Part shown: piece by piece, positions 1 to 64,000 of the stretch | How the letters are laid out: each line of letters begins with the position of its first letter | How positions within the stretch are numbered: position 1 is the stretch's first letter | IMG/VR virus record: IMGVR_UViG_3300027708_000012 | Location: 1-64,000 of that record | Length of the DNA stretch: 64,000 nucleotides | Direction: 5' to 3' (one strand) | The notes under the pieces: generated by a model | What the model saw: only the letters and a program-made list of their open reading frames with translations | The model's database searches: none | What the model was told of the DNA's origin: nothing | Translations under genes and position numbers: made by a program

Positions 1-7
1 AGCACAA

Positions 8-172
8 ATGAAAACATTTTATTACAAGCAGACTGTAGAGCTTACGCTAGAGGTACAAGCGGAAACAGCTGAAGAGGCAGATGCTATTGCTAACGCAACT
101 GACATAACTGATGCGGGCGTTATAGCAACGGAATACGGCTGGGAAGAAGACGGCTACGCAGATGTTGACTAA
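8..172 (+). CDS. small acidic hypothetical protein (54 aa, MKTFYYKQ...YADVD)
   Basis: Manually translated ATG 8 to TAA 172; below the ORF-track cutoff; upstream context cut by the window edge. Confidence 0.6.
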   Translation: MKTFYYKQTVELTLEVQAETAEEADAIANATDITDAGVIATEYGWEEDGYADVD

Positions 173-184
173 AGTGTAGGGTTA

Positions 185-213
185 TTGACATTTTGGCTAG
201 CTTATTGTATAAT
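185..213 (+). promoter_or_regulatory. sigma70-type early promoter
   Basis: TTGACA(185-190)-N17-TATAAT(208-213), then SD AAGGAG. Confidence 0.9.
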
Positions 214-232
214 ACAATTTTAAGGAGCTAGT

Positions 233-463
233 ATGTGTACATGCATGCAATTGTCAAGTGCCACTCGTAATAAATTTACAGTACTGTACTGCTATCACCC
301 GCACCGACCGCCCGGTAACACGGAAGTTAGCATGCAGGAGTATGCTAGCATGACACTTGTAGCACACACCCCTATGGAAGCTATTGTCAACGCACAAAAA
401 TTGTGTTTTGTCAAGCACCCGGGCCTACAATGTGTAGTGTACAATGCTTTCGTAACGGAATAA
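233..463 (+). CDS. hypothetical early protein
   Basis: Own promoter and SD (TAAGGAGC) directly upstream. Confidence 0.6.
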   Translation: MCTCMQLSSATRNKFTVLYCYHPHRPPGNTEVSMQEYASMTLVAHTPMEAIVNAQKLCFVKHPGLQCVVYNAFVTE

Positions 464-496
464 CCCTACAGCCCGTAAGGGCTTATTACAGCGCAT

Positions 497-525
497 TTGA
501 CAGAGAGCTCAAAATGCGTTATAAT
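497..525 (+). promoter_or_regulatory. sigma70-type early promoter
   Basis: TTGACA(497-502)-N17-TATAAT(520-525). Confidence 0.9.
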
Positions 526-544
526 AAGTTTTTAAGGAGCTAGA

Positions 545-808
545 ATGTTAGAAGTTACACAGTTTGCAAACAACAGTTTTCATGCACAAAATTCGGATGT
601 ACGCAATTGCGAAGCTATTGTATTTGCCGAAAGCGTCCGTTCGGGTCGCACTATGTTGCAAGTTATTAATTATGTGCTAGAAGAAGACGATTCGGACACT
701 AACTTGTTGTGCGCTTGCGAAACACTGCAAGAAACTATTGTTAACGCATATAAAAAGCAAATTATCTCAGAATACTTAGACAATCTGTTGTACGAGAACA
801 ACAAATAA
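545..808 (+). CDS. hypothetical early protein
   Basis: Promoter plus SD TAAGGAGC; 87 aa. Confidence 0.75.
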   Translation: MLEVTQFANNSFHAQNSDVRNCEAIVFAESVRSGRTMLQVINYVLEEDDSDTNLLCACETLQETIVNAYKKQIISEYLDNLLYENNK

Positions 809-827
809 CCCTACAAGGTGTAGGGAC

Positions 828-856
828 TTGACGTCCCTACATTTTGGCGCTATAAT
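828..856 (+). promoter_or_regulatory. sigma70-type early promoter
   Basis: TTGACG(828-833)-N17-TATAAT(851-856). Confidence 0.85.
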
Positions 857-888
857 ACTAACATCAACACACAAAAGGAGCGACACTT

Positions 889-1089
889 ATGTATGATATC
901 GTAAAGAACCCAATCCCAAAGACCGGTCTGTTCGCAACACCAGAGTCATTTGAACAGTTGATGGAATACTGCCAACGGTTCAGTGGACAAGAGCGTATCA
1001 TCGCTATCACAGTGGCCACAATGGCCCTGAACTTGGCACACAATGTAGTTGAGAAAGAAATCCTGTCTAAAGAAATCTTTGCACAATAA
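889..1089 (+). CDS. hypothetical early protein
   Basis: SD AAGGAGCGA at 875-883; 66 aa. Confidence 0.8.
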   Translation: MYDIVKNPIPKTGLFATPESFEQLMEYCQRFSGQERIIAITVATMALNLAHNVVEKEILSKEIFAQ

Positions 1090-1098
1090 GGAGCACTT

Positions 1099-1356
1099 AT
1101 GCAAGTTAAAGAATTGATTGAGATGTTGCAGGGCCTGGACCCTGAGGCTCAAGTGCATTATGCCTACAACTATGGCGACCACTGGCGCACAGAGGTTGCC
1201 CCAAAGGTTGATAGGGTTGATGTGGGTGCAGTGGTCTACAGTGAGTACCATCGCATGGACAAGATGGTTGAGAACGAATACGACACAGAATTCGACGAGG
1301 AAACGGGTGAAGAGATTGTTGATGAAACCCTGCGTCGAGTAGTGGTATTGAGTTGA
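1099..1356 (+). CDS. hypothetical early protein
   Basis: SD AAGGAGC; acidic C-terminus; 85 aa. Confidence 0.8.
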   Translation: MQVKELIEMLQGLDPEAQVHYAYNYGDHWRTEVAPKVDRVDVGAVVYSEYHRMDKMVENEYDTEFDEETGEEIVDETLRRVVVLS

Positions 1357-1381
1357 CAGGTGCGCCGAAAGGCGCTATAAT
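1353..1381 (+). promoter_or_regulatory. sigma70-type early promoter with GC hairpin in spacer
   Basis: TTGACA(1353-1358, contains the upstream TGA stop)-N17-TATAAT(1376-1381); GCGCC-GAAA-GGCGC in the spacer. Confidence 0.9.
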
Positions 1382-1411
1382 TAAGACTTAAACAACACAT
1401 AGGAGCGAAAC

Positions 1412-1753
1412 ATGGGTTATTTTACAGATTGCGATTTCGACAGCACACACGAGATGCTGGACTGTATCAATGAAGTGATCGAGCGCAACATCCGCAACAA
1501 CTTCGTACAGCATCCCGCCTCGGACTTGGGACTGGACATCCGCTGTGGACGATTGCTAGTGGATGCGGCAGATGAGATCATTGCTGTGCCCAATCACAAC
1601 TTGCGTGGGCTTGACTACTACGGCGGGTTCGAGTACATTGAAGAAGGCGACGGGCGCCAAACAGTGGGCGACTACACTTTCTTTACCTGTGTGAACGAGC
1701 GGGTGCAAGACTGCTTTGATGCGTTGCGCTCTAGTGTAGCGGTTGACGAGTAA
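1412..1753 (+). CDS. hypothetical early protein
   Basis: SD AGGAGCGA; 113 aa. Confidence 0.8.
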   Translation: MGYFTDCDFDSTHEMLDCINEVIERNIRNNFVQHPASDLGLDIRCGRLLVDAADEIIAVPNHNLRGLDYYGGFEYIEEGDGRQTVGDYTFFTCVNERVQDCFDALRSSVAVDE

Positions 1754-1771
1754 GCGTTTTGGCTGTATAAT
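1743..1771 (+). promoter_or_regulatory. sigma70-type early promoter
   Basis: TTGACG(1743-1748)-N17-TATAAT(1766-1771); downstream TAAGACTTAAAC identical to the 1353 promoter. Confidence 0.85.
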
Positions 1772-1800
1772 TAAGACTTAAACACACACAGGAGCACACA

Positions 1801-2292
1801 ATGGGTACACGTTCAATGATTGCTATTCAAAACCCTTACAACAAAACAGTTCGCGCAGTCTACTGCCACTGGGACGGTTACTTGGAGCACAACGGCGCTA
1901 TCTTGCAGAAGCATTACGCAGAAAGCTCTAAAGTCAATCATTTGGTTGCTATGGGCGACTTGAGTAGCTTGGGCACACAGATTGGCGAAGCACATCCCTT
2001 CAGCCCGCACGGTAGCAAAGAAGACGAGGCTTTGTACGAACACGCTAAGGATCAGGGCTATTGCACTTTTTACAAGCGCGACAGAAGCGAGTCAGACGTT
2101 GACTTTAAAGTGTTCAACACTCTGAAGCAAGCTGAAGATCACTACACTTGGAGCGACTATTACTATGTCTTCAAGTACTCAAAAGCAGACGACTATCAGT
2201 CAGGCGAGTGGTTCTACAAAAAGGCGGGCGAGCGTTGGAAGAAGCTGGCTCCCGCTATTAAGAAACTTAACGCAGAGGAGTGCGCAGGATGA
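1801..2292 (+). CDS. conserved phage hypothetical protein (YCHWDGY motif family)
   Basis: MGTRS...VYCHWDGY N-terminus, a pattern I recognise from phage hypotheticals; SD AGGAGC. Confidence 0.85.
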   Translation: MGTRSMIAIQNPYNKTVRAVYCHWDGYLEHNGAILQKHYAESSKVNHLVAMGDLSSLGTQIGEAHPFSPHGSKEDEALYEHAKDQGYCTFYKRDRSESDVDFKVFNTLKQAEDHYTWSDYYYVFKYSKADDYQSGEWFYKKAGERWKKLAPAIKKLNAEECAG

Positions 2293-2579
2293 CCGGATTT
2301 CAAAGCAAACGGGCTATGGCCCTTGCCCGCCTTGAGGCTCTAAGGGAAAGCCCTAGCCTCAGCGTCAGGGACGAAATAGAGATCAGTCGCTTGGAAGAGG
2401 CTGTGGATCAACTGCCCGATCTGGTAGATCTAGTCATGGAGCAGATCCGCATAGACATTGAGAATGGTGATCTTACAGCAATAGAAGAACTGTTGGGTCA
2501 TGTGCCCGAAGACATCCTCAAAGGCTTTCTCTCAGAAGACACAGTAATGGATATCAACAACACCGGAGGTAAATGGTAA
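2289..2579 (+). CDS. hypothetical protein
   Basis: ATG at 2289 overlaps the upstream stop (ATGA) with SD GAGGAG; the track start at 2280 looks less likely. Confidence 0.75.
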   Translation: MTGFQSKRAMALARLEALRESPSLSVRDEIEISRLEEAVDQLPDLVDLVMEQIRIDIENGDLTAIEELLGHVPEDILKGFLSEDTVMDINNTGGKW

Positions 2580-2725
2580 TGAGTAAAGAACTTCAATCAA
2601 TTGTTAATGGATATAACGATCTTATTATCCGATGCGCAGAGTTGACTGACAAGACTCTCTTGGCAGAGGTATTAGCCTCTGTGGATGAAACTCAAGTTCA
2701 AATTTCAAAAGGACTACTACGATGA
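2579..2725 (+). CDS. small hypothetical protein (48 aa, MSKELQSIVNG...)
   Basis: Manual translation; TAATG and ATGA overlaps couple it to both neighbours. Confidence 0.65.
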   Translation: MSKELQSIVNGYNDLIIRCAELTDKTLLAEVLASVDETQVQISKGLLR

Positions 2726-2898
2726 GCAAGATGGCAGAACTTGATTGGGAAATTGAATACCGTGCCTGTGATGAGGGTATGAGTGCAGAGGACATTGCCA
2801 AAGACTTGAACTGTCCCATTGAGATTGTCAATGCTTGGTTCAAAGGTGCAGGTATTTGGGACGAGGAGCTCAGCCCTTACGCTACCAGCAACAGCTGA
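2722..2898 (+). CDS. small putative helix-turn-helix protein (58 aa)
   Basis: Manual translation MSKMAELDWEIEYRACDEGMSAEDIAKDLNCPIEIVNAW...; GMSAEDIAKDLNC matches an HTH pattern. Confidence 0.6.
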   Translation: MSKMAELDWEIEYRACDEGMSAEDIAKDLNCPIEIVNAWFKGAGIWDEELSPYATSNS

Positions 2899-2916
2899 TG
2901 TTGTAAAAATACAACA
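2899..2916. promoter_or_regulatory. operator-like palindrome TGTTG-N8-CAACA
   Basis: TGTTGTAAAAATACAACA, 9 nt upstream of the -35 at 2926. Confidence 0.6.
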
Positions 2917-2925
2917 CCTTTTGAG

Positions 2926-2954
2926 TTGACAATTTGGGCTCTCTGCGCTATAAT
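2926..2954 (+). promoter_or_regulatory. sigma70-type early promoter
   Basis: TTGACA(2926-2931)-N17-TATAAT(2949-2954). Confidence 0.9.
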
Positions 2955-2977
2955 AATGACATAGTAAGGAGAGCGCA

Positions 2978-3121
2978 ATGAAGATTGTAATAAAAATCAA
3001 ACCCAAGCATAGAGAGCATTATGTTCTCTTTGCCCAAAATACGCCCTTCAAGCAGAAGGTTGTAGAGAGCAAGATTAAATACAAACGTCAACCCAAACAC
3101 AAAGGAAAGCACAATGATTGA
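2978..3121 (+). CDS. small basic protein, ArfA (alternative ribosome-rescue factor)-like
   Basis: Manual translation MKIVIKIKPKHREHYVLFAQNTPFKQKVVESKIKYKRQPKHKGKHND; resembles the ArfA core (P-F-x-Q-x-V...Y-x-R-x-x-K-H); SD AAGGAG. Confidence 0.55.
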   Translation: MKIVIKIKPKHREHYVLFAQNTPFKQKVVESKIKYKRQPKHKGKHND

Positions 3122-3332
3122 GATCCTGGGATTCAACCCAAAGCAAATGGCCTTAGCAGACATCATGTGGGGCATCAATAGCAAGGAAGGTGTGGATGCC
3201 TTTATTCGAACCCTGCCCGCTGTAGAGCAACGCGAGTGCAAGACCATCATCCAAATGATGCTGTTGGCGTTCGCTGACGAGTGCAACGATACCCATGAAG
3301 CTGACATGGTTATTGACAAGTTCAGACTTTGA
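3114..3332 (+). CDS. hypothetical protein
   Basis: SD AAGGA; coupled to the upstream ORF. Confidence 0.75.
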   Translation: MIEILGFNPKQMALADIMWGINSKEGVDAFIRTLPAVEQRECKTIIQMMLLAFADECNDTHEADMVIDKFRL

Positions 3333-3341
3333 CAGTATAAT
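3313..3341 (+). promoter_or_regulatory. sigma70-type early promoter
   Basis: TTGACA(3313-3318)-N17-TATAAT(3336-3341), embedded in the 3' end of the upstream CDS. Confidence 0.85.
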
Positions 3342-3371
3342 ACATACATACAGACACACAAAGGAGTAAAG

Positions 3372-3638
3372 ATGAACATTAGCACACTAGAAGCCTATGT
3401 GGCACAGAAGAACCAGTGGACCCGCATTTTCAAAGGCAAGGAACTGAGCTTGTTGAACGCTAAGGATCGCCAGCGTATCGCTGACATGATTGATGCAGAC
3501 ATGAGCCCTGAGAACCTTACCTGCGATGGCGAATTGCCACGCGATGTAGTGCGTGACAAGGTGCGCCGTTTGAGCCGTTGTGCTGAGGAACTCCTCAGCA
3601 TTGATCCTTCAGTAACCTTTTACGAAATGGGAGTTTAA
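3372..3638 (+). CDS. hypothetical early protein
   Basis: SD AAGGAG; 88 aa. Confidence 0.8.
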   Translation: MNISTLEAYVAQKNQWTRIFKGKELSLLNAKDRQRIADMIDADMSPENLTCDGELPRDVVRDKVRRLSRCAEELLSIDPSVTFYEMGV

Positions 3639-3639
3639 C

Positions 3640-4287
3640 ATGCCTAATTGGTGCAACAACTATCTTGTCTTAGAACACGAAGACCCAGCAATGATCGAGC
3701 GGGCCAAGAAGGCCTTTGCTGATGGCAAACTGTTGAATGAGTTTTGCCCAGTGCCCGATGACTTGCACATTGTGGCAGGTCGTGTGGGTGATGACGAAGA
3801 TCAAAAGCAAAAGGATCTTGTAGCACAGGAAGAAGTCAATGTGGCCAAGCATGGCTACGCCAATTGGTATGACTACTGTGTGAATGAATGGGGCACCAAG
3901 TGGGATGTGGGCGGTGAGGGTGATCAAGCCAGCCAGGACAGTCCTACAGACTTACGCATGAACTTTGATAGTGCATGGGCTCCGCCTATTGCGGCTATGG
4001 AGAAGTTCCAGGACTTGGGCTTTAAGGTCAAGCTCATCTATTGGGAATCGGGTATGTGCTATTGTGGTCTGTTCGACGAGAATGGCGACGACTACATGGA
4101 CTATACAGATATGACAGCGGCACAAGTGGCTGAGTATATCAACCCTGAAGTTGACGAGTGCATGTGCATCGTTGAGAACTTGGAAGAGTGGGAAGAACAG
4201 AACTCGGAAGACGAGGAAAACATCGACATCGATCTTGATGGCGGTTTGAGTGCGGTAAACGAACAGGAACAACATGAAAACAAATAA
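3640..4287 (+). CDS. DUF1281/YubB ferredoxin-like domain family protein
   Basis: MPNWCNN start, WYDYC...WGTKWD and F-D-S-A-W-x-P-P motifs typical of this family. Confidence 0.7.
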   Translation: MPNWCNNYLVLEHEDPAMIERAKKAFADGKLLNEFCPVPDDLHIVAGRVGDDEDQKQKDLVAQEEVNVAKHGYANWYDYCVNEWGTKWDVGGEGDQASQDSPTDLRMNFDSAWAPPIAAMEKFQDLGFKVKLIYWESGMCYCGLFDENGDDYMDYTDMTAAQVAEYINPEVDECMCIVENLEEWEEQNSEDEENIDIDLDGGLSAVNEQEQHENK

Positions 4288-4405
4288 AGAAAAGAACCTA
4301 GAGCATGATGCTCGCGAGCAATCGCGTGTTCGTCCTGCACCAAAAGACTATGATTTCAAAGCTCTTGAGGCTGTCATCCGATCCTGGATAACAGAAAGCA
4401 AATGA
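4274..4405 (+). CDS. small hypothetical protein (43 aa)
   Basis: Manual translation MKTNKEKNLEHDAREQ...; SD CAGGA; ATGA overlap with the next gene. Confidence 0.55.
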   Translation: MKTNKEKNLEHDAREQSRVRPAPKDYDFKALEAVIRSWITESK

Positions 4406-4653
4406 GCCGATTAGCATTGTTTGGCAGGCCTTATGTAGTCTTTAATGCGAACAACAAGGAACACAGACGTTGGTTTGCAGACTTCAATAGAAAGCTGACA
4501 TGGGCAGACTGTCCAGTCCGTTTTGTAGTGGATGATGATCACGGCGATTTGGTTACAATGATCCAGCGTAACCTGATTCAATACTATGTGGACAAAGAGT
4601 TTGGCAAGTTAGAAAATCCAAAGATTCGTCCAAAACCAAAGAAAAATGGTTGA
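4402..4653 (+). CDS. hypothetical protein
   Basis: 83 aa; coupled start. Confidence 0.75.
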   Translation: MSRLALFGRPYVVFNANNKEHRRWFADFNRKLTWADCPVRFVVDDDHGDLVTMIQRNLIQYYVDKEFGKLENPKIRPKPKKNG

Positions 4654-4678
4654 CAACTAACCAAAATAGTTGTATAAT
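4650..4678 (+). promoter_or_regulatory. sigma70-type early promoter
   Basis: TTGACA(4650-4655, contains TGA stop)-N17-TATAAT(4673-4678); ACAACTA/TAGTTGT inverted repeat across the spacer. Confidence 0.9.
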
Positions 4679-4734
4679 TAGAACATGAACAAGGCGTTCA
4701 TACTTTTAAAACACACACAGAAGGAAACTTTAAA

Positions 4735-5085
4735 ATGGCTACAGATAAAACTTTTTCGGTTGCAGGTATTTCTAAATTGAACGGTTCTTACAAGATTCGT
4801 TTTGCCAATGACATCATGCGTATCAAGGTGCTCGCTAAGAGTGGCCATGAAGACATCCGCTTGGCTGATCTCGAGGGTGAGTTCTCCAAGATGGAAGCGG
4901 CTAAGATGCTCTTGACGCTTGAAGACTTTGCTGATGCTACAGCCCAGGCAACCATCACAGAGTACATTGAAGACAACACTCCTAAGACAGCCGCTCCTAA
5001 GGCTAAGACAGCTCCTGTGAAGGCAGTTGCTCCTAAGGCTCCTAAGGCTGTTAAGGTTGTTGAGAACGAGGATGCTCCTTTCTAA
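4735..5085 (+). CDS. hypothetical protein with Lys/Ala/Pro-rich C-terminal tail
   Basis: Globular N-terminus (F.VAGISK...RFAND..RIKVLAK.GH) plus PKTAAPKAKTAPVKAVAPKAPKA tail. Confidence 0.85.
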   Translation: MATDKTFSVAGISKLNGSYKIRFANDIMRIKVLAKSGHEDIRLADLEGEFSKMEAAKMLLTLEDFADATAQATITEYIEDNTPKTAAPKAKTAPVKAVAPKAPKAVKVVENEDAPF

Positions 5086-5099
5086 ACAATGGTATCAAA

Positions 5100-5282
5100 A
5101 TGAGCTTTATCCAGTTTGAAGTCTGGGGCCTATACGAGGGGCATGAAGAGCTCCTCGAGTGCGTCCCAACCCTTAAAGAAGCAGAGAAGGTTGCACAAGA
5201 CCTTCTTGAGTTTAACGAAGAGATTTGGATCCTAGAGGATACAGACGATGATCTGAGAGAAGTGCGAAGGTATACGAATTAG
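5100..5282 (+). CDS. small acidic hypothetical protein
   Basis: 60 aa; the last base of its stop codon is the first base of the tRNA. Confidence 0.65.
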   Translation: MSFIQFEVWGLYEGHEELLECVPTLKEAEKVAQDLLEFNEEIWILEDTDDDLREVRRYTN

Positions 5283-5358
5283 GGCCTATAGCTCAGTTGG
5301 TTAGAGCAGAGGACTCATAATCCTTTGGTCCCTGGTTCGAGTCCAGGTGGGCCCACCA
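5282..5358 (+). tRNA. tRNA-Ile2 (anticodon CAT, lysidine-type, reads AUA)
   Basis: Cloverleaf: acceptor GGGCCTA/TGGGCCC, D-arm GCTCAGTTGGTTAGAGC, anticodon arm GAGGA-CTCATAA-TCCTT, T-arm CCTGG-TTCGAGT-CCAGG, A73 plus encoded CCA; paired G1-C72 argues against fMet; overall similar to bacterial tRNA-Ile2. Confidence 0.9.
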
Positions 5359-5363
5359 CATAT

Positions 5364-5393
5364 GAAAGGTGTTGTAGAAATACAACACCTTTC
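5364..5393. promoter_or_regulatory. 13-bp perfect hairpin containing a second TGTTG-N8-CAACA palindrome
   Basis: GAAAGGTGTTGTA-GAAA-TACAACACCTTTC; core at 5370-5387 lies 9 nt upstream of the -35 at 5397. Confidence 0.65.
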
Positions 5394-5396
5394 GTC

Positions 5397-5425
5397 TTGA
5401 CTGACTCTAGGATCTCAGCTATAAT
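5397..5425 (+). promoter_or_regulatory. sigma70-type early promoter
   Basis: TTGACT(5397-5402)-N17-TATAAT(5420-5425). Confidence 0.8.
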
Positions 5426-5497
5426 CAAACTTCGAAGGCAACGGGATGGACGGCAAGGCTGGGCAACCCAATAAAGACCTTTCAGAAAGAAAGGTTG

Positions 5498-5526
5498 TTG
5501 ACAGTTTGGCAAATCCTTGCTATAAT
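5498..5526 (+). promoter_or_regulatory. sigma70-type early promoter (extended -10)
   Basis: TTGACA(5498-5503)-N17-TATAAT(5521-5526) with TG-n. Confidence 0.9.
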
Positions 5527-5556
5527 AGAGACATACAGACACACAAGGAGCATAAG

Positions 5557-5931
5557 ATGGAAGATTTCAAAAGCTGGGAAGAGATGTCCGTGCTAGAGCA
5601 ATATGCCTGCCAATACTGGGATATGTACAAGGATGCCTACGGCGTTCGCCCACGTGGTATTGATACCACCAACTGGACTGAAGCAGACTTTGAAGCTGAG
5701 TTCGTTCAGTTGGCTCGTGTTATCGATCAAGAGAACACTCTGCGTGAAGAGCGTGAAGCAATCGCCGCACACGAGTTCGAAATGCGTATGCAGGACTTGA
5801 TGCGTTCGGGTGCTAAGACTCGTGAGATGGCCATGCGCTGGGTTCACGAGGCAGAAGGTAGTGATGGCGACGACGAGTACCTTTGCTTCTTGTTGGGCTT
5901 GCCCTATCGTTATTTTAAGGAGATGGTATAA
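5557..5931 (+). CDS. hypothetical early protein
   Basis: Start reassigned to ATG 5557 (SD AAGGAGC, downstream of promoter 5498); the track ORF begins at 5446. Confidence 0.8.
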   Translation: MEDFKSWEEMSVLEQYACQYWDMYKDAYGVRPRGIDTTNWTEADFEAEFVQLARVIDQENTLREEREAIAAHEFEMRMQDLMRSGAKTREMAMRWVHEAEGSDGDDEYLCFLLGLPYRYFKEMV

Positions 5932-6182
5932 TGTTATTAGAAGATCAATTTTGCCGTATAGAGTACAAGGGTCAAGTCTACGATAGCCGCCATGGTGGAC
6001 CCTTTGATCGTGGCTCAGCAGACAGCTGGTATAGCCGTCCTTTCAACCCTCACTACTACGAGGGTGGCTCCTACGATTCAGAGCCCATTCAAGCCCAGGA
6101 CATGACTCCTGCAGAGATCGTGGCCTATGCCGCTGGATACGAGTACAATGAACAACATGGTGGCAAGAAAGATTGGGATTAA
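5931..6182 (+). CDS. conserved phage hypothetical protein (HGGPFDRGSADSWY motif)
   Basis: SD AAGGAG; TAATG coupling. Confidence 0.8.
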   Translation: MLLEDQFCRIEYKGQVYDSRHGGPFDRGSADSWYSRPFNPHYYEGGSYDSEPIQAQDMTPAEIVAYAAGYEYNEQHGGKKDWD

Positions 6183-6185
6183 CGG

Positions 6186-6214
6186 TTGACGCCCAGCCTA
6201 AAAGGCGTTATAAT
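6186..6214 (+). promoter_or_regulatory. sigma70-type early promoter
   Basis: TTGACG(6186-6191)-N17-TATAAT(6209-6214). Confidence 0.85.
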
Positions 6215-6245
6215 ACTTACATCAACAACGAACTTGGAGCGAAAC

Positions 6246-6947
6246 ATGTTCAAACTGCTTTCTACAGCGAATCCCAAAATCCAAAAGGGCACGAAGCTTG
6301 GCTATCTATCATTCATCCTACACCTTGCACCATCCACCCTTAGCGGGCGCAACACCTGCCCAAAGGCCACACCTGGTTGCATCGCATCATGTCTTAACAC
6401 CGCAGGCCGTGGCGGTATGTTCAAGCGCGGTGAGAACACCAACACTATTCAGCGAGCCCGCATCCGCAAGACGAATTATTTCTACGAACAGCGTCAGGAC
6501 TTCATGCTTGATTTGAAGAAGGACATTGAGAAGGGCATTAAGATGGCTACCAAGCTGGGCCTGACTCCTGTGTTTCGTCTTAACGGCACGAGCGATTTGA
6601 GCTGGGAGAAATACGATATGCTCCCTGGCTTGAATGTATTCGAGTGCTTCCCTACAGTACAGTTCTATGACTATACAAAGATCCTGGGTCGTAAGGTCAA
6701 AGGCATTGCCAACTACCACTTGACCTTCTCTAAGGCAGAGAACAACGACAGCGATGTGGCAGAAGCACTCTTGCAAGGCATGTCAGTGGTTGCTGTCTAC
6801 GACAAGATCCCAGAGGGTGTTCCATCCGCTGACGAGACAGACTTGCGCTTCTTAGACCCTAAGGGCACAATGCTTGGATTGAAGGCTAAGGGTCGTGCAA
6901 AAAAAGACTATTCAGGCTTCGTAATTCGGTTGACTGAAGTGGCTTAA
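6246..6947 (+). CDS. Cys-cluster protein, GP88-like phage family
   Basis: Start reassigned to ATG 6246 (SD GGAGCGA); LHLAP...CPKATPGCIASCLNTAGRG, FRLNGTSD, FYDYTK, DETDLRFLD motifs. Confidence 0.7.
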   Translation: MFKLLSTANPKIQKGTKLGYLSFILHLAPSTLSGRNTCPKATPGCIASCLNTAGRGGMFKRGENTNTIQRARIRKTNYFYEQRQDFMLDLKKDIEKGIKMATKLGLTPVFRLNGTSDLSWEKYDMLPGLNVFECFPTVQFYDYTKILGRKVKGIANYHLTFSKAENNDSDVAEALLQGMSVVAVYDKIPEGVPSADETDLRFLDPKGTMLGLKAKGRAKKDYSGFVIRLTEVA

Positions 6948-6958
6948 GACGTTATAAT
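6930..6958 (+). promoter_or_regulatory. sigma70-type early promoter
   Basis: TTGACT(6930-6935)-N17-TATAAT(6953-6958), inside the upstream CDS end. Confidence 0.85.
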
Positions 6959-6991
6959 TACAACATCAACAGCAAATAAGGAGCGAAACTT

Positions 6992-7177
6992 ATGTCAGAT
7001 AAACTATATGCATTCTGCGACGCAGTCGTAGCATTCGTAGGATTTTTCCTAGTGTACGGAGTGTCAGGTACAATTGACACAGCCCCAGACAGCCAACTCT
7101 TGCCATTGTGCGGTATTGCACTCTGCGGATTGGCCCTGTTCTTTGCAGGCGTTAACGGCTTGACAACCCGCCGCTAA
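6992..7177 (+). CDS. small membrane protein (2 predicted TM segments)
   Basis: Two hydrophobic stretches; SD AAGGAGCGA. Confidence 0.75.
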   Translation: MSDKLYAFCDAVVAFVGFFLVYGVSGTIDTAPDSQLLPLCGIALCGLALFFAGVNGLTTRR

Positions 7178-7188
7178 GACAGTATAAT
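7160..7188 (+). promoter_or_regulatory. sigma70-type early promoter
   Basis: TTGACA(7160-7165)-N17-TATAAT(7183-7188). Confidence 0.9.
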
Positions 7189-7220
7189 TACTACTTCAAC
7201 AACACAATAGGAGCGACACT

Positions 7221-7541
7221 ATGGTAACAGCAAATCAGATTCAAGCAGGTTTTGTGCTAGCCCACTTGGCAGGCGTTGAGATGTATCAAAAGATTGGCGA
7301 GCGTGATGCATGCGGTTTTGGTTGGGTGGATGTGTACGTGGACCGTACCAACAGCAAGCAGGCCAAAGAGCTGATTGCAGCTGGCTTCCGCAAGGACTAC
7401 AAACCCAAGTGCTTGAGCTATTGGGATCCAGCAAAGATTCCAACTCAGTCAGTATCAGTCAAAGAAGCTGGCGCAGAGGCTCTGGCCACTTACTTGCAAA
7501 GCCTGGGCTTGAAGGCTTATGCAGGCTCGAGATTAGACTAA
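7221..7541 (+). CDS. conserved phage hypothetical protein (CGFGWV motif)
   Basis: SD AGGAGCGA; 106 aa. Confidence 0.8.
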   Translation: MVTANQIQAGFVLAHLAGVEMYQKIGERDACGFGWVDVYVDRTNSKQAKELIAAGFRKDYKPKCLSYWDPAKIPTQSVSVKEAGAEALATYLQSLGLKAYAGSRLD

Positions 7542-7550
7542 CCAAAAGAC

Positions 7551-7579
7551 ATGACAGGATGGCAACATCCTGTTATAAT
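7551..7579 (+). promoter_or_regulatory. sigma70-type promoter with spacer palindrome
   Basis: ATGACA(7551-7556)-N17-TATAAT(7574-7579) with TG-n; ACAGGATG-GCAA-CATCCTGT spans the spacer. Confidence 0.8.
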
Positions 7580-7609
7580 GTAAATATTAATTAACCAAAG
7601 GAGCGACGA

Positions 7610-8491
7610 ATGGCGAAAGTAGTTACATCAAAGATGCTGATGGCCCTGCAATCTGAAGTCACAACCAAGAGCTTGGAAGTGGAGTCAGTCAAGAAAGATT
7701 TGAGTAAAGAGACAGACGCTGAGATCATGGATCGTATGCGTGATCGTTTTGAGATCCTCGATGACATGACCCGTGCGGTTAAGAGCGGCAAAGTCCGTGC
7801 TATGATTGTCACAGGCCCTCCAGGTGTTGGCAAGAGCTTTGGTGTAGAGAAAGTACTGTCAAAGCATGATGTCTTCGCTGACGTGGCTAACGATCAGAAG
7901 CTGAAGAAGTATGAAGTGGTCAAGGGCGCAATGAGCGCATTGGGCTTGTACAGTAAGCTCTACCACTACAAGGATGCTAAGAACATTCTAGTGTTTGATG
8001 ACTGTGACTCAGTACTGTTAGATGACTTGAGCTTGAACATTCTCAAAGCGGCACTGGACACATCCAGTAAGCGTATGATCCATTGGAACACTGACTCACA
8101 TCTATTGCGTCGTGAAGGCGTGCCAGATAGCTTTGAGTTCAAAGGTGGTGCTATCTTCATTACCAACATCAAGTTTGATCACGTTAAGAGCAAGAAGCTG
8201 CGTGACCACTTGGAAGCCCTGGAGAGCCGTTGCCACTACTTGGATCTCACTATTGATACTGAGCGCGAGAAGCTCTTGCGTATTGAGCAAGTGGTAGCTG
8301 AGTGCGGCATGTTGGACAAGTATGAGTTTGAAGACTACCAGAAGATGGAAGTGGTAGACTTTGTTAAGGCCAATGTGCCACGCCTACGTGAGCTGAGCCT
8401 GCGTACAGTCCTTAAGGTAGCAGACTTGAAGCACGGCTTCCCGGACAAGTGGAAGGCAGTAGCAGAGGTAACGTGTATGCGCAACAGGTAA
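7610..8491 (+). CDS. AAA+ ATPase
   Basis: Walker A GPPGVGKS, Walker B ILVFDD, sensor FITN, Arg finger SRC. Confidence 0.9.
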   Translation: MAKVVTSKMLMALQSEVTTKSLEVESVKKDLSKETDAEIMDRMRDRFEILDDMTRAVKSGKVRAMIVTGPPGVGKSFGVEKVLSKHDVFADVANDQKLKKYEVVKGAMSALGLYSKLYHYKDAKNILVFDDCDSVLLDDLSLNILKAALDTSSKRMIHWNTDSHLLRREGVPDSFEFKGGAIFITNIKFDHVKSKKLRDHLEALESRCHYLDLTIDTEREKLLRIEQVVAECGMLDKYEFEDYQKMEVVDFVKANVPRLRELSLRTVLKVADLKHGFPDKWKAVAEVTCMRNR

Positions 8492-8661
8492 GCTGTGCGC
8501 CACAGTACAGTAAGCAGCAGCATAGCTGTAGGCTGTACAGGACATGCCCAACGATTCGCTCCCGGCAAGTGTGTCCATGAAAAGGTCTTGTAAGCCCGAA
8601 TCGCTCCCGGCAAGACCTTTTGTATCCCCAGACTGATTAAATTCTTTCTGGGGATTTTTTT
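8492..8661 (+). ncRNA. candidate structured sRNA with two anti-Shine-Dalgarno loops (UCGCUCC)
   Basis: Hairpins 8492-8506, 8505-8538, 8540-8576 and 8580-8621; 18-nt direct repeat CGAWTCGCTCCCGGCAAG (8552-8569, 8597-8614) held in unrelated outer stems; terminator follows. Confidence 0.55.
8624..8661 (+). terminator. intrinsic terminator closing the early region
   Basis: ATCCCCAGA(8624-8632)...TCTGGGGAT(8647-8655) followed by a T-run. Confidence 0.8.
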
Positions 8662-8737
8662 CTTTTTGATATCGGTGGGGGACATATAAAATAATCATCG
8701 AGAGGGTGGGGGCACCCAGGCATGAATTTTATAAAAC

Positions 8738-8755
8738 TGTTGCTATAGCGCAACA
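8738..8755. promoter_or_regulatory. third TGTTG-N8-CAACA palindrome
   Basis: TGTTG-CTATAGCG-CAACA; no consensus promoter at the 9-nt spacing here. Confidence 0.4.
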
Positions 8756-8868
8756 GCGCATGGGTACCGAAGTATTTTCACCCCTCTTTTTCTACAAGTA
8801 CTTCTTTATATTTTTTTTCGAGCAAGAAATTCTTGAGACGCAGGACCCTTTCGGGTAAATAATAGTAT

Positions 8869-9573
8869 ATGAAAACCTGTACCAAATGTTGCCAATCCAA
8901 GCCCTTTGATGCGTTCTACGTTAAAGGCACCAATCCCCGCACTGGGCATACTCAATACCTTAGCCAATGCAGAGCGTGTACACTTGCTGCTTATGTGCCA
9001 AAAACACCCAAACCCAAACCTCCACCCCGTACTGAAAAAACTTGCCGTGTGTGTGCTGCCACTAAAAATCTGTCTGAATTCTACAATCACACGTTGACTT
9101 GTAGAGCATGTATCAGCGATAAGAATCGTGCCAATCGTGTGTGTAAACCCACACCTCCATTAAAGAACACACCAAGAGCCATGTACATGCGTGAACGTCG
9201 CCGTTCTAACCCTTTGGCCAAGTTGCGTGCCAATGTAGGTACACTTATAGCCAATGTATTAAGTAATCAAGGATATAAGAAAACTACAAAATCTGCCAGT
9301 ATACTAGGATGTTCTTTTGATGAGTTCTCTGCTCATATTGAAAGTCAGTTCTTGCACGGTATGTCATGGTCCAACCGTGCGCTTTGGCACATTGATCACA
9401 TAGTACCTGTTAAGCTAGCCCGTAACGAACCGGAACTGTTATTGCTCAATCACTACTCTAATCTTCGTCCATTATGGAAAGAACTCAATCAAACCAAAGC
9501 TAGCACACTAACACAAGACAGCTTGAATCATCCGCTATATAAACAAATCTTGGAAAACAGAATCTCAGGTTGA
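8869..9573 (+). CDS. HNH endonuclease with N-terminal CxxC zinc-finger repeats
   Basis: Four CxxC pairs; WHIDHIVP...NHYSNLRPLW...N..K motif. Confidence 0.85.
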   Translation: MKTCTKCCQSKPFDAFYVKGTNPRTGHTQYLSQCRACTLAAYVPKTPKPKPPPRTEKTCRVCAATKNLSEFYNHTLTCRACISDKNRANRVCKPTPPLKNTPRAMYMRERRRSNPLAKLRANVGTLIANVLSNQGYKKTTKSASILGCSFDEFSAHIESQFLHGMSWSNRALWHIDHIVPVKLARNEPELLLLNHYSNLRPLWKELNQTKASTLTQDSLNHPLYKQILENRISG

Positions 9574-9707
9574 ATTTTTTTGCGCAGGTATTTTTTTTAC
9601 CCTGCAGAACCCATTCTCAACAGTGACAGCATTAACTGGCAGTTTAATCAGGGTGGGAAAATTTTTCCGCTGGGCTTCGCCGAAAAATCTGCTTTCCGCT
9701 TCGCGAA

Positions 9708-9914
9708 TCACATCTGCTTGAACCTAGCACCCGAGTTGGCCCAGGAACCACTTGCGGGACCGGCACCTATGCTGTAGCCAATGTTGTCCTTGAGTTTGCG
9801 ATTGTGCTTGCGAGTGCGGGGTTTTTCCAATAATCGTTGATCTTGGCTTCGTTCAGAGCCAGCACCCATGTGTGCGTTGCCCACGTAGTTTTCAGTAATT
9901 TCTTTAATTCGCAT
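9708..9914 (-). CDS. small putative internal head protein
   Basis: MRIKEITE N-terminus; CTAAATA late box 5 nt upstream. Confidence 0.6.
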   Translation of the reverse strand: MRIKEITENYVGNAHMGAGSERSQDQRLLEKPRTRKHNRKLKDNIGYSIGAGPASGSWANSGARFKQM

Positions 9915-9955
9915 TGTTTATTTAGTGACGATAAATAAATCATAGAGGATCAATA

Positions 9956-10936
9956 ATGACTAACTTGGCACAACAAATACGCGAACTAAGCGATCGACTG
10001 GTAGCAATCAACGAACGTGGGGAAGACTTGGATGTTCAACACAATGAACCGCCATTAAAGATAGGTGATGTAGATCCACGCAACGGACAGAAGATTCTCA
10101 GTGCTGCTACTGATGGTTCGGGCAATGTGATTCGCAGTCGCTTTGGTGATATTTACAATGTCAAATACGGTCCAGCAGATGCTCCAGCACCCACGCCAAC
10201 TCCGAGCCCAGCACCAGAGCCAACGCCCGCACCTGGTCCTAGTCCAGAACCTACGCCTGCTCCGGTTCCCGATGTTATTGCTCCTATGCCCACTCCTGAC
10301 CCAGCGCCCGTGAACCCTACTGAGCCATGCGGTCCTGAACTCAAAGCCAAACTTAGACTCATGCCTTCTTTTAACAAGGCCTATGCTGCGGCCAAACAGG
10401 GCGGATGTAGTGATTTTGAATGGTGCCAGATCATTGATGTTCCAAATATTGCACCCATGCCATCCAAGCCAGCTGACAAGAAAGTAGACTGGCTCGGACA
10501 AGCTGATCCCTTAGGTGGTACTATGGCTAATCCAATGGGTTTTGGTGCCAACAGTAACTTTGGCGCAGAAAGTCTTGACGATCGAGCTGCTCTACTGGAA
10601 AATGAAGAATTGAATCGTTGGAGAAAGATTGCTGGACTAAAAGAAGCTGAAAGTAAAACAGGAAGTCCTGCGCCCGCAGCTGGCGGTGATTTGCCAGAAA
10701 TCAAAGCGGCCAGTAAGAGTGCTGCTATTGCTCAAGCTCGTAAGAAAGGCATCAAACGCTTTCGCTGGTGTAGCATGTACAAGGTCACAGATGCCAAGAA
10801 GAAACCGCCAAACATTGCACCAATGCCATCCAAGCCAGCTGACAAGAAAGTAGACTGGCTCGGACAGCAAACACCCTTAGGTGGTACAATGGATAATCCA
10901 ATGAGCTTTGCGCCTAACAGTAACTTTGGTGCTTGA
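9956..10936 (+). CDS. putative internal head protein with duplicated module
   Basis: ATAAATA box and SD GAGGA; Pro-rich linker; 42-aa internal repeat. Confidence 0.8.
   Translation: MTNLAQQIRELSDRLVAINERGEDLDVQHNEPPLKIGDVDPRNGQKILSAATDGSGNVIRSRFGDIYNVKYGPADAPAPTPTPSPAPEPTPAPGPSPEPTPAPVPDVIAPMPTPDPAPVNPTEPCGPELKAKLRLMPSFNKAYAAAKQGGCSDFEWCQIIDVPNIAPMPSKPADKKVDWLGQADPLGGTMANPMGFGANSNFGAESLDDRAALLENEELNRWRKIAGLKEAESKTGSPAPAAGGDLPEIKAASKSAAIAQARKKGIKRFRWCSMYKVTDAKKKPPNIAPMPSKPADKKVDWLGQQTPLGGTMDNPMSFAPNSNFGA
10442..10933 (+). repeat. 126-bp intragenic direct repeat (10442-10567 and 10808-10933)
   Basis: PNIAPMPSKPADKKVDWLGQ..PLGGTM.NPM.F..NSNFGA occurs twice. Confidence 0.95.
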
Positions 10937-11380
10937 TTATTCTTTAAAGTAGTATTCGTAGTTAACAGTGTCTTTGTTAGTCTTACGAATCTTAGCGCCA
11001 TTTTTCAAATGAAAACGTTCGGCCATTTGAGTTTGAGGACTTAGGGTAACTATACCTGTTAGTGTTTCAAACTCTGATTTTAGCCAGTTTGCCGCTTGTT
11101 GTAGTAAACTTGCTCCGGCTCCTGGACTATAACTCCAAATAGTATAGAACACAGCCACATTGTGGTCTTTGCTCATACTAACTAGATCTTCTTCAGATTC
11201 AGGAACATCGGCTAACCATTGCATACAAGTGGCCGCTAGCACTTCATCACCTCGGCGTAGTATTAGTATTTCACTGTTGTTGGAAATACGTTGTTCAAGA
11301 GGAATGTGAGGACGAACTGGATCGTCCTTCATCAAGTGAGTTAACGGGTCGTTAATATCTCGTATGCGGTAAAGTTCCAT
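10937..11380 (-). CDS. GNAT-fold protein resembling the malonyl-CoA decarboxylase catalytic domain
   Basis: AVFYTIWSYSPGAGASLL...LKSEFETLTGIVTLSP; A..FHLKNG resembles GNAT motif B. Confidence 0.5.
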   Translation of the reverse strand: MELYRIRDINDPLTHLMKDDPVRPHIPLEQRISNNSEILILRRGDEVLAATCMQWLADVPESEEDLVSMSKDHNVAVFYTIWSYSPGAGASLLQQAANWLKSEFETLTGIVTLSPQTQMAERFHLKNGAKIRKTNKDTVNYEYYFKE

Positions 11381-11444
11381 GATTTCCTGGTAGTTATTAT
11401 ATGTGTACTTATCTCATTGTTAAAAAAATAGCATTACACGAAGA

Positions 11445-12923
11445 TTACAAGTCGTCACTTGGCAAGTTATTCAACAGTTCTCTAAGTTTGCTTGACTCTA
11501 CATTGGCCTTAACCTTGGGCTTGGCTAGGTCAAATCCTTCTTTAGGGCTTGCACGTTCCCAACCGGTATCTTCTGTAGTTACAGTCTGTCGTTGTTTAAT
11601 ACTGTTTAGTAAAGTAGATCCTGCACTTTGACTGTTATGATTTCCATAACCATCTTCCTCACTTAGATCACTAATGCGTAGTGTGTCCACATTAAAATCC
11701 AAATCAATCTTCATACCAACACCGCTCGAGCTACGTGTTTTCATTAACTGGATTTGATAACGTCCACGCTCACGCATTGCACGACTTGTAAAGATACCAA
11801 ACACATTATCTGCTGTCTGAATCTTACTAAGTCCACCCGAGATATGACTGTGATCAAACTCAACTTCTTCAACAGCACCTCGATTCAACTGTGCCGCTGT
11901 AACAAACACACAGTTCTTTTCCACCGCCAAATTACGCAGTTCTTCACTCACATACTTGTCTTTGACAAACAAGTTTTCAGCACTAATACGCTTGCTCAAA
12001 GGTAGTAGCAAGTCCATGTAGTCAACTAACAGTACGTCAATCTTACGTCCCATTTTGATTTCATACTCTTTCATATAAGCACGAATATCGTTTGCTGTCT
12101 TACCACTTGGCATATACTTGACTTGGAACTGGCCAGACTTCTTGCCAATCATTTTAACTTTCATTTCAACATCATCGATGCTCTTGAAAATCTCTCTTGT
12201 AGGTATTCCAGTTACCATTGCATCCACACGCAAGCTAACTAATTCTTCACTCAACTCTAGTGTGAGATACAATACATTGTGACCAGCAAGGGCATAGTTA
12301 ACACCAAGGTTAGCCAAAAACAAGCTCTTACCAGCACCAGAGCCGCCAGCCCAGATATTAAGCTCACCGCGATTAAATCCTCCATACAACTTATCATCAA
12401 TGCTTTTCCAGCCTGTAGATATTTGTCCATTTTTATCCTTGATCTTCATAAGACGTGCTCTAGGATCAGCAAAGTAATCTGTGCCCATGTCACGTTGTAG
12501 TCCTACTTGTACTGCTTGTTTAATCTTTTCTTCCACCGGACCATACTCGCCTTTTTCCAACAAGTCCGCCGATTCTAAGATTGCTCGCTCAAGTCCTTTG
12601 TGACGAGTAAACGTTTCAAAGTCGTTGAGTAGCCATTCAAAATGTTCTTCACGCAAATCTGTGGCGGCTTTTAAATTTGATCCTGTGGCCGCATTAATAA
12701 TATCTGGCGTGGGCAATACATTATTTTCGCTTACATATTTGGTTAAAAACTCCGCGGAATCCTGTAGTCTGCGATCAAATAGTTTACTATCAAAAATACT
12801 TTGACAGCGTACAAATGTACCAGCATCTGCCAACATCATCTCTAAATAGACACGCTGAATATCGTAGCCATAGTCTACGTTTTGTCTTGCTTTATCTTTC
12901 TTGTTATCGTTATAATCACTCAT
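11445..12923 (-). CDS. gp41: replicative DNA helicase (DnaB/T4 gp41 family)
   Basis: Walker A GGSGAGKS, TLELSE, VDYMDL, TAAQLNR, QLMKTR motifs. Confidence 0.95.
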   Translation of the reverse strand: MSDYNDNKKDKARQNVDYGYDIQRVYLEMMLADAGTFVRCQSIFDSKLFDRRLQDSAEFLTKYVSENNVLPTPDIINAATGSNLKAATDLREEHFEWLLNDFETFTRHKGLERAILESADLLEKGEYGPVEEKIKQAVQVGLQRDMGTDYFADPRARLMKIKDKNGQISTGWKSIDDKLYGGFNRGELNIWAGGSGAGKSLFLANLGVNYALAGHNVLYLTLELSEELVSLRVDAMVTGIPTREIFKSIDDVEMKVKMIGKKSGQFQVKYMPSGKTANDIRAYMKEYEIKMGRKIDVLLVDYMDLLLPLSKRISAENLFVKDKYVSEELRNLAVEKNCVFVTAAQLNRGAVEEVEFDHSHISGGLSKIQTADNVFGIFTSRAMRERGRYQIQLMKTRSSSGVGMKIDLDFNVDTLRISDLSEEDGYGNHNSQSAGSTLLNSIKQRQTVTTEDTGWERASPKEGFDLAKPKVKANVESSKLRELLNNLPSDDL

Positions 12924-12928
12924 ACGCT

Positions 12929-12957
12929 ATTATACTCTCTTTATACATTAATTGCAA
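12929..12957 (-). promoter_or_regulatory. sigma70-type promoter for helicase
   Basis: TTGCAA-N17-TATAAT on the - strand. Confidence 0.6.
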
Positions 12958-13888
12958 TGTGTTTGACAAGATCCCACTTATAATCCCATACTCTCTGTTT
13001 GGTATGATATAATACCGCTCCAATGCTACTACTAGGATCTCCTGGGTTAGGTAAACTCCATCGATATTTAAATTTAGATTCAACTACGTTTTTGTTGGCT
13101 TGACTATTCATAGCACAACCTCCCATGTAGACTAGACAGTCGGCGTTGGTTAGTTGTTTAGCTTTGAGCATGATACCAGATACTTGCTCCTCAAACACTA
13201 GTTGTACTGCGGCCGCCAGGTCACATTGTTCCTGTAAGGTAGTTAATTCATTAAGGTTCCAATTAAGGACTCCCTGATGAAAATTAGTATTACAGCGCAA
13301 TTCACCTGCATCAAAGTAACTTCTAACATACTGTAAAAATTTGTAAGGATCGCCTTGCTCTGCCATTTTTTGTAATAAGTATTCATCCTTGATAGGAGTC
13401 AAGCCAACAAATTGTGTAAAGGCACTATAAAATAATCCTAGACTATGTGGATAACTTCTGCTCCACACTTTCTTCATTTCACCGTGTAGCCCTTGCCATA
13501 TGGTAGCACATTCAAATTCTCCGATCGCATCGAGCACAACAATCGCACAATGATTAAACGGGCTTGTATAATAGCCAGCGGCAGCGTGACTACTATGATG
13601 AGGAGTATAAGAAACTTTTGCATATTTAAATTGTTTAAGATGACGTTTTGGTAGTGTAGACATATCAAACGCTGTACGATATTGTCCAGCATACAATTGT
13701 CTTGCTTTTTTAATCCACGGACGTTCGTACCAAAAAATACGATCCGGACTTCCATAGTTTAATGCTGGCACAGTTTGCGAACTATCTAGTTCGTCGTACT
13801 TGCTAATAGTCTGTGATACTAGTTTACCCTCTTTGAATACAGCAAGACTTGAGCCGTGATTAAGAGCATTTATCCCCCAGTGTATCAT
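12941..13888 (-). CDS. carbamoyltransferase, N-terminal (Kae1-like) domain only
   Basis: HHSSHAAAGYY, VLDAIGE, SLGLFYS, GGCAMNSQAN, PGDPSSSIGA; 315 aa with no C-terminal YrdC-like domain. Confidence 0.85.
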   Translation of the reverse strand: MIHWGINALNHGSSLAVFKEGKLVSQTISKYDELDSSQTVPALNYGSPDRIFWYERPWIKKARQLYAGQYRTAFDMSTLPKRHLKQFKYAKVSYTPHHSSHAAAGYYTSPFNHCAIVVLDAIGEFECATIWQGLHGEMKKVWSRSYPHSLGLFYSAFTQFVGLTPIKDEYLLQKMAEQGDPYKFLQYVRSYFDAGELRCNTNFHQGVLNWNLNELTTLQEQCDLAAAVQLVFEEQVSGIMLKAKQLTNADCLVYMGGCAMNSQANKNVVESKFKYRWSLPNPGDPSSSIGAVLYHTKQRVWDYKWDLVKHIAINV

Positions 13889-13998
13889 TTGTAGATAAAT
13901 GGATCGCGTTTACGTAGTTCTTCTAGACGCTTTTTCCATGCCTTACGTTCTTTATACCATTTGATAGGATTTTGTAAAAAATTCCAAAATTCATACAT
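13885..13998 (-). CDS. small basic hypothetical protein (37 aa, ...KRLEELRKRDPFIYK)
   Basis: Manual translation; fills the gap and overlaps both neighbours. Confidence 0.6.
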   Translation of the reverse strand: MYEFWNFLQNPIKWYKERKAWKKRLEELRKRDPFIYK

Positions 13999-14989
13999 TG
14001 TCTATATCCTTAAACCATTGTTTAGCTCGTAATCTGATCTTAAGAGCATTTGATTCTTTAGCACTTACTATTAACCATAATGTTGCCAACCGACCTATTT
14101 TTATTACAGCATCATTTACATCTTTAACGCCTTCCGGCCAGTTGGGCATACTAACCGACCATCCATATTCTATAGCTTGTTCGATAGTCCGTGGGCCTTC
14201 GTGATCCTTGTCTGGCACTAAGACTAATTCTTTGCCCAACTGTTTAAGTAACCAGTTTTGACTATCTTTAATTTCTGCTCCAAGTATGGCGCAGGCATCA
14301 ATACTTAGCGCATCAAAGGGTCCTTCACATACAATTACGAGATCCCTATCGTCTGATTGATTATCAAGATTAAACACATAGCCAGGCTGTTGTTCGCTTA
14401 AATATTTTGGTTTTGCATCGCTAACTGAACGGGCGGTCCATCCTACTACTTCGCCCTTGTATAAGAAAGGAATTATAATTCTATTACTAAATCCTATTTT
14501 AGGAGTCCAGTAAAACGGATAACTTTTTGGATCTATATTTCTATCCAATAGATACTGAATGCATTTTTGAAAGTTTTCAGGAACTGAAAAATCAGATTCT
14601 GCAATTTGCTCTGCCCATTCAATCATACTAAGTGAATCCATTGGCAATGCACGAGAATCAAATTTAGGAATGATGCTACGGATTTCTGTAGTACTATTGT
14701 TATCTAGTCTAAGAGCCTCTAATCGTAACTGAGCAATTGTATCATCCGGAATGTTTAGATTCCGCATAAATTGATTCATCTTTTGACTAATGTGCCTGCC
14801 AGGTTGCCAAGAGCATTTGAATCCGCAATTGAAACAGTGATAGCTTACAGCATCTCCGCCATTAACAATGAATCCACCACGACCTCTATCATCATCACAA
14901 CAAACCGCGTTGAAGCTAATCCAACCGCTCGGAGTTGTTTTTCGCTTTCCGGGTAAGTAGTTTAATAGTGTGCTGGCAATAAGACTCAT
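13991..14989 (-). CDS. gp61: DNA primase (T4 gp61/DnaG-like)
   Basis: N-terminal Zn motif (CC...YHCFNCG); TOPRIM EGPFDA, D.D..G, KDVND. Confidence 0.9.
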   Translation of the reverse strand: MSLIASTLLNYLPGKRKTTPSGWISFNAVCCDDDRGRGGFIVNGGDAVSYHCFNCGFKCSWQPGRHISQKMNQFMRNLNIPDDTIAQLRLEALRLDNNSTTEIRSIIPKFDSRALPMDSLSMIEWAEQIAESDFSVPENFQKCIQYLLDRNIDPKSYPFYWTPKIGFSNRIIIPFLYKGEVVGWTARSVSDAKPKYLSEQQPGYVFNLDNQSDDRDLVIVCEGPFDALSIDACAILGAEIKDSQNWLLKQLGKELVLVPDKDHEGPRTIEQAIEYGWSVSMPNWPEGVKDVNDAVIKIGRLATLWLIVSAKESNALKIRLRAKQWFKDIDNV

Positions 14990-14994
14990 GCCTT

Positions 14995-15023
14995 ATTATA
15001 GCATCTATTACGAGTTAGATCAA
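14995..15023 (-). promoter_or_regulatory. sigma70-type promoter for primase operon
   Basis: TTGATC-N17-TATAAT with TG-n on the - strand. Confidence 0.7.
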
Positions 15024-16129
15024 CAGAGCATTTCACCATAAGATACTGTTACAGTATCAACAGATCCAAACGGTAGCAACGGATTTTGTTGACTACCATA
15101 TTGCCAAACATCAGGATATGTCCAGCTAATTCTTAGATAATTGTAGTTATCGACCGGAACATCCGTAAACGTTAAAGTAGTAGTAGTTGCTGTTGAATAT
15201 GAATGGCTTTGTATCTTTTTAGCATTTCGAAATGATTCAACGGCAATTGTACTATCTTCTGTTCCTTCTATGAATATTTCACCAATGAAGTTTTTCAAAG
15301 TGACTATAAATGTTAAAGTTGAGGTTGGTGTAGCTTCGTAATATTTACAAGGAATAGCACTAGTGTGATTAGTAACATTACCCATAAAATTAATTTCACC
15401 GGTAAATCTATCGTATATTCTATCCTTACGTATTTTAGGAACAGCACTAGTTACTAGTTCCATAGTTCCTACAGCACTAAATCTACTGTCGGTGTATAAT
15501 GGAATATTAGCTCCTTGGGGATCGATAGCGGTAATGCTATATTTTAAATTTTGATATACTAAATCATAAAGATCGTCTTCTGGTATAATAGCTTTTCCAA
15601 GTCCATTCAATATACCTCTTATTGTTAGGTTACTAGCAGACGGCACCGTTTGTTTTGTAAATGCAATACCAATAGTTGTTGTACCTGCATCAATATTTTG
15701 AGTTACTGAGGACACAGTAACTACTCCAATTAACGGAGTACCTAATATCTGTTGTGTCAGAACAAATGCCCCTGTTATGTTAGCTGTAAGAACTGTTATT
15801 GTTGTACTACTAGTAGGAGCAACTGGAAAAGGCGCAACTAATGTGGCGCTAGCTGTAGTAGAAGCTCCTGTAAAAATTGATATAGGGTAAGGACTTGTAG
15901 GTAATGCTTTGCCTGATTGGTCAAACACATTCATTTGTAAACTAGTCAAGGTTGTTAGATCTAGACGCTTTTGATCGGCATTTTGTATGTCGAATTCTAT
16001 GACGTTATCCACGCCTTGATATATTTTTACTGTTTTTGCATACACGACTGTGTTCTCCACGTTGAATCCTGCCAAATCGGCCAAGATGATTTGTCTGTTA
16101 GGATATAAATAACTTTGAATTTTTTGCAT
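15020..16129 (-). CDS. hypothetical protein, probably virion structural (beta-rich)
   Basis: ATAAATA late box upstream; Thr/Ser/Val-rich. Confidence 0.7.
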   Translation of the reverse strand: MQKIQSYLYPNRQIILADLAGFNVENTVVYAKTVKIYQGVDNVIEFDIQNADQKRLDLTTLTSLQMNVFDQSGKALPTSPYPISIFTGASTTASATLVAPFPVAPTSSTTITVLTANITGAFVLTQQILGTPLIGVVTVSSVTQNIDAGTTTIGIAFTKQTVPSASNLTIRGILNGLGKAIIPEDDLYDLVYQNLKYSITAIDPQGANIPLYTDSRFSAVGTMELVTSAVPKIRKDRIYDRFTGEINFMGNVTNHTSAIPCKYYEATPTSTLTFIVTLKNFIGEIFIEGTEDSTIAVESFRNAKKIQSHSYSTATTTTLTFTDVPVDNYNYLRISWTYPDVWQYGSQQNPLLPFGSVDTVTVSYGEMLC

Positions 16130-16155
16130 TTGGCAAGGACCTTTATAAAGTATTT

Positions 16156-16530
16156 ATGGCAAAATTAAGAGACAATATAGAACAAAATTTACCGTGGATT
16201 AGTGTAATTAACTACGGGGACAACGAATATGTTGGTATCATAATAAATCAGGACCAATATGTTACAAGTTTCTATGATTTAGACGCCATCAAAACTCCAG
16301 AAGAAAAATCTGCATTTTTAGAAATAGGTGAGATTTGGTGGTGGGAAAGCAATAGAACATTCCCAATTAATATTTTTTGTAGAGCTCAAATAGAACCGTT
16401 TTCTTACGCCATTAAAACTTTTAACAGCAAAGATACTCGCATTATATTAGGGCCTGTTGTAAATTTAATGAACTTAACATTAAAAAGAGTAAAGCGTAAA
16501 AGTGTACAATTAGTTAGAAAAGTTCGTTAA
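16156..16530 (+). CDS. hypothetical protein (WWWESNR motif)
   Basis: 124 aa; convergent with the DnaE-like gene. Confidence 0.75.
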   Translation: MAKLRDNIEQNLPWISVINYGDNEYVGIIINQDQYVTSFYDLDAIKTPEEKSAFLEIGEIWWWESNRTFPINIFCRAQIEPFSYAIKTFNSKDTRIILGPVVNLMNLTLKRVKRKSVQLVRKVR

Positions 16531-17102
16531 CTATATTCGTAACTTATTCGTTCGCAAATTAGATTCATCTGTACAACAATAGCATGGGCGTAACCAATAC
16601 TATGACTTTTCTTAAAACTATACTCTGCTGTCTTAGTCCAGATTTCATCGGCGATTGCCTGGAATCCTTTTTCCTTACATACTGGGATGAGGTGCTTTTT
16701 ACCAGGTCTGAGAAGTGCAAGGAACATGGCTAGCTCCTCAATATTTTTAGGTTTTAAATCTGCAATTAAATTATGATAGCCGTTTACATGGAATATCATA
16801 TCACAAAATTCTTTTTGTTCTAATAAATCCCACAGAGGTTCTTGATTTAATAATTGTGTCAAATGCTCTTTACTCTTGACACCTTCGTATACACTTACAT
16901 TTAAGAAATCAATCTTAAAATAGCCGCGATCTTCCGCTGTTTTATAATCTAATGTACTAATTCCATCAACAGGATTATACGGAATAGAAGTACAATATAT
17001 TCCAGTATTGTGTTTTTTAGAAATATCAATTCGTGCGTCGATATGCTTTAGTACATTTAAAGCTCGTGTTCTATCTGCAAAATCAATATCAATATCTGGC
17101 AT
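16527..17102 (-). CDS. minimal DNA polymerase III alpha (DnaE)-like catalytic core
   Basis: MPDIDIDF, KHNTGIY, GYFKIDFLN, ALLRPGK and YSFKKSHSIGYA correspond to DnaE PDFDVDF, RHAGG, KFDFLG, ALFRPG and FNKSHSAAY. Confidence 0.85.
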   Translation of the reverse strand: MPDIDIDFADRTRALNVLKHIDARIDISKKHNTGIYCTSIPYNPVDGISTLDYKTAEDRGYFKIDFLNVSVYEGVKSKEHLTQLLNQEPLWDLLEQKEFCDMIFHVNGYHNLIADLKPKNIEELAMFLALLRPGKKHLIPVCKEKGFQAIADEIWTKTAEYSFKKSHSIGYAHAIVVQMNLICERISYEYS

Positions 17103-17268
17103 TATCTATTTTCTTCCATTGGTACTTGCCTTCAGTTGTATGAGGCGTATAAGTTTCTCCAGTTTCTTTATCAATTAATATCCACTTAGCAGGACATTTA
17201 GTTTTAATTGTTAAAATTTTTGGTTTGTCTAGTTCATCAACAACAGTTCCATCTTGTAATGTTCTCAT
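17089..17268 (-). CDS. small hypothetical protein (59 aa, MRTLQDGTVVDELDKP...)
   Basis: Manual translation; overlaps both neighbours. Confidence 0.65.
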   Translation of the reverse strand: MRTLQDGTVVDELDKPKILTIKTKCPAKWILIDKETGETYTPHTTEGKYQWKKIDNARY

Positions 17269-17966
17269 ATATTCGACTCTTTAACCACTTCTTTAACCAG
17301 TGCTGCATCTGCCGGCATTTTCTTAAATTTGTTTAACCAAAAAGATAAATCAATTATATTTTGTATATGTCCTAATTGCTCATCACTAAATTTCTTTAGC
17401 ATGTCTTTTCCATTGCTGCTGTTTAGTATTACCCAAGGACTAATTTTTCCATCTTTAATGTCATAGCATGCACGGCTTAAACTTACATATAAGAAATAAT
17501 GATTCCACGATGCGTTGTGTGCATCACCCCAATCCATCATTGTTTGGAGCGACCTTTGGAGGGCGGTTTCGACGGTTTCTCTTCTGATAAGGTCGAGGAC
17601 GTATTGTTCGTAGAGTTCGTCTCTGCACCAATGGTCCAGCTTGACTCCAGACGTGACCACATAGTCGATAAATTTTTCCGGGTAGAGAGGATTGACGTTA
17701 CTGACAAAACTACCAAACTTAATAAAAGCGTTATAATAAGGACTTTTACAAAAATCTTCATATGTTTTTTCCTGTGTGCTTTGAGGTTGTGCCCTACGAT
17801 AAAATCTTAGAAATGTATCGTATGCTAACACCACATGTCGTTCTTTACGTGCCAAAGCCCGACGTTTTTGTTCGCATATATGCACACCCAATGTAGTTTC
17901 TTTAGTAAAACCTACATTACAATAGCCACATATATAAGGTCTTGGTATAGTAACTAAACTCATCAT
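17265..17966 (-). CDS. hypothetical protein with N-terminal zinc finger
   Basis: CGYC...HICE motif. Confidence 0.8.
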   Translation of the reverse strand: MMSLVTIPRPYICGYCNVGFTKETTLGVHICEQKRRALARKERHVVLAYDTFLRFYRRAQPQSTQEKTYEDFCKSPYYNAFIKFGSFVSNVNPLYPEKFIDYVVTSGVKLDHWCRDELYEQYVLDLIRRETVETALQRSLQTMMDWGDAHNASWNHYFLYVSLSRACYDIKDGKISPWVILNSSNGKDMLKKFSDEQLGHIQNIIDLSFWLNKFKKMPADAALVKEVVKESNI

Positions 17967-18490
17967 TTTTTAGTATTAAAATTAAAATTTATAACTATTC
18001 TTTTTTTATAACTAGTCGGAGAAGAACTAGCATGTTTAATACGTCCGTCAAATATTACTGCACGACCAGCAACTGGGTCAACTTGTTTGATAATTTCATT
18101 TTTATCATTGTAAAAATATGTCGGGCCATCGGAATCGATCACATAGTATAACATTACTAAATGTTCAGAGTCCCAGTCTATATGTGGATTATGTATTCGT
18201 TGTGATTCTTTTATTGTAAACAATCCTGCACGTATTCGTTCAACACTATGTACTGGAACATTTGCTTGTTCAGTTGCTATAAACAATATTGCCATCATTA
18301 TATCAGTCATAGGACTGTGGGTATTGATATCTTTAAAAACATGTGCCCAGCCTTCAGTTTGTACCTCTGCATTTATTCCGGCAATATCGTCAATATAAAA
18401 CCATGGTATTCCGTTATGCGTTAGAAAGATATCTTGTAGATATCTTTGTAAACTTTTAGGCACCGCATTATCAACTATACTAATCATCAT
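17963..18490 (-). CDS. 2OG-Fe(II) oxygenase family protein
   Basis: HNPHID (HxD), FDGRIKH (distal His), RIVINF. Confidence 0.85.
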   Translation of the reverse strand: MMISIVDNAVPKSLQRYLQDIFLTHNGIPWFYIDDIAGINAEVQTEGWAHVFKDINTHSPMTDIMMAILFIATEQANVPVHSVERIRAGLFTIKESQRIHNPHIDWDSEHLVMLYYVIDSDGPTYFYNDKNEIIKQVDPVAGRAVIFDGRIKHASSSPTSYKKRIVINFNFNTKK

Positions 18491-18966
18491 TTTAATTTTT
18501 TTGCAATAGTGGCTTCATCCATACCGTGTGTTCGAGCAAGGTCTTTTATTTCTTTATCTGTGGACAGATTAGCCAATAATTCTAATTCATCTTGCTTACG
18601 ATTAGGATAAATTTCTTCTAAAAACTTCAACTTCTTTCCGCCTGTTCCGGTTTTTTTCTTATGCCCGATCCATTCGTGGAAGAATGTTTTCTCACCGTTC
18701 CAGCTGCACATACACAGCAACAACCACAGTAATTTAGGATGTTTTTGAATTTCATTCCAGTTTTTATTAAAATAGTTATTAACTGTTAGTACATAATGTT
18801 CTTGTACATCTCGTTTATTATCTTTTACACTGCTGATATATCTATTCAATATAAAATATTCGTTCTTAAGACTCTTGCGTTGATCTTCTGTCATTTCGTC
18901 CCAAGCCGCACGAACGTTCATATCAACAAATGCAATTTTTTCTTTAAGTTCGATTTTATCACTCAT
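18487..18966 (-). CDS. putative clamp-loader small subunit (T4 gp62-like)
   Basis: FILNRYIS...N.YFN...HPKL.W pattern; size and replication context. Confidence 0.55.
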   Translation of the reverse strand: MSDKIELKEKIAFVDMNVRAAWDEMTEDQRKSLKNEYFILNRYISSVKDNKRDVQEHYVLTVNNYFNKNWNEIQKHPKLLWLLLCMCSWNGEKTFFHEWIGHKKKTGTGGKKLKFLEEIYPNRKQDELELLANLSTDKEIKDLARTHGMDEATIAKKLK

Positions 18967-19253
18967 AGTTTATCTTTACTAAGTTTGTATATCATTATAG
19001 CACGATCCAATGCCTTTTGTAAAGTCACATTGGTACGTGCTTCTCGCCGAATATCGCCCCATAGTTTAGTTTCTTCAATATGTTCGTGCAATGGCCTGCC
19101 GTCGGGGGTTCGTCCATCAAATCTACGGGCTTCTTCCGGATCATTTACATTATAACCAATTAGTGTTCGTTCTTTCTCTCCAAACTCTCTGGCATATATA
19201 CTATCGCCATCGCGTTCGTAGACATATGTTGCACCAGGTTTGAGATTTCCCAT
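18963..19253 (-). CDS. hypothetical protein
   Basis: 96 aa; coupled. Confidence 0.75.
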   Translation of the reverse strand: MGNLKPGATYVYERDGDSIYAREFGEKERTLIGYNVNDPEEARRFDGRTPDGRPLHEHIEETKLWGDIRREARTNVTLQKALDRAIMIYKLSKDKL

Positions 19254-19759
19254 TATAGTAATCTATCTAATAAAATTATTTCGTTTTGTCTGCTAATTTC
19301 TTTTACAAAATAGGCACAATTAGGTTTTTCGCCGCCGCTAGTAGGAGTAGCTAATAGTTGACCATTTTTCATTTTAGGAAAATACCATTTAACATCGTTG
19401 TAAAAATTAATAATTTTAATTGGTTTAAATTCTAATCTAAAGCTACTTAACGGATTAAACACTAAGGCTTCAAATCCTCTGTCATTCAAACTAGTTAAGG
19501 GTAATATTTCTATTTCACAACTACTAGAGCTATCTCCAACAGCTATACACCAATCAAGTGGCATTGTTACTTCGTCGTTGCCTATTTGCAACACGATTGC
19601 TGGAGCATTAAAACTTTCTAAAAATATTAAAGGCATAAAGAAAAAGTCTGGTTCTTGCGGGTTACTATTATCTAGTACCGCAAATCTAGTATTTTCATCG
19701 ACTTCTTCTGGTAAGTTGTTTAATGAGAATGTCTTATTGTCTAATGTTAGTATCTGCAT
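19253..19759 (-). CDS. hypothetical protein downstream of uvsW
   Basis: 168 aa; SD AAGGA. Confidence 0.8.
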   Translation of the reverse strand: MQILTLDNKTFSLNNLPEEVDENTRFAVLDNSNPQEPDFFFMPLIFLESFNAPAIVLQIGNDEVTMPLDWCIAVGDSSSSCEIEILPLTSLNDRGFEALVFNPLSSFRLEFKPIKIINFYNDVKWYFPKMKNGQLLATPTSGGEKPNCAYFVKEISRQNEIILLDRLL

Positions 19760-19765
19760 AAATCC

Positions 19766-21232
19766 TTATTTTTGCCAATCCGTTTTATCTAAAGTAAACG
19801 GATATTTGGCTTCCTTGTAAAATTTCTTACGTTCAGTAAGATGCCGTTTGGCCCATTTGCAGGTGCTAGTCAAGTCCCAAATTTGGACAAAGTCTTTGTC
19901 TTCTGCTTTTCTAATACCTCGCCCAATGCTTTGTATAACTCTAACAAAGCTCTTTCCGGGCTCCAGAAGAACCAGATTAAAAATACGAGGGATATTAATA
20001 CCAACAGCGGCCACACCAAAAGTCGCCACAATAACCTTGTTATTACTTGTTTTAATTTCATCGTATTCTTCTTTTCGATCTGTTGTTTTGACAGCACCTG
20101 ATATGAAGACAGCGTCTTCTAATTCATTTACTAAAAATTTGCCTGAGTCAATTCTATTTACGAGAACAAGTGTATTGCCTGAGTTGCTTATTGTTTTAAT
20201 TAATTTGCTAATGTATCTCATTCTATCTTCGTTAGTAACAAGATACTTTAATTCTTCTGGATATGTTTTAAATTCAGGTAAATCTATTAACTGAACTACA
20301 TTTACATGACAGTTAGACAGTACGCCTTTTTCCTGTAACTCATGTGCTTTAATGCCGCCTACGACTGGTCCAATGCTAGCAAATATTGGCTCAGCTTCAT
20401 AATCTGCTTTAGGAACAGTTCCAGTTAGTCCCCAACGAATTGGCGCATTACATAGATTTTGTGTGAGTAAATTTTTAAGTACATCTGCTTTAGCCATGTG
20501 TACTTCGTCGACAATTACTGTTTTAACATCTGCCAAAAATTCTGCAAGACTCATGATATCATATTCATGATTTTTACTTTTTTTATCAAATATGTTAAGA
20601 CTTTGCCATGTACAAATAGTATGTGTTTTATCAAGATTCTTTCGGTCGCCGTAGTAAACGCCCACATCTAATCCAACATTAATAAAATCTTCCTCTGTTT
20701 GTTCAACTAGACTTTTGTTAGGTACAATAGTTATTGTCCGGCCATATTTTTCAGCAAGGTGACTCAATGTTGCTGTAGTAATTGTTTTACCAGCGCCGGT
20801 AGCAATTTCTTGCAATGCTTGTGTATTGGTTAAAAATGTATTGATTGCATCAACTTGATAATCACGCAACATAATAGGTTGACCTTCTTGTTGGTGACCT
20901 TTTGGCCAAACTTTGCCTAAGTCGGCCCAGTAAGATTCTGTTACAGGCGCAAACTGAATCTTGCTAGTTGTTCGTAAATCTTCTAATTCGCCTACATCAA
21001 TATCCATGTCCCCAAGTATACCTAAACACTTCTCAAGTTGACTTAGGTACCCATTGCCGCCGAGGCCAAACATTGATACTTTGCCATCCCAACGGCCTAG
21101 TTGATAAGCTGGTCTATACCTTGCTGTAGGATCTAAATATTTAAAAGTTGCTGTTAATTTTTTACGGGCTTCTAGCGATAACCCTTCAAATTTAATATTA
21201 ACTTCGTCTTTGATTACTAGTTTTACAGTCAT
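19766..21232 (-). CDS. uvsW: SF2 DNA helicase UvsW
   Basis: LRDYQ, ATGAGKT, DEVH, GLTGT, GINIP, QSIGRGIR. Confidence 0.92.
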   Translation of the reverse strand: MTVKLVIKDEVNIKFEGLSLEARKKLTATFKYLDPTARYRPAYQLGRWDGKVSMFGLGGNGYLSQLEKCLGILGDMDIDVGELEDLRTTSKIQFAPVTESYWADLGKVWPKGHQQEGQPIMLRDYQVDAINTFLTNTQALQEIATGAGKTITTATLSHLAEKYGRTITIVPNKSLVEQTEEDFINVGLDVGVYYGDRKNLDKTHTICTWQSLNIFDKKSKNHEYDIMSLAEFLADVKTVIVDEVHMAKADVLKNLLTQNLCNAPIRWGLTGTVPKADYEAEPIFASIGPVVGGIKAHELQEKGVLSNCHVNVVQLIDLPEFKTYPEELKYLVTNEDRMRYISKLIKTISNSGNTLVLVNRIDSGKFLVNELEDAVFISGAVKTTDRKEEYDEIKTSNNKVIVATFGVAAVGINIPRIFNLVLLEPGKSFVRVIQSIGRGIRKAEDKDFVQIWDLTSTCKWAKRHLTERKKFYKEAKYPFTLDKTDWQK

Positions 21233-22425
21233 TTTACAGTTAACCTCTGGTCTATAATTGCAGGTTCACTCGACCACTCAACTATGAGATCACAACAATT
21301 TGAATAGACTGCTGTCTTGCCATGGCGTAGTCCCATACGACTATCTAATGTAATTACACTCATTGGTTTCCATGCAGTTTTTAAAAAGAATTTTGGAAGT
21401 TTACCACTAGATACACCAGCAACTTGTGTAGTGTTATCTAGCGGATAATTATATTTGTTGGATGCAATTAGTTTGTTAAAATCTCTACCAGAGTCATCAT
21501 TTGGTAGTCTAAAATAAATTCCTACATGATCGGTAATACTATTTGCAATCAATGCATCGGATAAAATTTGTAAATTTTCTTTGTATTTGTTATTAACTAT
21601 TGTATCAAATATAACGAGTAGTGGTAATCTTCTTAAACTGATAAGACTATTAATTACATCAGATAATGTGTGCTGATTTTTGTCAACCCATATTCTTGTT
21701 TTTGATCTGTTTGCAATATACTCGGTTAACTCTTCTCCAGTATTTTTAATTTCTGTTGAAAGATACTGATATCTAACGCTACGATCGTTAATAATATTTT
21801 TATCTAGTTTTGTTTCAATTCCAAGATCAGCGGTAATTGTCCTGTGAAAATTAGGATATTCAATATTTGTCAGTAAGAATTGATTACAAGTATCTGTCTT
21901 GGACCAAGATTTTATAGTAGCATAATGTGTGTGAAGTTGTTCATCAATATCAAAGTCATGCTCTGTTAATGTATCAATTAGCAATACTACATTTTTTTCA
22001 GTATAGTCAGCTGAATATTTTTTGCCGTTGTTTATTACAATCAAATTCTCACATACTTTGTCGATTGATTGTAATGATTTTCGAATTGCGGTATTGAATG
22101 TAAAGTCTATAGCGATGCAATATTCGCCATCAGTGTCTTTGTCTATATATAGTTTTTTTACTTGTTCAATACGTCTAAATGTTTTACTCCATACCGGAGT
22201 AATAATTGCTTGATTAATTTCTTCAGTGAACTCTGCTAGTTTCTCCGAATTATCTCTAAGAATTTTAATTGCAAGACGACTTTGATTTTCAGTAATAAAC
22301 AAATGACTGTTTACACTTGATGCTAGACTACGTAATACATTGCAATCACGCAAAGAAATAACTTCTTCAATGCGTAGAGAATTAAAATTTACAATTTTTA
22401 ATAACAGGTTATCGATATGTATCAT
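21229..22425 (-). CDS. hypothetical protein
   Basis: 398 aa ORF coupled to uvsW; TATAAT upstream. Confidence 0.8.
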   Translation of the reverse strand: MIHIDNLLLKIVNFNSLRIEEVISLRDCNVLRSLASSVNSHLFITENQSRLAIKILRDNSEKLAEFTEEINQAIITPVWSKTFRRIEQVKKLYIDKDTDGEYCIAIDFTFNTAIRKSLQSIDKVCENLIVINNGKKYSADYTEKNVVLLIDTLTEHDFDIDEQLHTHYATIKSWSKTDTCNQFLLTNIEYPNFHRTITADLGIETKLDKNIINDRSVRYQYLSTEIKNTGEELTEYIANRSKTRIWVDKNQHTLSDVINSLISLRRLPLLVIFDTIVNNKYKENLQILSDALIANSITDHVGIYFRLPNDDSGRDFNKLIASNKYNYPLDNTTQVAGVSSGKLPKFFLKTAWKPMSVITLDSRMGLRHGKTAVYSNCCDLIVEWSSEPAIIDQRLTVK

Positions 22426-22468
22426 ATGATTTATTATACACTATTTTTTCTAAAAAGCAACCTCTTAG

Positions 22469-22500
22469 AAAAAAATAGGCCTTGTATTATTTAAGGCCTA
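22469..22500 (-). terminator. intrinsic terminator after uvsY
   Basis: TAGGCCTT/AAGGCCTA stem plus T-run on the - strand. Confidence 0.7.
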
Positions 22501-22524
22501 TAGTGGGTATTTTGAGTAAATTAG

Positions 22525-22980
22525 TTATATACTTGCATCTTCCATGCCTGCAACACGTAACTTAACAATATTAGTAATTTGCCATTGTTTTTGATCAAGT
22601 GCTTTAGTAATACCTAACCATTTGTTTCGAAGTAAAGCAAACTCATTGATAATTTTTTCAAAGTCAACTACGTCTGCTTCTCCTTCTACATATTTTTCAA
22701 CATCTCTACTACTTAGAGCACGTTGATAGTTTTCTAAATATTTTCGAAAATGTTGACTTTTAAGTCTACGCAATTCAATGTTAAGGTATTCTAATATTGC
22801 TTCAATTTCTTGTAGCTGACTAAATCGTTGCTCTACTACACCGGGCATATTTGCGGCAGCTCTTTCAACATTTCCAATAATTTTTACTTCTGTTCTGGCA
22901 ACATCTAACTCGCCTTCAAAATGTAAAATTGCATCAGGAATGTAAGAAATGTCTTTAGCAATATTAGTATACCAACCCAT
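22525..22980 (-). CDS. uvsY: recombination mediator UvsY-like
   Basis: Y.E.Y.RALSSRDVEKYVEGE...KALDQKQWQI.N..KL..AGM pattern; adjacent to uvsX. Confidence 0.8.
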   Translation of the reverse strand: MGWYTNIAKDISYIPDAILHFEGELDVARTEVKIIGNVERAAANMPGVVEQRFSQLQEIEAILEYLNIELRRLKSQHFRKYLENYQRALSSRDVEKYVEGEADVVDFEKIINEFALLRNKWLGITKALDQKQWQITNIVKLRVAGMEDASI

Positions 22981-23210
22981 TAAAACTCCAGTTCTTGAGT
23001 ATCGTCGTAATCTTCGTCGTCGTTAAGATAATAATCAATAGCTTGATCTAATGATTCGTCTACACCTTTGGCATCTTTTAAAACTCGATCGCTTACTCCA
23101 AAATCTGCAAGCAAATCAATATAACGTTCTGCTACGGTCTCTAGTTGTTTCTTATCTAGATATTCAACAAAGTTTAACCAGATATCGCCTACTTGTGTTT
23201 CATTCAACAT
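22980..23210 (-). CDS. small acidic hypothetical protein
   Basis: 76 aa; coupled between uvsX and uvsY. Confidence 0.75.
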   Translation of the reverse strand: MLNETQVGDIWLNFVEYLDKKQLETVAERYIDLLADFGVSDRVLKDAKGVDESLDQAIDYYLNDDEDYDDTQELEF

Positions 23211-24255
23211 TTTCTTCTGTCTCCTCAGGAATGGTAGTTGTTAAAGGTTTAACATGATAATTCTTCATTATCATATCTAATTTATCATCTTTCCATTCTT
23301 TTCGGTAGAAAAGAAATTCTTCACCGGAGGTTGGATCTACATACTTTAGTCTGTTGCCTTGTTGAACAAGCATACCTTGCTTTTCCAACATATCAACCAT
23401 GCCACTATAAGGGTTCATACCTGTTTCGTATGGTATCTTAATTTGTACAGTTTCAAAAGGTTTACTGTATCGTGTCTTCATGATCTTACAAGCGGCACGA
23501 ATACCCATTACATCTGATACTTTATTGCCATCCTCATCCTCTTTAAGTTTGAGTTTTTTCATGGCAACAACAATACTACTTGCATAAACAAAACCTTGTC
23601 CGCCACTAATTTTATCGTCTGGGTCAAACATATCTTGGCTTGCGTATGTGTGATTTGTACAAACCATACCCACATTGTAACTACCAAACATATTAACACA
23701 ATTGCGAACAAGACTTGTCAATGCTTTAGGCTTACGGCCCATGTCTCCCTTCATATCACCAGCTTCGAACTGGTTAATGTCAGTAGGGGTAAGCAACATA
23801 CCCAATGAGTCTATGACAAATAAAACTTTAGGACGTTCTGCCATTGCTTTATATTCTTTCATAAACTCGCTAATGGTTTTTGCTACGTCATCAATCATAG
23901 CCATATTGAGTTTAAGAAGTTTATCTTCTGTTGTATCTACACCTAAATCGTGTAACCATTTTTCGTCAAGTGCATTTTCACTATCAATCAAGATAACATA
24001 GATACCTTGTTGTTGTGCGTTACGCACTAAGTTTCCTGAACAGATAAAGCTCTTTCCTGCGCCAGACTCGCCAGCGAATACAGTAACTTTACCTAGTGGA
24101 ACACCTTTGTGGAAATCTCCACTGATTAGATAGTTAAGCGTATAATTGCCTGTACTAATCCAATCTGTTGGGTCGTTAAACCCAACACCAAGTCCATCAA
24201 TCGACTTGGTCAAAGTCTTTCTAAACTTTGATAAATCAAAGGCTTTTGTAGCCAT
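23200..24255 (-). CDS. uvsX: RecA-like recombinase UvsX
   Basis: AGESGAGKS, IDSENA, VIDSLG, NHTY, ISGG. Confidence 0.95.
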   Translation of the reverse strand: MATKAFDLSKFRKTLTKSIDGLGVGFNDPTDWISTGNYTLNYLISGDFHKGVPLGKVTVFAGESGAGKSFICSGNLVRNAQQQGIYVILIDSENALDEKWLHDLGVDTTEDKLLKLNMAMIDDVAKTISEFMKEYKAMAERPKVLFVIDSLGMLLTPTDINQFEAGDMKGDMGRKPKALTSLVRNCVNMFGSYNVGMVCTNHTYASQDMFDPDDKISGGQGFVYASSIVVAMKKLKLKEDEDGNKVSDVMGIRAACKIMKTRYSKPFETVQIKIPYETGMNPYSGMVDMLEKQGMLVQQGNRLKYVDPTSGEEFLFYRKEWKDDKLDMIMKNYHVKPLTTTIPEETEENVE

Positions 24256-24322
24256 ATATTTCTCCTAAATGAAAGAACCCGGGCGTACAACTAAGTTGCA
24301 TTGGCCCGAGCCGTGTTTTGCT

Positions 24323-25318
24323 TTATGCTTTTTGACGATTGCGAATCATTGCCAAGATGTCTTGGGCACGTGAATCGCCACCTGCACTTGCTTCAGCTTT
24401 CGATGCTGATGCAGGTGTGGCCTTTGGTGCTGGAGCAGGAGTGTCATCTTCTGCGTCGTCGTGTGCTACTGGAGCACTTGCTTTAGGAGTTGATCGATTA
24501 GGATCACCAGTGTTTTGTGACATACCGGCTGGTTTGAAATACTGTCCCCAACGATCCATATCATATGGTTCGCCATCAACACTTGCTTCAAACATTTCTT
24601 TCATAACCTTTAATTCAACTTCACCTGGTTTCTTAGGCAAAAAGTCTGACAAATTGTACAAGCCATGTTGTTTAATTGCCGCTTGTTCGCTGTCGCTTAG
24701 TGGACGTTCACGACGTGCCCAGCTTGATGTTGAATAGTCAGCATAGCCGCCTTTTGAACCTTTCTTCATACGATAGTCCAAACCATGTACAAAGTCAGTT
24801 GGCAAATCTTCCAACTCTGGATCAACCAAAGCTGCACGGATGCTTGTAAAGATTTGTGGGCCAATGATGAAACGGCGGATTGGATTTTCTGGTTGTTCAT
24901 CAGTCTTTTCGCCAAGTCCGTCTTCAACAACGAAACCTTGGAAAATGTATGAACGCTTTTTCCAGTACTTACGCCCCATATCTTCTAGTGCTGGGTCTTT
25001 GAACCATGCGCGAACCTCTGAAAGGATTGGGCAAGTTGAACCATCGTTGTACATTTCTACGCAAGGTACTTGTACTGTAATGTTTTTGCTTTCTGATTCA
25101 CCTTTGATTCCAGAGAATGGCAATTTGATCATTGCTCGTTCTACCCAGAAAAAAGTGTTGTCGGTGTTACCATCTGGTAAGAATCGCATAACGGATTCGC
25201 CACCTTCTTTAAGATTCCAAAACGGATAAATTGATTTATCTCCGCCGGAACGTTGATTGTCTGAACCTTTCGATTCCGATGCCTTGAGCTTTGCTCTAAT
25301 TTCTGCCAAAGTTGCCAT
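24323..25318 (-). CDS. gp32: single-stranded DNA-binding protein (T4 gp32-like)
   Basis: RFLP, CPI...W, YWKKRSY, KG..GYADYS; acidic/low-complexity tail; next to uvsX. Confidence 0.85.
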   Translation of the reverse strand: MATLAEIRAKLKASESKGSDNQRSGGDKSIYPFWNLKEGGESVMRFLPDGNTDNTFFWVERAMIKLPFSGIKGESESKNITVQVPCVEMYNDGSTCPILSEVRAWFKDPALEDMGRKYWKKRSYIFQGFVVEDGLGEKTDEQPENPIRRFIIGPQIFTSIRAALVDPELEDLPTDFVHGLDYRMKKGSKGGYADYSTSSWARRERPLSDSEQAAIKQHGLYNLSDFLPKKPGEVELKVMKEMFEASVDGEPYDMDRWGQYFKPAGMSQNTGDPNRSTPKASAPVAHDDAEDDTPAPAPKATPASASKAEASAGGDSRAQDILAMIRNRQKA

Positions 25319-25405
25319 AATAATCTCCTATTGTTAGCCTTTGTTTACTACTATTTTGCCTATAATTACTTTACACCCTTGCAAAGTAAAAAACGCATAC
25401 ATGTT

Positions 25406-25434
25406 ATTGTATACGTTTTTATTTAGCTTTGCAA
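25406..25434 (-). promoter_or_regulatory. sigma70-type promoter for gp32-uvsX-uvsY
   Basis: TTGCAA-N17-TACAAT on the - strand; a CTAAATA late box lies within its spacer. Confidence 0.6.
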
Positions 25435-25470
25435 GAGAAATCTTGCCTAGAATATGAGTATTTTACTCAA

Positions 25471-26388
25471 TTATCTATGATGCACCAAGCTAATAATTCT
25501 ACTCAATTCATCATTTTTAAAGTTAGTGCTTTCCATTGTGGCACCAGCACCTAAACCGTTTGTCCCAGCTGCTGGAGCGGCAGGTGCCGCCGCAGGTGCC
25601 GCCGCAGGTGCCGCCGCAGGTGCTGGTGGAATAAATCCTGTTGGTTTTTGGAATTCTCCTTTACCTTGCAATTTATTACTTATAGTATTCAATACACCTT
25701 TGTTTTGTGGCAAGTTAGGATTGCTTCCTGGCATGTATTGTTTGCCGTCTGGACCAACAACCATTGTGCTACCGTCTGGACGGGTAATAGTTGTATTGCC
25801 CTCGTCATCGCCAACCGCTGTCATTCCTGGTGCAGGTGCTGCGGCAGGAGCTGCAGGTGCTGCAGGTGCCGCAGGCGTTGTTGCTGGGGCGGCTGGCGTT
25901 GCTGTTGGTTTTGCTTGGTTAGCTGGATTTTCTAAACCACCTGTTGGAATTGCTGTTGCAGCATTTGTAGTACCAACTGGATTTTTTGCGGCATCACCTG
26001 CTGGTGCTGCGGGTGTTGTTGTTCCAGTCGGTGCTGCCGCAGGTGCTGGTTGTGCACCTCCGTATTGTTTGATAGCAGCTTGTGTCGCCGGACCCATGAT
26101 ACCATCAGCTTTAATTTTTGCACCTTTAGCAATTAAATCTTGTTGTTGTTTTAAAACAGCTGGATCTGATTTTGCTGCTGGCTTTGCAGCCGGAGCAGGT
26201 GCTGCCGCATTGGCTTTATTTGCAATGGCCGCGCCGCCTGCTGCCGCGCCGCCGAGGCCCAATGCGCCACCGACCCACTTTGCCGCATCACCAAAAGCGC
26301 CTTCTGTTTGCTGATTTTCAACAGCAGCAATATACTCTCTGAGTTTTGCTGAGCGATTTCTTAGTTCTGATTCTGTAATTTTTTTCAT
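25471..26388 (-). CDS. Ala/Pro-rich virion protein with peptidoglycan-binding-like motif
   Basis: DPAVLKQQQDLIAKGAKIKADGIMGPATQAAIKQY resembles PG_binding_1; AAPA linkers. Confidence 0.7.
   Translation of the reverse strand: MKKITESELRNRSAKLREYIAAVENQQTEGAFGDAAKWVGGALGLGGAAAGGAAIANKANAAAPAPAAKPAAKSDPAVLKQQQDLIAKGAKIKADGIMGPATQAAIKQYGGAQPAPAAAPTGTTTPAAPAGDAAKNPVGTTNAATAIPTGGLENPANQAKPTATPAAPATTPAAPAAPAAPAAAPAPGMTAVGDDEGNTTITRPDGSTMVVGPDGKQYMPGSNPNLPQNKGVLNTISNKLQGKGEFQKPTGFIPPAPAAAPAAAPAAAPAAPAAGTNGLGAGATMESTNFKNDELSRIISLVHHR
25586..25621. repeat. 12-bp tandem repeat x3 (GCCGCCGCAGGT), encoding PAAA/AAPA
   Basis: Seen directly. Confidence 0.9.
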
Positions 26389-26400
26389 AATATTTCCTTA

Positions 26401-28869
26401 TTATCTTAAACCTGCAATTTTTAACATTGCTGTTAGTTCAGTTGACTCTTCAAAATTAAAATCTGTATTACTGACTCTACGATTGCCGCCAGTTTGTTGT
26501 TGACGAACCGCTGGATCCCAAGATACCTTTGGTGCTTGTCGTTGTTTTAACATTTGTTGAGCTTTACCTAGCTCTGGATGCTGTGCCATAAATGCATCAT
26601 GCTCTGCTTTGTTAACCGACTTACCGTTAACTGTATAGCTTGATGAGTTAGACCCGCCTTGTGGCATCTGCGGCATATCAGGCATTTTTGGCATATTCAT
26701 ACCTTTCATCATTCCGCCCATATCAGGCATATCAAACCCGCTTTCGTCTGCTACTTGGTTGTGCATACCGGCTAAATGTCGAATGTGACCTAATTCGCTA
26801 CTAGTGTCGCCACTTGGATCCATTTTATCAATCATATGTAATACTTGTTGCAAATCTTCTTCGCTAGCATTACCAAACTCACCATTTTTAAAATCTTTAA
26901 CTACTTTAGTCTTAGCACGAGTTCCGCCGATAGTAAAGTTTTTAGCTTCTTTATTCCAGAATCCTGAAATACTTTTTAACATTTGATCTACACCACTTTC
27001 ATTCTCATCTTGGCCGAATCCAAAATCTTTTGGATCCATACCGCATTCAATAATACAGTCGTGTAATGTTTTTTCTTTGTCGCCAAAATCTAGTGTTGTA
27101 TCTAATTGAGCACCGTGTTTTTTAGCTGTATGAATAGCTTTAATTAAACCAGCTCTAGCTAAATGTCGAGCTGTGCTATAACCTTGTCCATGTTTGCCAG
27201 CTTTGGCAATGGGGTTTTTTCTTGGAGGATCTGGATCGAATGGAGGATCTTCATCACTACCTTCTGCAACTGGAGCTGGTTGTTCAGGAGCAGGAGCTGC
27301 TGCCGCAGGAGCTTCTGGTGCTGGTGCTGGTGCCGCAGGAGCTTCTGGTGCAGGCGCTGGTGCTGCTGCCGCAGGAGGAACTTCTTCCCCACCAACTGGT
27401 GTTTCATTTCCTGCAGAATCTAACGATTTACTGGCTACTATACCCTGTGCAATATCTTTAATATCACCAATATCTGCACCTTGAATACTGTCATCAGTAA
27501 TTTTTCCTGTAGCTAAATCTTGAAAATATTTCTTTACCATTGTTCCGACATCGTCATTATCTGACATGCCGTCTAAATAATCGCTAGCAAATAATGGACT
27601 ATCGATAATGCCTTTTAAACTTAAAGATGCATTGACTCCGTCTACACCTGGTTTTAAATCACCGGCAATTAAACTTTTTAATTTGTTAAGAGCCTTAGAT
27701 TGTTTGTCCATATCGGCGCTGAATATTTCGTTCTCGCCTTCTTGTTCCCCATCTTCAACAATACTATTAATAAAGTTTTCAAATTGATCTTCTGGATCTT
27801 CGCTTACTTTTTTTGCTTTCTTTTTGGCAATCGCAATAGCTGCTTGCTGTGCTGGACTACCTGCTTCGTCTAATAAATCATCTGCCGATAATTCTTTAAC
27901 GGCTATATTCTCGCCAACTAGGCGATAGATATAAGGAAATGCTGTTTTTAATTCTTCATTGAATGTACGAATTGTTAAACGATCAATCCAATCATTTAAT
28001 ATTTCTTCTGGAATTTCTTGAGATTCGTTTGCTGTAAAACTTTCTGCAAATTGTTGATAGTAAGTAGGACGTTGCAAACTTTGTACTTCTTTCTTTACTG
28101 ATTCAATGCGTTCATTAACACGACCGTTGATATCGTCCATAGCTTCTGACAATGTAGCATTACGTCCAACATAATTTTTAAATTTACGTAGTTGTGCTAG
28201 TTCTTCACTTAGGCTAGTAATATGTTGACCAATACCGTCATAAGGATTGCCACCAGCTTTTAAATGTTCTGCTAGAGCGCGAGCACCATTTAAATGTTTA
28301 TAAGGATACTTGAAACGTTCGCCGTCTGCATTTTCAACCCAAATACCTTCAATATGCATTGTGCGGCCAGCAGCTAAATCTACGTTAATAGGTTGACTAT
28401 GTTTAACAATTAACTTAGCCTCTCCTAAATCCTGATAACTCATACGGGCTGTGCCATACATCTTACTTTCCATCATTGGTTCCATGGTTTCTTCCTTGGG
28501 TTTTGCTTGAAATGCGTAATCGCGCTTGTCTAACTCGCTTTTTCCTATATTTTGTATATCAAATTTAAGTAATCGGTCTTTGGCAAACGATCTAAAACTT
28601 CTAATGAATCTAAATGCTCCGTGATGTTTGCTATCTGCAAGATTACCGCTAATTTGTACAACAACACCGTCATCTTCATCTAACGTAATAGCTACATTAC
28701 CTAAACTTTTACCGTTATCAGTATATTCAAACTCAAAGAATCGTGCCTTAGGTATATCAGTTTTTTTACTAAGTACCTCGGCGTTTTCATCTCCTATTTT
28801 TACATTAGGAAAGCGGGTTTCTATCTTGCCATAAAGGTCTAAAGCAATTTTATCTAGATTCGTATTCAT
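26401..28869 (-). CDS. large putative head/internal virion protein (822 aa)
   Basis: ATAAATA box; multiple LxE/IxE sites; C-terminal ELTAMLKIAGLR. Confidence 0.75.
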   Translation of the reverse strand: MNTNLDKIALDLYGKIETRFPNVKIGDENAEVLSKKTDIPKARFFEFEYTDNGKSLGNVAITLDEDDGVVVQISGNLADSKHHGAFRFIRSFRSFAKDRLLKFDIQNIGKSELDKRDYAFQAKPKEETMEPMMESKMYGTARMSYQDLGEAKLIVKHSQPINVDLAAGRTMHIEGIWVENADGERFKYPYKHLNGARALAEHLKAGGNPYDGIGQHITSLSEELAQLRKFKNYVGRNATLSEAMDDINGRVNERIESVKKEVQSLQRPTYYQQFAESFTANESQEIPEEILNDWIDRLTIRTFNEELKTAFPYIYRLVGENIAVKELSADDLLDEAGSPAQQAAIAIAKKKAKKVSEDPEDQFENFINSIVEDGEQEGENEIFSADMDKQSKALNKLKSLIAGDLKPGVDGVNASLSLKGIIDSPLFASDYLDGMSDNDDVGTMVKKYFQDLATGKITDDSIQGADIGDIKDIAQGIVASKSLDSAGNETPVGGEEVPPAAAAPAPAPEAPAAPAPAPEAPAAAAPAPEQPAPVAEGSDEDPPFDPDPPRKNPIAKAGKHGQGYSTARHLARAGLIKAIHTAKKHGAQLDTTLDFGDKEKTLHDCIIECGMDPKDFGFGQDENESGVDQMLKSISGFWNKEAKNFTIGGTRAKTKVVKDFKNGEFGNASEEDLQQVLHMIDKMDPSGDTSSELGHIRHLAGMHNQVADESGFDMPDMGGMMKGMNMPKMPDMPQMPQGGSNSSSYTVNGKSVNKAEHDAFMAQHPELGKAQQMLKQRQAPKVSWDPAVRQQQTGGNRRVSNTDFNFEESTELTAMLKIAGLR

Positions 28870-28879
28870 CTTATATTTA

Positions 28880-30478
28880 TCACATTCCCGTTGATATATA
28901 GATCGGTAAGGGCGGTTCCCAATCTTCTCCGTCTATTTCGCTAGCAATTCTCATAAGTTCAAATACAGCAGGATCCCATTCAGCTAGTAGCAGACTCATA
29001 CGAACTATTAGTAATAACGATGCTACTAAATCGTCATGTTGCCCTTCTTTAGCTTTGAAACTTGTTCCTGCCGCAATATAAGTCTTTAATTCGCTGATTA
29101 AAGGGCGACTATTCAGCTTCATTTTATCTTCTTCTATAAGATATTTAACTTTTGCACAGGTTGATATTTTAGATCCAAACGTAGTATTAAATCCTTTGCG
29201 GAATTTTTTAACATGTCCTTTGCGCATTGGCTCACTTAAAAATAATCCTGGAAATGTTTCTTCTCCTAGATTATCAATGACAACTAATGCACTTTCACCT
29301 ACTGTATTATTTTCTACACTCCAGTAAATCTGATTAAAACTATCGCCGCCGAGTTCGTTAGATATGTATATGAGAATATCTCGTAATATTTTAACTTGTT
29401 GTTGTATTGGTGTAATATTATGTTGCCACTCTGCTATCTGTGTCATACTTGGCATTTCAAATACTTCAATGGCACCATAGTCTCCGCCTGTTCCTAAGCT
29501 AGGATCTAATGCAATAAGATATACATTACCTGCTTCTGGCTTTTTCCACCAACGGACTTGTCCTTGTTTAAATGCAGGTTCTCTACCGTTAAGTTCAACT
29601 AGTTTAAGTGAATTAATAAGTGTTTCATCAAACACCAAGAACTCGCAACCGTACTCACGACGAAAACGTTCTTCACCAATACGTCCCATTTCAGTGCGTT
29701 TCCATTCTTCGTCACGATCCGGATGTTCGTGCCATTCAGCACGGAATCCGTGGAATCCATTGCGACCTGTTCCGTCTTCTTTTTCATCGCCATATTCGTC
29801 AAACTTGTCCTGACTATCTTTCCAAATTATTGCGAATTCGTCTTCATCACTGTTCGGAGTGCTTGTAATGATTGCTCGTCCACCCGTTGCCAGGGTTGGC
29901 GATATTGATGTCCAAAATTCAGTTGCAATGTTAGGTTGTACGAAAGCAAACTCATCGCAATATAGTAAGGATATGGACATACCACGACCGGTATTACCAG
30001 TAGTAGTAGCTGATACAATTCTTGATCCGTTGTCAAATTCTATACTCCCTTTGTTGTAGTTGACCACTCCGGAACGAATATAATCGTCACAGAGTTCGTA
30101 TCCATAACGAATACGTTGCATAATTTCCTGCGAGCCCGTGTACTTGTGTGCGGCAACCAGAATTGTTTGATCTGGGTGAAACATAGCATACCATAGCAAG
30201 TATGCACTTGCACAGGTTGTTTTTCCACTTTGTCGCGGCAACATGTTAATGTTGAAACGATAATTGTGATACGCTTGCAACAATCTTATCTGATAATCAA
30301 AAGGCTCAAATTTAACTTTACCTTTGACAGGATGCTGAATATGAAAGAAGTGTTTGGCAAAATGCAAATAGCCTTCTTTGGGGTCAGCACATGCCAACAA
30401 GTGTTTAACTTGTTCCTCTGTGAACTTTTCTTTTGTGTGCGCCTTTTTGGTCAGTACGCCATCTAAACTTTTTGCCAT
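28880..30478 (-). CDS. gp17: terminase large subunit
   Basis: PRQSGKTT, LYCDEFAF, ITSTPNS, ALDPSLG.GGDY, HDDLV. Confidence 0.95.
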   Translation of the reverse strand: MAKSLDGVLTKKAHTKEKFTEEQVKHLLACADPKEGYLHFAKHFFHIQHPVKGKVKFEPFDYQIRLLQAYHNYRFNINMLPRQSGKTTCASAYLLWYAMFHPDQTILVAAHKYTGSQEIMQRIRYGYELCDDYIRSGVVNYNKGSIEFDNGSRIVSATTTGNTGRGMSISLLYCDEFAFVQPNIATEFWTSISPTLATGGRAIITSTPNSDEDEFAIIWKDSQDKFDEYGDEKEDGTGRNGFHGFRAEWHEHPDRDEEWKRTEMGRIGEERFRREYGCEFLVFDETLINSLKLVELNGREPAFKQGQVRWWKKPEAGNVYLIALDPSLGTGGDYGAIEVFEMPSMTQIAEWQHNITPIQQQVKILRDILIYISNELGGDSFNQIYWSVENNTVGESALVVIDNLGEETFPGLFLSEPMRKGHVKKFRKGFNTTFGSKISTCAKVKYLIEEDKMKLNSRPLISELKTYIAAGTSFKAKEGQHDDLVASLLLIVRMSLLLAEWDPAVFELMRIASEIDGEDWEPPLPIYISTGM

Positions 30479-30492
30479 AACACTATTTAATC

Positions 30493-30520
30493 AAAAAAAT
30501 AGACCCCGAAGGGTCTATTT
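30493..30520 (-). terminator. intrinsic terminator (C-UUCG-G loop on - strand)
   Basis: AAATAGACCC-TTCG-GGGTCTATTT plus T-run. Confidence 0.85.
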
Positions 30521-30535
30521 GGCACCTTGATAAAC

Positions 30536-31762
30536 TTATCCGTTTAATCGCTTGTTCAGTGCCAACATTTGGGATACAGATTCGTCTAGTCTGCCATCTG
30601 CTTCTGCTGATTTTAGCAAATCTGCACGATCTTTATAGCTACCAGGCATGCGATGTCCTTTGGCTGTATTAGCGCCTGGTTCACTTTTTATGTAAGCATC
30701 GGCTTTCTTATATTCGCTAGGTTTGCCTGCTCTCTTATCTATCCCATGTTGTATTCTACTTCCTTGATTTGCATAATCATATGTGGCATTATGATTGTCA
30801 TCATAGTAATTCTTGTTCATCATGGTGTCTGCTTTTTTTACCGCTCGTTTTATCAACTGAGGACTTAGTTCATCTAATCTGCCATCTGCTTCGGCTGATT
30901 TTAACAAATCAGCACGATCTTTATAACTGCCAGGTTTGATATCTTTTGCAGCTTCTTTCTCGCCTTTTGTAGGATTCTTGATGTGCTTTAGTGTTTGTTT
31001 TGCAGCATATGCTTTTTCTTTTCGGTCGGTATCTTTATCTTTAAATGCACCTTCTTCCATGTCTTCATAATCTTTAGGATCATGTTCCTCATAATGGTAA
31101 TACTCTAATGCTTCTTGGCGGCTCCATCCGTATTTTCGCATCAAGTGTCGAATCTTTTTCTCCTCGTCGTCATGATGAGCATTTTCTTTAATTGTTTCAT
31201 ACATTGCTGTCAATTTATCAACTAGTGATTCGTGCATCGGGTGGCGCATTGCATTTGTTCCAGGTGCGCGAGCTAACGGACTTAGTTTGCCTTTGCTATT
31301 CATATCGTCGCCGCTGAATGTGACAGCATCAACACCGTGTGTATGTGCGCCAGCATCGCCGTGTACGCTGTTAGCCCAAGTTTCTCCAACATCATCTTGC
31401 ACTTCTTCCATGCTTTCTTCGGGGCCTTGTTCTTCTTCGTGAGCCATGTGCGCAACCATATCACCAATAAGTGGCTCGTCATCATCGTGACCTACAGTTG
31501 TTGCAGGACCGTCCTCAATGTCACGTAAAATTCTCATTAAGTCTTTTACACCACCTGCGCCTGAACCATTTAGACTTACATTCATTGTAACATTATCAGG
31601 CTGCTTTGGAGGTTCGTCGTGGCTCATGCTCATCATTCCTGGCATAGGTAAAGATATACCCATCATTTCTTCTGTCGCTGGACCATCAGTGTGTACAGGA
31701 GCAACAGGCGCGGCATTTTCTTCAATTGCCTGTAGTCTAGTCATCAAATCTTTAAAATTCAT
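30536..31762 (-). CDS. putative internal head protein with 22-aa repeat
   Basis: MNFKDLMTRLQAIEE start; PGSYKDRADLLKSAEADGRLDE occurs twice. Confidence 0.75.
   Translation of the reverse strand: MNFKDLMTRLQAIEENAAPVAPVHTDGPATEEMMGISLPMPGMMSMSHDEPPKQPDNVTMNVSLNGSGAGGVKDLMRILRDIEDGPATTVGHDDDEPLIGDMVAHMAHEEEQGPEESMEEVQDDVGETWANSVHGDAGAHTHGVDAVTFSGDDMNSKGKLSPLARAPGTNAMRHPMHESLVDKLTAMYETIKENAHHDDEEKKIRHLMRKYGWSRQEALEYYHYEEHDPKDYEDMEEGAFKDKDTDRKEKAYAAKQTLKHIKNPTKGEKEAAKDIKPGSYKDRADLLKSAEADGRLDELSPQLIKRAVKKADTMMNKNYYDDNHNATYDYANQGSRIQHGIDKRAGKPSEYKKADAYIKSEPGANTAKGHRMPGSYKDRADLLKSAEADGRLDESVSQMLALNKRLNG
30581..30934 (-). repeat. 66-bp intragenic direct repeat (30581-30646 and 30869-30934)
   Basis: Identical peptide with synonymous differences at the DNA level. 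Confidence 0.9.
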
Positions 31763-32280
31763 TATTTTGCTCCTTGAAACAACTTGTCATTAACACCTTT
31801 AACTTCTGTGCCTGCATGTTTGTCTTTGTTTAATTCTTTTAGAAAACTCATGTTATATTTTTCACCGTACATGTTGCTATTATTTTCTGGCTCGTAGTCA
31901 GTTCCTACAATAGCTTCTCCTGTAGGTGTATCGTGTTGATGATTAATAACATATTCAGCTTCTTCACCTAATGTTTTTACTTTAACATTGGCTTGTCCCA
32001 TTCCTAATCCGCTAGCAATTCTTTCTCGGACTTGCATACTATTTGCTGGGTAATCCAATGTAACATCAAATATTGTCATTTGAATATTTTTGTGTTCAGG
32101 GAATTCACTATGACGTTCCTGAATAGGAGTACGTCTAGGTGCGCTGACACCAGTTACGTGAAATTCAGCTAATGCAGCTTTGATCTGTTGTCCGCAATCT
32201 TTTGGACATTCTCCAGCAATTTTTACTTTAAATTCGTAAATTTTCTTGCTTTCTGTTAAGTAGTTTTTAAATGATTTCAT
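31762..32280 (-). CDS. hypothetical virion protein
   Basis: MKSFKNYLTES N-terminus; late box. Confidence 0.75.
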   Translation of the reverse strand: MKSFKNYLTESKKIYEFKVKIAGECPKDCGQQIKAALAEFHVTGVSAPRRTPIQERHSEFPEHKNIQMTIFDVTLDYPANSMQVRERIASGLGMGQANVKVKTLGEEAEYVINHQHDTPTGEAIVGTDYEPENNSNMYGEKYNMSFLKELNKDKHAGTEVKGVNDKLFQGAK

Positions 32281-32300
32281 AATAGGATCCAGTATTGTAT

Positions 32301-32783
32301 TTATTTCATATTCTTTAATTTCTCAAGGAGGCTGTTACGATCTGTGATAATAACACCGTCGCCTTGGATATCGATACTATTATCCACTCCTAGTGCGTCC
32401 TGGTCAATTTTTTGTTTTTTCAGTTGCAAATCAATCATTTTAAGTTTTTTGTCTAGTTTGGCACTTTTAGCACTGATAGCATGCCCTAGCATACTGGCCG
32501 CCACTTCAAAAAGTCGACCGCTGTAACGTGCTTCTACGTTCATACCTAAGTCCATGATGTCTTCGTAAGCATCTTTGGCTTTTTGTGCTAGTTCGTCTAG
32601 TTCGGCATCTCCAGCATCTCCTAAGCCTTTAACTTGTGGTAATGCCGCTGATATTTTATCAAATTCTGACATGTCGCGGATAAACGGCTGAGCTATTTCA
32701 GCTTTGCGCTGTTCTTTTGCTTCCTGCTTAACAATCTTCTTGCTTTCAGGTAAATCGAGGATTTCTTCTAATCGTTTAGTCAT
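32301..32783 (-). CDS. putative terminase small subunit
   Basis: Helical; R.FEVAASML...KL...LQ.K...DRNSLLEKL resembles the gp16 pattern; near terL and gp4. Confidence 0.5.
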   Translation of the reverse strand: MTKRLEEILDLPESKKIVKQEAKEQRKAEIAQPFIRDMSEFDKISAALPQVKGLGDAGDAELDELAQKAKDAYEDIMDLGMNVEARYSGRLFEVAASMLGHAISAKSAKLDKKLKMIDLQLKKQKIDQDALGVDNSIDIQGDGVIITDRNSLLEKLKNMK

Positions 32784-32797
32784 ACACTTACTTATTC

Positions 32798-33229
32798 TCA
32801 GACTTGGCTGAATATATCATTTTCGTTAAGAATGCGAAATTTTATACCTTGTTGCTGACACCACATATTTGCAGCTTTCCATTTAGCTTGATTTTTAATA
32901 AACTGTGCTTGATTGTATTTGTTTTTGCCAACACGTTCTAATATAGTTTGGCTAGCTGGTTTTATTTCAATTAGCTCAGTAATCATACGTCCTCTTTTAT
33001 CAAGATATTGGATAAAAAAATCTGGAACGTATACAGTTTGTCTAGCTGTTAGTGGATCTCTATAGGGTATTTGTATTGCTTCGCTGGCCCATTTAATTAT
33101 GCTTTTATTGTTGTCACAAAAGTTCATAAATGTCCATTCCCAACTACTACGATATGTTGGCGTTTTGGTACCAACGTATTTTTCAGGATGTTTTATGGCA
33201 AACTTGCCACGTGCAAATTTGCTGGACAT
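32798..33229 (-). CDS. gp4: head completion nuclease (T4 gp4, TnsA-like)
   Basis: KYVG...YRSSWE, WASE.I.IPY, YVPDF, EIKP, N.AKW.AA. Confidence 0.9.
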   Translation of the reverse strand: MSSKFARGKFAIKHPEKYVGTKTPTYRSSWEWTFMNFCDNNKSIIKWASEAIQIPYRDPLTARQTVYVPDFFIQYLDKRGRMITELIEIKPASQTILERVGKNKYNQAQFIKNQAKWKAANMWCQQQGIKFRILNENDIFSQV

Positions 33230-33230
33230 A

Positions 33231-33596
33231 TTAGACTAAGATATTTCTAGATTCAAATGTATTGTCAACAGTAGCAGTTCGATATCCTAACAAACTTGTT
33301 TTATCTCTGCTTGCATTTAAAACTTGTGCTACAATTTGACTTAGTTGTATATCTGTTAGACTCTTAACTGAGTCTAATAATTTAAAAACATCTACACCTT
33401 CAGATCTTGCCTGATTCAACAATACAATAGCAACTGATCCTGCTGATGCTTGGTCAAATCCTCGTCTTACAAAAAATGCAACTGTTGCATCAATCTGCTC
33501 AGCTGGAAAACTTACTGTTTTAGTAAATGAATTATTAAAAAACGTTTTTACATTACTGAACGATTCTTTTGGTTGTGGTAGATTAGTTGTTGTCAT
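33231..33596 (-). CDS. hypothetical structural protein
   Basis: 121 aa in the tail operon. Confidence 0.75.
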   Translation of the reverse strand: MTTTNLPQPKESFSNVKTFFNNSFTKTVSFPAEQIDATVAFFVRRGFDQASAGSVAIVLLNQARSEGVDVFKLLDSVKSLTDIQLSQIVAQVLNASRDKTSLLGYRTATVDNTFESRNILV

Positions 33597-33598
33597 GA

Positions 33599-34771
33599 TT
33601 AAAAGTCATAAGAATAGTCTGCGGTATCTTGATCTTCGGCACTACTAGGGTTGTCTGGTGTACCAACTGGTGCTTCAGTGTCCTCTGGTGTTGCTTCAGT
33701 GTTCTCGTCGCCGGTGTTTGGAGAAGCATTATCGTATCCGCTAGTTTCATCATTTGACGGATCTTCGCCAATATTTGCAGAATCTGTTCCTGCGGTTCCT
33801 GCTTGTGTGTTACCACTATTAGTTGAACTTGCACCCGGGAAACTAAATCCAGATAAACCGCTTACAGCACTACCTATTAGTTTAGCGCCAATACTAACAG
33901 CTGCGCCTACTGCAAGCGATCCTAAAATAAGACCAGTAGGATTTTGATAATTTCCAACGGTGTTAATTACATTATTAAGAATTCCACCGCCTAGTGAGTT
34001 CAGTGCTGTTTGTCCAGCAAAACTTACATTATTTCCTGCTGGGCCGCCTGCTATAGGGCTCGGTGTATGATCGTAATGACTGGTGCCAAATCCTTCAGGG
34101 TTTCCGTTGCCAATATCACCGGCATCGTAACTTACAGCTTCGTACATAATTTTCATATCAAAATCGTGTACACCTGTTTCGGAGTACGCTACTTTATTAT
34201 GATTAAAACTAGTTATCATAGGATTCCATAACTGATGTAACACATACTCGTGTCGAGCCATTTGATAAATTTTTATATAATTAAAAAATGGTCGTGTGCT
34301 TCCGTTATCAAAACCATAATTTCCTGGCATTGCTGAAGAATACGCCTTTGTTGCATTTCTTTCATATGCCCCTGGAGTCCATGCCGTTGTTGGATCGGCA
34401 TAGTAATATTTGTAATAGGCTTGCCATAACTGATTAATTACACCTAAATTATCATCGTGAAATTTGATTCCAATTTCACCAGGTGTATGTGATGTTTGTA
34501 CAAGTTTTTTTCTGTTGTACTGATTAAGCATCTGCGTGTTAATTTTATAGTTAGGTAAATCAATACTTTTAACTAACATGTTTATTTCTTCACTGTGTCT
34601 TTGCACTAGTGTAGCATTACCTAATGCTACTCGATTAATTCCAAATGCTACATGGAATAAAAAACTATGCTTGGGTGCAAGTCTAAATTGATCAACATTA
34701 AACAGATGGTCAGCATGTTGCTGATCTCGTAAAATTGCTGTTCCTTTTGATGAAGAGTTGTATGATGCCAT
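33599..34771 (-). CDS. tail tube-like / baseplate tube initiator protein (gp54/gp48-like)
   Basis: KSIDLP, NQYNRK, FHDD, WNPMITSF resemble the tube fold; downstream of the tube gene. Confidence 0.6.
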   Translation of the reverse strand: MASYNSSSKGTAILRDQQHADHLFNVDQFRLAPKHSFLFHVAFGINRVALGNATLVQRHSEEINMLVKSIDLPNYKINTQMLNQYNRKKLVQTSHTPGEIGIKFHDDNLGVINQLWQAYYKYYYADPTTAWTPGAYERNATKAYSSAMPGNYGFDNGSTRPFFNYIKIYQMARHEYVLHQLWNPMITSFNHNKVAYSETGVHDFDMKIMYEAVSYDAGDIGNGNPEGFGTSHYDHTPSPIAGGPAGNNVSFAGQTALNSLGGGILNNVINTVGNYQNPTGLILGSLAVGAAVSIGAKLIGSAVSGLSGFSFPGASSTNSGNTQAGTAGTDSANIGEDPSNDETSGYDNASPNTGDENTEATPEDTEAPVGTPDNPSSAEDQDTADYSYDF

Positions 34772-34820
34772 AACTTTATTTATCGATTAAAATAAAGTGA
34801 GTACTTAATGAATAGTCGTA

Positions 34821-34845
34821 AAAAAACCCACCTAAGTGGGTTTTT
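34821..34845 (-). terminator. intrinsic (bidirectional-looking) terminator after tail tube
   Basis: AAAAACCCAC-CTAA-GTGGGTTTTT. Confidence 0.85.
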
Positions 34846-34851
34846 AAGCTA

Positions 34852-35481
34852 TTAGCTACCTAATATACTAGTTCCGCCTGGGAATTTTTGTACTGTTTGT
34901 GCTGCGCCAAGACCTTTTGTTGGTGTAGTCTGGATTGCGTTATCAAATCTAATTGTTAAATCAATCATTGCTGCGCCAGCTTCGCTATACTTGATATCAT
35001 TGTAGTTTGTTTTTTCAACGTAGCAACCGTAACATTCCCATACTTCTAAACTAGTAGGAGTTGTTGAGCCGTTGCCGCCGTCTAACATTTCAATACGCAT
35101 AGTGAACTTATAATCTAAGCCGCTAGCTGCACTGCTTTGTTCAAAGAAGTCAAATTGTTTTTGTACTTGTTCGCCAACTAGTGTAGTTACAGCATTAGTA
35201 GAATCGTCACGTAGTTTAACTGTGATTGGTTCCCATGTGTACTTACCAGCATAGTTAATTTTGCTGTTGTAAACATCAATAACTGTATTAGCGAATGAAA
35301 CGCTTGGTCTTACTGCTTCACTTACTTGTTTAGTAAGTTCAGTTGTTGAACCACTTACGCCAAAATTTTCAAAACTAATTCTAAAACGATATTTTAGTTT
35401 TGGCATTAGCATACCTTGAGAGCTTGCGCTCTGGTCGGATGCTAATGGTACTGTAAAGTTTGATAGAGATGCGATTGCCAT
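34852..35481 (-). CDS. gp19: tail tube protein
   Basis: PKLKYRFR, YAGK.TW, W.CYGC, IRFDNA; follows the sheath gene. Confidence 0.85.
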   Translation of the reverse strand: MAIASLSNFTVPLASDQSASSQGMLMPKLKYRFRISFENFGVSGSTTELTKQVSEAVRPSVSFANTVIDVYNSKINYAGKYTWEPITVKLRDDSTNAVTTLVGEQVQKQFDFFEQSSAASGLDYKFTMRIEMLDGGNGSTTPTSLEVWECYGCYVEKTNYNDIKYSEAGAAMIDLTIRFDNAIQTTPTKGLGAAQTVQKFPGGTSILGS

Positions 35482-35495
35482 TTAAATTCTCCTAA

Positions 35496-38400
35496 TTATT
35501 TGCCAAGGCCTTTGATTGCCCCAGTGTTCTCTAAACGCAATGGAATGTAAATAAACTCCACAGATTTTACTGGTTCAATGGCTATGTCGACGTGTAACTC
35601 GTTACGGTCGATTCTAGCTGGTGTGTTATTACTTGCATCACAAACTACAAGATAATCATAAAGTGCTCGTTGGCCAACTAAGCCCAACAAGAACGCTTCG
35701 ACTTGCTGTTTGATTTCATTACGTGTAATAGTATCGTTTGGTTCAAATATAAACGGTTTAGCAATTTGATTTAATTGATAACGCATATAAATTACCAATC
35801 TTGCAACGTTGATACGATCCAATGAACTTGGTACAAGTTGACGGGTTTTTTGTCCGTATACAACAAGTCCTGTTCCGGCAAGATATGTAATTGGATTAAC
35901 GTGTACAGCTGCAAGCGTATCGCGTTGTCCAACGTTCAATGCTACTGTGTGGAACTCACCAGTGGCACCATCTACATAACCAACTGAGCTAGCATTTGTT
36001 ACACCGCCACGGCGTACACCGGCTGGTGCAAACCATGGATAGCTAACTTGGTCACTTAGTGCAATTGTGCGCAACATGATATGGCTTGGAGGAACAACAA
36101 TGTTATTACCTGTCAAGTCTGTTGTGTATGCCCAAGGATAATAAACAGCACTATAGCTATTTGTAGCAATTAGACCAGTTTCGTCATCAATTGCTGCACC
36201 AGCAGTGTTGTTACCCCAGTTGCTTAATGTTGTAGCATCTGGTGTTAAACGTGCTGGAGGATCCATAACGATAAATGCTGATATGCCGTTATCTGTATTT
36301 AATCCTACTAGTGCGCTGTATGTTTCCAAGTAACCTGGGCAAGCTAACAAGTTATAGATAACTGTGTCAGGTTGACGAATACCTTGGTTTGACATAATAG
36401 TAGCTTCAAGTGCTTTTAATACTACTGCACGTTGAGCCTTACGTCCAAACTGTCCAACACCTTTCAAATCGTTAGGAGCATCGGACACCCAGCGATCTGG
36501 GAAATAACCAGTCATTGGCTCGCCTGCTGGGTATACATCGCCTGCTGTATAGTGTGTATTCACCGCTGTAGTATCAATGTGGTTAACAACATATTTCTTA
36601 ACGTTAAATCCGCTGCGACGTAGATTAAACAACAATGTACCTTTTGGATACAATGCTGGATCCGGACAATCTGGATCAACAAAATTGTATGTTAATAGTT
36701 TAGCAATTGGATCTGGAACGATATCATCGCCAGCACCACTCCAACGTGCGTCGGCAAATACAATACCTTGGTTAGTTGTTTGATCTGTATTGTCAATCAA
36801 TACCCACTTCTGAGTTAATCCGTTGAATTTGTAAATTGTTGGATATTCTTCTAAGTTGTGTGGGTTAACCCAAATGTCACCGTTGGCCAATATTCCACCA
36901 GTACTTTGTAGTGTTGGCATTGAGCTGCTAATTATTGGACCATTAGGATCAGTTACAACTGCACCACCGGATGGATAAACTGATTGGTTGTATGCTTGAG
37001 CTGTTGTATCTAGATAACCAGTCCACATAGTTCCATTATTAAACATGATATCAATATCTTCTAACGAAGTATTGTACCATAATGTACCATCTGCTGGTTT
37101 TGTTGATGGAGGAACTGAACTTGGAATTGCAAATCCTTCGCCTGACATGCCAACAGTACTTGCCCACAAGCTGGCAATGTATACTGAACTATCCGCCCAA
37201 GTAATTCCGCTTTCTTGATTTTCATCTATAACAGCTGCTGAAACATTGTAGTATGGTGTAGTTCCAACTGTAAATAATTTACCAAGTGTGTAACCATCAT
37301 CCATAAACATAATATCGCCACCAGTTGTATGAGTAAGTGTGATACTGTTATTTGGATTTAATGTTGCTGTAACATAAGTGCCTTCTAACATTGATTGCAA
37401 TTCTGTAACCAATGTAATTGCATCATTTGCACCATTACCAGTTCCAGTAAAATCAATTAAGATTGAGTCAGATAATGTGCTTGATCCTGGGCTTGTTAGC
37501 TTCATCATAAATGCATATGCGCTGCCGCCATCGTCACCTGTAGGTGTAAACGATGAATTAGTAATGATTGAACTAGTAATAGCTGTTGCACCAGATGCCG
37601 CACGATAGTACAGTTTAAAATCTGCATAAGGTGTATCTGGATGCTCGTCATCATTGTACTTGACAAACACTGTATTAACTGGAAGGTTAATACCGCCACC
37701 TTTTGGATCTAATGCGGCTAGTGCTGTGTATGTATCAGGGAACATTTTAATTGGTTGTTTGATCCAGCTGTTTGAAGCAGCATTATAGCGTTTGAGTGTC
37801 CACTCTGCTCCTAAGTTTACTGGAGTTGTTTTAATCCAAACACTTCCTGTAGGATTACCATTAGCTGTTCCTGCATTGTTATATGTGCCATATTCAGGTA
37901 CTGAAGTATGTGCGCTGATTGTTAGTGCAGGTGATAGGTAAACATTATTAACTGTGTTAAAACCAAGTTTAGTAGCTGTTGTACCGCTCAGTGTCAAGCT
38001 ACCCATTGGTGCACCGTCGTAACCATTGCCAGTACCATCAGAATATAAATTTAATTTGCCATTGATGTTAGCAGCTCTGATATCAGGATCTTCAGCAAGA
38101 TTAATTGCTGTTACTAACTGGTTAATAGTAGTTACGCCGCCGATTGAAACACCATTGATAACTAGTGTATCGCCTGGGGGTGTTAACGTTCCGGATAGGC
38201 CATTTAATGCAAGATCTGGTCCGCTAATAATTAAACCTAAGTCGCCATTTGCTCCAGTAATAGTGTGTCCGTCAAGAGCAGTACCTGTTCCTGAAATAAC
38301 CCAATCGCTAATATGTAATGTGCTCAGGCTATACATACTTCCATAGTTACCAGAAGTAATGTGTAACGTAGTACCAGACGACCCACTGTAACCACCAGTG

Positions 38401-39188
38401 CCTGGTGTATCATCTACATACCCAGTAAACGATAATGGACTAGCTTCTGAACCAGGAATTAATGTTACGTTGGCGTTACTAGCTGTTGCTGTTGGCCAAG
38501 CTAATGACCAGTTTGGATCTCCAACTTTTACCCAAGTTCCGCCTGGAGTATTAGTTGTATATTTTTTGTGCCATAAAATGTTTAAAGTAGTAACGCTAAC
38601 CATTGCATAGTCACCTGCTGTGCCTACTGTAGGAAGCGGTGCATATGTACTAGTATTAACTAGTGCAATGTCTGTTATAACTGTAACTTTTTGATGTTGG
38701 AATGTTTGGCCATCGCCTGCGCCAGCTGGAGTTGAATTCCACTGAAATACTCCAAGGTTTGTAGCACTTGTATCCAACCACCATGTGCCATCTACTGGTA
38801 AACCTTTTGGAGCTGTTGCTGTACCAATTAGTTGTTTAGTGTCTACATCAGCACGTACTACGTATGCCTGATTACTTACTCCCAAGAAGCTATAAGCAGC
38901 TTGTAGTCCGTATTCATTGATCTCGCCTGCGTGTACAGGATTATTTTCTGCGTCAGTTTGGAAATAAGGAATACCAAAAGTACTTCCTAAATCTGCTTGA
39001 CTTGTTAGCAAGTATACTTTGCCAGCATTTGTTGCCATCGTGCCAGGAGCGATTCCAGTACCAGCTGAATTTTCTTTATCTTGTTGGCTAGCAACAATGA
39101 TCAAAGGTACAGTTCCTGGGGCTGCTGGAGTGTAAAACGATTCGTCTACTACTGATACGCTTACACCGGGTGAACTTAATTGTGCCAT
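35496..39188 (-). CDS. gp18: tail sheath protein with large central insertion (1230 aa)
   Basis: SPGVSV...DES N-terminus; PWFAPAG..RG, VNPI, YGQKT, LDRINVARL, FIFEPND, P.K..EFIYI C-terminus. Confidence 0.95.
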   Translation of the reverse strand: MAQLSSPGVSVSVVDESFYTPAAPGTVPLIIVASQQDKENSAGTGIAPGTMATNAGKVYLLTSQADLGSTFGIPYFQTDAENNPVHAGEINEYGLQAAYSFLGVSNQAYVVRADVDTKQLIGTATAPKGLPVDGTWWLDTSATNLGVFQWNSTPAGAGDGQTFQHQKVTVITDIALVNTSTYAPLPTVGTAGDYAMVSVTTLNILWHKKYTTNTPGGTWVKVGDPNWSLAWPTATASNANVTLIPGSEASPLSFTGYVDDTPGTGGYSGSSGTTLHITSGNYGSMYSLSTLHISDWVISGTGTALDGHTITGANGDLGLIISGPDLALNGLSGTLTPPGDTLVINGVSIGGVTTINQLVTAINLAEDPDIRAANINGKLNLYSDGTGNGYDGAPMGSLTLSGTTATKLGFNTVNNVYLSPALTISAHTSVPEYGTYNNAGTANGNPTGSVWIKTTPVNLGAEWTLKRYNAASNSWIKQPIKMFPDTYTALAALDPKGGGINLPVNTVFVKYNDDEHPDTPYADFKLYYRAASGATAITSSIITNSSFTPTGDDGGSAYAFMMKLTSPGSSTLSDSILIDFTGTGNGANDAITLVTELQSMLEGTYVTATLNPNNSITLTHTTGGDIMFMDDGYTLGKLFTVGTTPYYNVSAAVIDENQESGITWADSSVYIASLWASTVGMSGEGFAIPSSVPPSTKPADGTLWYNTSLEDIDIMFNNGTMWTGYLDTTAQAYNQSVYPSGGAVVTDPNGPIISSSMPTLQSTGGILANGDIWVNPHNLEEYPTIYKFNGLTQKWVLIDNTDQTTNQGIVFADARWSGAGDDIVPDPIAKLLTYNFVDPDCPDPALYPKGTLLFNLRRSGFNVKKYVVNHIDTTAVNTHYTAGDVYPAGEPMTGYFPDRWVSDAPNDLKGVGQFGRKAQRAVVLKALEATIMSNQGIRQPDTVIYNLLACPGYLETYSALVGLNTDNGISAFIVMDPPARLTPDATTLSNWGNNTAGAAIDDETGLIATNSYSAVYYPWAYTTDLTGNNIVVPPSHIMLRTIALSDQVSYPWFAPAGVRRGGVTNASSVGYVDGATGEFHTVALNVGQRDTLAAVHVNPITYLAGTGLVVYGQKTRQLVPSSLDRINVARLVIYMRYQLNQIAKPFIFEPNDTITRNEIKQQVEAFLLGLVGQRALYDYLVVCDASNNTPARIDRNELHVDIAIEPVKSVEFIYIPLRLENTGAIKGLGK

Positions 39189-39292
39189 ATTTTTATCTCC
39201 ATGAGTACATGTTCTTGTATGTATTTATAGTATTTTGAGTTTTTATATGACTTATAGCATACGAAAAGGTTACGAAAAGGCTTAAATAAAAT

Positions 39293-39619
39293 ATGAGACC
39301 ATTATGTTCGTGCGGCCGAGGGCCGGTTGCTATCAATTATTATAAAGAAGGTGTGGCTTTTTATAGAAGCCAGTGCGGCCCGTGTTTACGGGGTGTAAAA
39401 GTTGCCCGCTGGCAACGGGCTGGCTATAAACAAAAATCGCAATGTGAAAAATGTGGGTTTAAATCACTCCACACCGAGGTGTTCAGTGTGTTTCATGTTG
39501 ACGGCGACTTAAACAATTGTAGACCAGCAAATTTAAAAACTGTATGTTCTAACTGTGCTAGGGTGTTGCATAAAGAAGGTGTTAAGTGGCGGCAAGGGGA
39601 CTTAGTTGCTGATTTATAA
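39293..39619 (+). CDS. small zinc-binding HNH-like protein
   Basis: CxC, CxxC, CEKC, HVDG..NNC...NL...CSNC. Confidence 0.7.
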   Translation: MRPLCSCGRGPVAINYYKEGVAFYRSQCGPCLRGVKVARWQRAGYKQKSQCEKCGFKSLHTEVFSVFHVDGDLNNCRPANLKTVCSNCARVLHKEGVKWRQGDLVADL

Positions 39620-40238
39620 TAGTCAATACTTGCTCATATAAAGCATCGATGGTAGAATTGTTATCTAGTACCGCATCAAATTCTGTTCCAACCCATGCAG
39701 TTTCGCTAGCGTGAATTTTTAAGCGTTTAATACGTTCGCTACTGATAGCATAACTCATATTTCTGTCGCCTGCGTTCATATTGATTGCGTCATCGTACCA
39801 GTCAGGCTCAGGGCCTCGAACAACCCGCACTACAATGCCTCCGGCATCTTTAATTGATTTAATTTCGTTAGGAAAACGGCAATCACTGATAACAATGTCA
39901 TCAGTACTATTACGGAGTTTATTTTCTAGACTTGCAATCCATATATCGTCGTGGAATGCTTTGCGGCATACTTCCGTACCCCAATATTGTAGTACCCAAC
40001 GTGGTGTTAGATTAGGCATGTTTAAGCGTTCTGCCCACCATGGATCCACTTGTTCACGCCATTCGCGGGCTTGTTTTGTACGCCCTTCTAACATAGTACG
40101 GTCCCAACCAAAAACGTAAGCTACCGCATCTTTTAACGAGTTGGCAAAACTTTCACGTCGGTAACCGTGAAAATTAGTAAGATAATCCGCAATAGTGTCT
40201 TTGCCAGAGCCAATAAAACCGCACACACCTATAATCAT
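39582..40238 (-). CDS. gp1: deoxynucleoside monophosphate kinase
   Basis: IIGVCGFIGSGKDT, FANSLK, TPRWVLQ.WGTE, SDCRFPNE, H.SE. Confidence 0.92.
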   Translation of the reverse strand: MIIGVCGFIGSGKDTIADYLTNFHGYRRESFANSLKDAVAYVFGWDRTMLEGRTKQAREWREQVDPWWAERLNMPNLTPRWVLQYWGTEVCRKAFHDDIWIASLENKLRNSTDDIVISDCRFPNEIKSIKDAGGIVVRVVRGPEPDWYDDAINMNAGDRNMSYAISSERIKRLKIHASETAWVGTEFDAVLDNNSTIDALYEQVLTIINQQLSPLAAT

Positions 40239-40246
40239 AAAAACCT

Positions 40247-40765
40247 CTAAATATAATTAAAATTTATTACCATACGATATTGTTGATCAGTACAACTAGT
40301 ACCACTGTGTTTTTCGTTTGCTGAAAATATTAACATACGATTTGCTACACTAGATACAATTTGTTTATCGTTTTCAAAAATAGTATATCCATCATTATCA
40401 TTGATATAAAACACAGCGGTTTTTGATATAGTTGTTACATCATCATATGGTATATCTGTATGGTATCCGTGAATTTGAACACTATCAGTTCTTGGATTTA
40501 TATTAGCTTTTATTTTTATAATGAGCCTAGGCGTCGGTTGAATTCTTGCTAACAGCGGTTCTATTAAATCAAAAGATTGAGTGTGCTGTCTAGGTGTTTT
40601 ATAAAAAGCGTGACAAAGTTGCCAGTTGTTGATTGCACCTGTTAGTATTGTATATGGTTCTTCCAATACAGCGTCGAGGAACCAAGGAAACATATTAGAC
40701 GTCATTACCTGTTGAATTTTTTCAAATTCAGCAACAGGAAGGAAGTTATCAATTATTTGTCTCAT
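40247..40765 (-). CDS. 2OG-Fe(II) oxygenase family protein
   Basis: HGYHTD, distal KHSG, R.VINFN. Confidence 0.85.
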   Translation of the reverse strand: MRQIIDNFLPVAEFEKIQQVMTSNMFPWFLDAVLEEPYTILTGAINNWQLCHAFYKTPRQHTQSFDLIEPLLARIQPTPRLIIKIKANINPRTDSVQIHGYHTDIPYDDVTTISKTAVFYINDNDGYTIFENDKQIVSSVANRMLIFSANEKHSGTSCTDQQYRMVINFNYI

Positions 40766-40770
40766 AGTCT

Positions 40771-40799
40771 ATTATATAACAAATAGACTACAAGGTCAA
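40771..40799 (-). promoter_or_regulatory. sigma70-type promoter for oxygenase-dNMP kinase
   Basis: TTGACC-N17-TATAAT on the - strand. Confidence 0.75.
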
Positions 40800-40807
40800 G
40801 AAATTTA

Positions 40808-41593
40808 TTAGCCAGTTATGAAATAATACCCAGTTCCGCCAGCGGTAAAATCTAATAATTCTTTGTCAAGGCGCTCAAAATCTTCTTTAGCACTAGATTT
40901 CAAATCGTTGCCGTTCATCTGGATTGAGCTTCCTGGACCAGCTATTGATGCAAACTTTCCGCGAGCTTCTCCTAGCATCATTTTACAAGTTGCCAGAGCA
41001 TAGTCTTTCAACCATTGTTTTGCATATATATCTTGCAACAGCACCCAGTCTGGTCTATAGTTGTAGCTTTGTACAAGTATTTGCTCGCCCTGTGCAAACG
41101 GACGTTGTAAAATATCTAGTATATGACTGGTTGGTTTCCAGTTAAATTCTATGTAACTACCAAACATACGTCCTACTAGTTTTTGATAACCAGCAAAGGC
41201 ATCGTATGTTGCTAACCCGCCCATCATACTTCCTGACATCAAATATGTATTTGTATAAGCTAGGTTAAACGGCTCAAATAACGTACCACCCGCACCAATT
41301 CCACTTCTTGAGCCAATAGCTCTACGAAACACTTGACGCACTGTGATGATTTCATCAGGTAATCTATATTCATTTTGATCCTGTATAAGTTCCAAAAAAC
41401 TGTAACTTTCTTCTACAGCATTTGGGCTACGTTGTCTGTATCGGGTAAGTGCTCTATCTAATCCAGTTTCTAAATGGATAGGATCTAGCTCTACTTCGAT
41501 CATGCCGTCGCCCAGCATTGTTTTAATGTATTGAAATACATTATTTCTTTCTATAGTACTGTTTGATTGGGTACTTGATGCTAAATCATCCAT
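40808..41593 (-). CDS. gp13: neck protein (T4 gp13-like)
   Basis: LG...IEVELD..H, WLKDY.LA..K...G..R.KF, GGT..F..G. Confidence 0.85.
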   Translation of the reverse strand: MDDLASSTQSNSTIERNNVFQYIKTMLGDGMIEVELDPIHLETGLDRALTRYRQRSPNAVEESYSFLELIQDQNEYRLPDEIITVRQVFRRAIGSRSGIGAGGTLFEPFNLAYTNTYLMSGSMMGGLATYDAFAGYQKLVGRMFGSYIEFNWKPTSHILDILQRPFAQGEQILVQSYNYRPDWVLLQDIYAKQWLKDYALATCKMMLGEARGKFASIAGPGSSIQMNGNDLKSSAKEDFERLDKELLDFTAGGTGYYFITG

Positions 41594-41635
41594 ATTTTGA
41601 TCTCCTATGATATTTATCTTACCATAAATACTATC

Positions 41636-43096
41636 ATGCCAAGACTTTCATTATACAAACCCGAACGGGGTCCTGATTACAAATTTATTGACCGACAAGT
41701 GTCTGAAATGTTCCAAGTAGGGGGCACGGATGTTTATTGGCACAAATATCTAGGTTCAAACAACGATCCTAGCATGGCTACGGCTGATAAGCCTAACTAT
41801 GCTAATACAAATCCTTCAAATATTCAAGATTTGTTGCTGTTAGAAAACCGAGACAGGACCTACGATAAAACAATTTATAAAATAAGAGGTTTATATAATG
41901 TACAAAATATTGACTTTAATTTAAGTCAATTTGGTTTGTTTATTGATAATGATACATTGTACATGACTGTGCATATTAATGATTTTATACATTATCTTGG
42001 TCGTAAACCTATCAGTGGGGATGTAATAGAGTTACCTCATTTACGTGATGATTTTGCGTTAAATGAGTTTGATATTGGTATGCCGCGATATTATGTTGTA
42101 GAAGATGTAGGTCGTGCCAGCGAGGGATTTAGTGTTACTTGGTATGCGCACTTATATAGATTAAAACTAAAACGCATTACAGATAGTCAACAATTTCAAC
42201 AAATTTTTGACCAGCCTGCTAAAGATGCTAACGGCGATCCTACTAATCAGACATTACGTGATCTGATGAGCACGTACAATGCTGAGTTGGCAATCAACGA
42301 CGCTGTTATTAGACAAGCCGAAGCGGATGCCCCATTAAGCGGTTACGAAACCAGACAATTTTACACACTGGGAATAGATCCTGCCAACGGGACTCCAGTT
42401 ATACAAACAGCAGACCAAGATACAATCGATGCAAGTATTGCCAGCCAACTTGCTTCGGGTACATACGGGGTTGGACAAAAAACAGGTTATCAAGGATACC
42501 TAGTAGGCGACGGTTATCCTGTTAACGGGTATACATTTGGTTTTGGAATTAATTTTCCTACTAGTCCAGGTCCCGACGATTTCTTTTTAAGAGTTGATTT
42601 TTTACCTAATAGGTTGTTTAGATTTGATAGCGATTTAAATTCGTGGGTTGCTGTAGAAGATGCTGTTAGAATGACAATGACTCAAACTAACACTCGTAGT
42701 ACATTAAAAACTGGATTTATTAATAATGACGTATGGACATATAACGATGTTGTTACTACTGATTTTGCTACTCTAACAACTGGACAAACTACTATAGACA
42801 CACAGATTCCAGTTACGGTTACTGCAATGTATATTGTACTAAAGATAGGTATGCCAATGCAAGGTGTAACCGAGTACGATTACTCAATTGCAGACACTCG
42901 AGGACTCTTAACATCGTATCAATACACAAACAAATTAGGTATAACTAGTCTTAAATATAGAATTAATTTACCAGTAATTGATAATGTCCAGCAAACAATA
43001 CCATATGACGGGCAATGGACTATAACTATGTATAACCACAGAGAACGACAACGTCAAAGTCTTAGCAAAGTTCTCCGACCTAGTGCAGATTTTTAA
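41636..43096 (+). CDS. gp14: neck protein (T4 gp14-like, extended)
   Basis: Start reassigned to ATG 41636 after the ATAAATA box; QDLLLLENRDR.YD, LSQFGLF, GDVIELPHL. Confidence 0.75.
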   Translation: MPRLSLYKPERGPDYKFIDRQVSEMFQVGGTDVYWHKYLGSNNDPSMATADKPNYANTNPSNIQDLLLLENRDRTYDKTIYKIRGLYNVQNIDFNLSQFGLFIDNDTLYMTVHINDFIHYLGRKPISGDVIELPHLRDDFALNEFDIGMPRYYVVEDVGRASEGFSVTWYAHLYRLKLKRITDSQQFQQIFDQPAKDANGDPTNQTLRDLMSTYNAELAINDAVIRQAEADAPLSGYETRQFYTLGIDPANGTPVIQTADQDTIDASIASQLASGTYGVGQKTGYQGYLVGDGYPVNGYTFGFGINFPTSPGPDDFFLRVDFLPNRLFRFDSDLNSWVAVEDAVRMTMTQTNTRSTLKTGFINNDVWTYNDVVTTDFATLTTGQTTIDTQIPVTVTAMYIVLKIGMPMQGVTEYDYSIADTRGLLTSYQYTNKLGITSLKYRINLPVIDNVQQTIPYDGQWTITMYNHRERQRQSLSKVLRPSADF

Positions 43097-43107
43097 GGAT
43101 AATTAAA

Positions 43108-44640
43108 TTGGAATTCTTTTATGATGGTCAGATAAGACGCTATATTACACAGACTATTCGTGTGTTTAGTAATTTTGTTGTTCAATACGGTGACGGAAGT
43201 CTTCATCGTATACCGGTCATGTACGGTGATCCTGATAGACAAGTTGCTAATATTATTAGTCAAAATAGTTTAGGAAACAAAGTTAATAGTGTGCCAAGAA
43301 TTGCTATCTATGTTAAATCATTTGCCTTAGACAGAGAGCGTTTATCCGACTCAACATTTGTTGGAAAAATGCATATTCGTGAAAGAGACATGCAACTTGA
43401 TGAGACGGTTGGAAGTCCTACTTACGGACAAATGATTTATAATCAACAACAAGGGCGCAATTATACTATTGAAAGGTTGATGCCGACTCCATTTAAATTA
43501 ACCATGAGTTGTGATATATGGTCAAGTAGTACTGAACAAAAATTACAAATAATGGAACAAATTTTAGTTTTATTCAATCCTAGTTTAGAAATACAAACTA
43601 CCGATAATTATATAGACTGGACAAGTTTAAGCGTACTAAACTTAAACGATATAAATTGGTCAAGTCGAAGCGTACCAGTAGGTAATGATACGCCTATTGA
43701 AGTTGCTACTATAACTTTAGATACACCGGTGTGGATCAGCCCGCCAGTTAAAGTTAAACGCTTAGGTATTACTACAAAAATTGTAGCTAGTATTTGGAAT
43801 AATACTTCACAATCTAATGATAACTACATAGACGGTATTGCTTTTGATCCAATAGGCCCAACATCTGTATTTGATGCTGGAATAACTACCCTAGCTGGTA
43901 CTATAACAAATAACAATATAGAAGTTTATGCAAACAATGTAATATTATTAAATCCAGCAGAAAGTTTGGTTCCCCGAGAACCGACACTCGATGCGGTTCC
44001 TAAGCGTCAAGGCACACGACTTAGCTGGTTACCATTCTTATCTTCTACAAATGGAAAATATGTACCGGGAGCAAGTGCAATTTATCTTACGCAACCCGAC
44101 GGCACTTATGTCGTAGGCACATTTGTTGTTAACAGTCTTGATGAAGGCATATTAACTGTAGAATGGAACCCCGATACGCTTGTATCAAATACCGGTCTAG
44201 ACAGTAATGGCATTTTAGAAAATCAACCTGGGTATAATTTAGCCGTTAGTAATAGGCCTAATAGCCCTGGAACTATTGATGCTATCATAAATCCATTGAC
44301 ATTTAATCCTAGAAAATCTGGCGATCCTACTATAGGAACAAGATATCTTATTATTGAAGATGTAGGATTTGCCGGTGCTCCAGCAAACCCAATTACAGGT
44401 GCTCCAGCTGTTCCTGCTACTGAGACAGAAGCATGGGGATTATTATTAGCCAAGGCTAATGATATTATAGAATGGAATGGTACTGAGTGGAATGTTATAT
44501 TTGCATCTAGTCAGTATCCGCATACCATGATCTGGCAAACGAATATATATACTGGAGTTCAGTACAAGTGGAACGGTGTTTCCTGGTTAAAGAGCTTTGA
44601 AGGTGAATATACTCCAGAACTATGGAAAATCGTATTGTAA
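43108..44640 (+). CDS. gp15: tail terminator / sheath stabiliser (T4 gp15-like, extended)
   Basis: FFYD.QIRRY, P..YG, MPTPF, QI..LFNP; TTG start. Confidence 0.8.
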   Translation: MEFFYDGQIRRYITQTIRVFSNFVVQYGDGSLHRIPVMYGDPDRQVANIISQNSLGNKVNSVPRIAIYVKSFALDRERLSDSTFVGKMHIRERDMQLDETVGSPTYGQMIYNQQQGRNYTIERLMPTPFKLTMSCDIWSSSTEQKLQIMEQILVLFNPSLEIQTTDNYIDWTSLSVLNLNDINWSSRSVPVGNDTPIEVATITLDTPVWISPPVKVKRLGITTKIVASIWNNTSQSNDNYIDGIAFDPIGPTSVFDAGITTLAGTITNNNIEVYANNVILLNPAESLVPREPTLDAVPKRQGTRLSWLPFLSSTNGKYVPGASAIYLTQPDGTYVVGTFVVNSLDEGILTVEWNPDTLVSNTGLDSNGILENQPGYNLAVSNRPNSPGTIDAIINPLTFNPRKSGDPTIGTRYLIIEDVGFAGAPANPITGAPAVPATETEAWGLLLAKANDIIEWNGTEWNVIFASSQYPHTMIWQTNIYTGVQYKWNGVSWLKSFEGEYTPELWKIVL

Positions 44641-45071
44641 AAGAAGCTATTGTTTGTAGTGGTGCATTATTTTATGCTAAATCCACTCGAAGATTTTTGT
44701 TATTACAAAAAGCATCAGGTAAACATGAAGGCACATGGGGCCTAGTTGGTGGCACTAATATTACTGGCGAAACACCATGGCAAGGGTTACAACGAGAAGT
44801 AGCTGAAGAAATAGGAACAATTCCTACTATATTAAAAACTATTCCTTTAGAAACATTTGTATCTAACGATCGAGTGTTTAATTTTCACACATACTTGTGT
44901 GTGATCAAAGATGAATTTGTTCCTGTATTAAGTGACGAGCACCAAGGATGGGCGTGGGCAACAATAGATCGTGCGCCTAAACCACTACATCAAGGATTAC
45001 GTAATAGTTTTTCAAGTAAAACTATTCGTACTAAATTACAAACCGTATTTGATCTTGTTGATCTAATATAA
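44622..45071 (+). CDS. NUDIX hydrolase
   Basis: GG...GETPWQGLQREVAEEIG Nudix box. Confidence 0.85.
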   Translation: MENRIVKEAIVCSGALFYAKSTRRFLLLQKASGKHEGTWGLVGGTNITGETPWQGLQREVAEEIGTIPTILKTIPLETFVSNDRVFNFHTYLCVIKDEFVPVLSDEHQGWAWATIDRAPKPLHQGLRNSFSSKTIRTKLQTVFDLVDLI

Positions 45072-45097
45072 AAAAAGCCGCATAAAGCGGCTTTTTT
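45071..45097. terminator. bidirectional intrinsic terminator
   Basis: AAAAAAGCCGC-ATAAA-GCGGCTTTTTT between convergent genes. Confidence 0.9.
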
Positions 45098-45111
45098 GTC
45101 TTTGTAACCTC

Positions 45112-48100
45112 TTACGCTTGAGCTTCACCCCAACGTAGAACCAAGTTCTGGTTAATTGGTGATCCTTGTGTAATGTAAGCATTAACAAACAAGATATCAC
45201 AACCGTTTGGATAACAACCACGTCCGCCGATCGGAGTGTTAGTCAATTCCTTGAATGATGTTAAATCCAATGAGTCTTTGTTAGCTGGTGAGTTAATGTA
45301 CGAGAATACAGTTTCGCCTGGTAATGCGTATGTTCCGCGAGTAAGTTGAACCGTACCATTTTGAATAGCAGCATATGTTGGCTGATTTGTTACTATTCCG
45401 GTAAGTGTACCGGTTGTGCTTTGACTAGCAAATGTTGTTGCTACGTTAACTGCATATGTACCAATGTTACCTAATGCATTACCTGTAAATGTTGATGTTA
45501 GCTGAATAGTAATGTATTGGTTTACACCAGCATTACCACCGCTCAATATCATACCTGAAGTGATAATTCCGCTTGCTACTGCATTAACAGTTAATGTGTA
45601 CAATGTACCAGTTGCTGCAACTGATTGAATTGTTTGCGCACTACTAACTTGCCAAGTTGAGTTAACACTTGTTCCTGTACCTGATATGTTAGAAACAATA
45701 TAACTACCAGCGTTAATACCTGTGCCTGATAAAATCATACCTGGAACAATTGTTCCTGAACCCGGTGCAACTGTAACTGTCATTATGCCACCAACAATAG
45801 AAGCTGTAAATGTTACACCGCTTCCAGCTGTTATTGCTCCAGTAAATGTTGCTGTACTGTTGTTAAAACTGGCAATTTTTGTTAATCCGTATAAGCTACC
45901 GGTATTGTTAGTAAAGAAGATGTCGTCACTAACTTGTGCTCCTGCGCTACTTGCATTTGCAGTTAATGGTATTAAAGTTGCACCAGCTTGAATAGCAACC
46001 GGTACTGATAAAATTGTAGTATTACTATTGGCAAACACCATACTTGATCCCGGAGCAACTTGACTGAAACTTGGTTGGCCAGTTGGGTTAGCTAGACTAC
46101 TCAAACTGTTAAATGTAATGTTGGTTAATGCTGGCATATTACTAGGATTAATAATACCTTCAATAACTAGTGCAGCATTGGTGCCGCCTGCTCCTGAACT
46201 TGATTCAAGAGCATTAAGCAAGAAACTCGCACGATTAATAAGTTCACGGCCGCCCAAGTCGCCAGTTAGTGCGTTTGATACACTAGGTGCTAGACGCACA
46301 GCAAACGCTGTTGTCTTTTTAGAACTAATAAAAACGTTGGTAACCTGATAGTTAAAAATGTATGAACGATCTGAGTCAAAACCGCCGTCTTCAATAAATG
46401 CCGCACCCCAATGACTTACAATGGGGCTAGCCGAACCGTTAACTAGCAACACTCCGGTTGTTACAGTATGTGTTGCAGCAGCACCGGCCGTGAACGTTCT
46501 ATATCCACCAGTAGCCCATGGGGTAATTGTTGTACCTCTACTTAGTCCAGTAAATGCAGCTGTAGTCATGCTACCAGCAGTAACTGTAGCAGCTACTTGT
46601 GTCATCACAGTTGCAAGATTACTTTGTGTAGACAATTGAATTAGACCGTTTGCTCCAGATTGAAGAATTTGATATATCCAATATGTTGTTCCAGATAGAA
46701 TATTTCCTAGTGGAGATCCATTACTGATATTTGTAAACACTATCTGTTGCCCAACCGCCATGTTTGTTGTATTGCTAACGGTAACTGTGTTTGAATAACT
46801 TCCGTTAGTTGCTGCTGAAGCTGTTGCGTATGCATTTACTTTTGTAGTATATGTTATAAATTCGTTATCAATATACAATGTTATTGGATATCCCGATGCA
46901 GGTGTTGGGAAGAATGTGTTATCTAATACACTAATAACAGGATCAGATACGCCAACTGAGCTTGTTCCAACTATCTGGCTTCTAGCACTTTCATTTAGAA
47001 CTTCGTAACGCACTGGCAAGTTACCAGAGCGCATCCACGCTTCATTGTTCACGTTGTTATTACGCAAACGATGCACTGTGATGTACTTGCCCTCAGGACC
47101 ACGTAGCATCCAATCAATAAATCCAGCGCCATACCATGTCCATTGTACCGCAACCATCTGCATCTTAATGGGAATTATTCGATATCCACTAGGATTAAAT
47201 GCATCATTTGATCCATCGCAACGATCTACATTCCATTTACTCTGCGGGACTGAGTAATCAATTGTTTTAGCTGCTTTAATACCGCTGATTGATGCATATC
47301 CACGATATTGCGGATTAACATACATTAGTGTGTCATTACTAACTTGCGTTACAATGTGACTCATACCGCGTATAACTATGCGATCGCCTGCTGCCAGTTG
47401 TGTAGTAAATCGTGTGTTAATACCAACAATTTGTCCAGAACCTACAACTACGTTAATTGTACCTGCCAATTGAAATGTTGAACTGCGTTTAACAGCAGAT
47501 ATAATTTGGCCGTCGTATTGGAAAAATACACCGTTTTGTTCATCGTACGTTCCGCTACGTACACTTGCTCCATACCAGTTACTTAAACTTAAAAAGCAAG
47601 GATCTGAAATTGCAGCAGATCCAGCTGCGCCCAATGTTTGATTTGCAACAACTGTAAGTGTACGCTCATCAATAATGTTACCAACAGTATATGTTCCGTT
47701 GTATCCAGATGTTATAACTCCAGTTAGTGTAATAGTTGCACCTACTTGAGCACCGTGATCAACGTCATCTGTTGTAATAGTAATTGTTGCACCAATATTT
47801 GTGCTGGATGCTACTACAGATCTTACATCGTAATTTGGAGCCATTAACAAGCCAGTATTAAAGTTAATTGATTTACCAGATTGATAACGAATATACTTTT
47901 TACTCATACGTATTGCTTGAGCACCATGACTTGGTAAACTTGTACCTAAACTTACTCCACCGTCAAACGGTCTATGAGAATAAAAGCTGTCACTTCTTGC
48001 ATATAACGCTGCTACAATAGGTGTGCCTGTTTGTATAAATCCAGGACTACGTGCAGTGTAAGTCATCTGATTAGCAATAACTTGGCCAGCTACTGTATTT

Positions 48101-50052
48101 GTACTTACGCTTTCTACAAAGTACGGACCAGCCACAAACAAATGGTTATTTGTTCCCGTGTCTGAAGTTACGTAAGTTAGTAGTGTACTTCCTGGAAGTA
48201 ATCCGTGGGGCGCATTGCCCGTGTTAACAGTGACTACGCAGAATCCATTTGTACTAATAAAAGTTGCGGTAGATCCAATACTACTAGTGGTGTTAAGCTG
48301 ATATGTTCCAGTTTGTCCTGTAGTACCTGTAAGCTGACTTACAATTGATGTTAAACTTGGCACTGTATTATTTGCACTTAGTGCAATGCCCTGCCCTGGT
48401 GCTAAAGTACCACTTTGAACTTGTGTAACTGTTAGTACTGTTCCAGTAATAGAAGCGGTAAAGCTACAACTTGTAACCGGGGTGCTGACTGTATAAGTTG
48501 GGTTGCTGATTGCAACTCCAAACAAGTAACCAGTATTTGTACCTGCGGTTAATGGAATTGCACTGCCCACAGCTGCAGTCATAGACCCTGTTGCGGTTGT
48601 TTGAATCATCACAGAAAGAGTTGCTGAGGTGCTTAAAATAGCATTTCTACTATCAATGATCTGATACACATAATATGTGGTTGCTTGTAAGTTACCAAAT
48701 GTACTACCAGAAAGAGCAACAGCTTCACCTACAGTCATGTTATTAGTTGTGGTAAAGGTCACTGAATTATTAATAGCGTTTGTTGCGGTAACTGTAGCGT
48801 TATAATTAATATTATTACTCAATGTTAGTGTGGTACCACTAGGTATACTGGCAATATAATATTGTGTTCCTGCAACCAAGCCACCAAAACTTGCGCCACC
48901 AGTAACATACATATTGCCGCCCGTTGTTGTAGTTAATACTGGATTAGTTGAGCCGCTTGAAACTGTCACAACTGTAATTGTTTTTGTATCAATGATACTT
49001 TGTACGTAGTAAGTACTACCAGTAGTCAATCCACCAAAACTAGTTCCCGAGAACAGTAATGGCATGTTAGCATACATACCTATGGTAGATCCCACCGTGA
49101 TATAATTAGTTGAATTATTAGTTGCAACAGCGTTGGTAATAATTTGATTAACAGTGAATGGTGATCCCACTGACATACCAGTTGTGCTTGTTACCGTTAC
49201 TACGTTGCCAGTACCGTTAGTTCCAGTAACTGTACAATTAATAACTGCATTAATAGCAGATCCTGAATAGTAACCGCCTGCACGTAATTGAATGAATGGA
49301 GTATAGATACTATCGCCGTTACTAAAACCTACTTTACCTTTGGCAATAAAAGTAAATTGTGTTGAGTTTACAACTGTGTATACAAAGAAAGATCCCTCAG
49401 CACGGTCGAAACCTGTAATAGCTGGATTAAATCCTTTGATAGTAATTGGCTGTCCTGCAATATAATTATGCGCAGAAGCTGTGGTAATTGTGATAATACT
49501 TTCTGCTGTGGAAGAGCCGCCAGATTGTGTGCTGGCATCTGAAGTTGCAGCTGAAACAGTTATGTCAGTGCCTGGAATTTCATAAATGCTAGGTATACCA
49601 CGTTGTTGACTAACAGTCAACCATTTGGTTGGTTGCATACCATATTCAAAGTCAGCATCAAGTAAACTTTGCGGAGCCGCTACACGCATACGCTCAAACG
49701 CATCTGTACCAATTTCTGGACTTCTTACATATTGAAATGGACTTTCGTAAAAAATCTGTATTGCATCACTGCTGATAATACTATTAGTTGAAATACTAGT
49801 TATTGTGGCAGCATTTAACTGGATAATAGTATTACCGTCGGTATTGTCCAATGCTGTTATAAAATTTGTGTCGTTTGCACGGACGAATGATACAGAAGTT
49901 CCTAAATAGGAAGGATCTGCAAAATTATAAAGTATAACGTTCTTAGTAGTATCGGTAATAACTAATAATTGTTGTAAATCTATCTTACCAGGTACTTCAA
50001 TTTGCCCTAGTGCTGCATTAAAAACGTACTGTCTAAGTTGACTCTTTGCCAT
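45112..50052 (-). CDS. large baseplate/fibre-type structural protein (1646 aa)
   Basis: Thr/Gly/Ser-rich repeated beta modules (T...H....G..ITI.G); late boxes upstream. Confidence 0.8.
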   Translation of the reverse strand: MAKSQLRQYVFNAALGQIEVPGKIDLQQLLVITDTTKNVILYNFADPSYLGTSVSFVRANDTNFITALDNTDGNTIIQLNAATITSISTNSIISSDAIQIFYESPFQYVRSPEIGTDAFERMRVAAPQSLLDADFEYGMQPTKWLTVSQQRGIPSIYEIPGTDITVSAATSDASTQSGGSSTAESIITITTASAHNYIAGQPITIKGFNPAITGFDRAEGSFFVYTVVNSTQFTFIAKGKVGFSNGDSIYTPFIQLRAGGYYSGSAINAVINCTVTGTNGTGNVVTVTSTTGMSVGSPFTVNQIITNAVATNNSTNYITVGSTIGMYANMPLLFSGTSFGGLTTGSTYYVQSIIDTKTITVVTVSSGSTNPVLTTTTGGNMYVTGGASFGGLVAGTQYYIASIPSGTTLTLSNNINYNATVTATNAINNSVTFTTTNNMTVGEAVALSGSTFGNLQATTYYVYQIIDSRNAILSTSATLSVMIQTTATGSMTAAVGSAIPLTAGTNTGYLFGVAISNPTYTVSTPVTSCSFTASITGTVLTVTQVQSGTLAPGQGIALSANNTVPSLTSIVSQLTGTTGQTGTYQLNTTSSIGSTATFISTNGFCVVTVNTGNAPHGLLPGSTLLTYVTSDTGTNNHLFVAGPYFVESVSTNTVAGQVIANQMTYTARSPGFIQTGTPIVAALYARSDSFYSHRPFDGGVSLGTSLPSHGAQAIRMSKKYIRYQSGKSINFNTGLLMAPNYDVRSVVASSTNIGATITITTDDVDHGAQVGATITLTGVITSGYNGTYTVGNIIDERTLTVVANQTLGAAGSAAISDPCFLSLSNWYGASVRSGTYDEQNGVFFQYDGQIISAVKRSSTFQLAGTINVVVGSGQIVGINTRFTTQLAAGDRIVIRGMSHIVTQVSNDTLMYVNPQYRGYASISGIKAAKTIDYSVPQSKWNVDRCDGSNDAFNPSGYRIIPIKMQMVAVQWTWYGAGFIDWMLRGPEGKYITVHRLRNNNVNNEAWMRSGNLPVRYEVLNESARSQIVGTSSVGVSDPVISVLDNTFFPTPASGYPITLYIDNEFITYTTKVNAYATASAATNGSYSNTVTVSNTTNMAVGQQIVFTNISNGSPLGNILSGTTYWIYQILQSGANGLIQLSTQSNLATVMTQVAATVTAGSMTTAAFTGLSRGTTITPWATGGYRTFTAGAAATHTVTTGVLLVNGSASPIVSHWGAAFIEDGGFDSDRSYIFNYQVTNVFISSKKTTAFAVRLAPSVSNALTGDLGGRELINRASFLLNALESSSGAGGTNAALVIEGIINPSNMPALTNITFNSLSSLANPTGQPSFSQVAPGSSMVFANSNTTILSVPVAIQAGATLIPLTANASSAGAQVSDDIFFTNNTGSLYGLTKIASFNNSTATFTGAITAGSGVTFTASIVGGIMTVTVAPGSGTIVPGMILSGTGINAGSYIVSNISGTGTSVNSTWQVSSAQTIQSVAATGTLYTLTVNAVASGIITSGMILSGGNAGVNQYITIQLTSTFTGNALGNIGTYAVNVATTFASQSTTGTLTGIVTNQPTYAAIQNGTVQLTRGTYALPGETVFSYINSPANKDSLDLTSFKELTNTPIGGRGCYPNGCDILFVNAYITQGSPINQNLVLRWGEAQA

Positions 50053-50182
50053 TTCATTCTCCGTGGTTCTATATTTATGCTTATATTAACGTCACTGTAC
50101 ATGTAATGATATGTGAAGTTAGCACAAGACTGCCCAGTATATTATCTATAGTGTATTTATGACGCTTGTGTATACGACTTAG

Positions 50183-51418
50183 TTAACGGACACCAGTGGT
50201 TTTTCTTGGGTAAGTTTGTCCTGTTACTGGGCGAAATCCGTAATTTTGTTTAGGAAATGTAGAACCAGTATGTATTGATTTATAAATGCTAGTTCCGTTA
50301 GGTGGTCCTAAGCCGGTTACAGCATCCCAGCCAACAGTTCCTGCGTATCCACTATTAATTACGGTATTATTTGTTCCTACAGTTATATCATAAAAAGCAC
50401 TGGTATTACCATATGCTATAGTATTCCAGTCAGCACTAGTTCGTCGAACTCCGGTGAGTTGTTGAAATCTAGCAAGCATACCTGCCATAGTTGGGCTTGA
50501 TAAACTAGTACCGCCATAGCCAGAAATTGATCCGTTATAATATAAAGCGTAAGCGTTCATAGGAGCTGAAAAATCAGGAGCACCTCGATTAGACAATGCT
50601 GTAGGACTACCTGTTACTCCGCTAGTAATAGGAGTATAGAATAAACCAGATTGCCAACTAGGTAATGAAAATACTGTACTTACGCCACCGCCACCGCCCC
50701 ATGTACTACCAAACGCACTGTCTCTATTATCATCGGTTTCTGTTAAACGTCCATTGCTACCATTTAGAGTAAGTTTAGTACCACCGACAGATATAACATT
50801 AGGGCTAGATGCTGGATAGCACAATCCAATAGTGCTACCAGTTGTTCCTACCACTGAACCCCAGTCACCCGACGCTGCAAGTACTGTTATTCCAGCATTA
50901 GTTGCATTGGTAAAATATTGTTCGTCCGATGTGTATTCATTAGTAGCCCAACTAATTGTAATAATGTGCATACCATCAGCAATTGCTTGTGTTAGCATAC
51001 TTTGGTATGTACTACCTATGTAGATAGTAATGCTAGCTTGCGGAGCCATAGTGGCCGCACAAAAAATATCTACAGTATTTTCTCCGCTTGCGCCATCGTG
51101 GAATGTATTTCCTCTTGAAAAAACACCAGTCTGACCGTCTAGTAATACTTGTGTAACTGTTGGTACTGCGTATGCTGAAGATAGTAGACCGGCTGATTGT
51201 AAGTCTGCCCATGATTTATTAAGATCAGATTGTAAAAATCCACCGCCAAAGCTGAGAATTCCGATCTTTACACCAAACCCAGAAGAACTAGGAATATTGT
51301 ATGCTATTGCAATTTGAGGAGGAGTAAGTCGGCCAGCAACTGGTAACGCAGATGGTGCTTGCCCTGTTGCGGGATCAATTAAATCTACTTCAAATAAATG
51401 TGCTGATTGAGCTTCCAT
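50183..51418 (-). CDS. S53 (sedolisin/kumamolisin-like) peptidase without propeptide
   Basis: E-x3-D (GENTVD), SGDWGS, YPASSPNVISVGGT, GGTSLSSP, GWDAVTGLG. Confidence 0.9.
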   Translation of the reverse strand: MEAQSAHLFEVDLIDPATGQAPSALPVAGRLTPPQIAIAYNIPSSSGFGVKIGILSFGGGFLQSDLNKSWADLQSAGLLSSAYAVPTVTQVLLDGQTGVFSRGNTFHDGASGENTVDIFCAATMAPQASITIYIGSTYQSMLTQAIADGMHIITISWATNEYTSDEQYFTNATNAGITVLAASGDWGSVVGTTGSTIGLCYPASSPNVISVGGTKLTLNGSNGRLTETDDNRDSAFGSTWGGGGGVSTVFSLPSWQSGLFYTPITSGVTGSPTALSNRGAPDFSAPMNAYALYYNGSISGYGGTSLSSPTMAGMLARFQQLTGVRRTSADWNTIAYGNTSAFYDITVGTNNTVINSGYAGTVGWDAVTGLGPPNGTSIYKSIHTGSTFPKQNYGFRPVTGQTYPRKTTGVR

Positions 51419-51453
51419 ATTAATTGCTTACCTAATGTTGATCAGCCAATATT

Positions 51454-52743
51454 TTAAGATTCTGTTTGTAATATAGTAAGTGTTACAGTTATAACTGAAG
51501 CAGATGCTCCGTTATTATAAATTTTAAGAGGAATACTAGTTGTAGGTGTTGCTTCACTACTATATCCCACAATTGCTGGACTAAAATATTGTGTAGTTCC
51601 TGTTGTTGAAATCATTTCTGCAATGACTCCTGAACCAGGAGTTGGATCAGTAGTAATAGCTCTGGATGCATCTGAAGTTCTTGCTGCGGTACTAGAATAA
51701 ACAGTAACCCAGGCACCATATGAAGTTTGAATACTATACAACATATAGCCTTTATAGCCAGTTATGGTATAGTTGGCACTAGATCCTGCCGCAATACTAC
51801 TAGTTGTGACTGATACAGATGTTCTACTAGCAGCAACAACCGTTACAGTTTGCGTTACCCAACTTAAAGATCCAGAACCGTTAGTAGTTAATACTTGCCC
51901 AGCTGTTCCTCCAGTTATTGATAAATTTCCAACAGGACCTAAATTAGTGGATCCAGTAAACGTGGTTTGACTATTAAATGTTACTGCATTACCAAATGAT
52001 AAAGCACCGCTAAAAGTTGCTCCGGCACTGAATGTAATAGCAGAACTAAAAATTGCACTTGAATTAAAAGTTACTGAAGAACTAAATGTAGTTGACCCGC
52101 TTACAGTTCCGCCAGTGAACAGTGGAATAACAGGTGGAGTAAATGTAAAAACACCAGATAAGTTATTATAAGATAAACCACCGCTTCCGCTTGCGGTTGC
52201 TGTAGACACACTAAGAGCTGTTAGCTGAATTCCCGACACCGCATTGCCAACTAAGTCTGCAGAAGGTATCCATTTTCCTTGAGATGTACTATATTTTAAT
52301 ACTTGACCGTCTGAAGGGCTTGTAATATTAACATCGGTCAATCCTGATAATGTAGTTGAACCGTTAATTGTAGTGCCGCCGCCGCCGCTTACTGTTGCCC
52401 AACTTAAAACACCATTCCCGTCAGTAGTTAATACTTGACCAGCGGTTCCTCCGGCAATCGTAACATTACTAATCAATCCTAAATTAGTTGTTCCTGTGTT
52501 CGATAACGGGCCAGAAATTGTCAATCCAGTTAGTGTTCCAAGTATATTAACAACACTAGAACCCAGTGTGGTCTGAGATAGTAAAGTTTGTCCAGCTGTG
52601 GTTATTTTTGCTCCGGATACTAGTTCAATCCTATTACCAGCCACTGTTAAGGTTTGCGTAATAAGATTTCCCGAAACGTCTACTAAAAAATACGGACTAG
52701 TAAATCCAGAGTCTGATCTAAATAATTTTGAAATAACAGTCAT
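51454..52743 (-). CDS. tail fibre-like protein
   Basis: GGTAGQVLTT.G.G.LSW repeats; LSGLTDV; GQVLKY. Confidence 0.75.
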   Translation of the reverse strand: MTVISKLFRSDSGFTSPYFLVDVSGNLITQTLTVAGNRIELVSGAKITTAGQTLLSQTTLGSSVVNILGTLTGLTISGPLSNTGTTNLGLISNVTIAGGTAGQVLTTDGNGVLSWATVSGGGGTTINGSTTLSGLTDVNITSPSDGQVLKYSTSQGKWIPSADLVGNAVSGIQLTALSVSTATASGSGGLSYNNLSGVFTFTPPVIPLFTGGTVSGSTTFSSSVTFNSSAIFSSAITFSAGATFSGALSFGNAVTFNSQTTFTGSTNLGPVGNLSITGGTAGQVLTTNGSGSLSWVTQTVTVVAASRTSVSVTTSSIAAGSSANYTITGYKGYMLYSIQTSYGAWVTVYSSTAARTSDASRAITTDPTPGSGVIAEMISTTGTTQYFSPAIVGYSSEATPTTSIPLKIYNNGASASVITVTLTILQTES

Positions 52744-52758
52744 AGGTATACGATGCCT

Positions 52759-53442
52759 TTAAGCCAGGGCTACTGCAAATGCGGCTGCAATTTTTGTAGC
52801 ATATTGCACAGTTACTGCACTTGAATTACCTGCTGGTGCTGAAGACATCGACACTGAAGTAAATGTGCCGGGCGCAGGAGTGGTGCCACCAATTGCCACG
52901 TTGTTCATAGTCCCAGTAGCTGCACTTGTTATACTGATCACTCCGCTACCTGTTGTTGATAAACTGATATTATTTGCACCTGCTGCAAGTGTTACTTGGC
53001 CGCTTGTTGCTGACAAACTAGTAAACGCTCCGGACGCCGGGGTTGTTCCACCGATTGACATATTATTAATTGAACCGGTTGTTCCTGGATTAATAGTCAC
53101 CGATCCTGATCCGGTTGGAGAAATTGTAACACTGGCATTGGCTGGGCTAATTGAAACTGTAGAAGTTGCAGTTAATGTAGTAAAATTGCCAGGCTTTGGA
53201 GTTGATGCGCCAATAGTTACGTTATCTAATGTTCCAGCAACTGCTGGATTGATAAACACTGAGTTAGTAACCACAAGATTTGGTGTTGAAAAGTTGCTTT
53301 GTGACCCAATTGTCAGTGTATTAGTCAGCGGATTTGTTGAAATTGTAATACCGTTATTACCAACAACAGTTAATGTGTTGTTGGTAGCATTTAAGCTAAT
53401 TTGCGATTGGCTGGGCGAAGCAATGTATGTATATCCGTTCAT
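52759..53442 (-). CDS. fibre-associated structural protein
   Basis: G..NN..IGGTTP..G.FT repeats. Confidence 0.75.
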   Translation of the reverse strand: MNGYTYIASPSQSQISLNATNNTLTVVGNNGITISTNPLTNTLTIGSQSNFSTPNLVVTNSVFINPAVAGTLDNVTIGASTPKPGNFTTLTATSTVSISPANASVTISPTGSGSVTINPGTTGSINNMSIGGTTPASGAFTSLSATSGQVTLAAGANNISLSTTGSGVISITSAATGTMNNVAIGGTTPAPGTFTSVSMSSAPAGNSSAVTVQYATKIAAAFAVALA

Positions 53443-54632
53443 GCTGCTATTACTCCAAGTAATAATTTTGTTAAGTTACCTACTGTTATAAGACTAGTAG
53501 GAGTTGTTCCGGGATTGGTAATTTGTAAAGTAGTAAATGCACCACTTCTAGGTGTTGAGTTGCCTACTGTTATATTATTCATAGATCCGCGTGTACCAGA
53601 AGATGCACTAAATGTTGAACTACCAGTGGTTGATATTGTAAAATTTTGATTAGTCGAAACTAAACTTGTTGCATTGTTGGATGACAATGCGGTAAATGCC
53701 GCTGATTTTGCAGAGTTGGCACCTATTGTCATACTATTAATCGATCCTGTTGCACCGGATGACATTACCACAGCGCCTGTTCCTGTTGGAGATATTGTAA
53801 TCAACTGATTAACGCCAGTAGCAATTACAGTGCTGGATGACAGCGACGTAAACGTAGCTGGTTTTGCAACTAGAGATCCAATTGTGGTATTATCAATACT
53901 GGATGTACTAACAGCCGTTATGTTTATAGAATTATTAACAGTCAAGTTAGGAATGTTGCCCAACGTGGTAAATGTTATAGTATTTGTACTAGTATTAGTT
54001 GTAATACCAATACTGGTATCGGTATTTACAAAATTAATAGTGTCTAATATAAAACCTGCTGACAGGATTGCTTGCCCTGGTACTATTACTTGTGCAATAT
54101 TACTGAGAAATACACGGCCATAACTGTCAAGAGTTACACCAGGTAATGCGCTGCCAGTCCAATTAAGCCCAGTGCCTATTTGGCCTCCGGTACTGTCTGT
54201 TTCACCTGTGGTAGAATGTATTTCTAAGTTATTAACCCGCTGACTGTATGTTGCGTTTAGTACAAGATTGACACCTAATAATGGTGTAGTGCCGTTGGCA
54301 GCATAATACGGGCTTGCTATCAAATTCACTACTGAATTAGTAACTGTTGCAGTATATTGAACTAGATCTCTTCCTAAATTTGTGCGACCGTATACAGTTA
54401 TTGACGCTTGATCGTCCCTTGCAGATAGTAATATTTCTACATGTTCTATATCATCTTTACCGTATTCTACTGCTATTTTATAACTTGCACTTTTAAAGTC
54501 TTGGAGATACCAACTATCTATTACAGTATTTGGTGCAATAGAGAACATCTTTCCTTGGAAGGAAAATCCGGTCCTGTCTCTAAATTTTAGAGTATTACCC
54601 AGGCCTTTTATAAAATAATCAGTAAAATTCAT
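53439..54632 (-). CDS. fibre-associated structural protein
   Basis: The same I.N.TIG..TP..G.FT repeats; late box. Confidence 0.75.
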   Translation of the reverse strand: MNFTDYFIKGLGNTLKFRDRTGFSFQGKMFSIAPNTVIDSWYLQDFKSASYKIAVEYGKDDIEHVEILLSARDDQASITVYGRTNLGRDLVQYTATVTNSVVNLIASPYYAANGTTPLLGVNLVLNATYSQRVNNLEIHSTTGETDSTGGQIGTGLNWTGSALPGVTLDSYGRVFLSNIAQVIVPGQAILSAGFILDTINFVNTDTSIGITTNTSTNTITFTTLGNIPNLTVNNSINITAVSTSSIDNTTIGSLVAKPATFTSLSSSTVIATGVNQLITISPTGTGAVVMSSGATGSINSMTIGANSAKSAAFTALSSNNATSLVSTNQNFTISTTGSSTFSASSGTRGSMNNITVGNSTPRSGAFTTLQITNPGTTPTSLITVGNLTKLLLGVIAA

Positions 54633-54747
54633 GTCTGCTCGCTATGATCATATATTTATTCAATCTGGACCTTGTTTGCATCCAGTCAAAACACTAGCAT
54701 ACTAGTGTAAAATATGCTAAATTAACACACTATATCAAGGAACAAGT

Positions 54748-55137
54748 ATGAGCAGACAAGAAGGCATGGTTACTAAAGGTTGGGGGTATGAGCTTATTTG
54801 GGCTACTAACGATCATTATTGCGGCAAAATAATGGTTTTTACAGATGCAGGGTCAAAATTTAGTATGCATTTTCACAAAGAAAAAACTGAAACTTGGTTT
54901 GTAAATTCAGGTAAATTTATTCTAAGATACATAGATACAACAAATGGTGCTTTAATTGAGCGCAATCTTGATCAAGGAGATGTGTGGCACAATAATCCTT
55001 TGCAACCACACCAATTAGAAGCACTATTGCCCGGGAGTACAATTCTAGAAGTTAGTACAGCAGATTCTGTAGAAGACAATTATAGAATTGTGCCCGGCGA
55101 TAGTCAGCTTACGCCCGAGTTGAAAAATCAAAGTTAA
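54748..55137 (+). CDS. cupin-domain protein (mannose-6-phosphate isomerase-like)
   Basis: KGWGYE, SMHFH..K.ETW, PHQL, EVST. Confidence 0.85.
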   Translation: MSRQEGMVTKGWGYELIWATNDHYCGKIMVFTDAGSKFSMHFHKEKTETWFVNSGKFILRYIDTTNGALIERNLDQGDVWHNNPLQPHQLEALLPGSTILEVSTADSVEDNYRIVPGDSQLTPELKNQS

Positions 55138-55690
55138 TAACTATTCTATAATCTTCTTCAGTCGGTGAAGAATCTGAATAATACTGAGCTCCGTCAAAAC
55201 AGACAAACCTGTTGGCTTTTGCTTCTACTTCTTTAGCTACTGTAGAGATACCGTTATATTTTTCCTTAAAACATCCATGACTAGCATCTTTAAAATCTTT
55301 GTATTTAGAAATATCTGTGTGAAAATCGTAAGTTTCGTTGAAGATTTTGGTAGATGCGGTCGAGTCTGTTAGATACAATATTGCCGATGTATGTGGAAAC
55401 GGAATATTGATAGTTGGATTATCTACATAAGGTTTATCAGTTTTAGTTTGCATAGTAACCTGTATCCTAAAAATCTCATCAACTTGCGCTCCGGTCTGTT
55501 CAACAGCTGCAAACAATAATGGTTCCAATGTACTGGCAAAGGGTGTATATTTTTGGCCGTTGTCTAAAGGTACATTTGTGAAAATAGCAGGTTTATTTTT
55601 ATTAAAGTTCCACGGAAATGAATGAAATTCCACAATGTCAGTAACCAGTTTAAACACCGATGATGAAAGTAAATTATCAATTATAATCAT
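55109..55690 (-). CDS. 2OG-Fe(II) oxygenase-fold protein lacking metal ligands
   Basis: Aligns with 17963-18490, but HNPHID becomes DNPTIN and KHASSSP becomes YYSDSSP. Confidence 0.7.
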   Translation of the reverse strand: MIIIDNLLSSSVFKLVTDIVEFHSFPWNFNKNKPAIFTNVPLDNGQKYTPFASTLEPLLFAAVEQTGAQVDEIFRIQVTMQTKTDKPYVDNPTINIPFPHTSAILYLTDSTASTKIFNETYDFHTDISKYKDFKDASHGCFKEKYNGISTVAKEVEAKANRFVCFDGAQYYSDSSPTEEDYRIVINFDFSTRA

Positions 55691-55700
55691 GTTATATCCT

Positions 55701-57185
55701 TTAGTTGTTTAAAATAGAGTCAACCCACTGTCTGTGATCTACAGGATTTTGGTGTACACTATTTTTTATTTGTTGATTTGTGTGAGATACTTGTTCAGCA
55801 TATTTTTGTAACCACTTAGTGGTTAAATATTTTTTTATATTTTCTTGATTATCATATTTTCCATGACCGTAAGCAATACAGTTAAAATTCATGGATGTAA
55901 ACATTTTTACATCTGAAGTAGATATACTATCAAAATTATTTAAATAACTTGTTGACATTTTTTCTTCTAAATCTAATAACCAGTCTGGTTTATTGTTGGT
56001 TAAATATCTCCAAAATTCAGAATCTGTTCTATTGGTATTATAAAAATGCCTTACATATTCAAAACTATTTGTATACACATCCTGAAGTACTTTATTGTAA
56101 GATCTACGATCCATTGGTAACGGACTAAAATTGTTAAGTTTGGTCATAATATCTAATTGAAGATATGTATGATGTAAACTAGTAGCCTCTAACGGCTCCA
56201 CAAACCCGCTGGCTAGTCCGATTGCAACACAATTTCCAATCCAAGATTCTTTAAAATAACCATTATTAAATTTAATAACTCTGTCTGATTGTAATTCAAC
56301 ATTGTGATTTTTTAATAACCATGCGTTAAAATCTATTTTAGCTTCTTCGTCGGTCATGAACTTACTTGAATAAACATAGCCAGTGCCTCGACGATTACTT
56401 AACGGAACATCTAATATCCAGCCATTTTTAGTAGCTTCAGCTGTTGTGTAGGGTGGAATATAATCATAATGTTTAAATATTGGGTTAGGAATTGTTCTAT
56501 CTGTGGGTAATTGTTCAGATATATCAATCCATTCGGGATTAAGTTGGCTAATCAATGCTCGTTGATATCCTGTACAATCTACAAATAAATCGGCTGTGAT
56601 AATTTCGCCAGTGTTTAATCTAATACTTTTAATATTATTATTTTCTACTTCAACGTTTTCTACAATAGCATCAATTGTTTTAATACGGTCTTTAAATTTT
56701 TTCTCAATATATCTTCCAACTAATGTAGCATCTACATGCAATGCATGACGATATAATAAATTATTAGCATCAGGAATTACATTATTTTCAAAATAAAATT
56801 TACTATAACCTTGTCCGCCATCATAAGTTCCATTAGCCATGTCGTAAGCGTCTAGTAAATTAAATTGTTGTGCTACTCTGTCAAGCCGATTCATGCATTC
56901 GTTAACAGGAAAATTATGAAACCACCAATGATCAGGTTTAGTCCAATTTTTAAATTTTAATCCTAATTTAATTGTAGCATTACAATGCTTAACTAATTCT
57001 ACTGTTGTAACTCCAACTCCCCTGAGGTAATTATCAAACATCATAGTAAGGCTTTCGCCAACGCCAATTCCTGGTTTACTATGATCGTAAATAGACACTA
57101 CTTCAACTAATTCGCCCCAATAACTTTTAAAATAAGTCGACGCCATTACTCCGGCTGTGCCTCCACCGATGACTACTATTTTCAT
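55701..57185 (-). CDS. tryptophan halogenase-like flavoprotein (variant motifs)
   Basis: GGGTAG, GVGES, NATIK, DCTG, WILDVP, FVEPLEATS. Confidence 0.85.
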   Translation of the reverse strand: MKIVVIGGGTAGVMASTYFKSYWGELVEVVSIYDHSKPGIGVGESLTMMFDNYLRGVGVTTVELVKHCNATIKLGLKFKNWTKPDHWWFHNFPVNECMNRLDRVAQQFNLLDAYDMANGTYDGGQGYSKFYFENNVIPDANNLLYRHALHVDATLVGRYIEKKFKDRIKTIDAIVENVEVENNNIKSIRLNTGEIITADLFVDCTGYQRALISQLNPEWIDISEQLPTDRTIPNPIFKHYDYIPPYTTAEATKNGWILDVPLSNRRGTGYVYSSKFMTDEEAKIDFNAWLLKNHNVELQSDRVIKFNNGYFKESWIGNCVAIGLASGFVEPLEATSLHHTYLQLDIMTKLNNFSPLPMDRRSYNKVLQDVYTNSFEYVRHFYNTNRTDSEFWRYLTNNKPDWLLDLEEKMSTSYLNNFDSISTSDVKMFTSMNFNCIAYGHGKYDNQENIKKYLTTKWLQKYAEQVSHTNQQIKNSVHQNPVDHRQWVDSILNN

Positions 57186-58654
57186 AATGTATTTTCTCTT
57201 ATAAATGTCAATGCTTTTTTATGTGATATAACTTCAGAATTATCAGCTTTATAGTATTCAGTAAGCTCGTCTATAATCCGATCAGCTCGATTTTTAATTT
57301 CCTGATCTTGGGAGTCAAATTCTTTTAATATTGAATCAATATTAAATAATTTTAAACCATGCAATACTAATAGAAAATGTAATTCTTTAAACAGCACGTA
57401 TCTGCTAAGTCCTGAAAAATCTTCTCGTATGGGCAACTTAGTTTTCCAAACATTCATTTTTTGTTTTAGACTTTCCGGTAAAGGTACATTAGAAATTTTT
57501 TGCCAAAAAGCTGTATCTTGTCTCGGTGTTACAAAATGTAAAACAATAAAATCTCGAATATTTTCTATAATGTCATTAAAAGATTTATTATAATTTGCTA
57601 TTACAGTCTCATTATAATTTACTAATTTATGCATTAACATAAATGTTTGCTGGATAGTGGTACCAATGCTAGAAGCTTCTAGAGGCTCCACAAAGCTACT
57701 ACTGAGCCCGATTGCACAACAATTATTAATCCATGCTCGGTCCACGGAACCTGGGTCAAACTTAATATGTTTACCTAACGTAATCGGTGTTCCTAGAAAT
57801 TCTTCTACCTCTTGTTGGGCTTGTTCTGGAGTTAAGAACTCATCATCATAAATGTATCCGTTACCCCAACGACCGTATGTTGGAGTGCTGAACATCCACC
57901 CATATTTCATTGCTTGAGATAACGACCACATGTTATAGTTGTCTGTGTCAGACGTTTGAAATACAATTGCTGAATTAGTTTTTAAATACTTGCTATGGCT
58001 TATCCACTTTGCACCCATTTTAGAAATTAATATTTTTTTAAAGCCAGTACTATCTATATAAAAATTGCTTTTATAAGTAGAAGTAGTGCTAGCAATATAA
58101 TCTATTTCGCCAGCTTCATTTAAAATAACATCAGTTATTTCATCGTTGATAATTTCAATTCCTTTATCTGTAGCAATTTTAGATAAAAATTCATTTAACT
58201 TAAAAGTATTAAAATGGTATTGCGCCACTGGGGACTGGTTTTCTTTCAGGTAACGTGAATTTAATTTATTTTTCCAGAATGACTCTCCAGATAATTTACT
58301 AGATTCAAATCCTTGTGAAATTAACCTGCCGTAGATGTACGGGTATTCGCCCACTAGTTCATCGTATCCATTTTGAATGCTGTGCATATAATCAGGAACA
58401 CCCCAGTCTTTAAATACAATTCCAATTTTAAATGTTGCATCTGTTTGTTTAATCATGTCTGCAAGATTTATTCCTACAAAAGAAGCAAACTCGTGCCAGT
58501 GTTCAGTTGATCCTTCCCCTACTCCAATTATACCAATTTTTTTAGAGCAAATTATTGAAATATTATAATCTGGAAATCGTGTTTTTAAAATCAAAGCAGA
58601 AATCAACCCGGCAGTTCCGCTGCCGACTACATTGATTTTAAATTTTTCATTCAT
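57182..58654 (-). CDS. tryptophan halogenase-like flavoprotein (variant motifs)
   Basis: GSGTAG, GVGEGS, DATFK, DSTG, WMFSTP, FVEPLEASS. Confidence 0.85.
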   Translation of the reverse strand: MNEKFKINVVGSGTAGLISALILKTRFPDYNISIICSKKIGIIGVGEGSTEHWHEFASFVGINLADMIKQTDATFKIGIVFKDWGVPDYMHSIQNGYDELVGEYPYIYGRLISQGFESSKLSGESFWKNKLNSRYLKENQSPVAQYHFNTFKLNEFLSKIATDKGIEIINDEITDVILNEAGEIDYIASTTSTYKSNFYIDSTGFKKILISKMGAKWISHSKYLKTNSAIVFQTSDTDNYNMWSLSQAMKYGWMFSTPTYGRWGNGYIYDDEFLTPEQAQQEVEEFLGTPITLGKHIKFDPGSVDRAWINNCCAIGLSSSFVEPLEASSIGTTIQQTFMLMHKLVNYNETVIANYNKSFNDIIENIRDFIVLHFVTPRQDTAFWQKISNVPLPESLKQKMNVWKTKLPIREDFSGLSRYVLFKELHFLLVLHGLKLFNIDSILKEFDSQDQEIKNRADRIIDELTEYYKADNSEVISHKKALTFIRENTL

Positions 58655-58748
58655 CTTGATTTCCTGATTTTTGTATGCTATTATATAGTCATAACCTAGT
58701 AGGGTGCATAAAATTTATGATAATTACTTTACTAGAAAGGCAATCAAG

Positions 58749-60344
58749 ATGAGAACAAAAATCGACAAAATAGTTGTATTAGGAGGAGGATCTGCTGGTT
58801 GGATGACTGCCTCTACGCTTATTAATTTTTTTCCTGAAAGAGAAATTGTCGTAATCGAAAGTCCCGATATGCCTATTGTGGGCGTGGGAGAAAGCACTCT
58901 AGGAACTATAAGACATTGGATGTATTCACTAGGAATTGATGAAAAAGATTTCATGAAATACACTAATGCTTCTTACAAAATGAGTATTAAGTTTACTGAT
59001 TTTTATGAAAAAGATGCAGGATCTTTTCATTACCCGTTTGGAGCTCCAGTTTTAACAGATGCGCCAAACGGACTTCAGGAGTGGCAAGCTAAACGTGCGC
59101 TTTATCCAGATACACCTGTTGAAGATTATTGTAGAACTTATCTTTCTAACATGCCGTTAATCGAGTCTAATAAATTTAGTAAAAACGAGCATGGACTATT
59201 TGATGAGTATCGTCCAGAAATGCATGTTGCATATCACTTTGATGCGGTATTATTTGGTCGATGGCTTAAAGAAAGTTACAGTTTACCTAAGGGTGTAAAA
59301 TTAATTACAGGCACAGTTACTGATGTTTCAACATCTGAAATTGGTATTGATAAATTAACATTATCTGACGGAACAGAAGTTACTGCAGATTTATTTGTAG
59401 ATTGTACTGGCTGGAAAAGCATGTTGCTAGCAGGTGCATTGAAAGAACCGTTTAAATCTTATGCAGACATCTTGCCAAGTAATCGAGCATGGGCATGCCA
59501 GGTTCCGTATGTTGATAAGGAAAAAGAACTTGAACCGTATACTAACTGTACCGCAATTGGTCACGGTTGGTGCTGGAATATTCCATTATGGACTAGACTA
59601 GGAACAGGTTATGTATACAGCGATAACTTTATTTCTCCAGAAGATGCTAAAGAAGAATTTAAACAATATCTAATGAGTGATAAAATGGCTGTTCCTCGAA
59701 CACAGGAGCAAGTAGATACTTTAGAGTTTAGAGATATTCCTATGCGAGTTGGAATACACGAACGTACTTGGGTTAAAAATGTGGTGGCAATAGGGTTGAG
59801 TGCTGGATTTATTGAACCGTTAGAAAGTAATGGATTATATTCAGTACATGAATTTTTGTTATCTTTAGTATCTGTTTTACAAAGAACACATATTACCCAA
59901 TGGGATAGAGACGTTTATAATTCACAAGTCGGTGGTACATTTAATACATTTGCTGAATTTGTTTCTCTTCATTATGCATTGAGTATCAGAGACGATACTA
60001 ATTTCTGGGATAACATAACGTCAAAAACGTTTTGCCCAGGAATAGTAGACATGTCAATTAAAAGTACAAGTAATACTTTTTTTGATTTAGCCTGGAGGAA
60101 ACTTGCTGTTTTTAGGCATAACGAGCAGGGCGGTTTACAATATGTTGCAACAGGTATGCATTTTCATATAATGAGTAAATTGCAGTTATTGTATGCCGAG
60201 AGAGCGTTTAGGCAAAATCCCAAGAACGAAGTCAACGAATTTGTACGCAAACGTGCAATACTTCAAAAAAAATGGCAACGTGCAGCTGAATTGTGCCCTA
60301 GTTTATATCAATATTTAAAGGATAATGTACACAATGACGAGTGA
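58749..60344 (+). CDS. flavin-dependent (tryptophan-type) halogenase
   Basis: Start reassigned to 58749 (SD GAAAGG); GGGSAG, GVGEST, NASYK, WCWNIP, FIEPLESNG. Confidence 0.9.
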   Translation: MRTKIDKIVVLGGGSAGWMTASTLINFFPEREIVVIESPDMPIVGVGESTLGTIRHWMYSLGIDEKDFMKYTNASYKMSIKFTDFYEKDAGSFHYPFGAPVLTDAPNGLQEWQAKRALYPDTPVEDYCRTYLSNMPLIESNKFSKNEHGLFDEYRPEMHVAYHFDAVLFGRWLKESYSLPKGVKLITGTVTDVSTSEIGIDKLTLSDGTEVTADLFVDCTGWKSMLLAGALKEPFKSYADILPSNRAWACQVPYVDKEKELEPYTNCTAIGHGWCWNIPLWTRLGTGYVYSDNFISPEDAKEEFKQYLMSDKMAVPRTQEQVDTLEFRDIPMRVGIHERTWVKNVVAIGLSAGFIEPLESNGLYSVHEFLLSLVSVLQRTHITQWDRDVYNSQVGGTFNTFAEFVSLHYALSIRDDTNFWDNITSKTFCPGIVDMSIKSTSNTFFDLAWRKLAVFRHNEQGGLQYVATGMHFHIMSKLQLLYAERAFRQNPKNEVNEFVRKRAILQKKWQRAAELCPSLYQYLKDNVHNDE

Positions 60345-60942
60345 AATCTATCCGTTATTTTCTAAACCTGTTTTTATATGCAACGAATATCTTGACAGAA
60401 AAAGATTTGATGCTGAGATTGACTATGTTAAAAATCTAGAATTTAGAACAAACGAAAACGGAAATTTGGCTAGTTTAGATACAGATATTTTAGAAAATAA
60501 AGAATTATGTGAAATTAAAAAAATTGTTGAATTTGCAATTAATGAATACACAAAAAAGATTATGTTTTGGGATGAAAATACATTTTATATAACTCAGTCT
60601 TGGGCAAATATTACTAAACCATCAACTAGTCACCATAAGCATTATCACTTTAATAGTTTAATCAGCGGAGTATTTTATCTAAGTACAATTAAAGAAGATA
60701 ACATTGTATTTTTTACCGATGATAAAAAGACTATTAGTTTAGAAAGCAGTAATTATGGAATATTTAACTCGACTAGTTTTAAAATTGCGATTAATAATAA
60801 TTCAGTAGTAGTATTTCCGTCTTCTCTTATACATGGTGTCGAAGTTAATAACACAGATGAAGAAAGAATTAGCATTGCGTTCAATGTATTTGTTAAAGGT
60901 GCATTAGGCTCAAAAGAAAAATTAACATATTTAGAAATATAA
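60334..60942 (+). CDS. TIGR02466-type 2OG-Fe(II) oxygenase
   Basis: SWAN, H.H.H.NS.ISGVFYL, FPS.L.H.V..N, RISIAFN. Confidence 0.85.
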   Translation: MTSEIYPLFSKPVFICNEYLDRKRFDAEIDYVKNLEFRTNENGNLASLDTDILENKELCEIKKIVEFAINEYTKKIMFWDENTFYITQSWANITKPSTSHHKHYHFNSLISGVFYLSTIKEDNIVFFTDDKKTISLESSNYGIFNSTSFKIAINNNSVVVFPSSLIHGVEVNNTDEERISIAFNVFVKGALGSKEKLTYLEI

Positions 60943-60946
60943 AATT

Positions 60947-61882
60947 ATGAAAAGAAATACAGCATTTTTTATTAACGGTGGTGCAGGAAGAATTATATGT
61001 TCAATTCCTGCGTTTGAACTGTACGAAAAAGAAAATCCGGATGACGATTTTATTATTATTATCGAGTATGGTATTGATCTCTTTAAGGGACATCCTACAT
61101 TATTCAAAAGATGCTATGACTATGCTCATAGAAATTTATTTCGAGACAAGTTAGTAGATATGAATTTTGTGTCGCCAGAGCCATACCAAGTCTGGGAATA
61201 TTATAATCAAAAAGCTAGTATTTCTCAAGCATTTGATTTGCTAATAAACAAAAAAGATCTCAGATATCTCCCTCCTCCTAAGCTAGTATTAAGCAATGAA
61301 GAATTGTTTGGCGGTATTGAAACTTTGAATACCGTCAAAAAAGAAAGTAAAAATAAGAAAGTTGTAATTTTTCAGCCTTTTGGTCGAGGATCTAATCTGA
61401 CTAAGGAGCAAACTACTCCTGATATTTACGGTAAATCTTTTATTATGGACGATGTTATATCAATAGTGCAAAAATTAGAAAAAAAATATACAGTAGTTGT
61501 CATGAGTGAAAATGCTATAGATTTTAAAAATATTTGTGGTCAGGATTTTAATCAAATCACAAATATTAACTTACGCAAATGGTTTGGATTAATAAACGCA
61601 GCTGATTATTTTTTAGGATGTGATAGTGTAGGACAGCATATTGCATATGCCCTTTCTAAACCTGCCACCGTGGTGCTTGGTTCGACATTTAAAGAAAATG
61701 TATCGTATCCTGGATGCGATAGATTTGATATAATTGATTTTGGTGAAAATCGAAGAATGTACAGTCCTATTCGTATGTCTCTTGACGAAGTAGCAGATTC
61801 AAATAATGAAAGCATGATGAGAGTTACTCCTGATCAAATCGAAACCGTAATTAATTCTGTTGTTAAAAATATATCCAAATGA
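60947..61882 (+). CDS. glycosyltransferase family 9-like protein
   Basis: GGAGRIIC..PA, FQPFG, FLGCDSVGQHIA.AL.KP..V..G. Confidence 0.7.
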   Translation: MKRNTAFFINGGAGRIICSIPAFELYEKENPDDDFIIIIEYGIDLFKGHPTLFKRCYDYAHRNLFRDKLVDMNFVSPEPYQVWEYYNQKASISQAFDLLINKKDLRYLPPPKLVLSNEELFGGIETLNTVKKESKNKKVVIFQPFGRGSNLTKEQTTPDIYGKSFIMDDVISIVQKLEKKYTVVVMSENAIDFKNICGQDFNQITNINLRKWFGLINAADYFLGCDSVGQHIAYALSKPATVVLGSTFKENVSYPGCDRFDIIDFGENRRMYSPIRMSLDEVADSNNESMMRVTPDQIETVINSVVKNISK

Positions 61883-62493
61883 TTAAACAATCTACTCTTT
61901 ATCCATTATTTCCTACTATAGTTTATAAGAGCTCATTAGGTAGAGAATTAACATCATCCGAGGTTACTGAAATTTATTCTACCGAGGTTCTTGAACAAGG
62001 ATTAGGCAATGATATATCTAACAATAGTTGGATACTTGATAACCCTATATTTTCAAATTTAAAAAACGAGTTAATGTTACACGTACATTCTTATATGAAA
62101 GAGTTAATGAAAATTGAAGTAGATCTGTACATGACTAATTCTTGGATTAATGTTACTGGTTTTCAAAAACAACATTCTGCGCACAGTCATACTAACAGTA
62201 TATTATCGGGTGTGTATTATTTTAAAACTAGCGATAGTCAACCAAGTATATCATTTAATCGATTAACTCCGCCATTTTTCTTAAACATGAAATCTACTGA
62301 ATATACACCTGCTAATTCTATTGAATGGACAGTACCGGTTGAAGACGGTGAGATTATTATATTTCCTAGTACTTGTTTTCATTATGTAAAACCAAACTTA
62401 ACACAGAATGAAAGAATTAGCATTGCATTTAATACATTTGCACGAGGAACGATTGGTTCTGAAGTTCCAGGCGCAGATTTAGAATTAAAATAA
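61879..62493 (+). CDS. TIGR02466-type 2OG-Fe(II) oxygenase
   Basis: SWIN, HSAHSHTNSILSGVYY, FPS..FHYV.PN, RISIAFN. Confidence 0.85.
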   Translation: MIKQSTLYPLFPTIVYKSSLGRELTSSEVTEIYSTEVLEQGLGNDISNNSWILDNPIFSNLKNELMLHVHSYMKELMKIEVDLYMTNSWINVTGFQKQHSAHSHTNSILSGVYYFKTSDSQPSISFNRLTPPFFLNMKSTEYTPANSIEWTVPVEDGEIIIFPSTCFHYVKPNLTQNERISIAFNTFARGTIGSEVPGADLELK

Positions 62494-62500
62494 GGTTATT

Positions 62501-64000
62501 ATGAAAAAAACATCGTGGATTGCAGGAGTTACTCGAGGGCATAATGCTAGTGTATGCTTGCTCAAAGACGGAGAAATAGTATTTTCTATCGAAGAAGAAA
62601 GACTAAGTCGTAAAAAATACGACGGCGGCCCGTTTGCTGCAATGTTAAAAATACTTGATTATACAGATAAATTAGATTATATTGTAATTGCACATACACA
62701 AAGTTTAAAAGACACTGCTGGTAAAATTGATTTTACAGGCGATGACGTTTATACAGGCCTAGCACGTAAACTAGGATTAATTGATCGTAAAGCAGACATT
62801 TATAATCATCCACAAGTTATTGATTTAAGTCATATACATCATAAATTGCATGCAGCGTGTGCATTTTATCGATCTGGATTTACTGAAGCAGTTGCAGTAA
62901 TTGTTGATGGCGCTGGAACTTTTATTCCATTGAATCTAGGTAATGAAAATGTAACTGGATGGGAAACTGAAAGTATATACACTTGTAATTATCCAAGTAA
63001 ATTTAGTACGCTTTATAAGCATATTGGTGTACGTGGGCCGGCACCCGGTTACTTAATTCAAGATTTTGATAGCGGTTTGTACGATGAGCCGGGTAAGACG
63101 CATCACGCTTTAATTACAGATCGAGCAGGCATTACTAAAACATACGAAGCTGTAACTCAATATTGCGGTTGGAGTCCTATTGAAGCTGGTAAAACTATGG
63201 GGTTATTTCCTTATGGTAAAGATAATCCTGCAATACCTCCACTTTTTGATGATACAAGTATAGCACCTCTTGCTAATAGAAATATTGTAGTACCAACATA
63301 CCCTAACGGTGCATTGATTAATACTGGATTATTTGAATTTTTAGATCAACATAATAATGATGATTTGACAATGCTAGAAAATCGAAGAGATCTTGCATAT
63401 GCTTGCCAGACACAAACACAATCTCAAGTTGTTAAATTAATTCAACAAGCCGTAGATATAAGCGGACATAAAAATGTTGTGTTAAGCGGCGGGTATGGAT
63501 TAAATTGTGTTGCTAATTATCATTACCTACAAGCTCTTAAAGACAACGGTATTAATTTCTATGTAGAACCTATTAGTAATGATGCTGGTACCGCTATTGG
63601 AGCAGCTCTAATGCATTGGCATTCATTAACAGGAAATCGTACTCCAGCAAAACATGATACATTGTATTTAGGCCCAGCTCATAGTTACACAACGGAACAA
63701 GTTATCGATATATCAATGCAACATGATGTTGAAATACAAGATGCTACTTATAGTGATATTGTAGAGTTATTAACTAAGAAAAACATTGTCACATTATTCC
63801 AAGGCTCTAGCGAAAACGGGCCACGGGCATTAGGAAATAGAAGTGTATTATTTGATCCACGGTTTGAAGATGGAAAAGATTTTGTTAATGGTGTAAAACA
63901 TCGTGAATATTTCCGACCATTTGCTGGTAGTATTTTAGCAGAATATGCTAAAGAGTGGTTTGATTTACGTGGCATGGAAGACAGTCCTTTTATGATGTAT
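62501..64000 (+). CDS. carbamoyltransferase (NodU/CmcH/TobZ family), two-domain, truncated by window end
   Basis: Not in the ORF track because no stop falls in the window; GHNASV...EEERLSRKK, HHKLHA, VDGAG, GGYGLNCVAN, NDAGTAIGA, GPRALGNRS, REYFRPFA. Confidence 0.92.
   Translation, partial: MKKTSWIAGVTRGHNASVCLLKDGEIVFSIEEERLSRKKYDGGPFAAMLKILDYTDKLDYIVIAHTQSLKDTAGKIDFTGDDVYTGLARKLGLIDRKADIYNHPQVIDLSHIHHKLHAACAFYRSGFTEAVAVIVDGAGTFIPLNLGNENVTGWETESIYTCNYPSKFSTLYKHIGVRGPAPGYLIQDFDSGLYDEPGKTHHALITDRAGITKTYEAVTQYCGWSPIEAGKTMGLFPYGKDNPAIPPLFDDTSIAPLANRNIVVPTYPNGALINTGLFEFLDQHNNDDLTMLENRRDLAYACQTQTQSQVVKLIQQAVDISGHKNVVLSGGYGLNCVANYHYLQALKDNGINFYVEPISNDAGTAIGAALMHWHSLTGNRTPAKHDTLYLGPAHSYTTEQVIDISMQHDVEIQDATYSDIVELLTKKNIVTLFQGSSENGPRALGNRSVLFDPRFEDGKDFVNGVKHREYFRPFAGSILAEYAKEWFDLRGMEDSPFMMY

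Follow-up and report, generated by a model that had tools for sequence, protein, structure and literature searches.

An uncultured freshwater jumbo phage gives many of its first-expressed genes an unusual ribosome-binding site (RBS), GGAGCGA, whose extra letters match the loops of conserved RNA hairpins at the end of the same gene cluster rather than the ribosome. The phage therefore probably tunes or shuts off early-gene translation by RNA-RNA pairing. We analyzed a 64,000-nucleotide window (positions 1 to 64,000 of IMG/VR virus record IMGVR_UViG_3300027708_000012), the whole 345-kb genome, and 80 related metagenomic phage contigs. A prior sequence-only reading had reported that GGAGCGA precedes the ATG of six promoter-proximal early genes by 3 to 5 nt, and this observation was confirmed. 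All six sites were exact, with spacers to the ATG of 5, 3, 3, 5, 4, and 3 nt. Each site lies 20 to 26 nt downstream of a sigma70-like promoter that matches TTGACA-17-TATAAT at 11 to 12 of 12 positions. The features of the cluster, all on the + strand, are as follows, with predicted duplex energies given for the hairpin loop versus the 16S tail.

224 to 5553: weaker GGAGC-type early RBSs, namely GGAGCTA at 224 and 536, GGAGCAC at 1090 and 1791, and GGAGCAT at 5547; predicted 5-bp duplex with the loop, -8.7 to -9.1 kcal/mol
877 to 883: GGAGCGA RBS of gene 889-1089 (promoter 828-856); -12.3 versus -8.1 kcal/mol
1402 to 1408: GGAGCGA(A) RBS of gene 1412-1753 (promoter 1353-1381); 8-bp duplex, -13.3 versus -6.5 kcal/mol
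6236 to 6242: GGAGCGA(A) RBS of gene 6246-6947, a GP88-family protein (promoter 6186-6214); -13.1 versus -5.6 kcal/mol
6980 to 6986: GGAGCGA(A) RBS of gene 6992-7177 (promoter 6930-6958); -13.3 versus -7.4 kcal/mol
7210 to 7216: GGAGCGA RBS of gene 7221-7541 (promoter 7160-7188); -12.3 versus -6.5 kcal/mol
7600 to 7606: GGAGCGA RBS of the ATPase gene (promoter 7551-7579)
7610 to 8491: nrdC.10-like AAA ATPase gene, the last gene of the early cluster, whose 3'UTR carries the hairpins; no promoter-like site of 11/12 or better lies between 7579 and the hairpins
8505 to 8538: first 3'UTR hairpin, without the motif
8540 to 8576: hairpin 1, with an 8-bp outer stem, a 4x4 internal loop, CG/CG closing pairs, and the 9-nt loop AUUCGCUCC at 8554-8562
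8580 to 8621: hairpin 2, with an 11- to 12-bp outer stem, CCG/CGG closing pairs, and the 9-nt loop AAUCGCUCC at 8599-8607
8624 to 8662: intrinsic terminator (stem 8624-8656 plus T-run) that ends the early transcript

The motif was enriched in the window and concentrated in the early cluster. The window holds 11 copies on both strands, against 2.5 +/- 1.4 expected, and none of 100 shuffles reached 11. Three further + strand copies, overlooked by the sequence-only reading, are not RBSs: 2150 (inside gene 1801-2292), 17546, and 39046. As had been claimed, the only + strand complements (TCGCTCC) in the window are at 8556 and 8601, five leaders are C/A-rich (and G-poor) while the 7600 leader is A/T-rich, and other early genes carry GGAGC-type variants. 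The whole genome contains 23 copies. Outside the early cluster, where genes use AAGGAG-A, only 4 of 93 GGAG-type RBSs and 1 of 31 sigma70-like promoters carry the motif.

We then asked whether the motif is conserved. In the 80 relatives, 414 of 958 GGAG-type RBSs are GGAGCGA. These comprise 322 of 524 promoter-proximal RBSs and 92 of 434 internal ones, compared to only 31 of 1560 non-RBS GGAGNNN. Among the 524 promoter-proximal RBSs, position 5 is C in 94% and G in 0%, while the flanking leader positions vary (446 distinct contexts). The orthologous ATPase RBS is GGAGCGA in 63 of 78 relatives and GGAGCG in 71 of 78.

The interpretation offered by the sequence-only reading was supported by these comparative data. 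It had inferred that 16S pairing does not explain CGA, that a second constraint exists, and that the loops at 8556 and 8601 are the candidate partner. It had also set out two outcomes that would count against it, and neither was observed. The first was loss of CGA in relatives that retain the hairpins; instead, motif and hairpins were conserved together. The second was that GGAGCGA is simply the complement of the host 16S 3' end. We found that the bases beyond GGAG do not fit the host 16S tail (GGAGGUGAUC): CGA mismatches it, and no 16S gene in 185,579 species genomes carries TCGCTCC there, although many metagenome-assembled genomes lack 16S genes. The same pattern with CCTCC, used as a positive control, recovered the canonical GGATCACCTCC in Methylophilaceae and Polaromonas, the lineages nearest to the phage's bS21. 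The host is probably a proteobacterium, with Betaproteobacteria the likely lineage. Predicted duplex energies at the six sites were -12.3 to -13.3 kcal/mol for the loop against -5.6 to -8.1 for the 16S tail, with a genome-wide mean of -4.2 for other genes. The suggestion that RBS variants set graded sensitivity is so far only a gradient of predicted duplex energy.

The hairpins themselves were strongly conserved. All 80 relatives keep at least one such hairpin, with an invariant loop and covarying stems. Every relative has TCGCTCC within 260 nt after the ATPase stop, and 78 of 80 carry two or more copies within 100 nt of each other, although in one relative (L059) the pair lies elsewhere in the locus. 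We identified 139 distinct units with 118 distinct outer-stem sequences, of which 113 units have an outer stem of 6 bp or more. The closing pairs covary (CCG/CGG, GUG/CAC, and CUG/CAG). For hairpin 1, in 27 same-register relatives, all 8 outer-stem pairs show changes on both sides; a formal count on 27 sequences gave a covariation score of 0.709 versus 0.217 in shuffles, with 0 of 500 shuffles reaching it and slid controls at most 0.12. The minimum free energy fold of the window pairs part of loop 2, whereas the comparative structure leaves it open. T-runs follow the stems on the + strand only, and in most relatives the motif-bearing hairpin 2 is itself followed by the T-run. In addition, pairs 3 to 8 of the outer helix include G-U cells and no unpaired cells. 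The same loop recurs in other 3'UTR contexts, always on the same strand as GGAGCGA RBSs (0.27 to 0.42 per kb, against 0.009 to 0.027 on the opposite strand).

Covariation between loop and RBS across related phages had also been proposed as a check, and one lineage changed both together, a compensatory switch. The divergent contig 3300006105_000147 has five hairpins with UUGCUCC, two of them directly after its ATPase gene, and its RBSs are GGAGCAA (10), GGAGCAT (5), and GGAGCGA (0). This joint switch rests on one contig, and another contig (L390) has UUGCUCC loops with mostly GGAGCGA RBSs, which needs a G-U wobble. Three relatives (L004, L007, and L008) keep the hairpins although their ATPase RBS is AAGGAAC. 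In contrast, a sister clade that lacks the 3'UTR hairpins, and whose ATPase gene abuts the next gene, has no dominant extension, with GGAGCGA in only 12 to 15% of RBSs. On the ATPase tree the hairpin trait changes only once, so this presence/absence association is a single contrast (1 independent pair). Furthermore, the GGAGC core is also kept in that clade, meaning that the C at position 5 is not fully explained.

Taken together, we consider it somewhat more likely than not that the early genes use a composite RBS. In this view, (A)GGAG binds the canonical 16S tail of the host, while GGAGCGA(A) is the exact complement of a 9-nt loop (AUUCGCUCC) shown two or three times on hairpins in the 3'UTR and terminator of the last early transcript, the ATPase mRNA. 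Acting as part of the full mRNA or as a stable 3' fragment, the hairpin RNA would pair through its loops with 7 to 8 nt of the Shine-Dalgarno (SD) sequence of early mRNAs, including its own, and block 30S binding. As the RNA accumulates, translation of the early set would be turned down, while late genes (AAGGAG-A) and host genes would not be touched, because the CGA(A) extension supplies the specificity. Variants such as GGAGCA/T pair over only 5 nt and would be less sensitive. Our analysis directly demonstrates the motif, its restriction to early RBSs, its conservation, its lack of fit to 16S, the conserved hairpins with invariant loops and covarying stems, and one joint loop/RBS switch. Pairing in vivo, repression rather than activation, action in trans, processing, and timing are inferences; neither pairing nor translational block was assayed. 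Because the hairpins are made at the same time as their targets, delayed shut-off requires differential stability, which is not shown. The early region is present in four lake metatranscriptomes, but these data are assembled contigs rather than reads, which cannot show RNA ends or rule out DNA carry-over, and one run has a contig running through the terminator. A terminator hairpin plus U-tail, as in Hfq-dependent 3'UTR-derived sRNAs, is present at the 3' end.

Among the alternatives, it is possible, though unlikely, that GGAGCGA is the target of a protein encoded by phage or host, such as a RegB-like endoribonuclease or a RegA-like repressor, with the hairpins being unrelated terminators or antagonists of that protein's access. 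T4 sets the precedent, because strong RegB/S1 sites share GG*AGRAYARAA, an extended SD specific to early mRNAs (PMC3014915), and the persistence of the GGAGC core in the clade without 3'UTR hairpins would fit. The early RBSs studied here do share an intergenic GGAG with RegB targets, but they lack the RAYARAA flank, given the C at position 5. We found no RegB (PF10715) or RegA family match in the genome; however, the searches also gave no signal in control genomes, so this absence counts for little and leaves the presence of a regB gene undecided. A protein would not explain why the exact complement is held invariant in hairpin loops of all 80 relatives, nor why loop and RBS changed together.

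A slightly less likely alternative is that the same pairing serves an opposite or local purpose, either autoregulating the ATPase mRNA in cis through a 5'-3' contact or protecting or stabilizing early mRNAs against nucleases, rather than shutting off the whole early set in trans. Consistent with this, the ATPase gene that carries the hairpins has the best-conserved GGAGCGA, it is the only early gene with GGAGCGA in one relative (L069), and hairpins and targets are transcribed simultaneously. However, GGAGCGA is the majority RBS of many unrelated early genes, the same loop recurs behind other genes whose own RBS is AGGAAA, and L004, L007, and L008 keep the hairpins without the ATPase motif.

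It is improbable that the 7-mer is a double-stranded DNA operator for a phage DNA-binding protein. Such a site reads the same in either orientation, so the joint change to GGAGCAA/TTGCTCC would fit, and the sites lie at about +25 to +32 of the promoters, with the inverted form at the end of the cluster. Yet the complement is always at the apex of a hairpin with covarying stems, which matters only for a single strand. In addition, the motif occurs at internal RBSs with no promoter nearby and is strictly in sense orientation at RBSs. Functionless hitchhiking of CGA in a duplicated promoter-leader-RBS cassette is very unlikely: leaders resemble one another (about 25 nt), and in some relatives whole cassettes are near-identical, but orthologous ATPase leaders diverge freely while the motif stays, and the complementary loops would be unexplained. 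An unusual host 16S tail had no evidence in its favor and is refuted as far as genome collections allow.

The element also differs from its closest relatives in function. In T4 RegB/S1, an extended SD likewise marks early genes for selective inactivation after the early period, and the regulator's own mRNA carries the motif (PMC3014915), but the reader is a protein nuclease helped by S1 and the extension is purine/A-rich. Here the only conserved partner found is an RNA loop. The c4 antisense RNA of phages P1/P7, a phage-encoded structured RNA, presents complementary sequences in loops, blocks an RBS, is transcribed together with its target, and differs in specificity between related phages through matched changes (PMC12197685; Citron and Schuster 1990). 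Loops carrying the complement of the target RBS were found here, as were matched changes in the one lineage. However, c4 controls one operon (icd-ant) for immunity, lies upstream of its target, and is processed out, whereas here the loops are in a 3'UTR/terminator and match the RBSs of many early genes. The element did not belong to c4 or any other Rfam family: only the tRNA passed the gathering score, and at E up to 10 the region 8440-8720 gave only chance-level hits far below the cut-offs. We found no description of it.

The C-rich-loop sRNAs of Firmicutes (RNAIII and RsaE/RoxS, with UCCC loops) also show the same anti-SD-like loop on several hairpins and pair with the SDs of a set of mRNAs (cf. 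PMC3861533). Those loops pair with generic G-rich SDs of host mRNAs, while here an added UUCG/CGAA part makes the match specific to the phage's own early genes. The 3'UTR-derived sRNAs of Gram-negative bacteria (CpxQ, SroC, and DapZ) share the terminator of an mRNA and could be released by processing, but their seed is usually a single-stranded stretch 5' of the terminator rather than its apical loop; neither a processed, stable 3' fragment nor Hfq binding was examined here. A CsrB/RsmZ-type protein sponge does not fit, because GGAGCGA would be in the loops only on the - strand, the T-runs and G-U pairs show that the + strand is the RNA, and there is no strong - strand promoter nearby.

Selective shut-off of phage early genes is known from T4, where proteins do it: RegB cuts early SDs and RegA represses. 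An RNA that does the same job by recognizing a private extension of the SD would be a new solution to the same problem, and a natural counterpart of the synthetic orthogonal SD/anti-SD pairs of orthogonal ribosomes, in which the GGAG core is kept and neighboring bases are changed to create a private pairing code. More tentatively, a large clade of uncultured freshwater jumbo phages could run such an orthogonal SD code, in which a small hairpin RNA imitating the 16S tail competes with ribosomes for exactly these mRNAs. This would be an RNA-only, reprogrammable timer for the early-to-middle switch, with different lineages using different code words (UCGCUCC/GGAGCGA and UUGCUCC/GGAGCAA). The phage has no 16S gene. 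The anti-SD look-alike sits on a small hairpin, so it would compete with the ribosome rather than translate. The element is short, modular, and conserved in hundreds of metagenomic contigs, and it therefore defines a new candidate RNA family, not present in Rfam 15, whose targets can be predicted for phages that cannot be cultured. The loop/RBS pair could serve as a compact orthogonal translational switch, and GGAGC(GA) after TTGACA-17-TATAAT marks early genes in this phage group. Finally, the loop with its 5' neighbor, GAU-UCG-CUCC, differs from the 16S tail GAU-CAC-CUCC only in the central triplet.

The virus record is a single contig of 345,369 bp, of which the window is the first 64 kb, and it is 94% complete by CheckV. 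A near-identity search of positions 1-9000 against 50,697 phage records returned only tRNA-Met matches, so that no cultured relative exists in that collection. The closest named ATPase, from Pseudomonas phage PA5oct (45% identity), was not informative because there the gene is followed directly by other genes, with no hairpins. In contrast, IMG/VR holds hundreds of related contigs, and the RNA runs that contain this region are labelled lake water or freshwater metagenomes. Positions 1-8662 form a + strand cluster of small genes driven by 14 promoters that match TTGACA-17-TATAAT at 11-12 of 12 positions, all located between 185 and 7579. The cluster ends with an nrdC.10-like AAA ATPase gene at 7610-8491. 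GC content is 46-47% in the first 10 kb and 42-44% in the last 20 kb of the record, compared to 38% for the genome and 32-35% in some regions.

To characterize the distribution of GGAGCGA, we counted its occurrences in the window and in the whole genome. The motif occurs 11 times in the window against 2.5 expected, and none of 100 shuffles reached 11. The observation made in the sequence-only reading held. The six copies that it cited (877, 1402, 6236, 6980, 7210, and 7600) lie 3-5 nt before an ATG, and each follows one of the strong promoters by 20-26 nt. Three more + strand copies (2150, 17546, and 39046) are not RBSs, and the two - strand copies, which read TCGCTCC on the + strand, are at 8556 and 8601. 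The whole genome has 23 copies. Using genes called with a simple codon-usage script, we found that the RBS consensus outside the early cluster is AAGGAG-A-(A/T), with A at position 5 in 56%. Only 4 of 93 GGAG-type RBSs there are GGAGCGA, and only 1 of 31 sigma70-like promoters on the - strand elsewhere in the genome is followed by it. The motif is therefore a property of this early cluster. Literature searches, made in a library that is not complete, found no description of it.

Using the ATPase as anchor, we fetched 80 related loci with 72-100% amino-acid identity and classified their GGAG-type RBSs, defined by an ATG 8-14 nt after the first G and an ORF of at least 40 codons. Of 958 distinct RBSs, 414 are exactly GGAGCGA. 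The motif is carried by 322 of 524 promoter-proximal RBSs and by 92 of 434 RBSs without a nearby -10 box, but by only 31 of 1560 non-RBS GGAGNNN. In promoter-proximal RBSs, position 5 is C in 94% and G in 0%, position 6 is G in 72%, and position 7 is A in 70%. The 446 distinct contexts share an A at -1 (86%), an A at +8 (70%), and a G-poor, A/C-rich leader, but otherwise vary. The ATPase gene's own RBS is GGAGCGA in 63 of 78 relatives, although its leader diverges freely. Three relatives (L004, L007, and L008) keep the hairpins with an AAGGAAC ATPase RBS, for which we have no explanation. Overall, this pattern indicates selection on the 7-8-mer itself, not hitch-hiking in a duplicated cassette. 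One gene of the early cluster, 4735-5085, is an exception. It has a long leader (4650-4734) with a hairpin (about 4681-4705) and an AGGAAA RBS, and relatives keep a similar long structured leader and a non-GGAGC RBS for the orthologous gene (about 117 aa).

We asked whether GGAGCGA simply mirrors an unusual host 16S tail, an outcome that had been set out in advance as one that would overturn the reading. To identify the likely host lineage, we examined a ribosomal protein bS21 encoded by the phage outside the window (303984-304139 of the virus genome, - strand; L201:1456-1686; Pfam 64 bits). This protein resembles proteobacterial bS21 (58-64 bits to the best solved-structure chains; 6v39 is the Acinetobacter baumannii ribosome and 7unr the Pseudomonas aeruginosa one) far more than the chain of 7jil, the Flavobacterium johnsoniae ribosome (35 bits; 7JIL is named in PMC9723584). 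Its nearest cellular relatives are Betaproteobacteria (Methylophilaceae, Burkholderiales; 58-64% identity), suggesting a betaproteobacterial host. A 4.5-kb contig of a Crocinitomicaceae MAG (JBDNIA010000378.1) encodes a bS21 that is 90% identical to the phage's, but it is probably a phage contig binned into a bacterial MAG and should not be used for host assignment. We also considered the published bS21 phages of Bacteroidetes (PMC9723584) as the home clade and rejected them, because they have 31-34% GC and because of the bS21 similarities (64 versus 35 bits). As bS21 sits beside the anti-SD, a link to RBS choice is conceivable but was not examined. The pattern AAGTCGTAACAAGGTA-N20-32-CCTCC finds the canonical GGATCACCTCC tail in three Methylophilaceae genomes and one Polaromonas genome, whereas the same pattern ending in TCGCTCC finds nothing in 185,579 species genomes. 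The predicted duplex of the six RBSs with the 16S tail is only -5.6 to -8.1 kcal/mol. Pairing of the loop with 16S helix 24 (GGAGCAAAC in Proteobacteria) was not pursued, since it is a mismatch for the likely host and lies in a paired region. The interpretation in the sequence-only reading, that something other than 16S pairing constrains the CGA, was supported.

The 178 nt after the ATPase stop fold far better than shuffles (-63.8 kcal/mol, z = -4.9) and form the following elements:

8505-8538 (+), a first hairpin, free of the motif
8540-8576 (+), motif-bearing hairpin 1
8580-8621 (+), motif-bearing hairpin 2
8624-8662 (+), a terminator

No strong promoter lies between 7579 and the hairpins, so they belong to the ATPase transcript. 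Every one of the 80 relatives has TCGCTCC within 260 nt after the ATPase stop, and 78 carry two or three copies within 100 nt of each other, although in one of these (L059) that pair lies elsewhere in the locus. The common design consists of a 9-nt loop, AUUCGCUCC (135 of 164 units have AU before UCGCUCC), a 3-bp closing stem that covaries (CCG/CGG, GUG/CAC, CUG/CAG, UCG/CGA), an asymmetric internal loop, and an outer stem. The outer stem has 6 bp or more in 113 of 139 distinct units, with 118 different 5' stem sequences. The region was tested for membership by homology in any Rfam family and matches none.

We then asked whether the stems covary. Alignment of 55 terminal hairpins with MAFFT followed by RNAalifold recovered only the 3-bp closing stem, because the outer stems differ in length. 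We therefore analyzed the stems by register and made a formal count on 27 hairpin-1 sequences of one register class. All 8 outer pairs show changes on both sides, and the covariation score is 0.709, against 0.217 in shuffles (0 of 500 reach it) and at most 0.12 when the partners are slid. This class was chosen by its ability to pair, which biases the percentage of cells paired but not the variety of pairs. In most relatives the last motif-bearing hairpin is directly followed by a T-run on the + strand, and pairs 3-8 of the outer helix contain G-U cells and no unpaired cells. Both points identify the + strand as the RNA.

Loop 5'-AUUCGCUCC-3' pairs with 5'-GGAGCGAA-3', giving 8 bp at 1402, 6236, and 6980 and 7 bp at 877, 7210, and 7600, with predicted energies of -12.3 to -13.3 kcal/mol. 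The GGAGCA/T variants give about -8.8, while internal early genes average -4.7 and the other 358 genes average -4.2. A gradient of predicted sensitivity therefore exists, as the sequence-only reading had suggested. The A at -1 is explained by 16S pairing (AGGAG) and the A at +8 by the loop's second U, so that the RBS looks like a composite of two overlapping constraints.

To test for co-variation across lineages, we looked for loop variants. Among the fetched loci none was found within true hairpins, apart from AAUCGCUCC and ACUCGCUCC, and the loop is invariant within the first 80 relatives. We then scanned the whole of IMG/VR for two single-base loop variants, which gave 73 and 21 hits. Nearly all were chance, which sets the chance level for such 15-mers, and only one hit (locus L355) was a real hairpin. 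That hit, contig 3300006105_000147, is a true relative. It has five hairpins whose loops carry UUGCUCC, of which three lie in one intergenic cluster and two lie directly after its ATPase gene. Its sigma70-type early genes use GGAGCAA (10), GGAGCAT (5), and GGAGCAC, GGAGCAG, and GGAGCTA (one each), with no GGAGCGA. A loop change of C to U is thus matched by an RBS change of G to A. However, another locus, L390, combines UUGCUCC loops with GGAGCGA RBSs, which would need a G-U wobble.

The relatives of that contig's ATPase form a large sister clade (loci L409-L487), in which the next gene abuts the ATPase gene and no 3'UTR hairpins exist. There GGAGC is still the rule, which we have not explained, but no extension dominates (GGAGCGA 12-15%, CAC 25%, CAG 20%, CAA 18%). 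We asked whether this clade uses another GCUCC-loop hairpin, but no recurrent alternative was found; two loci simply carry the TCGCTCC hairpin elsewhere. These contrasts need care. On the ATPase tree the TCGCTCC-hairpin trait changes once, so the presence/absence contrast is one event (50/56 against 3/33 loci with high GGAGCGA use), and with only one independent pair no statistics are possible. The joint switch is a second event.

The exact 15-mer CCGATTCGCTCCCGG gave at least 120 hits in IMG/VR, part of which are chance, with 34 of 119 having no same-strand GGAGCGA RBS. The rest fall into recurrent contexts, in which the same AUUCGCUCC hairpin occurs in other phage contigs behind other genes (loci L083, L100, L111, L147, L154, and others, as well as L106, L122, and L149). 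One such context is the 3'UTR of a conserved protein of about 90 aa (starting MKFINKDTKTFKVFNALYNG...) whose own RBS is AGGAAA, followed by a conserved terminator. A further context follows ...GTTACTGCCTAA. RBS-type GGAGCGA lies on the same strand at 0.27-0.42 per kb, against 0.009-0.027 per kb on the opposite strand.

Four lake-water metatranscriptome runs hold contigs identical to parts of 4.5-8.5 kb. In three of them nothing lies beyond 8625, while the fourth has a contig spanning 8540-9427. Only contigs were examined, and because these cannot show RNA ends or exclude DNA carry-over, they show only that the region appears in RNA libraries. Some of the contigs have joints that skip 57-113 nt between the ATPase stop and hairpin 1 (8481-8548), which indicates co-occurring strains that lack the first, motif-free hairpin.

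The best-supported model is a 3'UTR/terminator-borne anti-RBS RNA whose loops pair with an extended SD that marks the phage's early genes, including the gene that carries it. The most likely effect is repression of translation as the RNA accumulates, although the model does not say how an RNA made together with its targets would give delayed shut-off. In this view, the CGA(A) extension provides specificity that a plain CCUCC loop could not. The loop with its 5' neighbour reads GAU-UCG-CUCC, against GAU-CAC-CUCC in the 16S tail, and thus resembles an anti-SD with a swapped central triplet. This may be coincidence, since CUCC is needed to pair with GGAG. The closest known systems in function are the P1/P7 c4 antisense RNA (PMC12197685) and the C-rich-loop sRNAs of Firmicutes.

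Despite this support, other explanations are possible. The strongest is that a RegB-like or RegA-like protein reads the extended SD, for which T4 is the precedent, with the consensus GG*AGRAYARAA (PMC3014915). RegB and RegA family searches of the genome found nothing, but the controls were also silent, so the searches do not speak to whether such genes are absent. Next is the same pairing used in cis or for protection. A dsDNA operator is not excluded by the co-variation alone, but it fits poorly with the apical-loop placement, the covarying stems, and the motif's use at internal RBSs. Cassette hitch-hiking is disfavoured, and 16S complementarity is refuted as far as genome collections allow.

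Other elements were found in and around the early cluster. A tRNA-Met (CAT) at 5282-5358 is followed by a terminator hairpin of the type GGTGTTGTAGAAATACAACACC (5366-5395), which recurs at 2899-2922 and, nearly unchanged, in many related contigs. A strong promoter (TTGACT-17-TATAAT, 5397-5425) is followed by about 70 nt with a hairpin (5477-5495) and then by the next promoter (5498-5526). This could be a short non-coding transcript or an alternative longer 5' end for gene 5557-5931. Directly after the early terminator, at 8666-8760, lies a G-rich box followed by an A/T-rich stretch (GGTGGGGGACATATAAA at 8674, with a second GGTGGGGG box nearby). It occurs only once in this genome, but relatives keep a similar box at the same place (GGGGTCGGGGCATATA-like), and it may mark the start of the next transcription class. 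Genome-wide, TAAATACTA occurs 13 times (e.g., 283739 on the + strand and 293585, 306614, and 328681 on the - strand), and several copies lie 15-30 nt upstream of an RBS of non-early genes. It is reminiscent of the T4 late promoter TATAAATA and could be a middle or late promoter element.

Follow-up and report, generated by a model that had tools for sequence, protein, structure and literature searches.

Hairpin loops complementary to an extended ribosome-binding sequence at the 3' end of the early messenger of a giant phage, and matched changes of loop and ribosome-binding sequence in a sister clade

Phage-encoded RNAs that act on ribosome-binding sites (RBS) of their own transcription unit are exemplified by the c4 antisense RNA of phages P1 and P7 and the CI RNA of P4. 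These RNAs are made from the same transcription unit as their targets, carry short loop sequences complementary to sites that include an RBS, and reportedly differ between related phages by matched changes in RNA and target that set their specificity (Citron and Schuster 1990). The c4 RNA lies upstream of a single target operon (icd-ant), is cut out by RNase P and controls immunity of a temperate phage. In Firmicutes, host-encoded stand-alone RNAs such as Staphylococcus aureus RNAIII and RsaE, or Bacillus subtilis RoxS, present several redundant apical loops with a C-rich motif (UCCC) that matches the generic Shine-Dalgarno (SD) sequence and pairs with the SD region of many messages. In the icaR mRNA of S. 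aureus, a single unstructured UCCCCUG motif in the 3'UTR is reported to pair with the SD of the same message, followed by RNase III cleavage (Ruiz de los Mozos 2013). The 3'UTR-derived sRNAs of enterobacteria (CpxQ, SroC and DapZ class) lie at the end of a coding message, share its terminator and contain a seed more conserved than its surroundings; their release by RNase E and their Hfq dependence are established. In T4-type phages, the RegB endoribonuclease and the RegA translational repressor selectively inactivate early messages through a sequence feature (GGAG) of their ribosome-binding sites (review PMC3014915), and PeSL cassettes, made of a near-perfect sigma-70 promoter, a stem-loop between or over the promoter boxes, an SD and a start codon, are repeated next to small ORFans (PMC2839356, PMC4122927).

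Here we analysed a stretch of 64,000 nucleotides (hereafter the window), corresponding to the first 64 kb of the 345-kb IMG/VR contig IMGVR_UViG_3300027708_000012, which derives from an uncultured myovirus encoding a sheath-like protein and a T4-type terminase. An earlier note, made from the sequence alone, had described two stem-loops between the stop codon of an ATPase gene and a terminator, both exposing TCGCTCC, the exact complement of the GGAGCGA RBS at six early genes. All these sequence statements were confirmed, and the observation proved far stronger than could be seen from the window alone. The first hairpin (SL1, 8540-8576, + strand) presents AUUCGCUCC at 8554-8562 in its apical loop, and the second (SL2, 8580-8621, + strand) presents AAUCGCUCC at 8599-8607. 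A separate intrinsic terminator follows at 8624-8661 (+), with a 9-bp G+C-rich stem in a hairpin at 8624-8655 and a run of seven T up to 8661. The shared 18-mer CGAWTCGCTCCCGGCAAG occurs exactly twice in the window, against 0.04 expected. Folding with RNAfold placed both motifs in apical loops (MFE -63.8 kcal/mol, z = -4.26), and the energy required to open the loops was only 0.2 and 1.3 kcal/mol. A covariance model built from relatives found only these two sites in the window, with 50.2 bits (E = 5e-12) for SL1 and 14.6 bits for the SL2 core. A third hairpin (SL0, 8505-8538, +), an accessory two-tier structure absent from the earlier description, lies upstream in the same UTR. The related motif AAGCAGCC-N-AGAGCTGY recurs in 15 of 83 UTRs of the window clade and in 4 of 37 UTRs of the sister clade described below (among others in L005, L011, L263 and L266, where L numbers denote loci retrieved from IMG/VR), so that it is shared across both loop types; it could be a processing or protein-binding site.

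The hairpins are located at the end of a gene cluster whose target side fits the definition of PeSL cassettes. Positions 185-7579 (+) carry an array of about 15 near-consensus sigma-70 promoters, eight of them perfect (TTGACA-17-TATAAT, 12/12), each followed by a 24-27-nt A/C-rich leader, an RBS and an ATG. Most of them contain a small G+C stem-loop inside the promoter spacer or over the -35 box (for example 1359-1375 and 7554-7573). The word GGAGCGA occurs 11 times in the window against 2.5 expected; seven copies lie on the + strand within 877-7606, and the only minus-strand copies are the two loops. Six of the seven are located 9-12 nt before an ATG: at 877-883 (gene starting at 889), 1402-1409 (gene starting at 1412), 6236-6243 (a GP88-family gene, whose true start is ATG 6247 and not TTG 6186), 6980-6987 (gene starting at 6992), 7210-7216 (gene starting at 7221) and 7600-7606 (the ATPase gene), all on the + strand. 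The sites at 1402, 6236 and 6980 read GGAGCGAA, which gives 8 bp with loop 1. Several other early genes carry different ribosome-binding sites, namely GGAGCUAG (233, 545), GGAGCACA (1801) and GGAGUAAA (3372). The last gene of the cluster (7610-8491, +) encodes an AAA-type ATPase homologous to T4-like NrdC.10 (PHROG 1250). No sigma-70-like promoter was found between 7806 and 8666, and the terminator at 8624-8661 is the only strong + strand terminator between about 530 and 8700. It has to be noted, however, that PeSL stem-loops were shown to terminate transcription in RB49 (PMC2839356), so not all early transcripts need end in this module. The cluster is richer in G+C (45-48%) than the rest of the window (31-41%), with a sharp change between positions 1-12000 and 12000-64000, and the initiation signals change as well, from strong SD sequences in the early cluster to mostly none in genes beyond 8700.

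We then investigated whether the element is conserved. A search of IMG/VR with the ATPase gave 80 loci at 72-100% protein identity, and TCGCTCC was present after the stop codon in every one, usually twice, 35-88 nt apart; in the later, larger set it was present in 83 of 83 distinct loci of the clade. The loop AUUCGCUCC is fixed, whereas the stems are unrelated from locus to locus. Among 129 hairpins there are 112 different 5' arms, and the outer stem averages 9.1 bp, against 4.5 bp when partners were swapped between loci. Two module types recur. Type A, represented by SL1, has the form stem-CCAACG-loop-CGGYAA-stem, with a covarying 7-8-bp stem and a 9-nt apical loop. Type B, represented by SL2 with its 11-bp stem, UAAGC linker and CCG/CGG inner helix, has the form stem-UAARY-CCG-loop-CGG-Y-stem, and in most relatives it carries the T-run and is itself the terminator hairpin. 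In an ungapped alignment of 26 type-A modules, 97.4% of cells pair, against 21-38% when the partners were slid, and all seven outer pairs show compensatory double changes; the covariation score was 0.747 against 0.226 in shuffles, a value reached by 0 of 500. The inner 3-bp helix also covaries (CCG/CGG, GTG/CAC, CGG/CCG, GCG/CGC, TGG/CCA, CCA/TGG). The mean predicted probability that the 9-nt loop is unpaired was 0.80 over 132 sites. Internal G.U pairs number 30 against 11 A.C (p = 0.004) and a T-run follows, so the + strand is the functional RNA. In single-copy loci such as L185, L115, L146 and L198, the UAA of the conserved UAARY linker of type-B modules is the stop codon of the upstream gene and the 5' arm of the outer stem is coding; a terminating ribosome would therefore open the hairpin.

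Analysis of the RBS side revealed a corresponding bias. In 70 non-redundant loci of the clade, 569 ORFs have GGAG at -20 to -1, and 297 of these (52%) read GGAGCGA, 214 of them GGAGCGAA, against 1/64 (1.6%) expected. The words AGGAGCGA and TCGCTCCC are the two most widespread intergenic 8-mers of the clade, and all RBS copies lie on the same strand as the hairpins.

To determine whether loop and RBS change together, a test that the earlier note had proposed, more distant ATPases were used as queries, which gave 181 distinct loci in three clades. In the window clade (83 loci), the leading GGAG-core RBS 7-mer, GGAGCGA (307 ORFs), has as reverse complement the joint-commonest 3'UTR 7-mer, TCGCTCC (83 of 83). 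In a sister clade (37 loci, 60-72% identity to the window's ATPase), the ATPase UTR again holds one to five hairpins and a terminator, but here the top UTR word is TGCCCTC, present in 32 of 37 UTRs and exposed in hairpin loops with a probability unpaired of 0.83, whereas the commonest RBS words are AGAGGGC and GAGGGCA, the latter being its exact reverse complement. On the other hand, a third clade (49 loci) has an ordinary AAGGAGA RBS, no UTR after the ATPase and no such word. Among 117 loci with enough upstream sequence, loop and RBS types agreed in 111 (52 with both of type 1, 18 with both of type 2 and 41 with neither), and combinations of type 1 with type 2 were never observed. Of the six apparent exceptions, four are scoring artefacts and two, L080 and L242, are real partial exceptions. 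In these two the loops are of type 1, but most ribosome-binding sites have relaxed to GGAGCA, giving five contiguous pairs. They belong with L202 to a sub-lineage that keeps type-1 loops (in L242, CGUCGCUCC) while most of its sites read GGAGCA(A/G), which may be a relaxed or transitional state of the pair. Within the sister clade, a comparison of GAGGGC and AAGGGC sites with the loop variant found no fine-scale covariation, loci rich in AAGGGC sites keeping GCCCUC loops. A second gene context, the 3' end of a small wHTH gene followed by a single hairpin, showed the same coupling in 51 of 55 distinct loci. On the ATPase tree the traits change only 3-6 times, and the 2-3 independent contrasts, although all concordant, are too few for a sign test. 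The co-change therefore rests mainly on two clades plus one clade without either trait, and the weight of the argument is the exact reverse-complement identity in two clades that use different words.

The predicted energetics are compatible with pairing. Cognate RBS-loop duplexes gave -13 to -14 kcal/mol, whereas the same RBS regions with a generic 16S 3' tail gave -5.6 to -8.5. Non-cognate loop-RBS pairs gave -5.5 and -6.1, and an ordinary RBS prefers the 16S tail. The RBS regions are nearly unstructured, with opening costs of 1.8-3.2 kcal/mol. In addition, the loop begins with UUCG, which fits the YUNR U-turn typical of antisense recognition loops. An 8-bp helix inside a 9-nt loop is, however, sterically strained unless the 3-bp inner helix opens.

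Comparison with described RNAs did not identify a known family. A search of Rfam (release 15) over the whole window returned only tRNA at the gathering scores; at E<=10, region 8400-8900 gave only sub-threshold terminator-like hits (NsiR1, 21 bits against 39), and six relatives, including the sister clade, gave only tRNAs. The element resembles the C-rich-loop sRNAs in having two or more predicted unpaired apical loops, (A)UUCGCUCC, with a C-rich motif (CUCC here) complementary to SD sequences, but no homology to them was found with Rfam; its loops also match a private 3-4-nt extension of the SD, it is the 3'UTR of a phage message, and loop and extension co-vary between clades. It resembles c4 in the matched loop and RBS changes between related phages, but no homology was found, its position is the 3' end of an ATPase gene, next to or inside the terminator, in a lytic-type myovirus, and its complement is carried by dozens of genes as an extension of the SD. 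Compared with icaR, there are several structured loops and a whole set of putative target genes. As in the 3'UTR-derived enterobacterial sRNAs, it lies directly after a coding sequence, shares its terminator and contains a conserved, predicted single-stranded seed complementary to its putative targets. With RegB and RegA it would share the logic of selective inactivation of early messages, the agent being an RNA instead of a protein and the selective feature an extended SD. As for the PeSL cassettes, no element complementary to the cassette SD is mentioned in the passages retrieved from the two papers describing them, and the 3' loops are the new part. The phage has no close cultured relative: a search of 7600-9600 against INPHARED, in near and distant modes, gave no match; the best cultured relatives of the ATPase are PA5oct-type Pseudomonas jumbo phages at 45% identity, and PA5oct has no UTR after the gene. 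A literature search for the motif returned only primers and siRNAs, and a topical search found work on phage sRNAs but nothing like this element.

Altogether, we consider it more likely than not that the ATPase 3'UTR is a conserved structured RNA module of the sense strand, made of one to five hairpins (two in the window) and ending in the terminator of the early gene cluster, whose open apical loops hold 7-9-nt complements of a clade-specific extended SD element (GGAG plus CGAA here) carried by most genes of the same sigma-70-driven cluster. In this view, the loops would pair with those ribosome-binding sites, in trans as a stable 3' fragment or in cis on the same message, out-compete the 16S tail, block 30S binding and so reduce early-gene translation, possibly followed by decay of the message, as negative feedback or an early-to-late timer. 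Occlusion of the ribosome-binding site, and hence repression of early-gene translation, is the most economical and most likely consequence of such pairing. Host messages and late phage messages, which lack the extension, would be spared. The structure, the loop exposure, the transcribed strand, the loop invariance, the over-representation of the extended RBS and the co-change between clades are shown by the sequence analysis, whereas pairing in vivo, its repressive sign, its action in cis or in trans and the accumulation of a discrete processed small RNA are inferred from sequence alone. The interpretation of the earlier note, a 3'UTR-derived sRNA and a matching designed RBS forming a post-transcriptional shut-off of early genes that might also hit host mRNAs, is thus supported only in part: the structured RNA at the 3' end of the ATPase message, the match of its loops to the early RBS and their functional coupling have strong comparative support, whereas release of a discrete sRNA, repression or shut-off rather than protection, and effects on host messages are not shown. 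The word designed needs qualification too, since the uniform RBS is part of PeSL-type repeated cassettes (PMC2839356, PMC4122927), which can homogenise by recombination, and may partly reflect their concerted evolution.

The main alternative, although clearly less likely, is that loop and RBS pair as proposed but with a positive or protective outcome, the pairing shielding the GGAG of early sites from a RegB-like endonuclease or other RNases, storing messages in an inactive but stable form, or linking the 3' and 5' ends of the message to aid ribosome recycling. All the evidence for pairing fits this reading equally well, T4-type phages attack GGAG sites of early messages with RegB (PMC3014915), and the module is made by the early cluster itself. 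However, occlusion of an SD normally lowers initiation, no bacterial precedent is known for activation by SD occlusion, and PHROG and Pfam scans of about 30 early ORFs of the window found no RegB, RegA, Hfq, ProQ or CsrA-like protein and no other RNA-binding family, though most of these ORFs are ORFans. The same lack of a candidate RNA-binding protein weighs against the unlikely possibility that the hairpins are binding sites for a phage or host RNA-binding protein, an RNase or a 3'-end stabiliser, with incidental complementarity to the RBS. Invariant loops on variable stems are also typical of protein-binding hairpins, and the conserved linkers (UAARY; CCAA..YAA) are not explained by RBS pairing, but the loop would have to be the exact complement of the dominant RBS word by chance in two clades with different words and with no cross-type combinations among the 117 scorable loci.

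It is also improbable that the word is a double-stranded DNA site for a phage DNA-binding protein, such as an operator downstream of each early promoter and at the end of the cluster. The word occurs in both orientations, lies about +20 to +30 from the early promoters, a plausible operator position, and a small wHTH gene lies directly upstream of single-copy hairpins in relatives. Nevertheless, a DNA site needs no hairpin, and here the stems are maintained by compensatory changes with a G.U over A.C bias that only makes sense for RNA of one strand; orientation is strictly tied to context (RBS sense, loop antisense), and the spacing of the RBS word to the ATG is that of an SD. Still less likely, the loops could be inert remnants of inverted PeSL cassettes riding in terminator hairpins, since such cassettes recombine and shuffle in T4-type phages (PMC2839356). 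Similarity to the cassettes ends at the 8-nt word, however (flanks CCG..TCGG against ata..acat), and the invariance of the word in 83 of 83 loci while everything around it turns over indicates selection on the loop. A coding function is very unlikely: the window contains a 30-codon ORF at 8544-8636, and on the minus strand GGAGCGAA lies 9 nt before an ATG, as if preceding an antisense peptide, but the ATG/CAT at 8544-8546 is present in only 2 of 26 aligned relatives, stems change by paired substitutions that preserve no reading frame, and the spacing between modules varies from 35 to 88 nt. A CRISPR-repeat mimic (stems vary and the loop is fixed, the opposite pattern), a tRNA T-loop mimic (9-nt loop, no A58-type pattern) and a REP/MITE-like repeat (one conserved position, unrelated stems) were also considered and rejected.

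If the pairing is functional, this would be, as far as we know, the first phage case in which a whole temporal class of genes is marked by an extension of the SD, an RNA encoded at the end of that same class reads the mark, and the two have co-evolved into at least two orthogonal pairs. It would be an RNA counterpart of the T4 RegB/RegA early shut-off, would supply naturally orthogonal RBS and anti-RBS pairs of 7-9 nt, would give a functional handle on uncultured 300-kb phages whose early genes are all ORFans, and would add a regulatory partner to the PeSL cassettes, so far seen only as promoter-terminator shuffling units. A further reading, which we regard as tentative, is that these aquatic jumbo phages run a private translational code, in which a clade-specific barcode fused to the SD is read by a phage RNA with matching loops, and barcode and anti-barcode co-evolve into mutually orthogonal types (type 1, GGAGCGAA with UUCGCUCC; type 2, GAGGGCA with UGCCCUC). 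The phage could then switch off its own early genes without touching host or late messages and would also silence the early genes of a superinfecting relative of the same type, which amounts to RNA-based immunity groups acting on a whole set of genes in lytic-type giant phages.

A scan of IMG/VR for the 14-mer CGATTCGCTCCCGG returned at least 119 loci, about half of them chance hits in G+C-rich contigs, and also a set of unrelated contigs with the reverse-complement word used as a 5'UTR/RBS, which could not be linked to the system. In unrelated phage contigs (L082, L093, L116, L119, L120, L129, L154, L158, L161, L165 and L187), CCGGGAGCGAATCG(G), the exact reverse complement of the type-B loop module, lies 0-6 nt before the ATG of small secreted or membrane proteins and follows a TAAATA-like box, and in L161 and L187 it precedes a second GGAGCGAA RBS; this may be a coincidence or a target-side hairpin. 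A 5' hairpin of the class-3 type has the form CCG-GGAGCGAAU-CGG.

Within the early cluster of the window, a tRNA with anticodon CAU and an encoded CCA was found at 5282-5358 (+). Its G1-C72 pair and anticodon arm look like tRNA-Ile2 (lysidine type) rather than an initiator, and relatives (L046, L251, L263) carry one to three tRNAs at the same place. The boundary region after the terminator (8662-8860, +) holds G-rich boxes (GGTGGGGG, GGGTGGGGG), a TATAAAATAA box resembling a T4 late promoter, and the hairpin TTGCTATAGCGCAA followed by CAGCGCATGGGTACCGA, similar boxes occurring in about 30-40% of the clade. An Endo VII / HNH-like nuclease gene (PHROG 1035; 8869-9573, +), which may be a mobile endonuclease, lies directly after this boundary. 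Further downstream, the window contains a carbamoyltransferase-N-like gene (12941-13888) and two tandem genes on the minus strand (55701-57185 and 57182-58654) with full-length tryptophan halogenase domains (E about 1e-84 each), an unusual cargo for a phage.

What the first reader, a model, noticed from the sequence alone, without database searches (positions are those of the whole stretch)
54748..64000. Tailoring-enzyme island next to fibre genes: a possible phage biosynthetic or modification pathway
Cupin sugar isomerase-like, three flavin halogenase-like, three 2OG-oxygenase-fold, one GT9-like and one two-domain carbamoyltransferase genes are contiguous and partly translationally coupled. 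These chemistries (halogenation, hydroxylation, glycosylation, O-carbamoylation) usually decorate a shared scaffold, and no scaffold synthase is in the window. Candidate substrates are virion fibres, host surface glycans (superinfection exclusion) or DNA bases. Such genes are known individually from cyanophage hypervariable regions, but their joint product is not known to me.
Basis: partly seen in the sequence, partly recalled or inferred. Interest (0 to 1): 0.6.

Follow-up and report, generated by a model that had tools for sequence, protein, structure and literature searches.

The report
Cyanophage fibre-side sugar and halogenase island
A large freshwater T4-like cyanophage carries, between its tail-fibre genes, a conserved operon of a heptose-type sugar transferase, a carbamoyl-adding enzyme, halogenases and oxygenases; such islands have been known in cyanophages since 2005-2010, their product is still unknown, and the gene order points to decoration of the fibres.

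Summary
All the named domains are present, contiguous and partly overlapping.

Corrections:
- The island runs past the window end, to base 65475 of a 345-kb freshwater phage genome.
- It contains a fourth, short halogenase-like gene.
- The third "2OG" gene (55109-55690) has lost its metal- and 2OG-binding residues.

This is a variant of a known feature of T4-like cyanophages. Tandem dioxygenase and halogenase arrays were described by Iyer 2010. The so-called LPS clusters were described by Sullivan 2005 and 2010.

New here:
- The GT9-fold gene G and carbamoyltransferase I form a near-invariant pair. I lies within 2 kb downstream of G in 44 of 45 loci.
- The pair sits in a fixed slot of the fibre gene array, often just after a fibre-assembly chaperone.
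- In 18 loci ADP-heptose genes plus the cupin accompany the pair.
- In this phage's clade the pair is embedded in a conserved five-gene block: VirX1-like halogenase, oxygenase, G, oxygenase, carbamoyltransferase. The other genes shuffle.

Best reading (about 0.37): a late-expressed system that heptosylates and carbamoylates fibre proteins, with added hydroxylation or halogenation.

Rivals: host-envelope remodelling, a small halogenated metabolite, or no joint product. DNA modification is unlikely, because the genome has no hydroxymethylase or TET gene.

The parts
45112..54632 (-). Left flank: block of five fibre-type genes (1646 aa; S8 subtilase-like 411 aa; 429 aa; 227 aa; 397 aa).
   Evidence: phrog tail-fibre hits for 51454-52743 and a Peptidase_S8 hit for 50183-51418. 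The 429-, 227- and 397-aa products are 28-33% Ser+Thr and carry repeats. The 227- and 397-aa products match genes that sit next to G and I in relatives.
54748..55137 (+). A: small metal-type cupin (129 aa); family T4-GC307, labelled 'cysteine dioxygenase' in PHROGs.
   Evidence: Cupin_2 E=1e-4 (below cut-off) and phrog_7851 E=2e-35. The HxHxxxE...H cupin motif is visible in the PDB alignment. In 18/18 relatives' loci that hold it, four ADP-heptose-pathway genes are also present.
55109..55690 (-). B: degenerate P4H-like 2OG-oxygenase paralogue (193 aa), probably catalytically dead.
   Evidence: No Pfam or PDB sequence hit. phrog_274, labelled 'endonuclease V', E=3e-26. An iterated profile links it to 2OG-FeII_Oxy_3/5 proteins. 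Against a 79%-identical homologue, H, D, H and R are replaced by T, N, Y and Y.
55701..57185 (-). C: flavin-dependent halogenase paralogue (494 aa).
   Evidence: Trp_halogenase 1.4e-84. GxGxxG, the Lys of the NA(S/T)xK motif and the EP(L/M)E Glu are kept, while WxWxIP is degenerate (GWILDVP). It forms its own orthogroup with 100/99 support.
57182..58654 (-). D: flavin-dependent halogenase paralogue (490 aa); its stop overlaps the start of C by 4 nt.
   Evidence: Trp_halogenase 3.1e-84. Motifs as for C, with GWMFSTP in place of WxWxIP. Own orthogroup with 100/100 support. Lake-population variants fall at third codon positions in 7 of 8 cases.
58749..60344 (+). E: VirX1-type flavin-dependent halogenase (531 aa from ATG 58749; the ORF is open from GTG 58704).
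   Evidence: Trp_halogenase 9e-107. PDB 6qgm VirX1 E=2e-99 over the whole length. Full GxGxxG, Lys and GWCWNIP motifs. Clusters with Syn9 gp41/gp42 and Sf-CH11.
60325..60942 (+). F: PF13759/TIGR02466 2OG-Fe(II)-oxygenase-fold protein (205 aa); overlaps E by 20 nt.
   Evidence: 2OG-FeII_Oxy_5 1.2e-19 and TIGR02466 8e-17. Invariant HxH...H and a near-invariant Arg across 22 homologues.
60947..61882 (+). G: GT-B, GT9-fold glycosyltransferase, putative heptosyltransferase (311 aa; T4-GC302, phrog_8954).
   Evidence: AF2 pLDDT 86. Foldseek TibC 6e-11, WaaF and WaaC. VIA Z 23.0/20.9/19.3/17.7 against 11.5 for the next fold. Invariant CDSxGxH. Nearest ESM Atlas clusters are 100% viral. 4510 metagenomic clusters, some named ADP-heptose:LPS heptosyltransferase by JGI.
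61879..62493 (+). H: second PF13759/TIGR02466 oxygenase-fold protein (204 aa); overlaps G by 4 nt.
   Evidence: 2OG-FeII_Oxy_5 6.5e-21 and TIGR02466 2e-22, above its cut-off. AF2 pLDDT 85.5 with a DSBH fold. Nearest structures are the uncharacterised 3bvc/2rg4, then PolD, PHD2/P4H, SnoK/SnoN and HygX.
62501..64000 (+). I: two-domain NodU/CmcH/TobZ-type O-carbamoyltransferase, cut by the window end (full gene 62501-64291, 596 aa). It is followed outside the window by J, a short halogenase-like gene (64291-65475), and by more fibre genes (65522-81905, minus strand).
   Evidence: Carbam_trans_N 6e-25 and Carbam_trans_C 2e-57 on the full protein. PDB 7xb6 2e-58, GdmN, a novobiocin carbamoyltransferase and TobZ. 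70% mean column identity over 29 phages, with invariant H113/H114/H117/D136. The right flank holds a Phage_tail_APC chaperone, a He_PIG+Gly_rich protein and two giant CBM_5_12 proteins.

Best explanation
**Shown**
- The island fills a fixed slot in the tail-fibre gene array of a T4-like cyanophage.
- Its ancient core is a pair: a GT9-fold glycosyltransferase (G) and a two-domain O-carbamoyltransferase (I).
- In this phage's clade the pair is embedded in a conserved five-gene operon: VirX1-type halogenase, PF13759 oxygenase, G, PF13759 oxygenase, I.
- Three further halogenase paralogues, a cupin and a dead oxygenase are mobile accessories.
- The phage carries a kinase, an adenylyltransferase and an epimerase of the ADP-heptose type elsewhere in its genome.

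**Inferred mechanism**
1. Late in infection the phage makes ADP-heptose.
2. G transfers heptose in the cytoplasm onto Ser/Thr-rich fibre proteins encoded on either side. This would resemble the way autotransporter heptosyltransferases treat beta-helical adhesins.
3. I then O-carbamoylates the sugar, using carbamoyl phosphate and ATP. This would resemble WapO acting on the inner-core heptose of Pseudomonas.
4. The two PF13759 oxygenases that bracket G oxidise either the sugar or the acceptor residue.
5. The halogenases add halogen, or possibly hydroxyl, to aromatic side chains or to an aromatic aglycone.

The net effect would be a chemically decorated receptor-binding apparatus. Possible benefits are altered adsorption, stability, or resistance to proteases and grazers.
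For: - **Domains and folds:**
- **G-I pairing:** I lies within 2 kb downstream of G on the same strand in 44/45 loci, and within 3 kb in 45/45.
- **Position in the fibre array:** the usual order is giant fibre, M, Gly-rich paralogues, fibre-assembly chaperone, G, I, then an f17/f16 fibre or heptose genes. A chaperone lies directly upstream in at least 29/44 loci, and M lies within 6 kb in 26/35.
- **Same layout in cultured phages:** S-SSM7 has G and I together with HldE-like, GmhA and epimerase genes.
- **Heptose link:** heptose genes and the cupin co-occur 18/18. The phage's own kinase, adenylyltransferase and epimerase lie at 261.0-263.0 kb.
- **Halogenases and oxygenases by fibre genes elsewhere:** in Syn9 and S-RIM44 they follow fibre and fibre-assembly genes.
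- **Block conservation:** E-F-G-H-I is conserved in 7 relatives' loci.
- **Old paralogues:** there are four deep halogenase orthogroups, each retained.
- **Purifying selection in lakes:** 35/40 population variants fall at third codon positions, p=2e-12.
- **Possible transcription:** identical contigs occur in a lake metatranscriptome. This is weak evidence, because DNA carry-over is not excluded.
- **Precedents:** heptose 7-O-carbamoylation by WapO (PMC8005017). VirX1 has an unusually large, open active site and no known natural substrate (PMC8407142). Tail-collar and collagen-like proteins were earlier predicted to be substrates of neighbouring 2OG dioxygenases (PMC2938197).
Against: - No modified virion protein has been observed; the acceptor is inferred from gene position only.
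- By Z-score G is closer to the LPS enzymes (WaaF 20.9, WaaC 19.3) than to the protein heptosyltransferase TibC (17.7). The fold therefore does not favour a protein acceptor.
- GmhA-type (SIS) and GmhB-type (HAD) genes were not found in this genome.
- Halogenases occur away from fibre genes in some phages: S-B64, and this genome's second copy at 308 kb.
- C, D and J lack the second Trp of WxWxIP.
- The habitat is a freshwater lake, where bromide and iodide are scarce.
- The accessory genes shuffle, as expected of a hypervariable slot.
- The G+I complex prediction gave no answer.
Confidence: 0.37

Rival explanations
1. Host-envelope remodelling. G, I and the heptose genes add carbamoyl-heptose to the host's LPS or another surface glycan during infection. 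This would block superinfection or stop progeny re-adsorbing to debris. It is the classical 'LPS gene cluster' reading of cyanophage islands.
For: G's closest solved structures are LPS heptosyltransferases and a GT9 protein. JGI names family members ADP-heptose:LPS heptosyltransferase. Heptose plus carbamoyl is exactly the chemistry of the Pseudomonas inner core (PMC8005017). The hypothesis is published for P-SSM2, S-SSM7 and S-SM2 (PMC1079782, PMC3037559, PMC2984593).
Against: The G-I pair sits inside the fibre operon, directly after the fibre-assembly chaperone, across many lineages. It is not placed with early or host-takeover genes. G's nearest ESM Atlas clusters are all viral, and all 11 hits in MAGs show phage gene order. 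G's N-terminal acceptor half is not recognised by GT9 sequence models. No membrane or flippase partners were seen. From my own knowledge, marine picocyanobacterial LPS lacks heptose and Kdo, so the canonical acceptor would be missing; the host of this freshwater phage is unknown.
Confidence: 0.2
2. Small-molecule pathway. The halogenases, oxygenases, GT and carbamoyltransferase tailor an amino-acid-derived or aromatic metabolite supplied by the host, giving a halogenated, hydroxylated, glycosylated and carbamoylated natural product. This is the Iyer et al. 2010 proposal for Syn9.
For: The same enzyme set decorates aminocoumarins, ansamycins and glycopeptides. I's best PDB matches include GdmN, a novobiocin carbamoyltransferase and TobZ. 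H's structural neighbours include SnoK/SnoN, HygX and PolD. VirX1 halogenates many free aromatics in vitro (PMC8407142). The prediction is published in PMC2938197. Elsewhere the genome holds an AMP-binding enzyme with BKACE, SDR, radical-SAM, methyl- and sulfotransferase genes.
Against: No condensation domain is in the genome, and no adenylation gene is in the island. There is no room for a precursor-peptide ORF, since intergenic gaps are at most 116 bp. No export or immunity gene is present. The fixed position within fibre genes is unexplained. A lytic phage gains little from an antibiotic-like product.
Confidence: 0.15
3. No joint product. The slot between fibre genes and the neck genes is a hypervariable landing site where unrelated auxiliary genes accumulate. 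Only G+I (with the heptose genes) act together. The halogenases and oxygenases act independently, for example in 2OG/N-stress modulation or repair.
For: A, B, C, D and J change place, orientation and copy number among relatives. B is inactivated here. Halogenases and carbamoyltransferases occur at other genome sites. Sullivan 2010 raises the idea of 'stuffer DNA' and a 2OG-modulation role (PMC3037559). The region corresponds to the known hyperplastic part of the structural module (PMC2984593).
Against: The order E-F-G-H-I, with overlapping stops and starts, is kept in 7 relatives' loci at only 42-67% identity for E, F, G and H. Halogenase-oxygenase adjacency recurs in Syn9, S-RIM44, Sf-CH11 and S-SSM7. 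There is strong purifying selection.
Confidence: 0.2
4. DNA base hypermodification. The carbamoyltransferase (with the GT and oxygenases) modifies hydroxymethylated pyrimidines in phage DNA, as in 5-carbamoyloxymethylcytosine phages.
For: A phage enzyme with the same two Pfam domains carbamoylates 5hmC in DNA and in 5hmdCTP (PMC8670742). The genome encodes two such enzymes.
Against: That activity co-occurs with a thymidylate-synthase-type hydroxymethylase. This genome has no PF00303 match and no Tet_JBP match; the Tet_JBP control did not ring, so that negative is weak. In unmodified contigs of that study the carbamoyltransferases were flanked by glycosyltransferases, as here. The island lies among fibre genes, not nucleotide-metabolism genes.
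Confidence: 0.04

Closest known systems
Tandem dioxygenase and tryptophan-halogenase neighbourhood of Synechococcus phage Syn9, also S-RIM44 and Sf-CH11 (Iyer et al. 2010, PMC2938197)
   Same: T4-like cyanophage. Several flavin halogenases and several distantly related 2OG dioxygenases lie in one co-directional array right after the tail-fibre and fibre-assembly genes. E clusters with Syn9 gp41/gp42.
   Different: Syn9 has 10 dioxygenases and 2 halogenases, but no GT9-like gene or carbamoyltransferase in the part of the array fetched here. In this phage the halogenase and oxygenases are interleaved with G and I in one operon. There are four halogenase orthogroups, and the host habitat is freshwater.
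'LPS' gene clusters of S-SSM7, P-SSM2 and S-SM2, with T4-GC302/303/304/305/307/308 (Sullivan 2005 and 2010; PMC1079782, PMC3037559)
   Same: S-SSM7 gp120 (44% identical to G) is followed by carbamoyltransferase gp121 (64% identical to I). The cluster also holds 2OG oxygenases, a halogenase, the cupin and ADP-heptose genes, and lies between the fibre genes and gp13.
   Different: In this genome the heptose genes lie 200 kb away (261-263 kb). GmhA and GmhB were not found. There are more halogenases. The 2OG genes bracketing G are of the PF13759 type.
VirX1, the iodinating flavin-dependent halogenase of cyanophage Syn10 (PDB 6QGM)
   Same: E aligns end to end with it (2e-99) and has the same length. 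GxGxxG, the catalytic Lys and WxWxIP are all present.
   Different: The best BLAST identity of E to the phage records that hold this type (Syn9, Syn10) is about 35%. The halide preference and natural substrate of E are untested, and VirX1's own natural substrate is unknown (PMC8407142).
Heptosyltransferases WaaC/WaaF with carbamoyltransferase WapO in the Pseudomonas LPS inner core
   Same: A GT9 fold plus a carbamoyltransferase as functional neighbours. The product there is 7-O-carbamoyl-heptose (PMC8005017).
   Different: G fails the GT9 sequence cut-offs. Its acceptor half is unrelated in sequence. The context is a phage fibre operon, not a waa cluster. Homology of I to WapO was not tested.
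Autotransporter heptosyltransferases TibC/AAH (PDB 4RAP, 4RB4)
   Same: Top Foldseek match of G (6e-11). These are cytoplasmic enzymes that O-heptosylate Ser in repetitive beta-helical adhesins, a working analogy for fibre decoration.
   Different: The VIA Z-score is lower than for WaaC/WaaF (17.7 against 19-23). TibC is about 80 residues longer. From memory it has an iron-finger and forms a dodecamer; neither feature was tested here.
Phage 5-hydroxymethylcytosine carbamoyltransferase (Yang et al. 2021, PMC8670742)
   Same: A phage-encoded enzyme with the same Carbam_trans_N and Carbam_trans_C architecture.
   Different: It is defined by co-occurrence with a dCMP hydroxymethylase, which is absent here. 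No direct sequence comparison was made.

Membership tests
Flavin-dependent (tryptophan-type) halogenases, PF04820 | Pfam model above its gathering score | tested here: met
   C 285 bits, D 284, E 358 and J 108 bits, against a cut-off of 21.
Flavin-dependent (tryptophan-type) halogenases, PF04820 | GxGxxG flavin-binding motif and the catalytic Lys (PrnA/RebH K79 equivalent) | tested here: met
   G27, G29, G32 and K92 (E numbering) are invariant in all five paralogues of the genome. In E the Lys aligns with the NATYK Lys of VirX1 and Th-Hal.
Flavin-dependent (tryptophan-type) halogenases, PF04820 | WxWxIP motif that separates halogenases from flavin monooxygenases | tested here: inconclusive
   E has GWCWNIP. 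C has GWILDVP, D has GWMFSTP and J has GWMFQIP, so only the first Trp and the Pro are kept. Monooxygenase chemistry is therefore not excluded for C, D and J.
Flavin-dependent (tryptophan-type) halogenases, PF04820 | Halogenating activity and a halide preference | not testable with these tools
   This needs an enzyme assay.
Glycosyltransferase family 9 (heptosyltransferases) | Sequence model above its cut-off | tested here: not met
   PF01075 gives 16.9 bits against a cut-off of 22. The RfaQ and heptosyltransferase III models score about 20 bits against 467 and 170. All hits cover only residues about 193-281.
Glycosyltransferase family 9 (heptosyltransferases) | GT-B fold closest to GT9 structures | tested here: met
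   VIA Z is 23.0 (3tov), 20.9 (WaaF), 19.3 (WaaC) and 17.7 (TibC), over 251-278 aligned residues. The next family scores 11.5.
Glycosyltransferase family 9 (heptosyltransferases) | Donor-site D-(S/T)-G-x-x-H motif in the C-terminal domain (motif recalled from memory) | tested here: met
   C225-D226-S227-x-G229-Q230-H231 is invariant or nearly so in 29 homologues. It lies in the stretch matched by the GT9 models.
Glycosyltransferase family 9 (heptosyltransferases) | Use of ADP-heptose as donor | not testable with these tools
   The support is indirect only. ADP-heptose-type genes sit next to G-I in 18 loci, and such genes are present in this genome.
NodU/CmcH/TobZ O-carbamoyltransferases | Kae1-like N domain plus YrdC-like C domain, both above cut-off | tested here: met
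   Carbam_trans_N 88.9 bits (cut-off 24) and Carbam_trans_C 193.6 bits (cut-off 27). PDB hits are TobZ, GdmN and 7xb6.
NodU/CmcH/TobZ O-carbamoyltransferases | Metal-binding His/His/Asp of the Kae1-like domain (TobZ residues recalled from memory) | tested here: inconclusive
   H113, H114, H117, D136 and D361 are invariant in 29 homologues. They were not mapped onto a structure here.
2OG-Fe(II) oxygenases, PF13759/TIGR02466 | Model above cut-off and a DSBH fold | tested here: met
   PF13759 gives F 71 and H 75 bits (cut-off 27). TIGR02466 gives H 80 bits, above its 62.5 cut-off, and F 61.7, just below. The H model has a DSBH fold.
2OG-Fe(II) oxygenases, PF13759/TIGR02466 | Canonical HxD/E...H iron triad and the 2OG-binding Arg | tested here: inconclusive
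   The invariant residues are H102-x-H104, H168 and R179. The position two residues after H104 is Asn or Asp. Which residues bind the metal was not resolved.
P4H-like 2OG oxygenases (for gene B) | HxD...H triad and Arg | tested here: not met
   B has T, N, Y and Y where its 79%-identical homologue P0002 and the orthologues in L012 and L013 have H, D, H and R.
Cyanomyovirus dioxygenase-halogenase neighbourhood (Iyer 2010) | Several distinct 2OG dioxygenases plus at least one Trp-halogenase homologue in one array of a T4-like cyanophage | tested here: met
   The gene content is shown. T4-like structural genes (sheath, tube, terminase, gp13-15 kin) are shown. The best phage matches are Kyanoviridae.
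5hmC-carbamoyl DNA hypermodification system | Co-encoded thymidylate-synthase-type dCMP hydroxymethylase, or a TET/JBP oxygenase | tested here: not met
   There is no PF00303 match although the controls rang. There is no PF12851 match, but its controls did not ring.

The most novel reading that the evidence does not exclude
The receptor-binding fibres of a widespread group of cyanophages are enzymatically heptosylated and O-carbamoylated. In this freshwater clade they are also halogenated or hydroxylated on aromatic residues by four dedicated flavoenzymes. That would be the first halogenated virion protein and the first natural substrate for the VirX1 family.
Probability: 0.1. Interest if true: 0.85.

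Novelty: new variant of a known kind. Interest (0 to 1): 0.45.

Why it matters
Tryptophan-halogenase, 2OG-oxygenase and carbamoyltransferase genes are among the commonest unexplained 'auxiliary' genes of ocean and lake cyanophages. Halogenases occur in 20/153 cyanophage genomes and 2OG oxygenases in 76/153 (PMC10452541). The G family alone has 4510 protein clusters in metagenomes. After about 15-20 years no natural substrate is known for these genes.

Three results turn a vague 'AMG island' into a concrete, cheap test on phages already in culture. First, the GT9-like gene and the carbamoyltransferase form a near-invariant pair. Second, the pair sits in a fixed slot among the fibre genes. Third, it is tied to phage ADP-heptose genes. 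The test is to look for carbamoyl-heptose, and for halogen, on virion fibre proteins.

If confirmed, it would add enzymatic decoration of the adsorption apparatus to the ways cyanophages tune host range and particle survival. It would also give the biocatalyst VirX1 a biological role.

Tried and rejected
- **Megablast against 50,697 phage records:** no match for the island. Relatives were only found at protein level.
- **PDB sequence searches:** nothing for B or G.
- **Word search for B:** only 2 proteins found.
- **T4 late-promoter word TATAAATA:** 2 matches in the window, both away from the island and fewer than chance (mean 8). No timing inference was made.
- **GmhA (SIS_2) and GmhB-type HAD:** not found in the genome.
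- **Flavin reductase:** not found.
- **Condensation domain:** not found.
- **Scan of 185,579 species genomes with the G profile:** 11 contigs, all with phage fibre synteny, so most likely phage DNA binned into MAGs. No cellular context was obtained.
- **Complex prediction of G with I:** no answer, score 0.00. This is not evidence either way.
- **Fold of G:** does not separate a protein acceptor from an LPS acceptor. TibC is first by Foldseek, but WaaF and WaaC score higher by Z.
- **Fold of H:** does not separate protein hydroxylases (PHD2, P4H) from sugar-acting oxygenases (SnoK/N, HygX, PolD).
- **Collagen-like Gly-X-Y runs in fibre proteins:** found only in the Gly-rich tail of the 598-aa protein, so there is no clear prolyl-hydroxylase target.
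- **Not done:**
  - Direct comparison of I with the published 5hmC carbamoyltransferase or with WapO, because those sequences were available only as typed text or not at all.
  - Mapping of TobZ specificity residues.
  - Folds of B and J (structure cap reached).
- **'Endonuclease V' reading of B:** rejected, and PMC2938197.

Full report
**What the window is**

The window is the first 64 kb of a 345,369-bp IMG/VR virus record with a CheckV completeness of 94%.

- PHROG hits identify a replicative helicase, a large terminase, a tail tube, a 1230-aa tail sheath, a sheath stabiliser and virion proteins.
- The best protein matches of the island genes are T4-like cyanophages of the Kyanoviridae: S-SSM7, Sf-CH11, Syn9, S-RIM44 and P-SSM2.
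- Nearly identical DNA occurs in runs from ten sequencing studies, most labelled freshwater or lake-water metagenome.
- An independent 31.5-kb IMG/VR contig is 100% identical over the island and both flanks.

So this is a real, recurrent freshwater jumbo relative of the cyanomyoviruses. The host was not determined.

**Check of the observation**

| Gene | Coordinates | Product |
|---|---|---|
| A | 54748-55137 + | cupin |
| B | 55109-55690 - | degenerate 2OG paralogue |
| C | 55701-57185 - | halogenase |
| D | 57182-58654 - | halogenase |
| E | 58749-60344 + | VirX1-type halogenase |
| F | 60325-60942 + | PF13759 oxygenase |
| G | 60947-61882 + | GT9-like |
| H | 61879-62493 + | PF13759 oxygenase |
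| I | 62501 onward + | carbamoyltransferase |

- Stops and starts overlap or nearly touch (D/C, E/F, G/H, I/J), so translational coupling is plausible.
- The island does not end at 64000. I runs to 64291 and is followed, with a 1-nt overlap, by J (64291-65475), a 394-aa halogenase-like protein that lacks the C-terminal domain.
- After J come a Phage_tail_APC fibre-assembly chaperone (K), a He_PIG/Gly-rich protein (L), a small fibre-like protein (M), and two giant proteins of 2609 and 1893 aa with CBM_5_12 repeats.
- With the fibre-type genes at 45112-54632 on the left, fibre genes flank the island on both sides.

**The individual enzymes**

*Halogenases.*
- E matches VirX1 (PDB 6qgm) over its whole length at 2e-99. 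It keeps GxGxxG, the catalytic Lys and WxWxIP.
- C, D, J and a fifth paralogue at 308 kb keep GxGxxG, the Lys and the EP(L/M)E Glu, but they have lost the second Trp of WxWxIP.
- A maximum-likelihood tree gives four deep orthogroups (E, C, D and J types). Each has 99-100% support and each is retained in relatives. They are old, maintained paralogues rather than recent copies.

*The glycosyltransferase G.*
- G fails the GT9 sequence cut-offs. Its AF2 model (pLDDT 86) is nevertheless a GT-B fold.
- Its nearest neighbours by a wide margin are GT9 enzymes: Z 23.0, 20.9 and 19.3, TibC 17.7, and the next fold 11.5.
- Its C-terminal half keeps an invariant CDSxGxH donor-site motif.

*The carbamoyltransferase I.* I is a full TobZ/NodU-type two-domain enzyme with invariant His/His/Asp candidates.

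*The PF13759 oxygenases F and H.*
- Both are PF13759/TIGR02466 DSBH proteins with invariant HxH...H...R.
- Their nearest solved relatives are uncharacterised. The next neighbours include both protein prolyl hydroxylases and sugar-acting oxygenases.

*The degenerate gene B.*
- B belongs to the family that RefSeq and PHROGs label 'DNA endonuclease V'. An iterated profile joins that family to 2OG-FeII_Oxy_3/5 proteins.
- Iyer et al. list ten tandem dioxygenases in that Syn9 array and name gp52 and gp54 as classical 2OG dioxygenases (PMC2938197). RefSeq annotates gp52 there as 'minor coat protein' and its neighbours gp51 and gp53 as 'DNA endonuclease V'.
- In this genome B has T, N, Y and Y where a 79%-identical homologue has H, D, H and R. 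B is probably inactive here.

*The cupin A.* A keeps the HxHxxxE...H cupin metal motif.

**Does the gene content travel together?**

I fetched 40 IMG/VR loci with G as query and 11 contigs from species genomes. All 11 of the latter show phage fibre synteny and are probably mis-binned phage DNA.

Counts:
- I lies within 2 kb downstream of G on the same strand in 44 of 45 loci with enough sequence, and within 3 kb in 45 of 45.
- A fibre-assembly chaperone lies directly upstream of G in at least 29 of 44 loci.
- M lies within 6 kb in 26 of 35 loci.

The usual gene order is giant fibre, M, two to five Gly/Cys/Trp-rich paralogues, chaperone, G, (one gene), I. After I comes either a small fibre gene, a fibre gene and a giant fibre, or a set of ADP-heptose genes.

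In 18 loci the neighbourhood holds four ADP-heptose-pathway genes. The set comprises a PfkB kinase, an adenylyltransferase, an epimerase, a HAD phosphatase and/or GmhA. The cupin A is present in exactly those 18 loci. S-SSM7 shows the same arrangement in a cultured phage.

In this genome the kinase, adenylyltransferase and epimerase lie at 261.0-263.0 kb. GmhA and a HAD phosphatase were not found.

Seven relatives' loci (L012-L018) keep the exact block E-F-G-H-I. Identities to this phage are 63-67% for E, 42-47% for F, 57-60% for G, 47-57% for H and 67-89% for I. In those loci A, B, C, D and J, along with further oxygenases, move, invert or change in number.

**Selection and expression**

Lake-population variants laid on 58100-63999 fall at third codon positions in 35 of 40 listed sites (G 21/22; binomial p=2e-12). 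This indicates purifying selection.

A lake metatranscriptome holds identical contigs over parts of D, E, F/G, G and I. Because these are contigs and DNA carry-over is possible, this is only weak evidence of transcription.

**How it most likely works**

The G-I pair, its tie to ADP-heptose genes, and the precedent of heptose 7-O-carbamoylation by WapO next to WaaC/WaaF in Pseudomonas (PMC8005017) make 'heptosyl transfer followed by O-carbamoylation' the most economical chemistry for the core.

The acceptor is not shown. I favour fibre proteins, at about 0.37, for four reasons:
- The pair sits inside the fibre operon, directly after the chaperone of the distal fibre, in many lineages.
- The enzymes and their sugar donor are cytoplasmic, as the fibre proteins are before assembly.
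- The three smaller left-flank fibre proteins (429, 227 and 397 aa) are 28-33% Ser+Thr and repetitive.
- Cytoplasmic heptosylation of repetitive adhesins is an established mechanism (TibC).

In this clade the oxygenases that bracket G and the co-operonic VirX1-type halogenase would add further marks. VirX1 has an unusually open active site and no known natural substrate (PMC8407142).

Points against:
- No modified protein is known.
- G is structurally nearer to the LPS enzymes than to TibC.
- Halogenases also occur away from fibres.
- Freshwater is poor in bromide and iodide.
- The accessory genes shuffle.

**Rivals**

- **Host-envelope remodelling (0.2)** is the published 'LPS cluster' idea (PMC1079782, PMC3037559, PMC2984593).
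- **A halogenated, hydroxylated small molecule (0.15)** is Iyer's proposal (PMC2938197).
  - It fits the natural-product relatives of I and H.
  - It lacks a scaffold synthase, a precursor ORF and an export gene.
- **No joint product beyond G+I (0.2)** fits the shuffling and the dead B, but not the conserved five-gene block.
- **DNA hypermodification (0.04)** has a real precedent (PMC8670742). Its required partner, a thymidylate-synthase-type hydroxymethylase, is absent, and no Tet_JBP match was found.

**Novelty**

The kind of island has been known since 2005-2010. VirX1-type halogenases, cyanophage carbamoyltransferases and 2OG oxygenases are all annotated in many cultured phages.

New in this analysis:
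1. The near-invariant G-I pair and its fixed slot in the fibre array.
2. The fold-level assignment of the widespread T4-GC302/phrog_8954 family to GT9, and its link to the phage ADP-heptose genes and the cupin.
3. A freshwater clade in which halogenase and PF13759 oxygenases are fused into the G-I operon.
4. The inactivation of B in this genome.

I rate it a new variant of a known kind with moderate interest. Its main value is a concrete, inexpensive test on phages already in culture.

- Read laying was given 5900 letters.
- No alternative genetic code was used.

Noticed in passing
Genome 308178-311659 (L008:8178-11659, minus strand), outside the window: A second co-directional, overlapping operon: carbamoyltransferase (544 aa), NifU-like scaffold, short halogenase-like protein (381 aa), IscA-like Fe-S protein, then a cell-wall hydrolase. 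[quoted passage not shown] The link to Fe-S assembly proteins is unexplained.
   Followed up: partly
Genome 261.0-267.6 kb (L051:7013-13586), outside the window: NAD-epimerase, PfkB kinase and cytidylyl/adenylyltransferase genes (ADP-heptose type) are followed by a tandem array of about five 2OG-oxygenase-fold genes (PF13759, PF13640, and the so-called 'denV' family).
   Followed up: partly
Genome about 219-227 kb (L068:7767-15059), outside the window: Another tailoring island. It holds a beta-keto acid cleavage enzyme, an SDR, a stand-alone AMP-binding enzyme, two radical-SAM proteins, DUF6492, a methyltransferase and a sulfotransferase.
   Followed up: no
Genome 255957-257027 (L051:1957-3027, minus strand): A 356-aa protein with an Mtd_N (major tropism determinant N-terminal) domain, E=4e-11. 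It may be the target of a diversity-generating retroelement. No reverse transcriptase was looked for.
   Followed up: no
Window 1-12000 compared with 12000-24000: A marked composition shift. GC is 0.45-0.48 with positive GC skew in the first 12 kb, then 0.34-0.39 in the next 12 kb. The island itself has GC 0.31-0.35.
   Followed up: no
Window 35496-39188 (minus strand): The tail-sheath protein is 1230 aa (phrog_10581, E=1.5e-216), which looks long for a T4-like sheath (from memory; not compared here).
   Followed up: no
Window 50183-51418 (minus strand): A subtilase (Peptidase_S8)-like protein of 411 aa is embedded between fibre genes. It may be a fibre-maturation or enzymatic fibre component.
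   Followed up: no
Genome 68358-81905 (L007:6358-19905, minus strand): Two giant fibre-like proteins (2609 and 1893 aa) each carry 5-6 CBM_5_12 carbohydrate-binding repeats.
   Followed up: no
L052-L062 (species-genome collection): Eleven contigs filed in MAGs of Chitinophagales, Methanobacteriota, Neomarinimicrobiota (one contig of 335 kb), Actinomycetota, Crocinitomicaceae, Flavobacterium and Yoonia carry the cyanophage fibre/G/I gene order. They look like phage DNA binned into cellular MAGs.
   Followed up: partly
L063 (Syn9 gp51, gp53, gp46, gp52), L065 (S-RIM44), L009 (S-SSM7 gp124): The RefSeq/PHROG labels 'DNA endonuclease V' and 'minor coat protein' inside these arrays appear to be misnomers for 2OG-dioxygenase-fold proteins (profile links; Iyer 2010).
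   Followed up: partly
L055: One relative has two G paralogues flanking the carbamoyltransferase (G-I-G).
   Followed up: no
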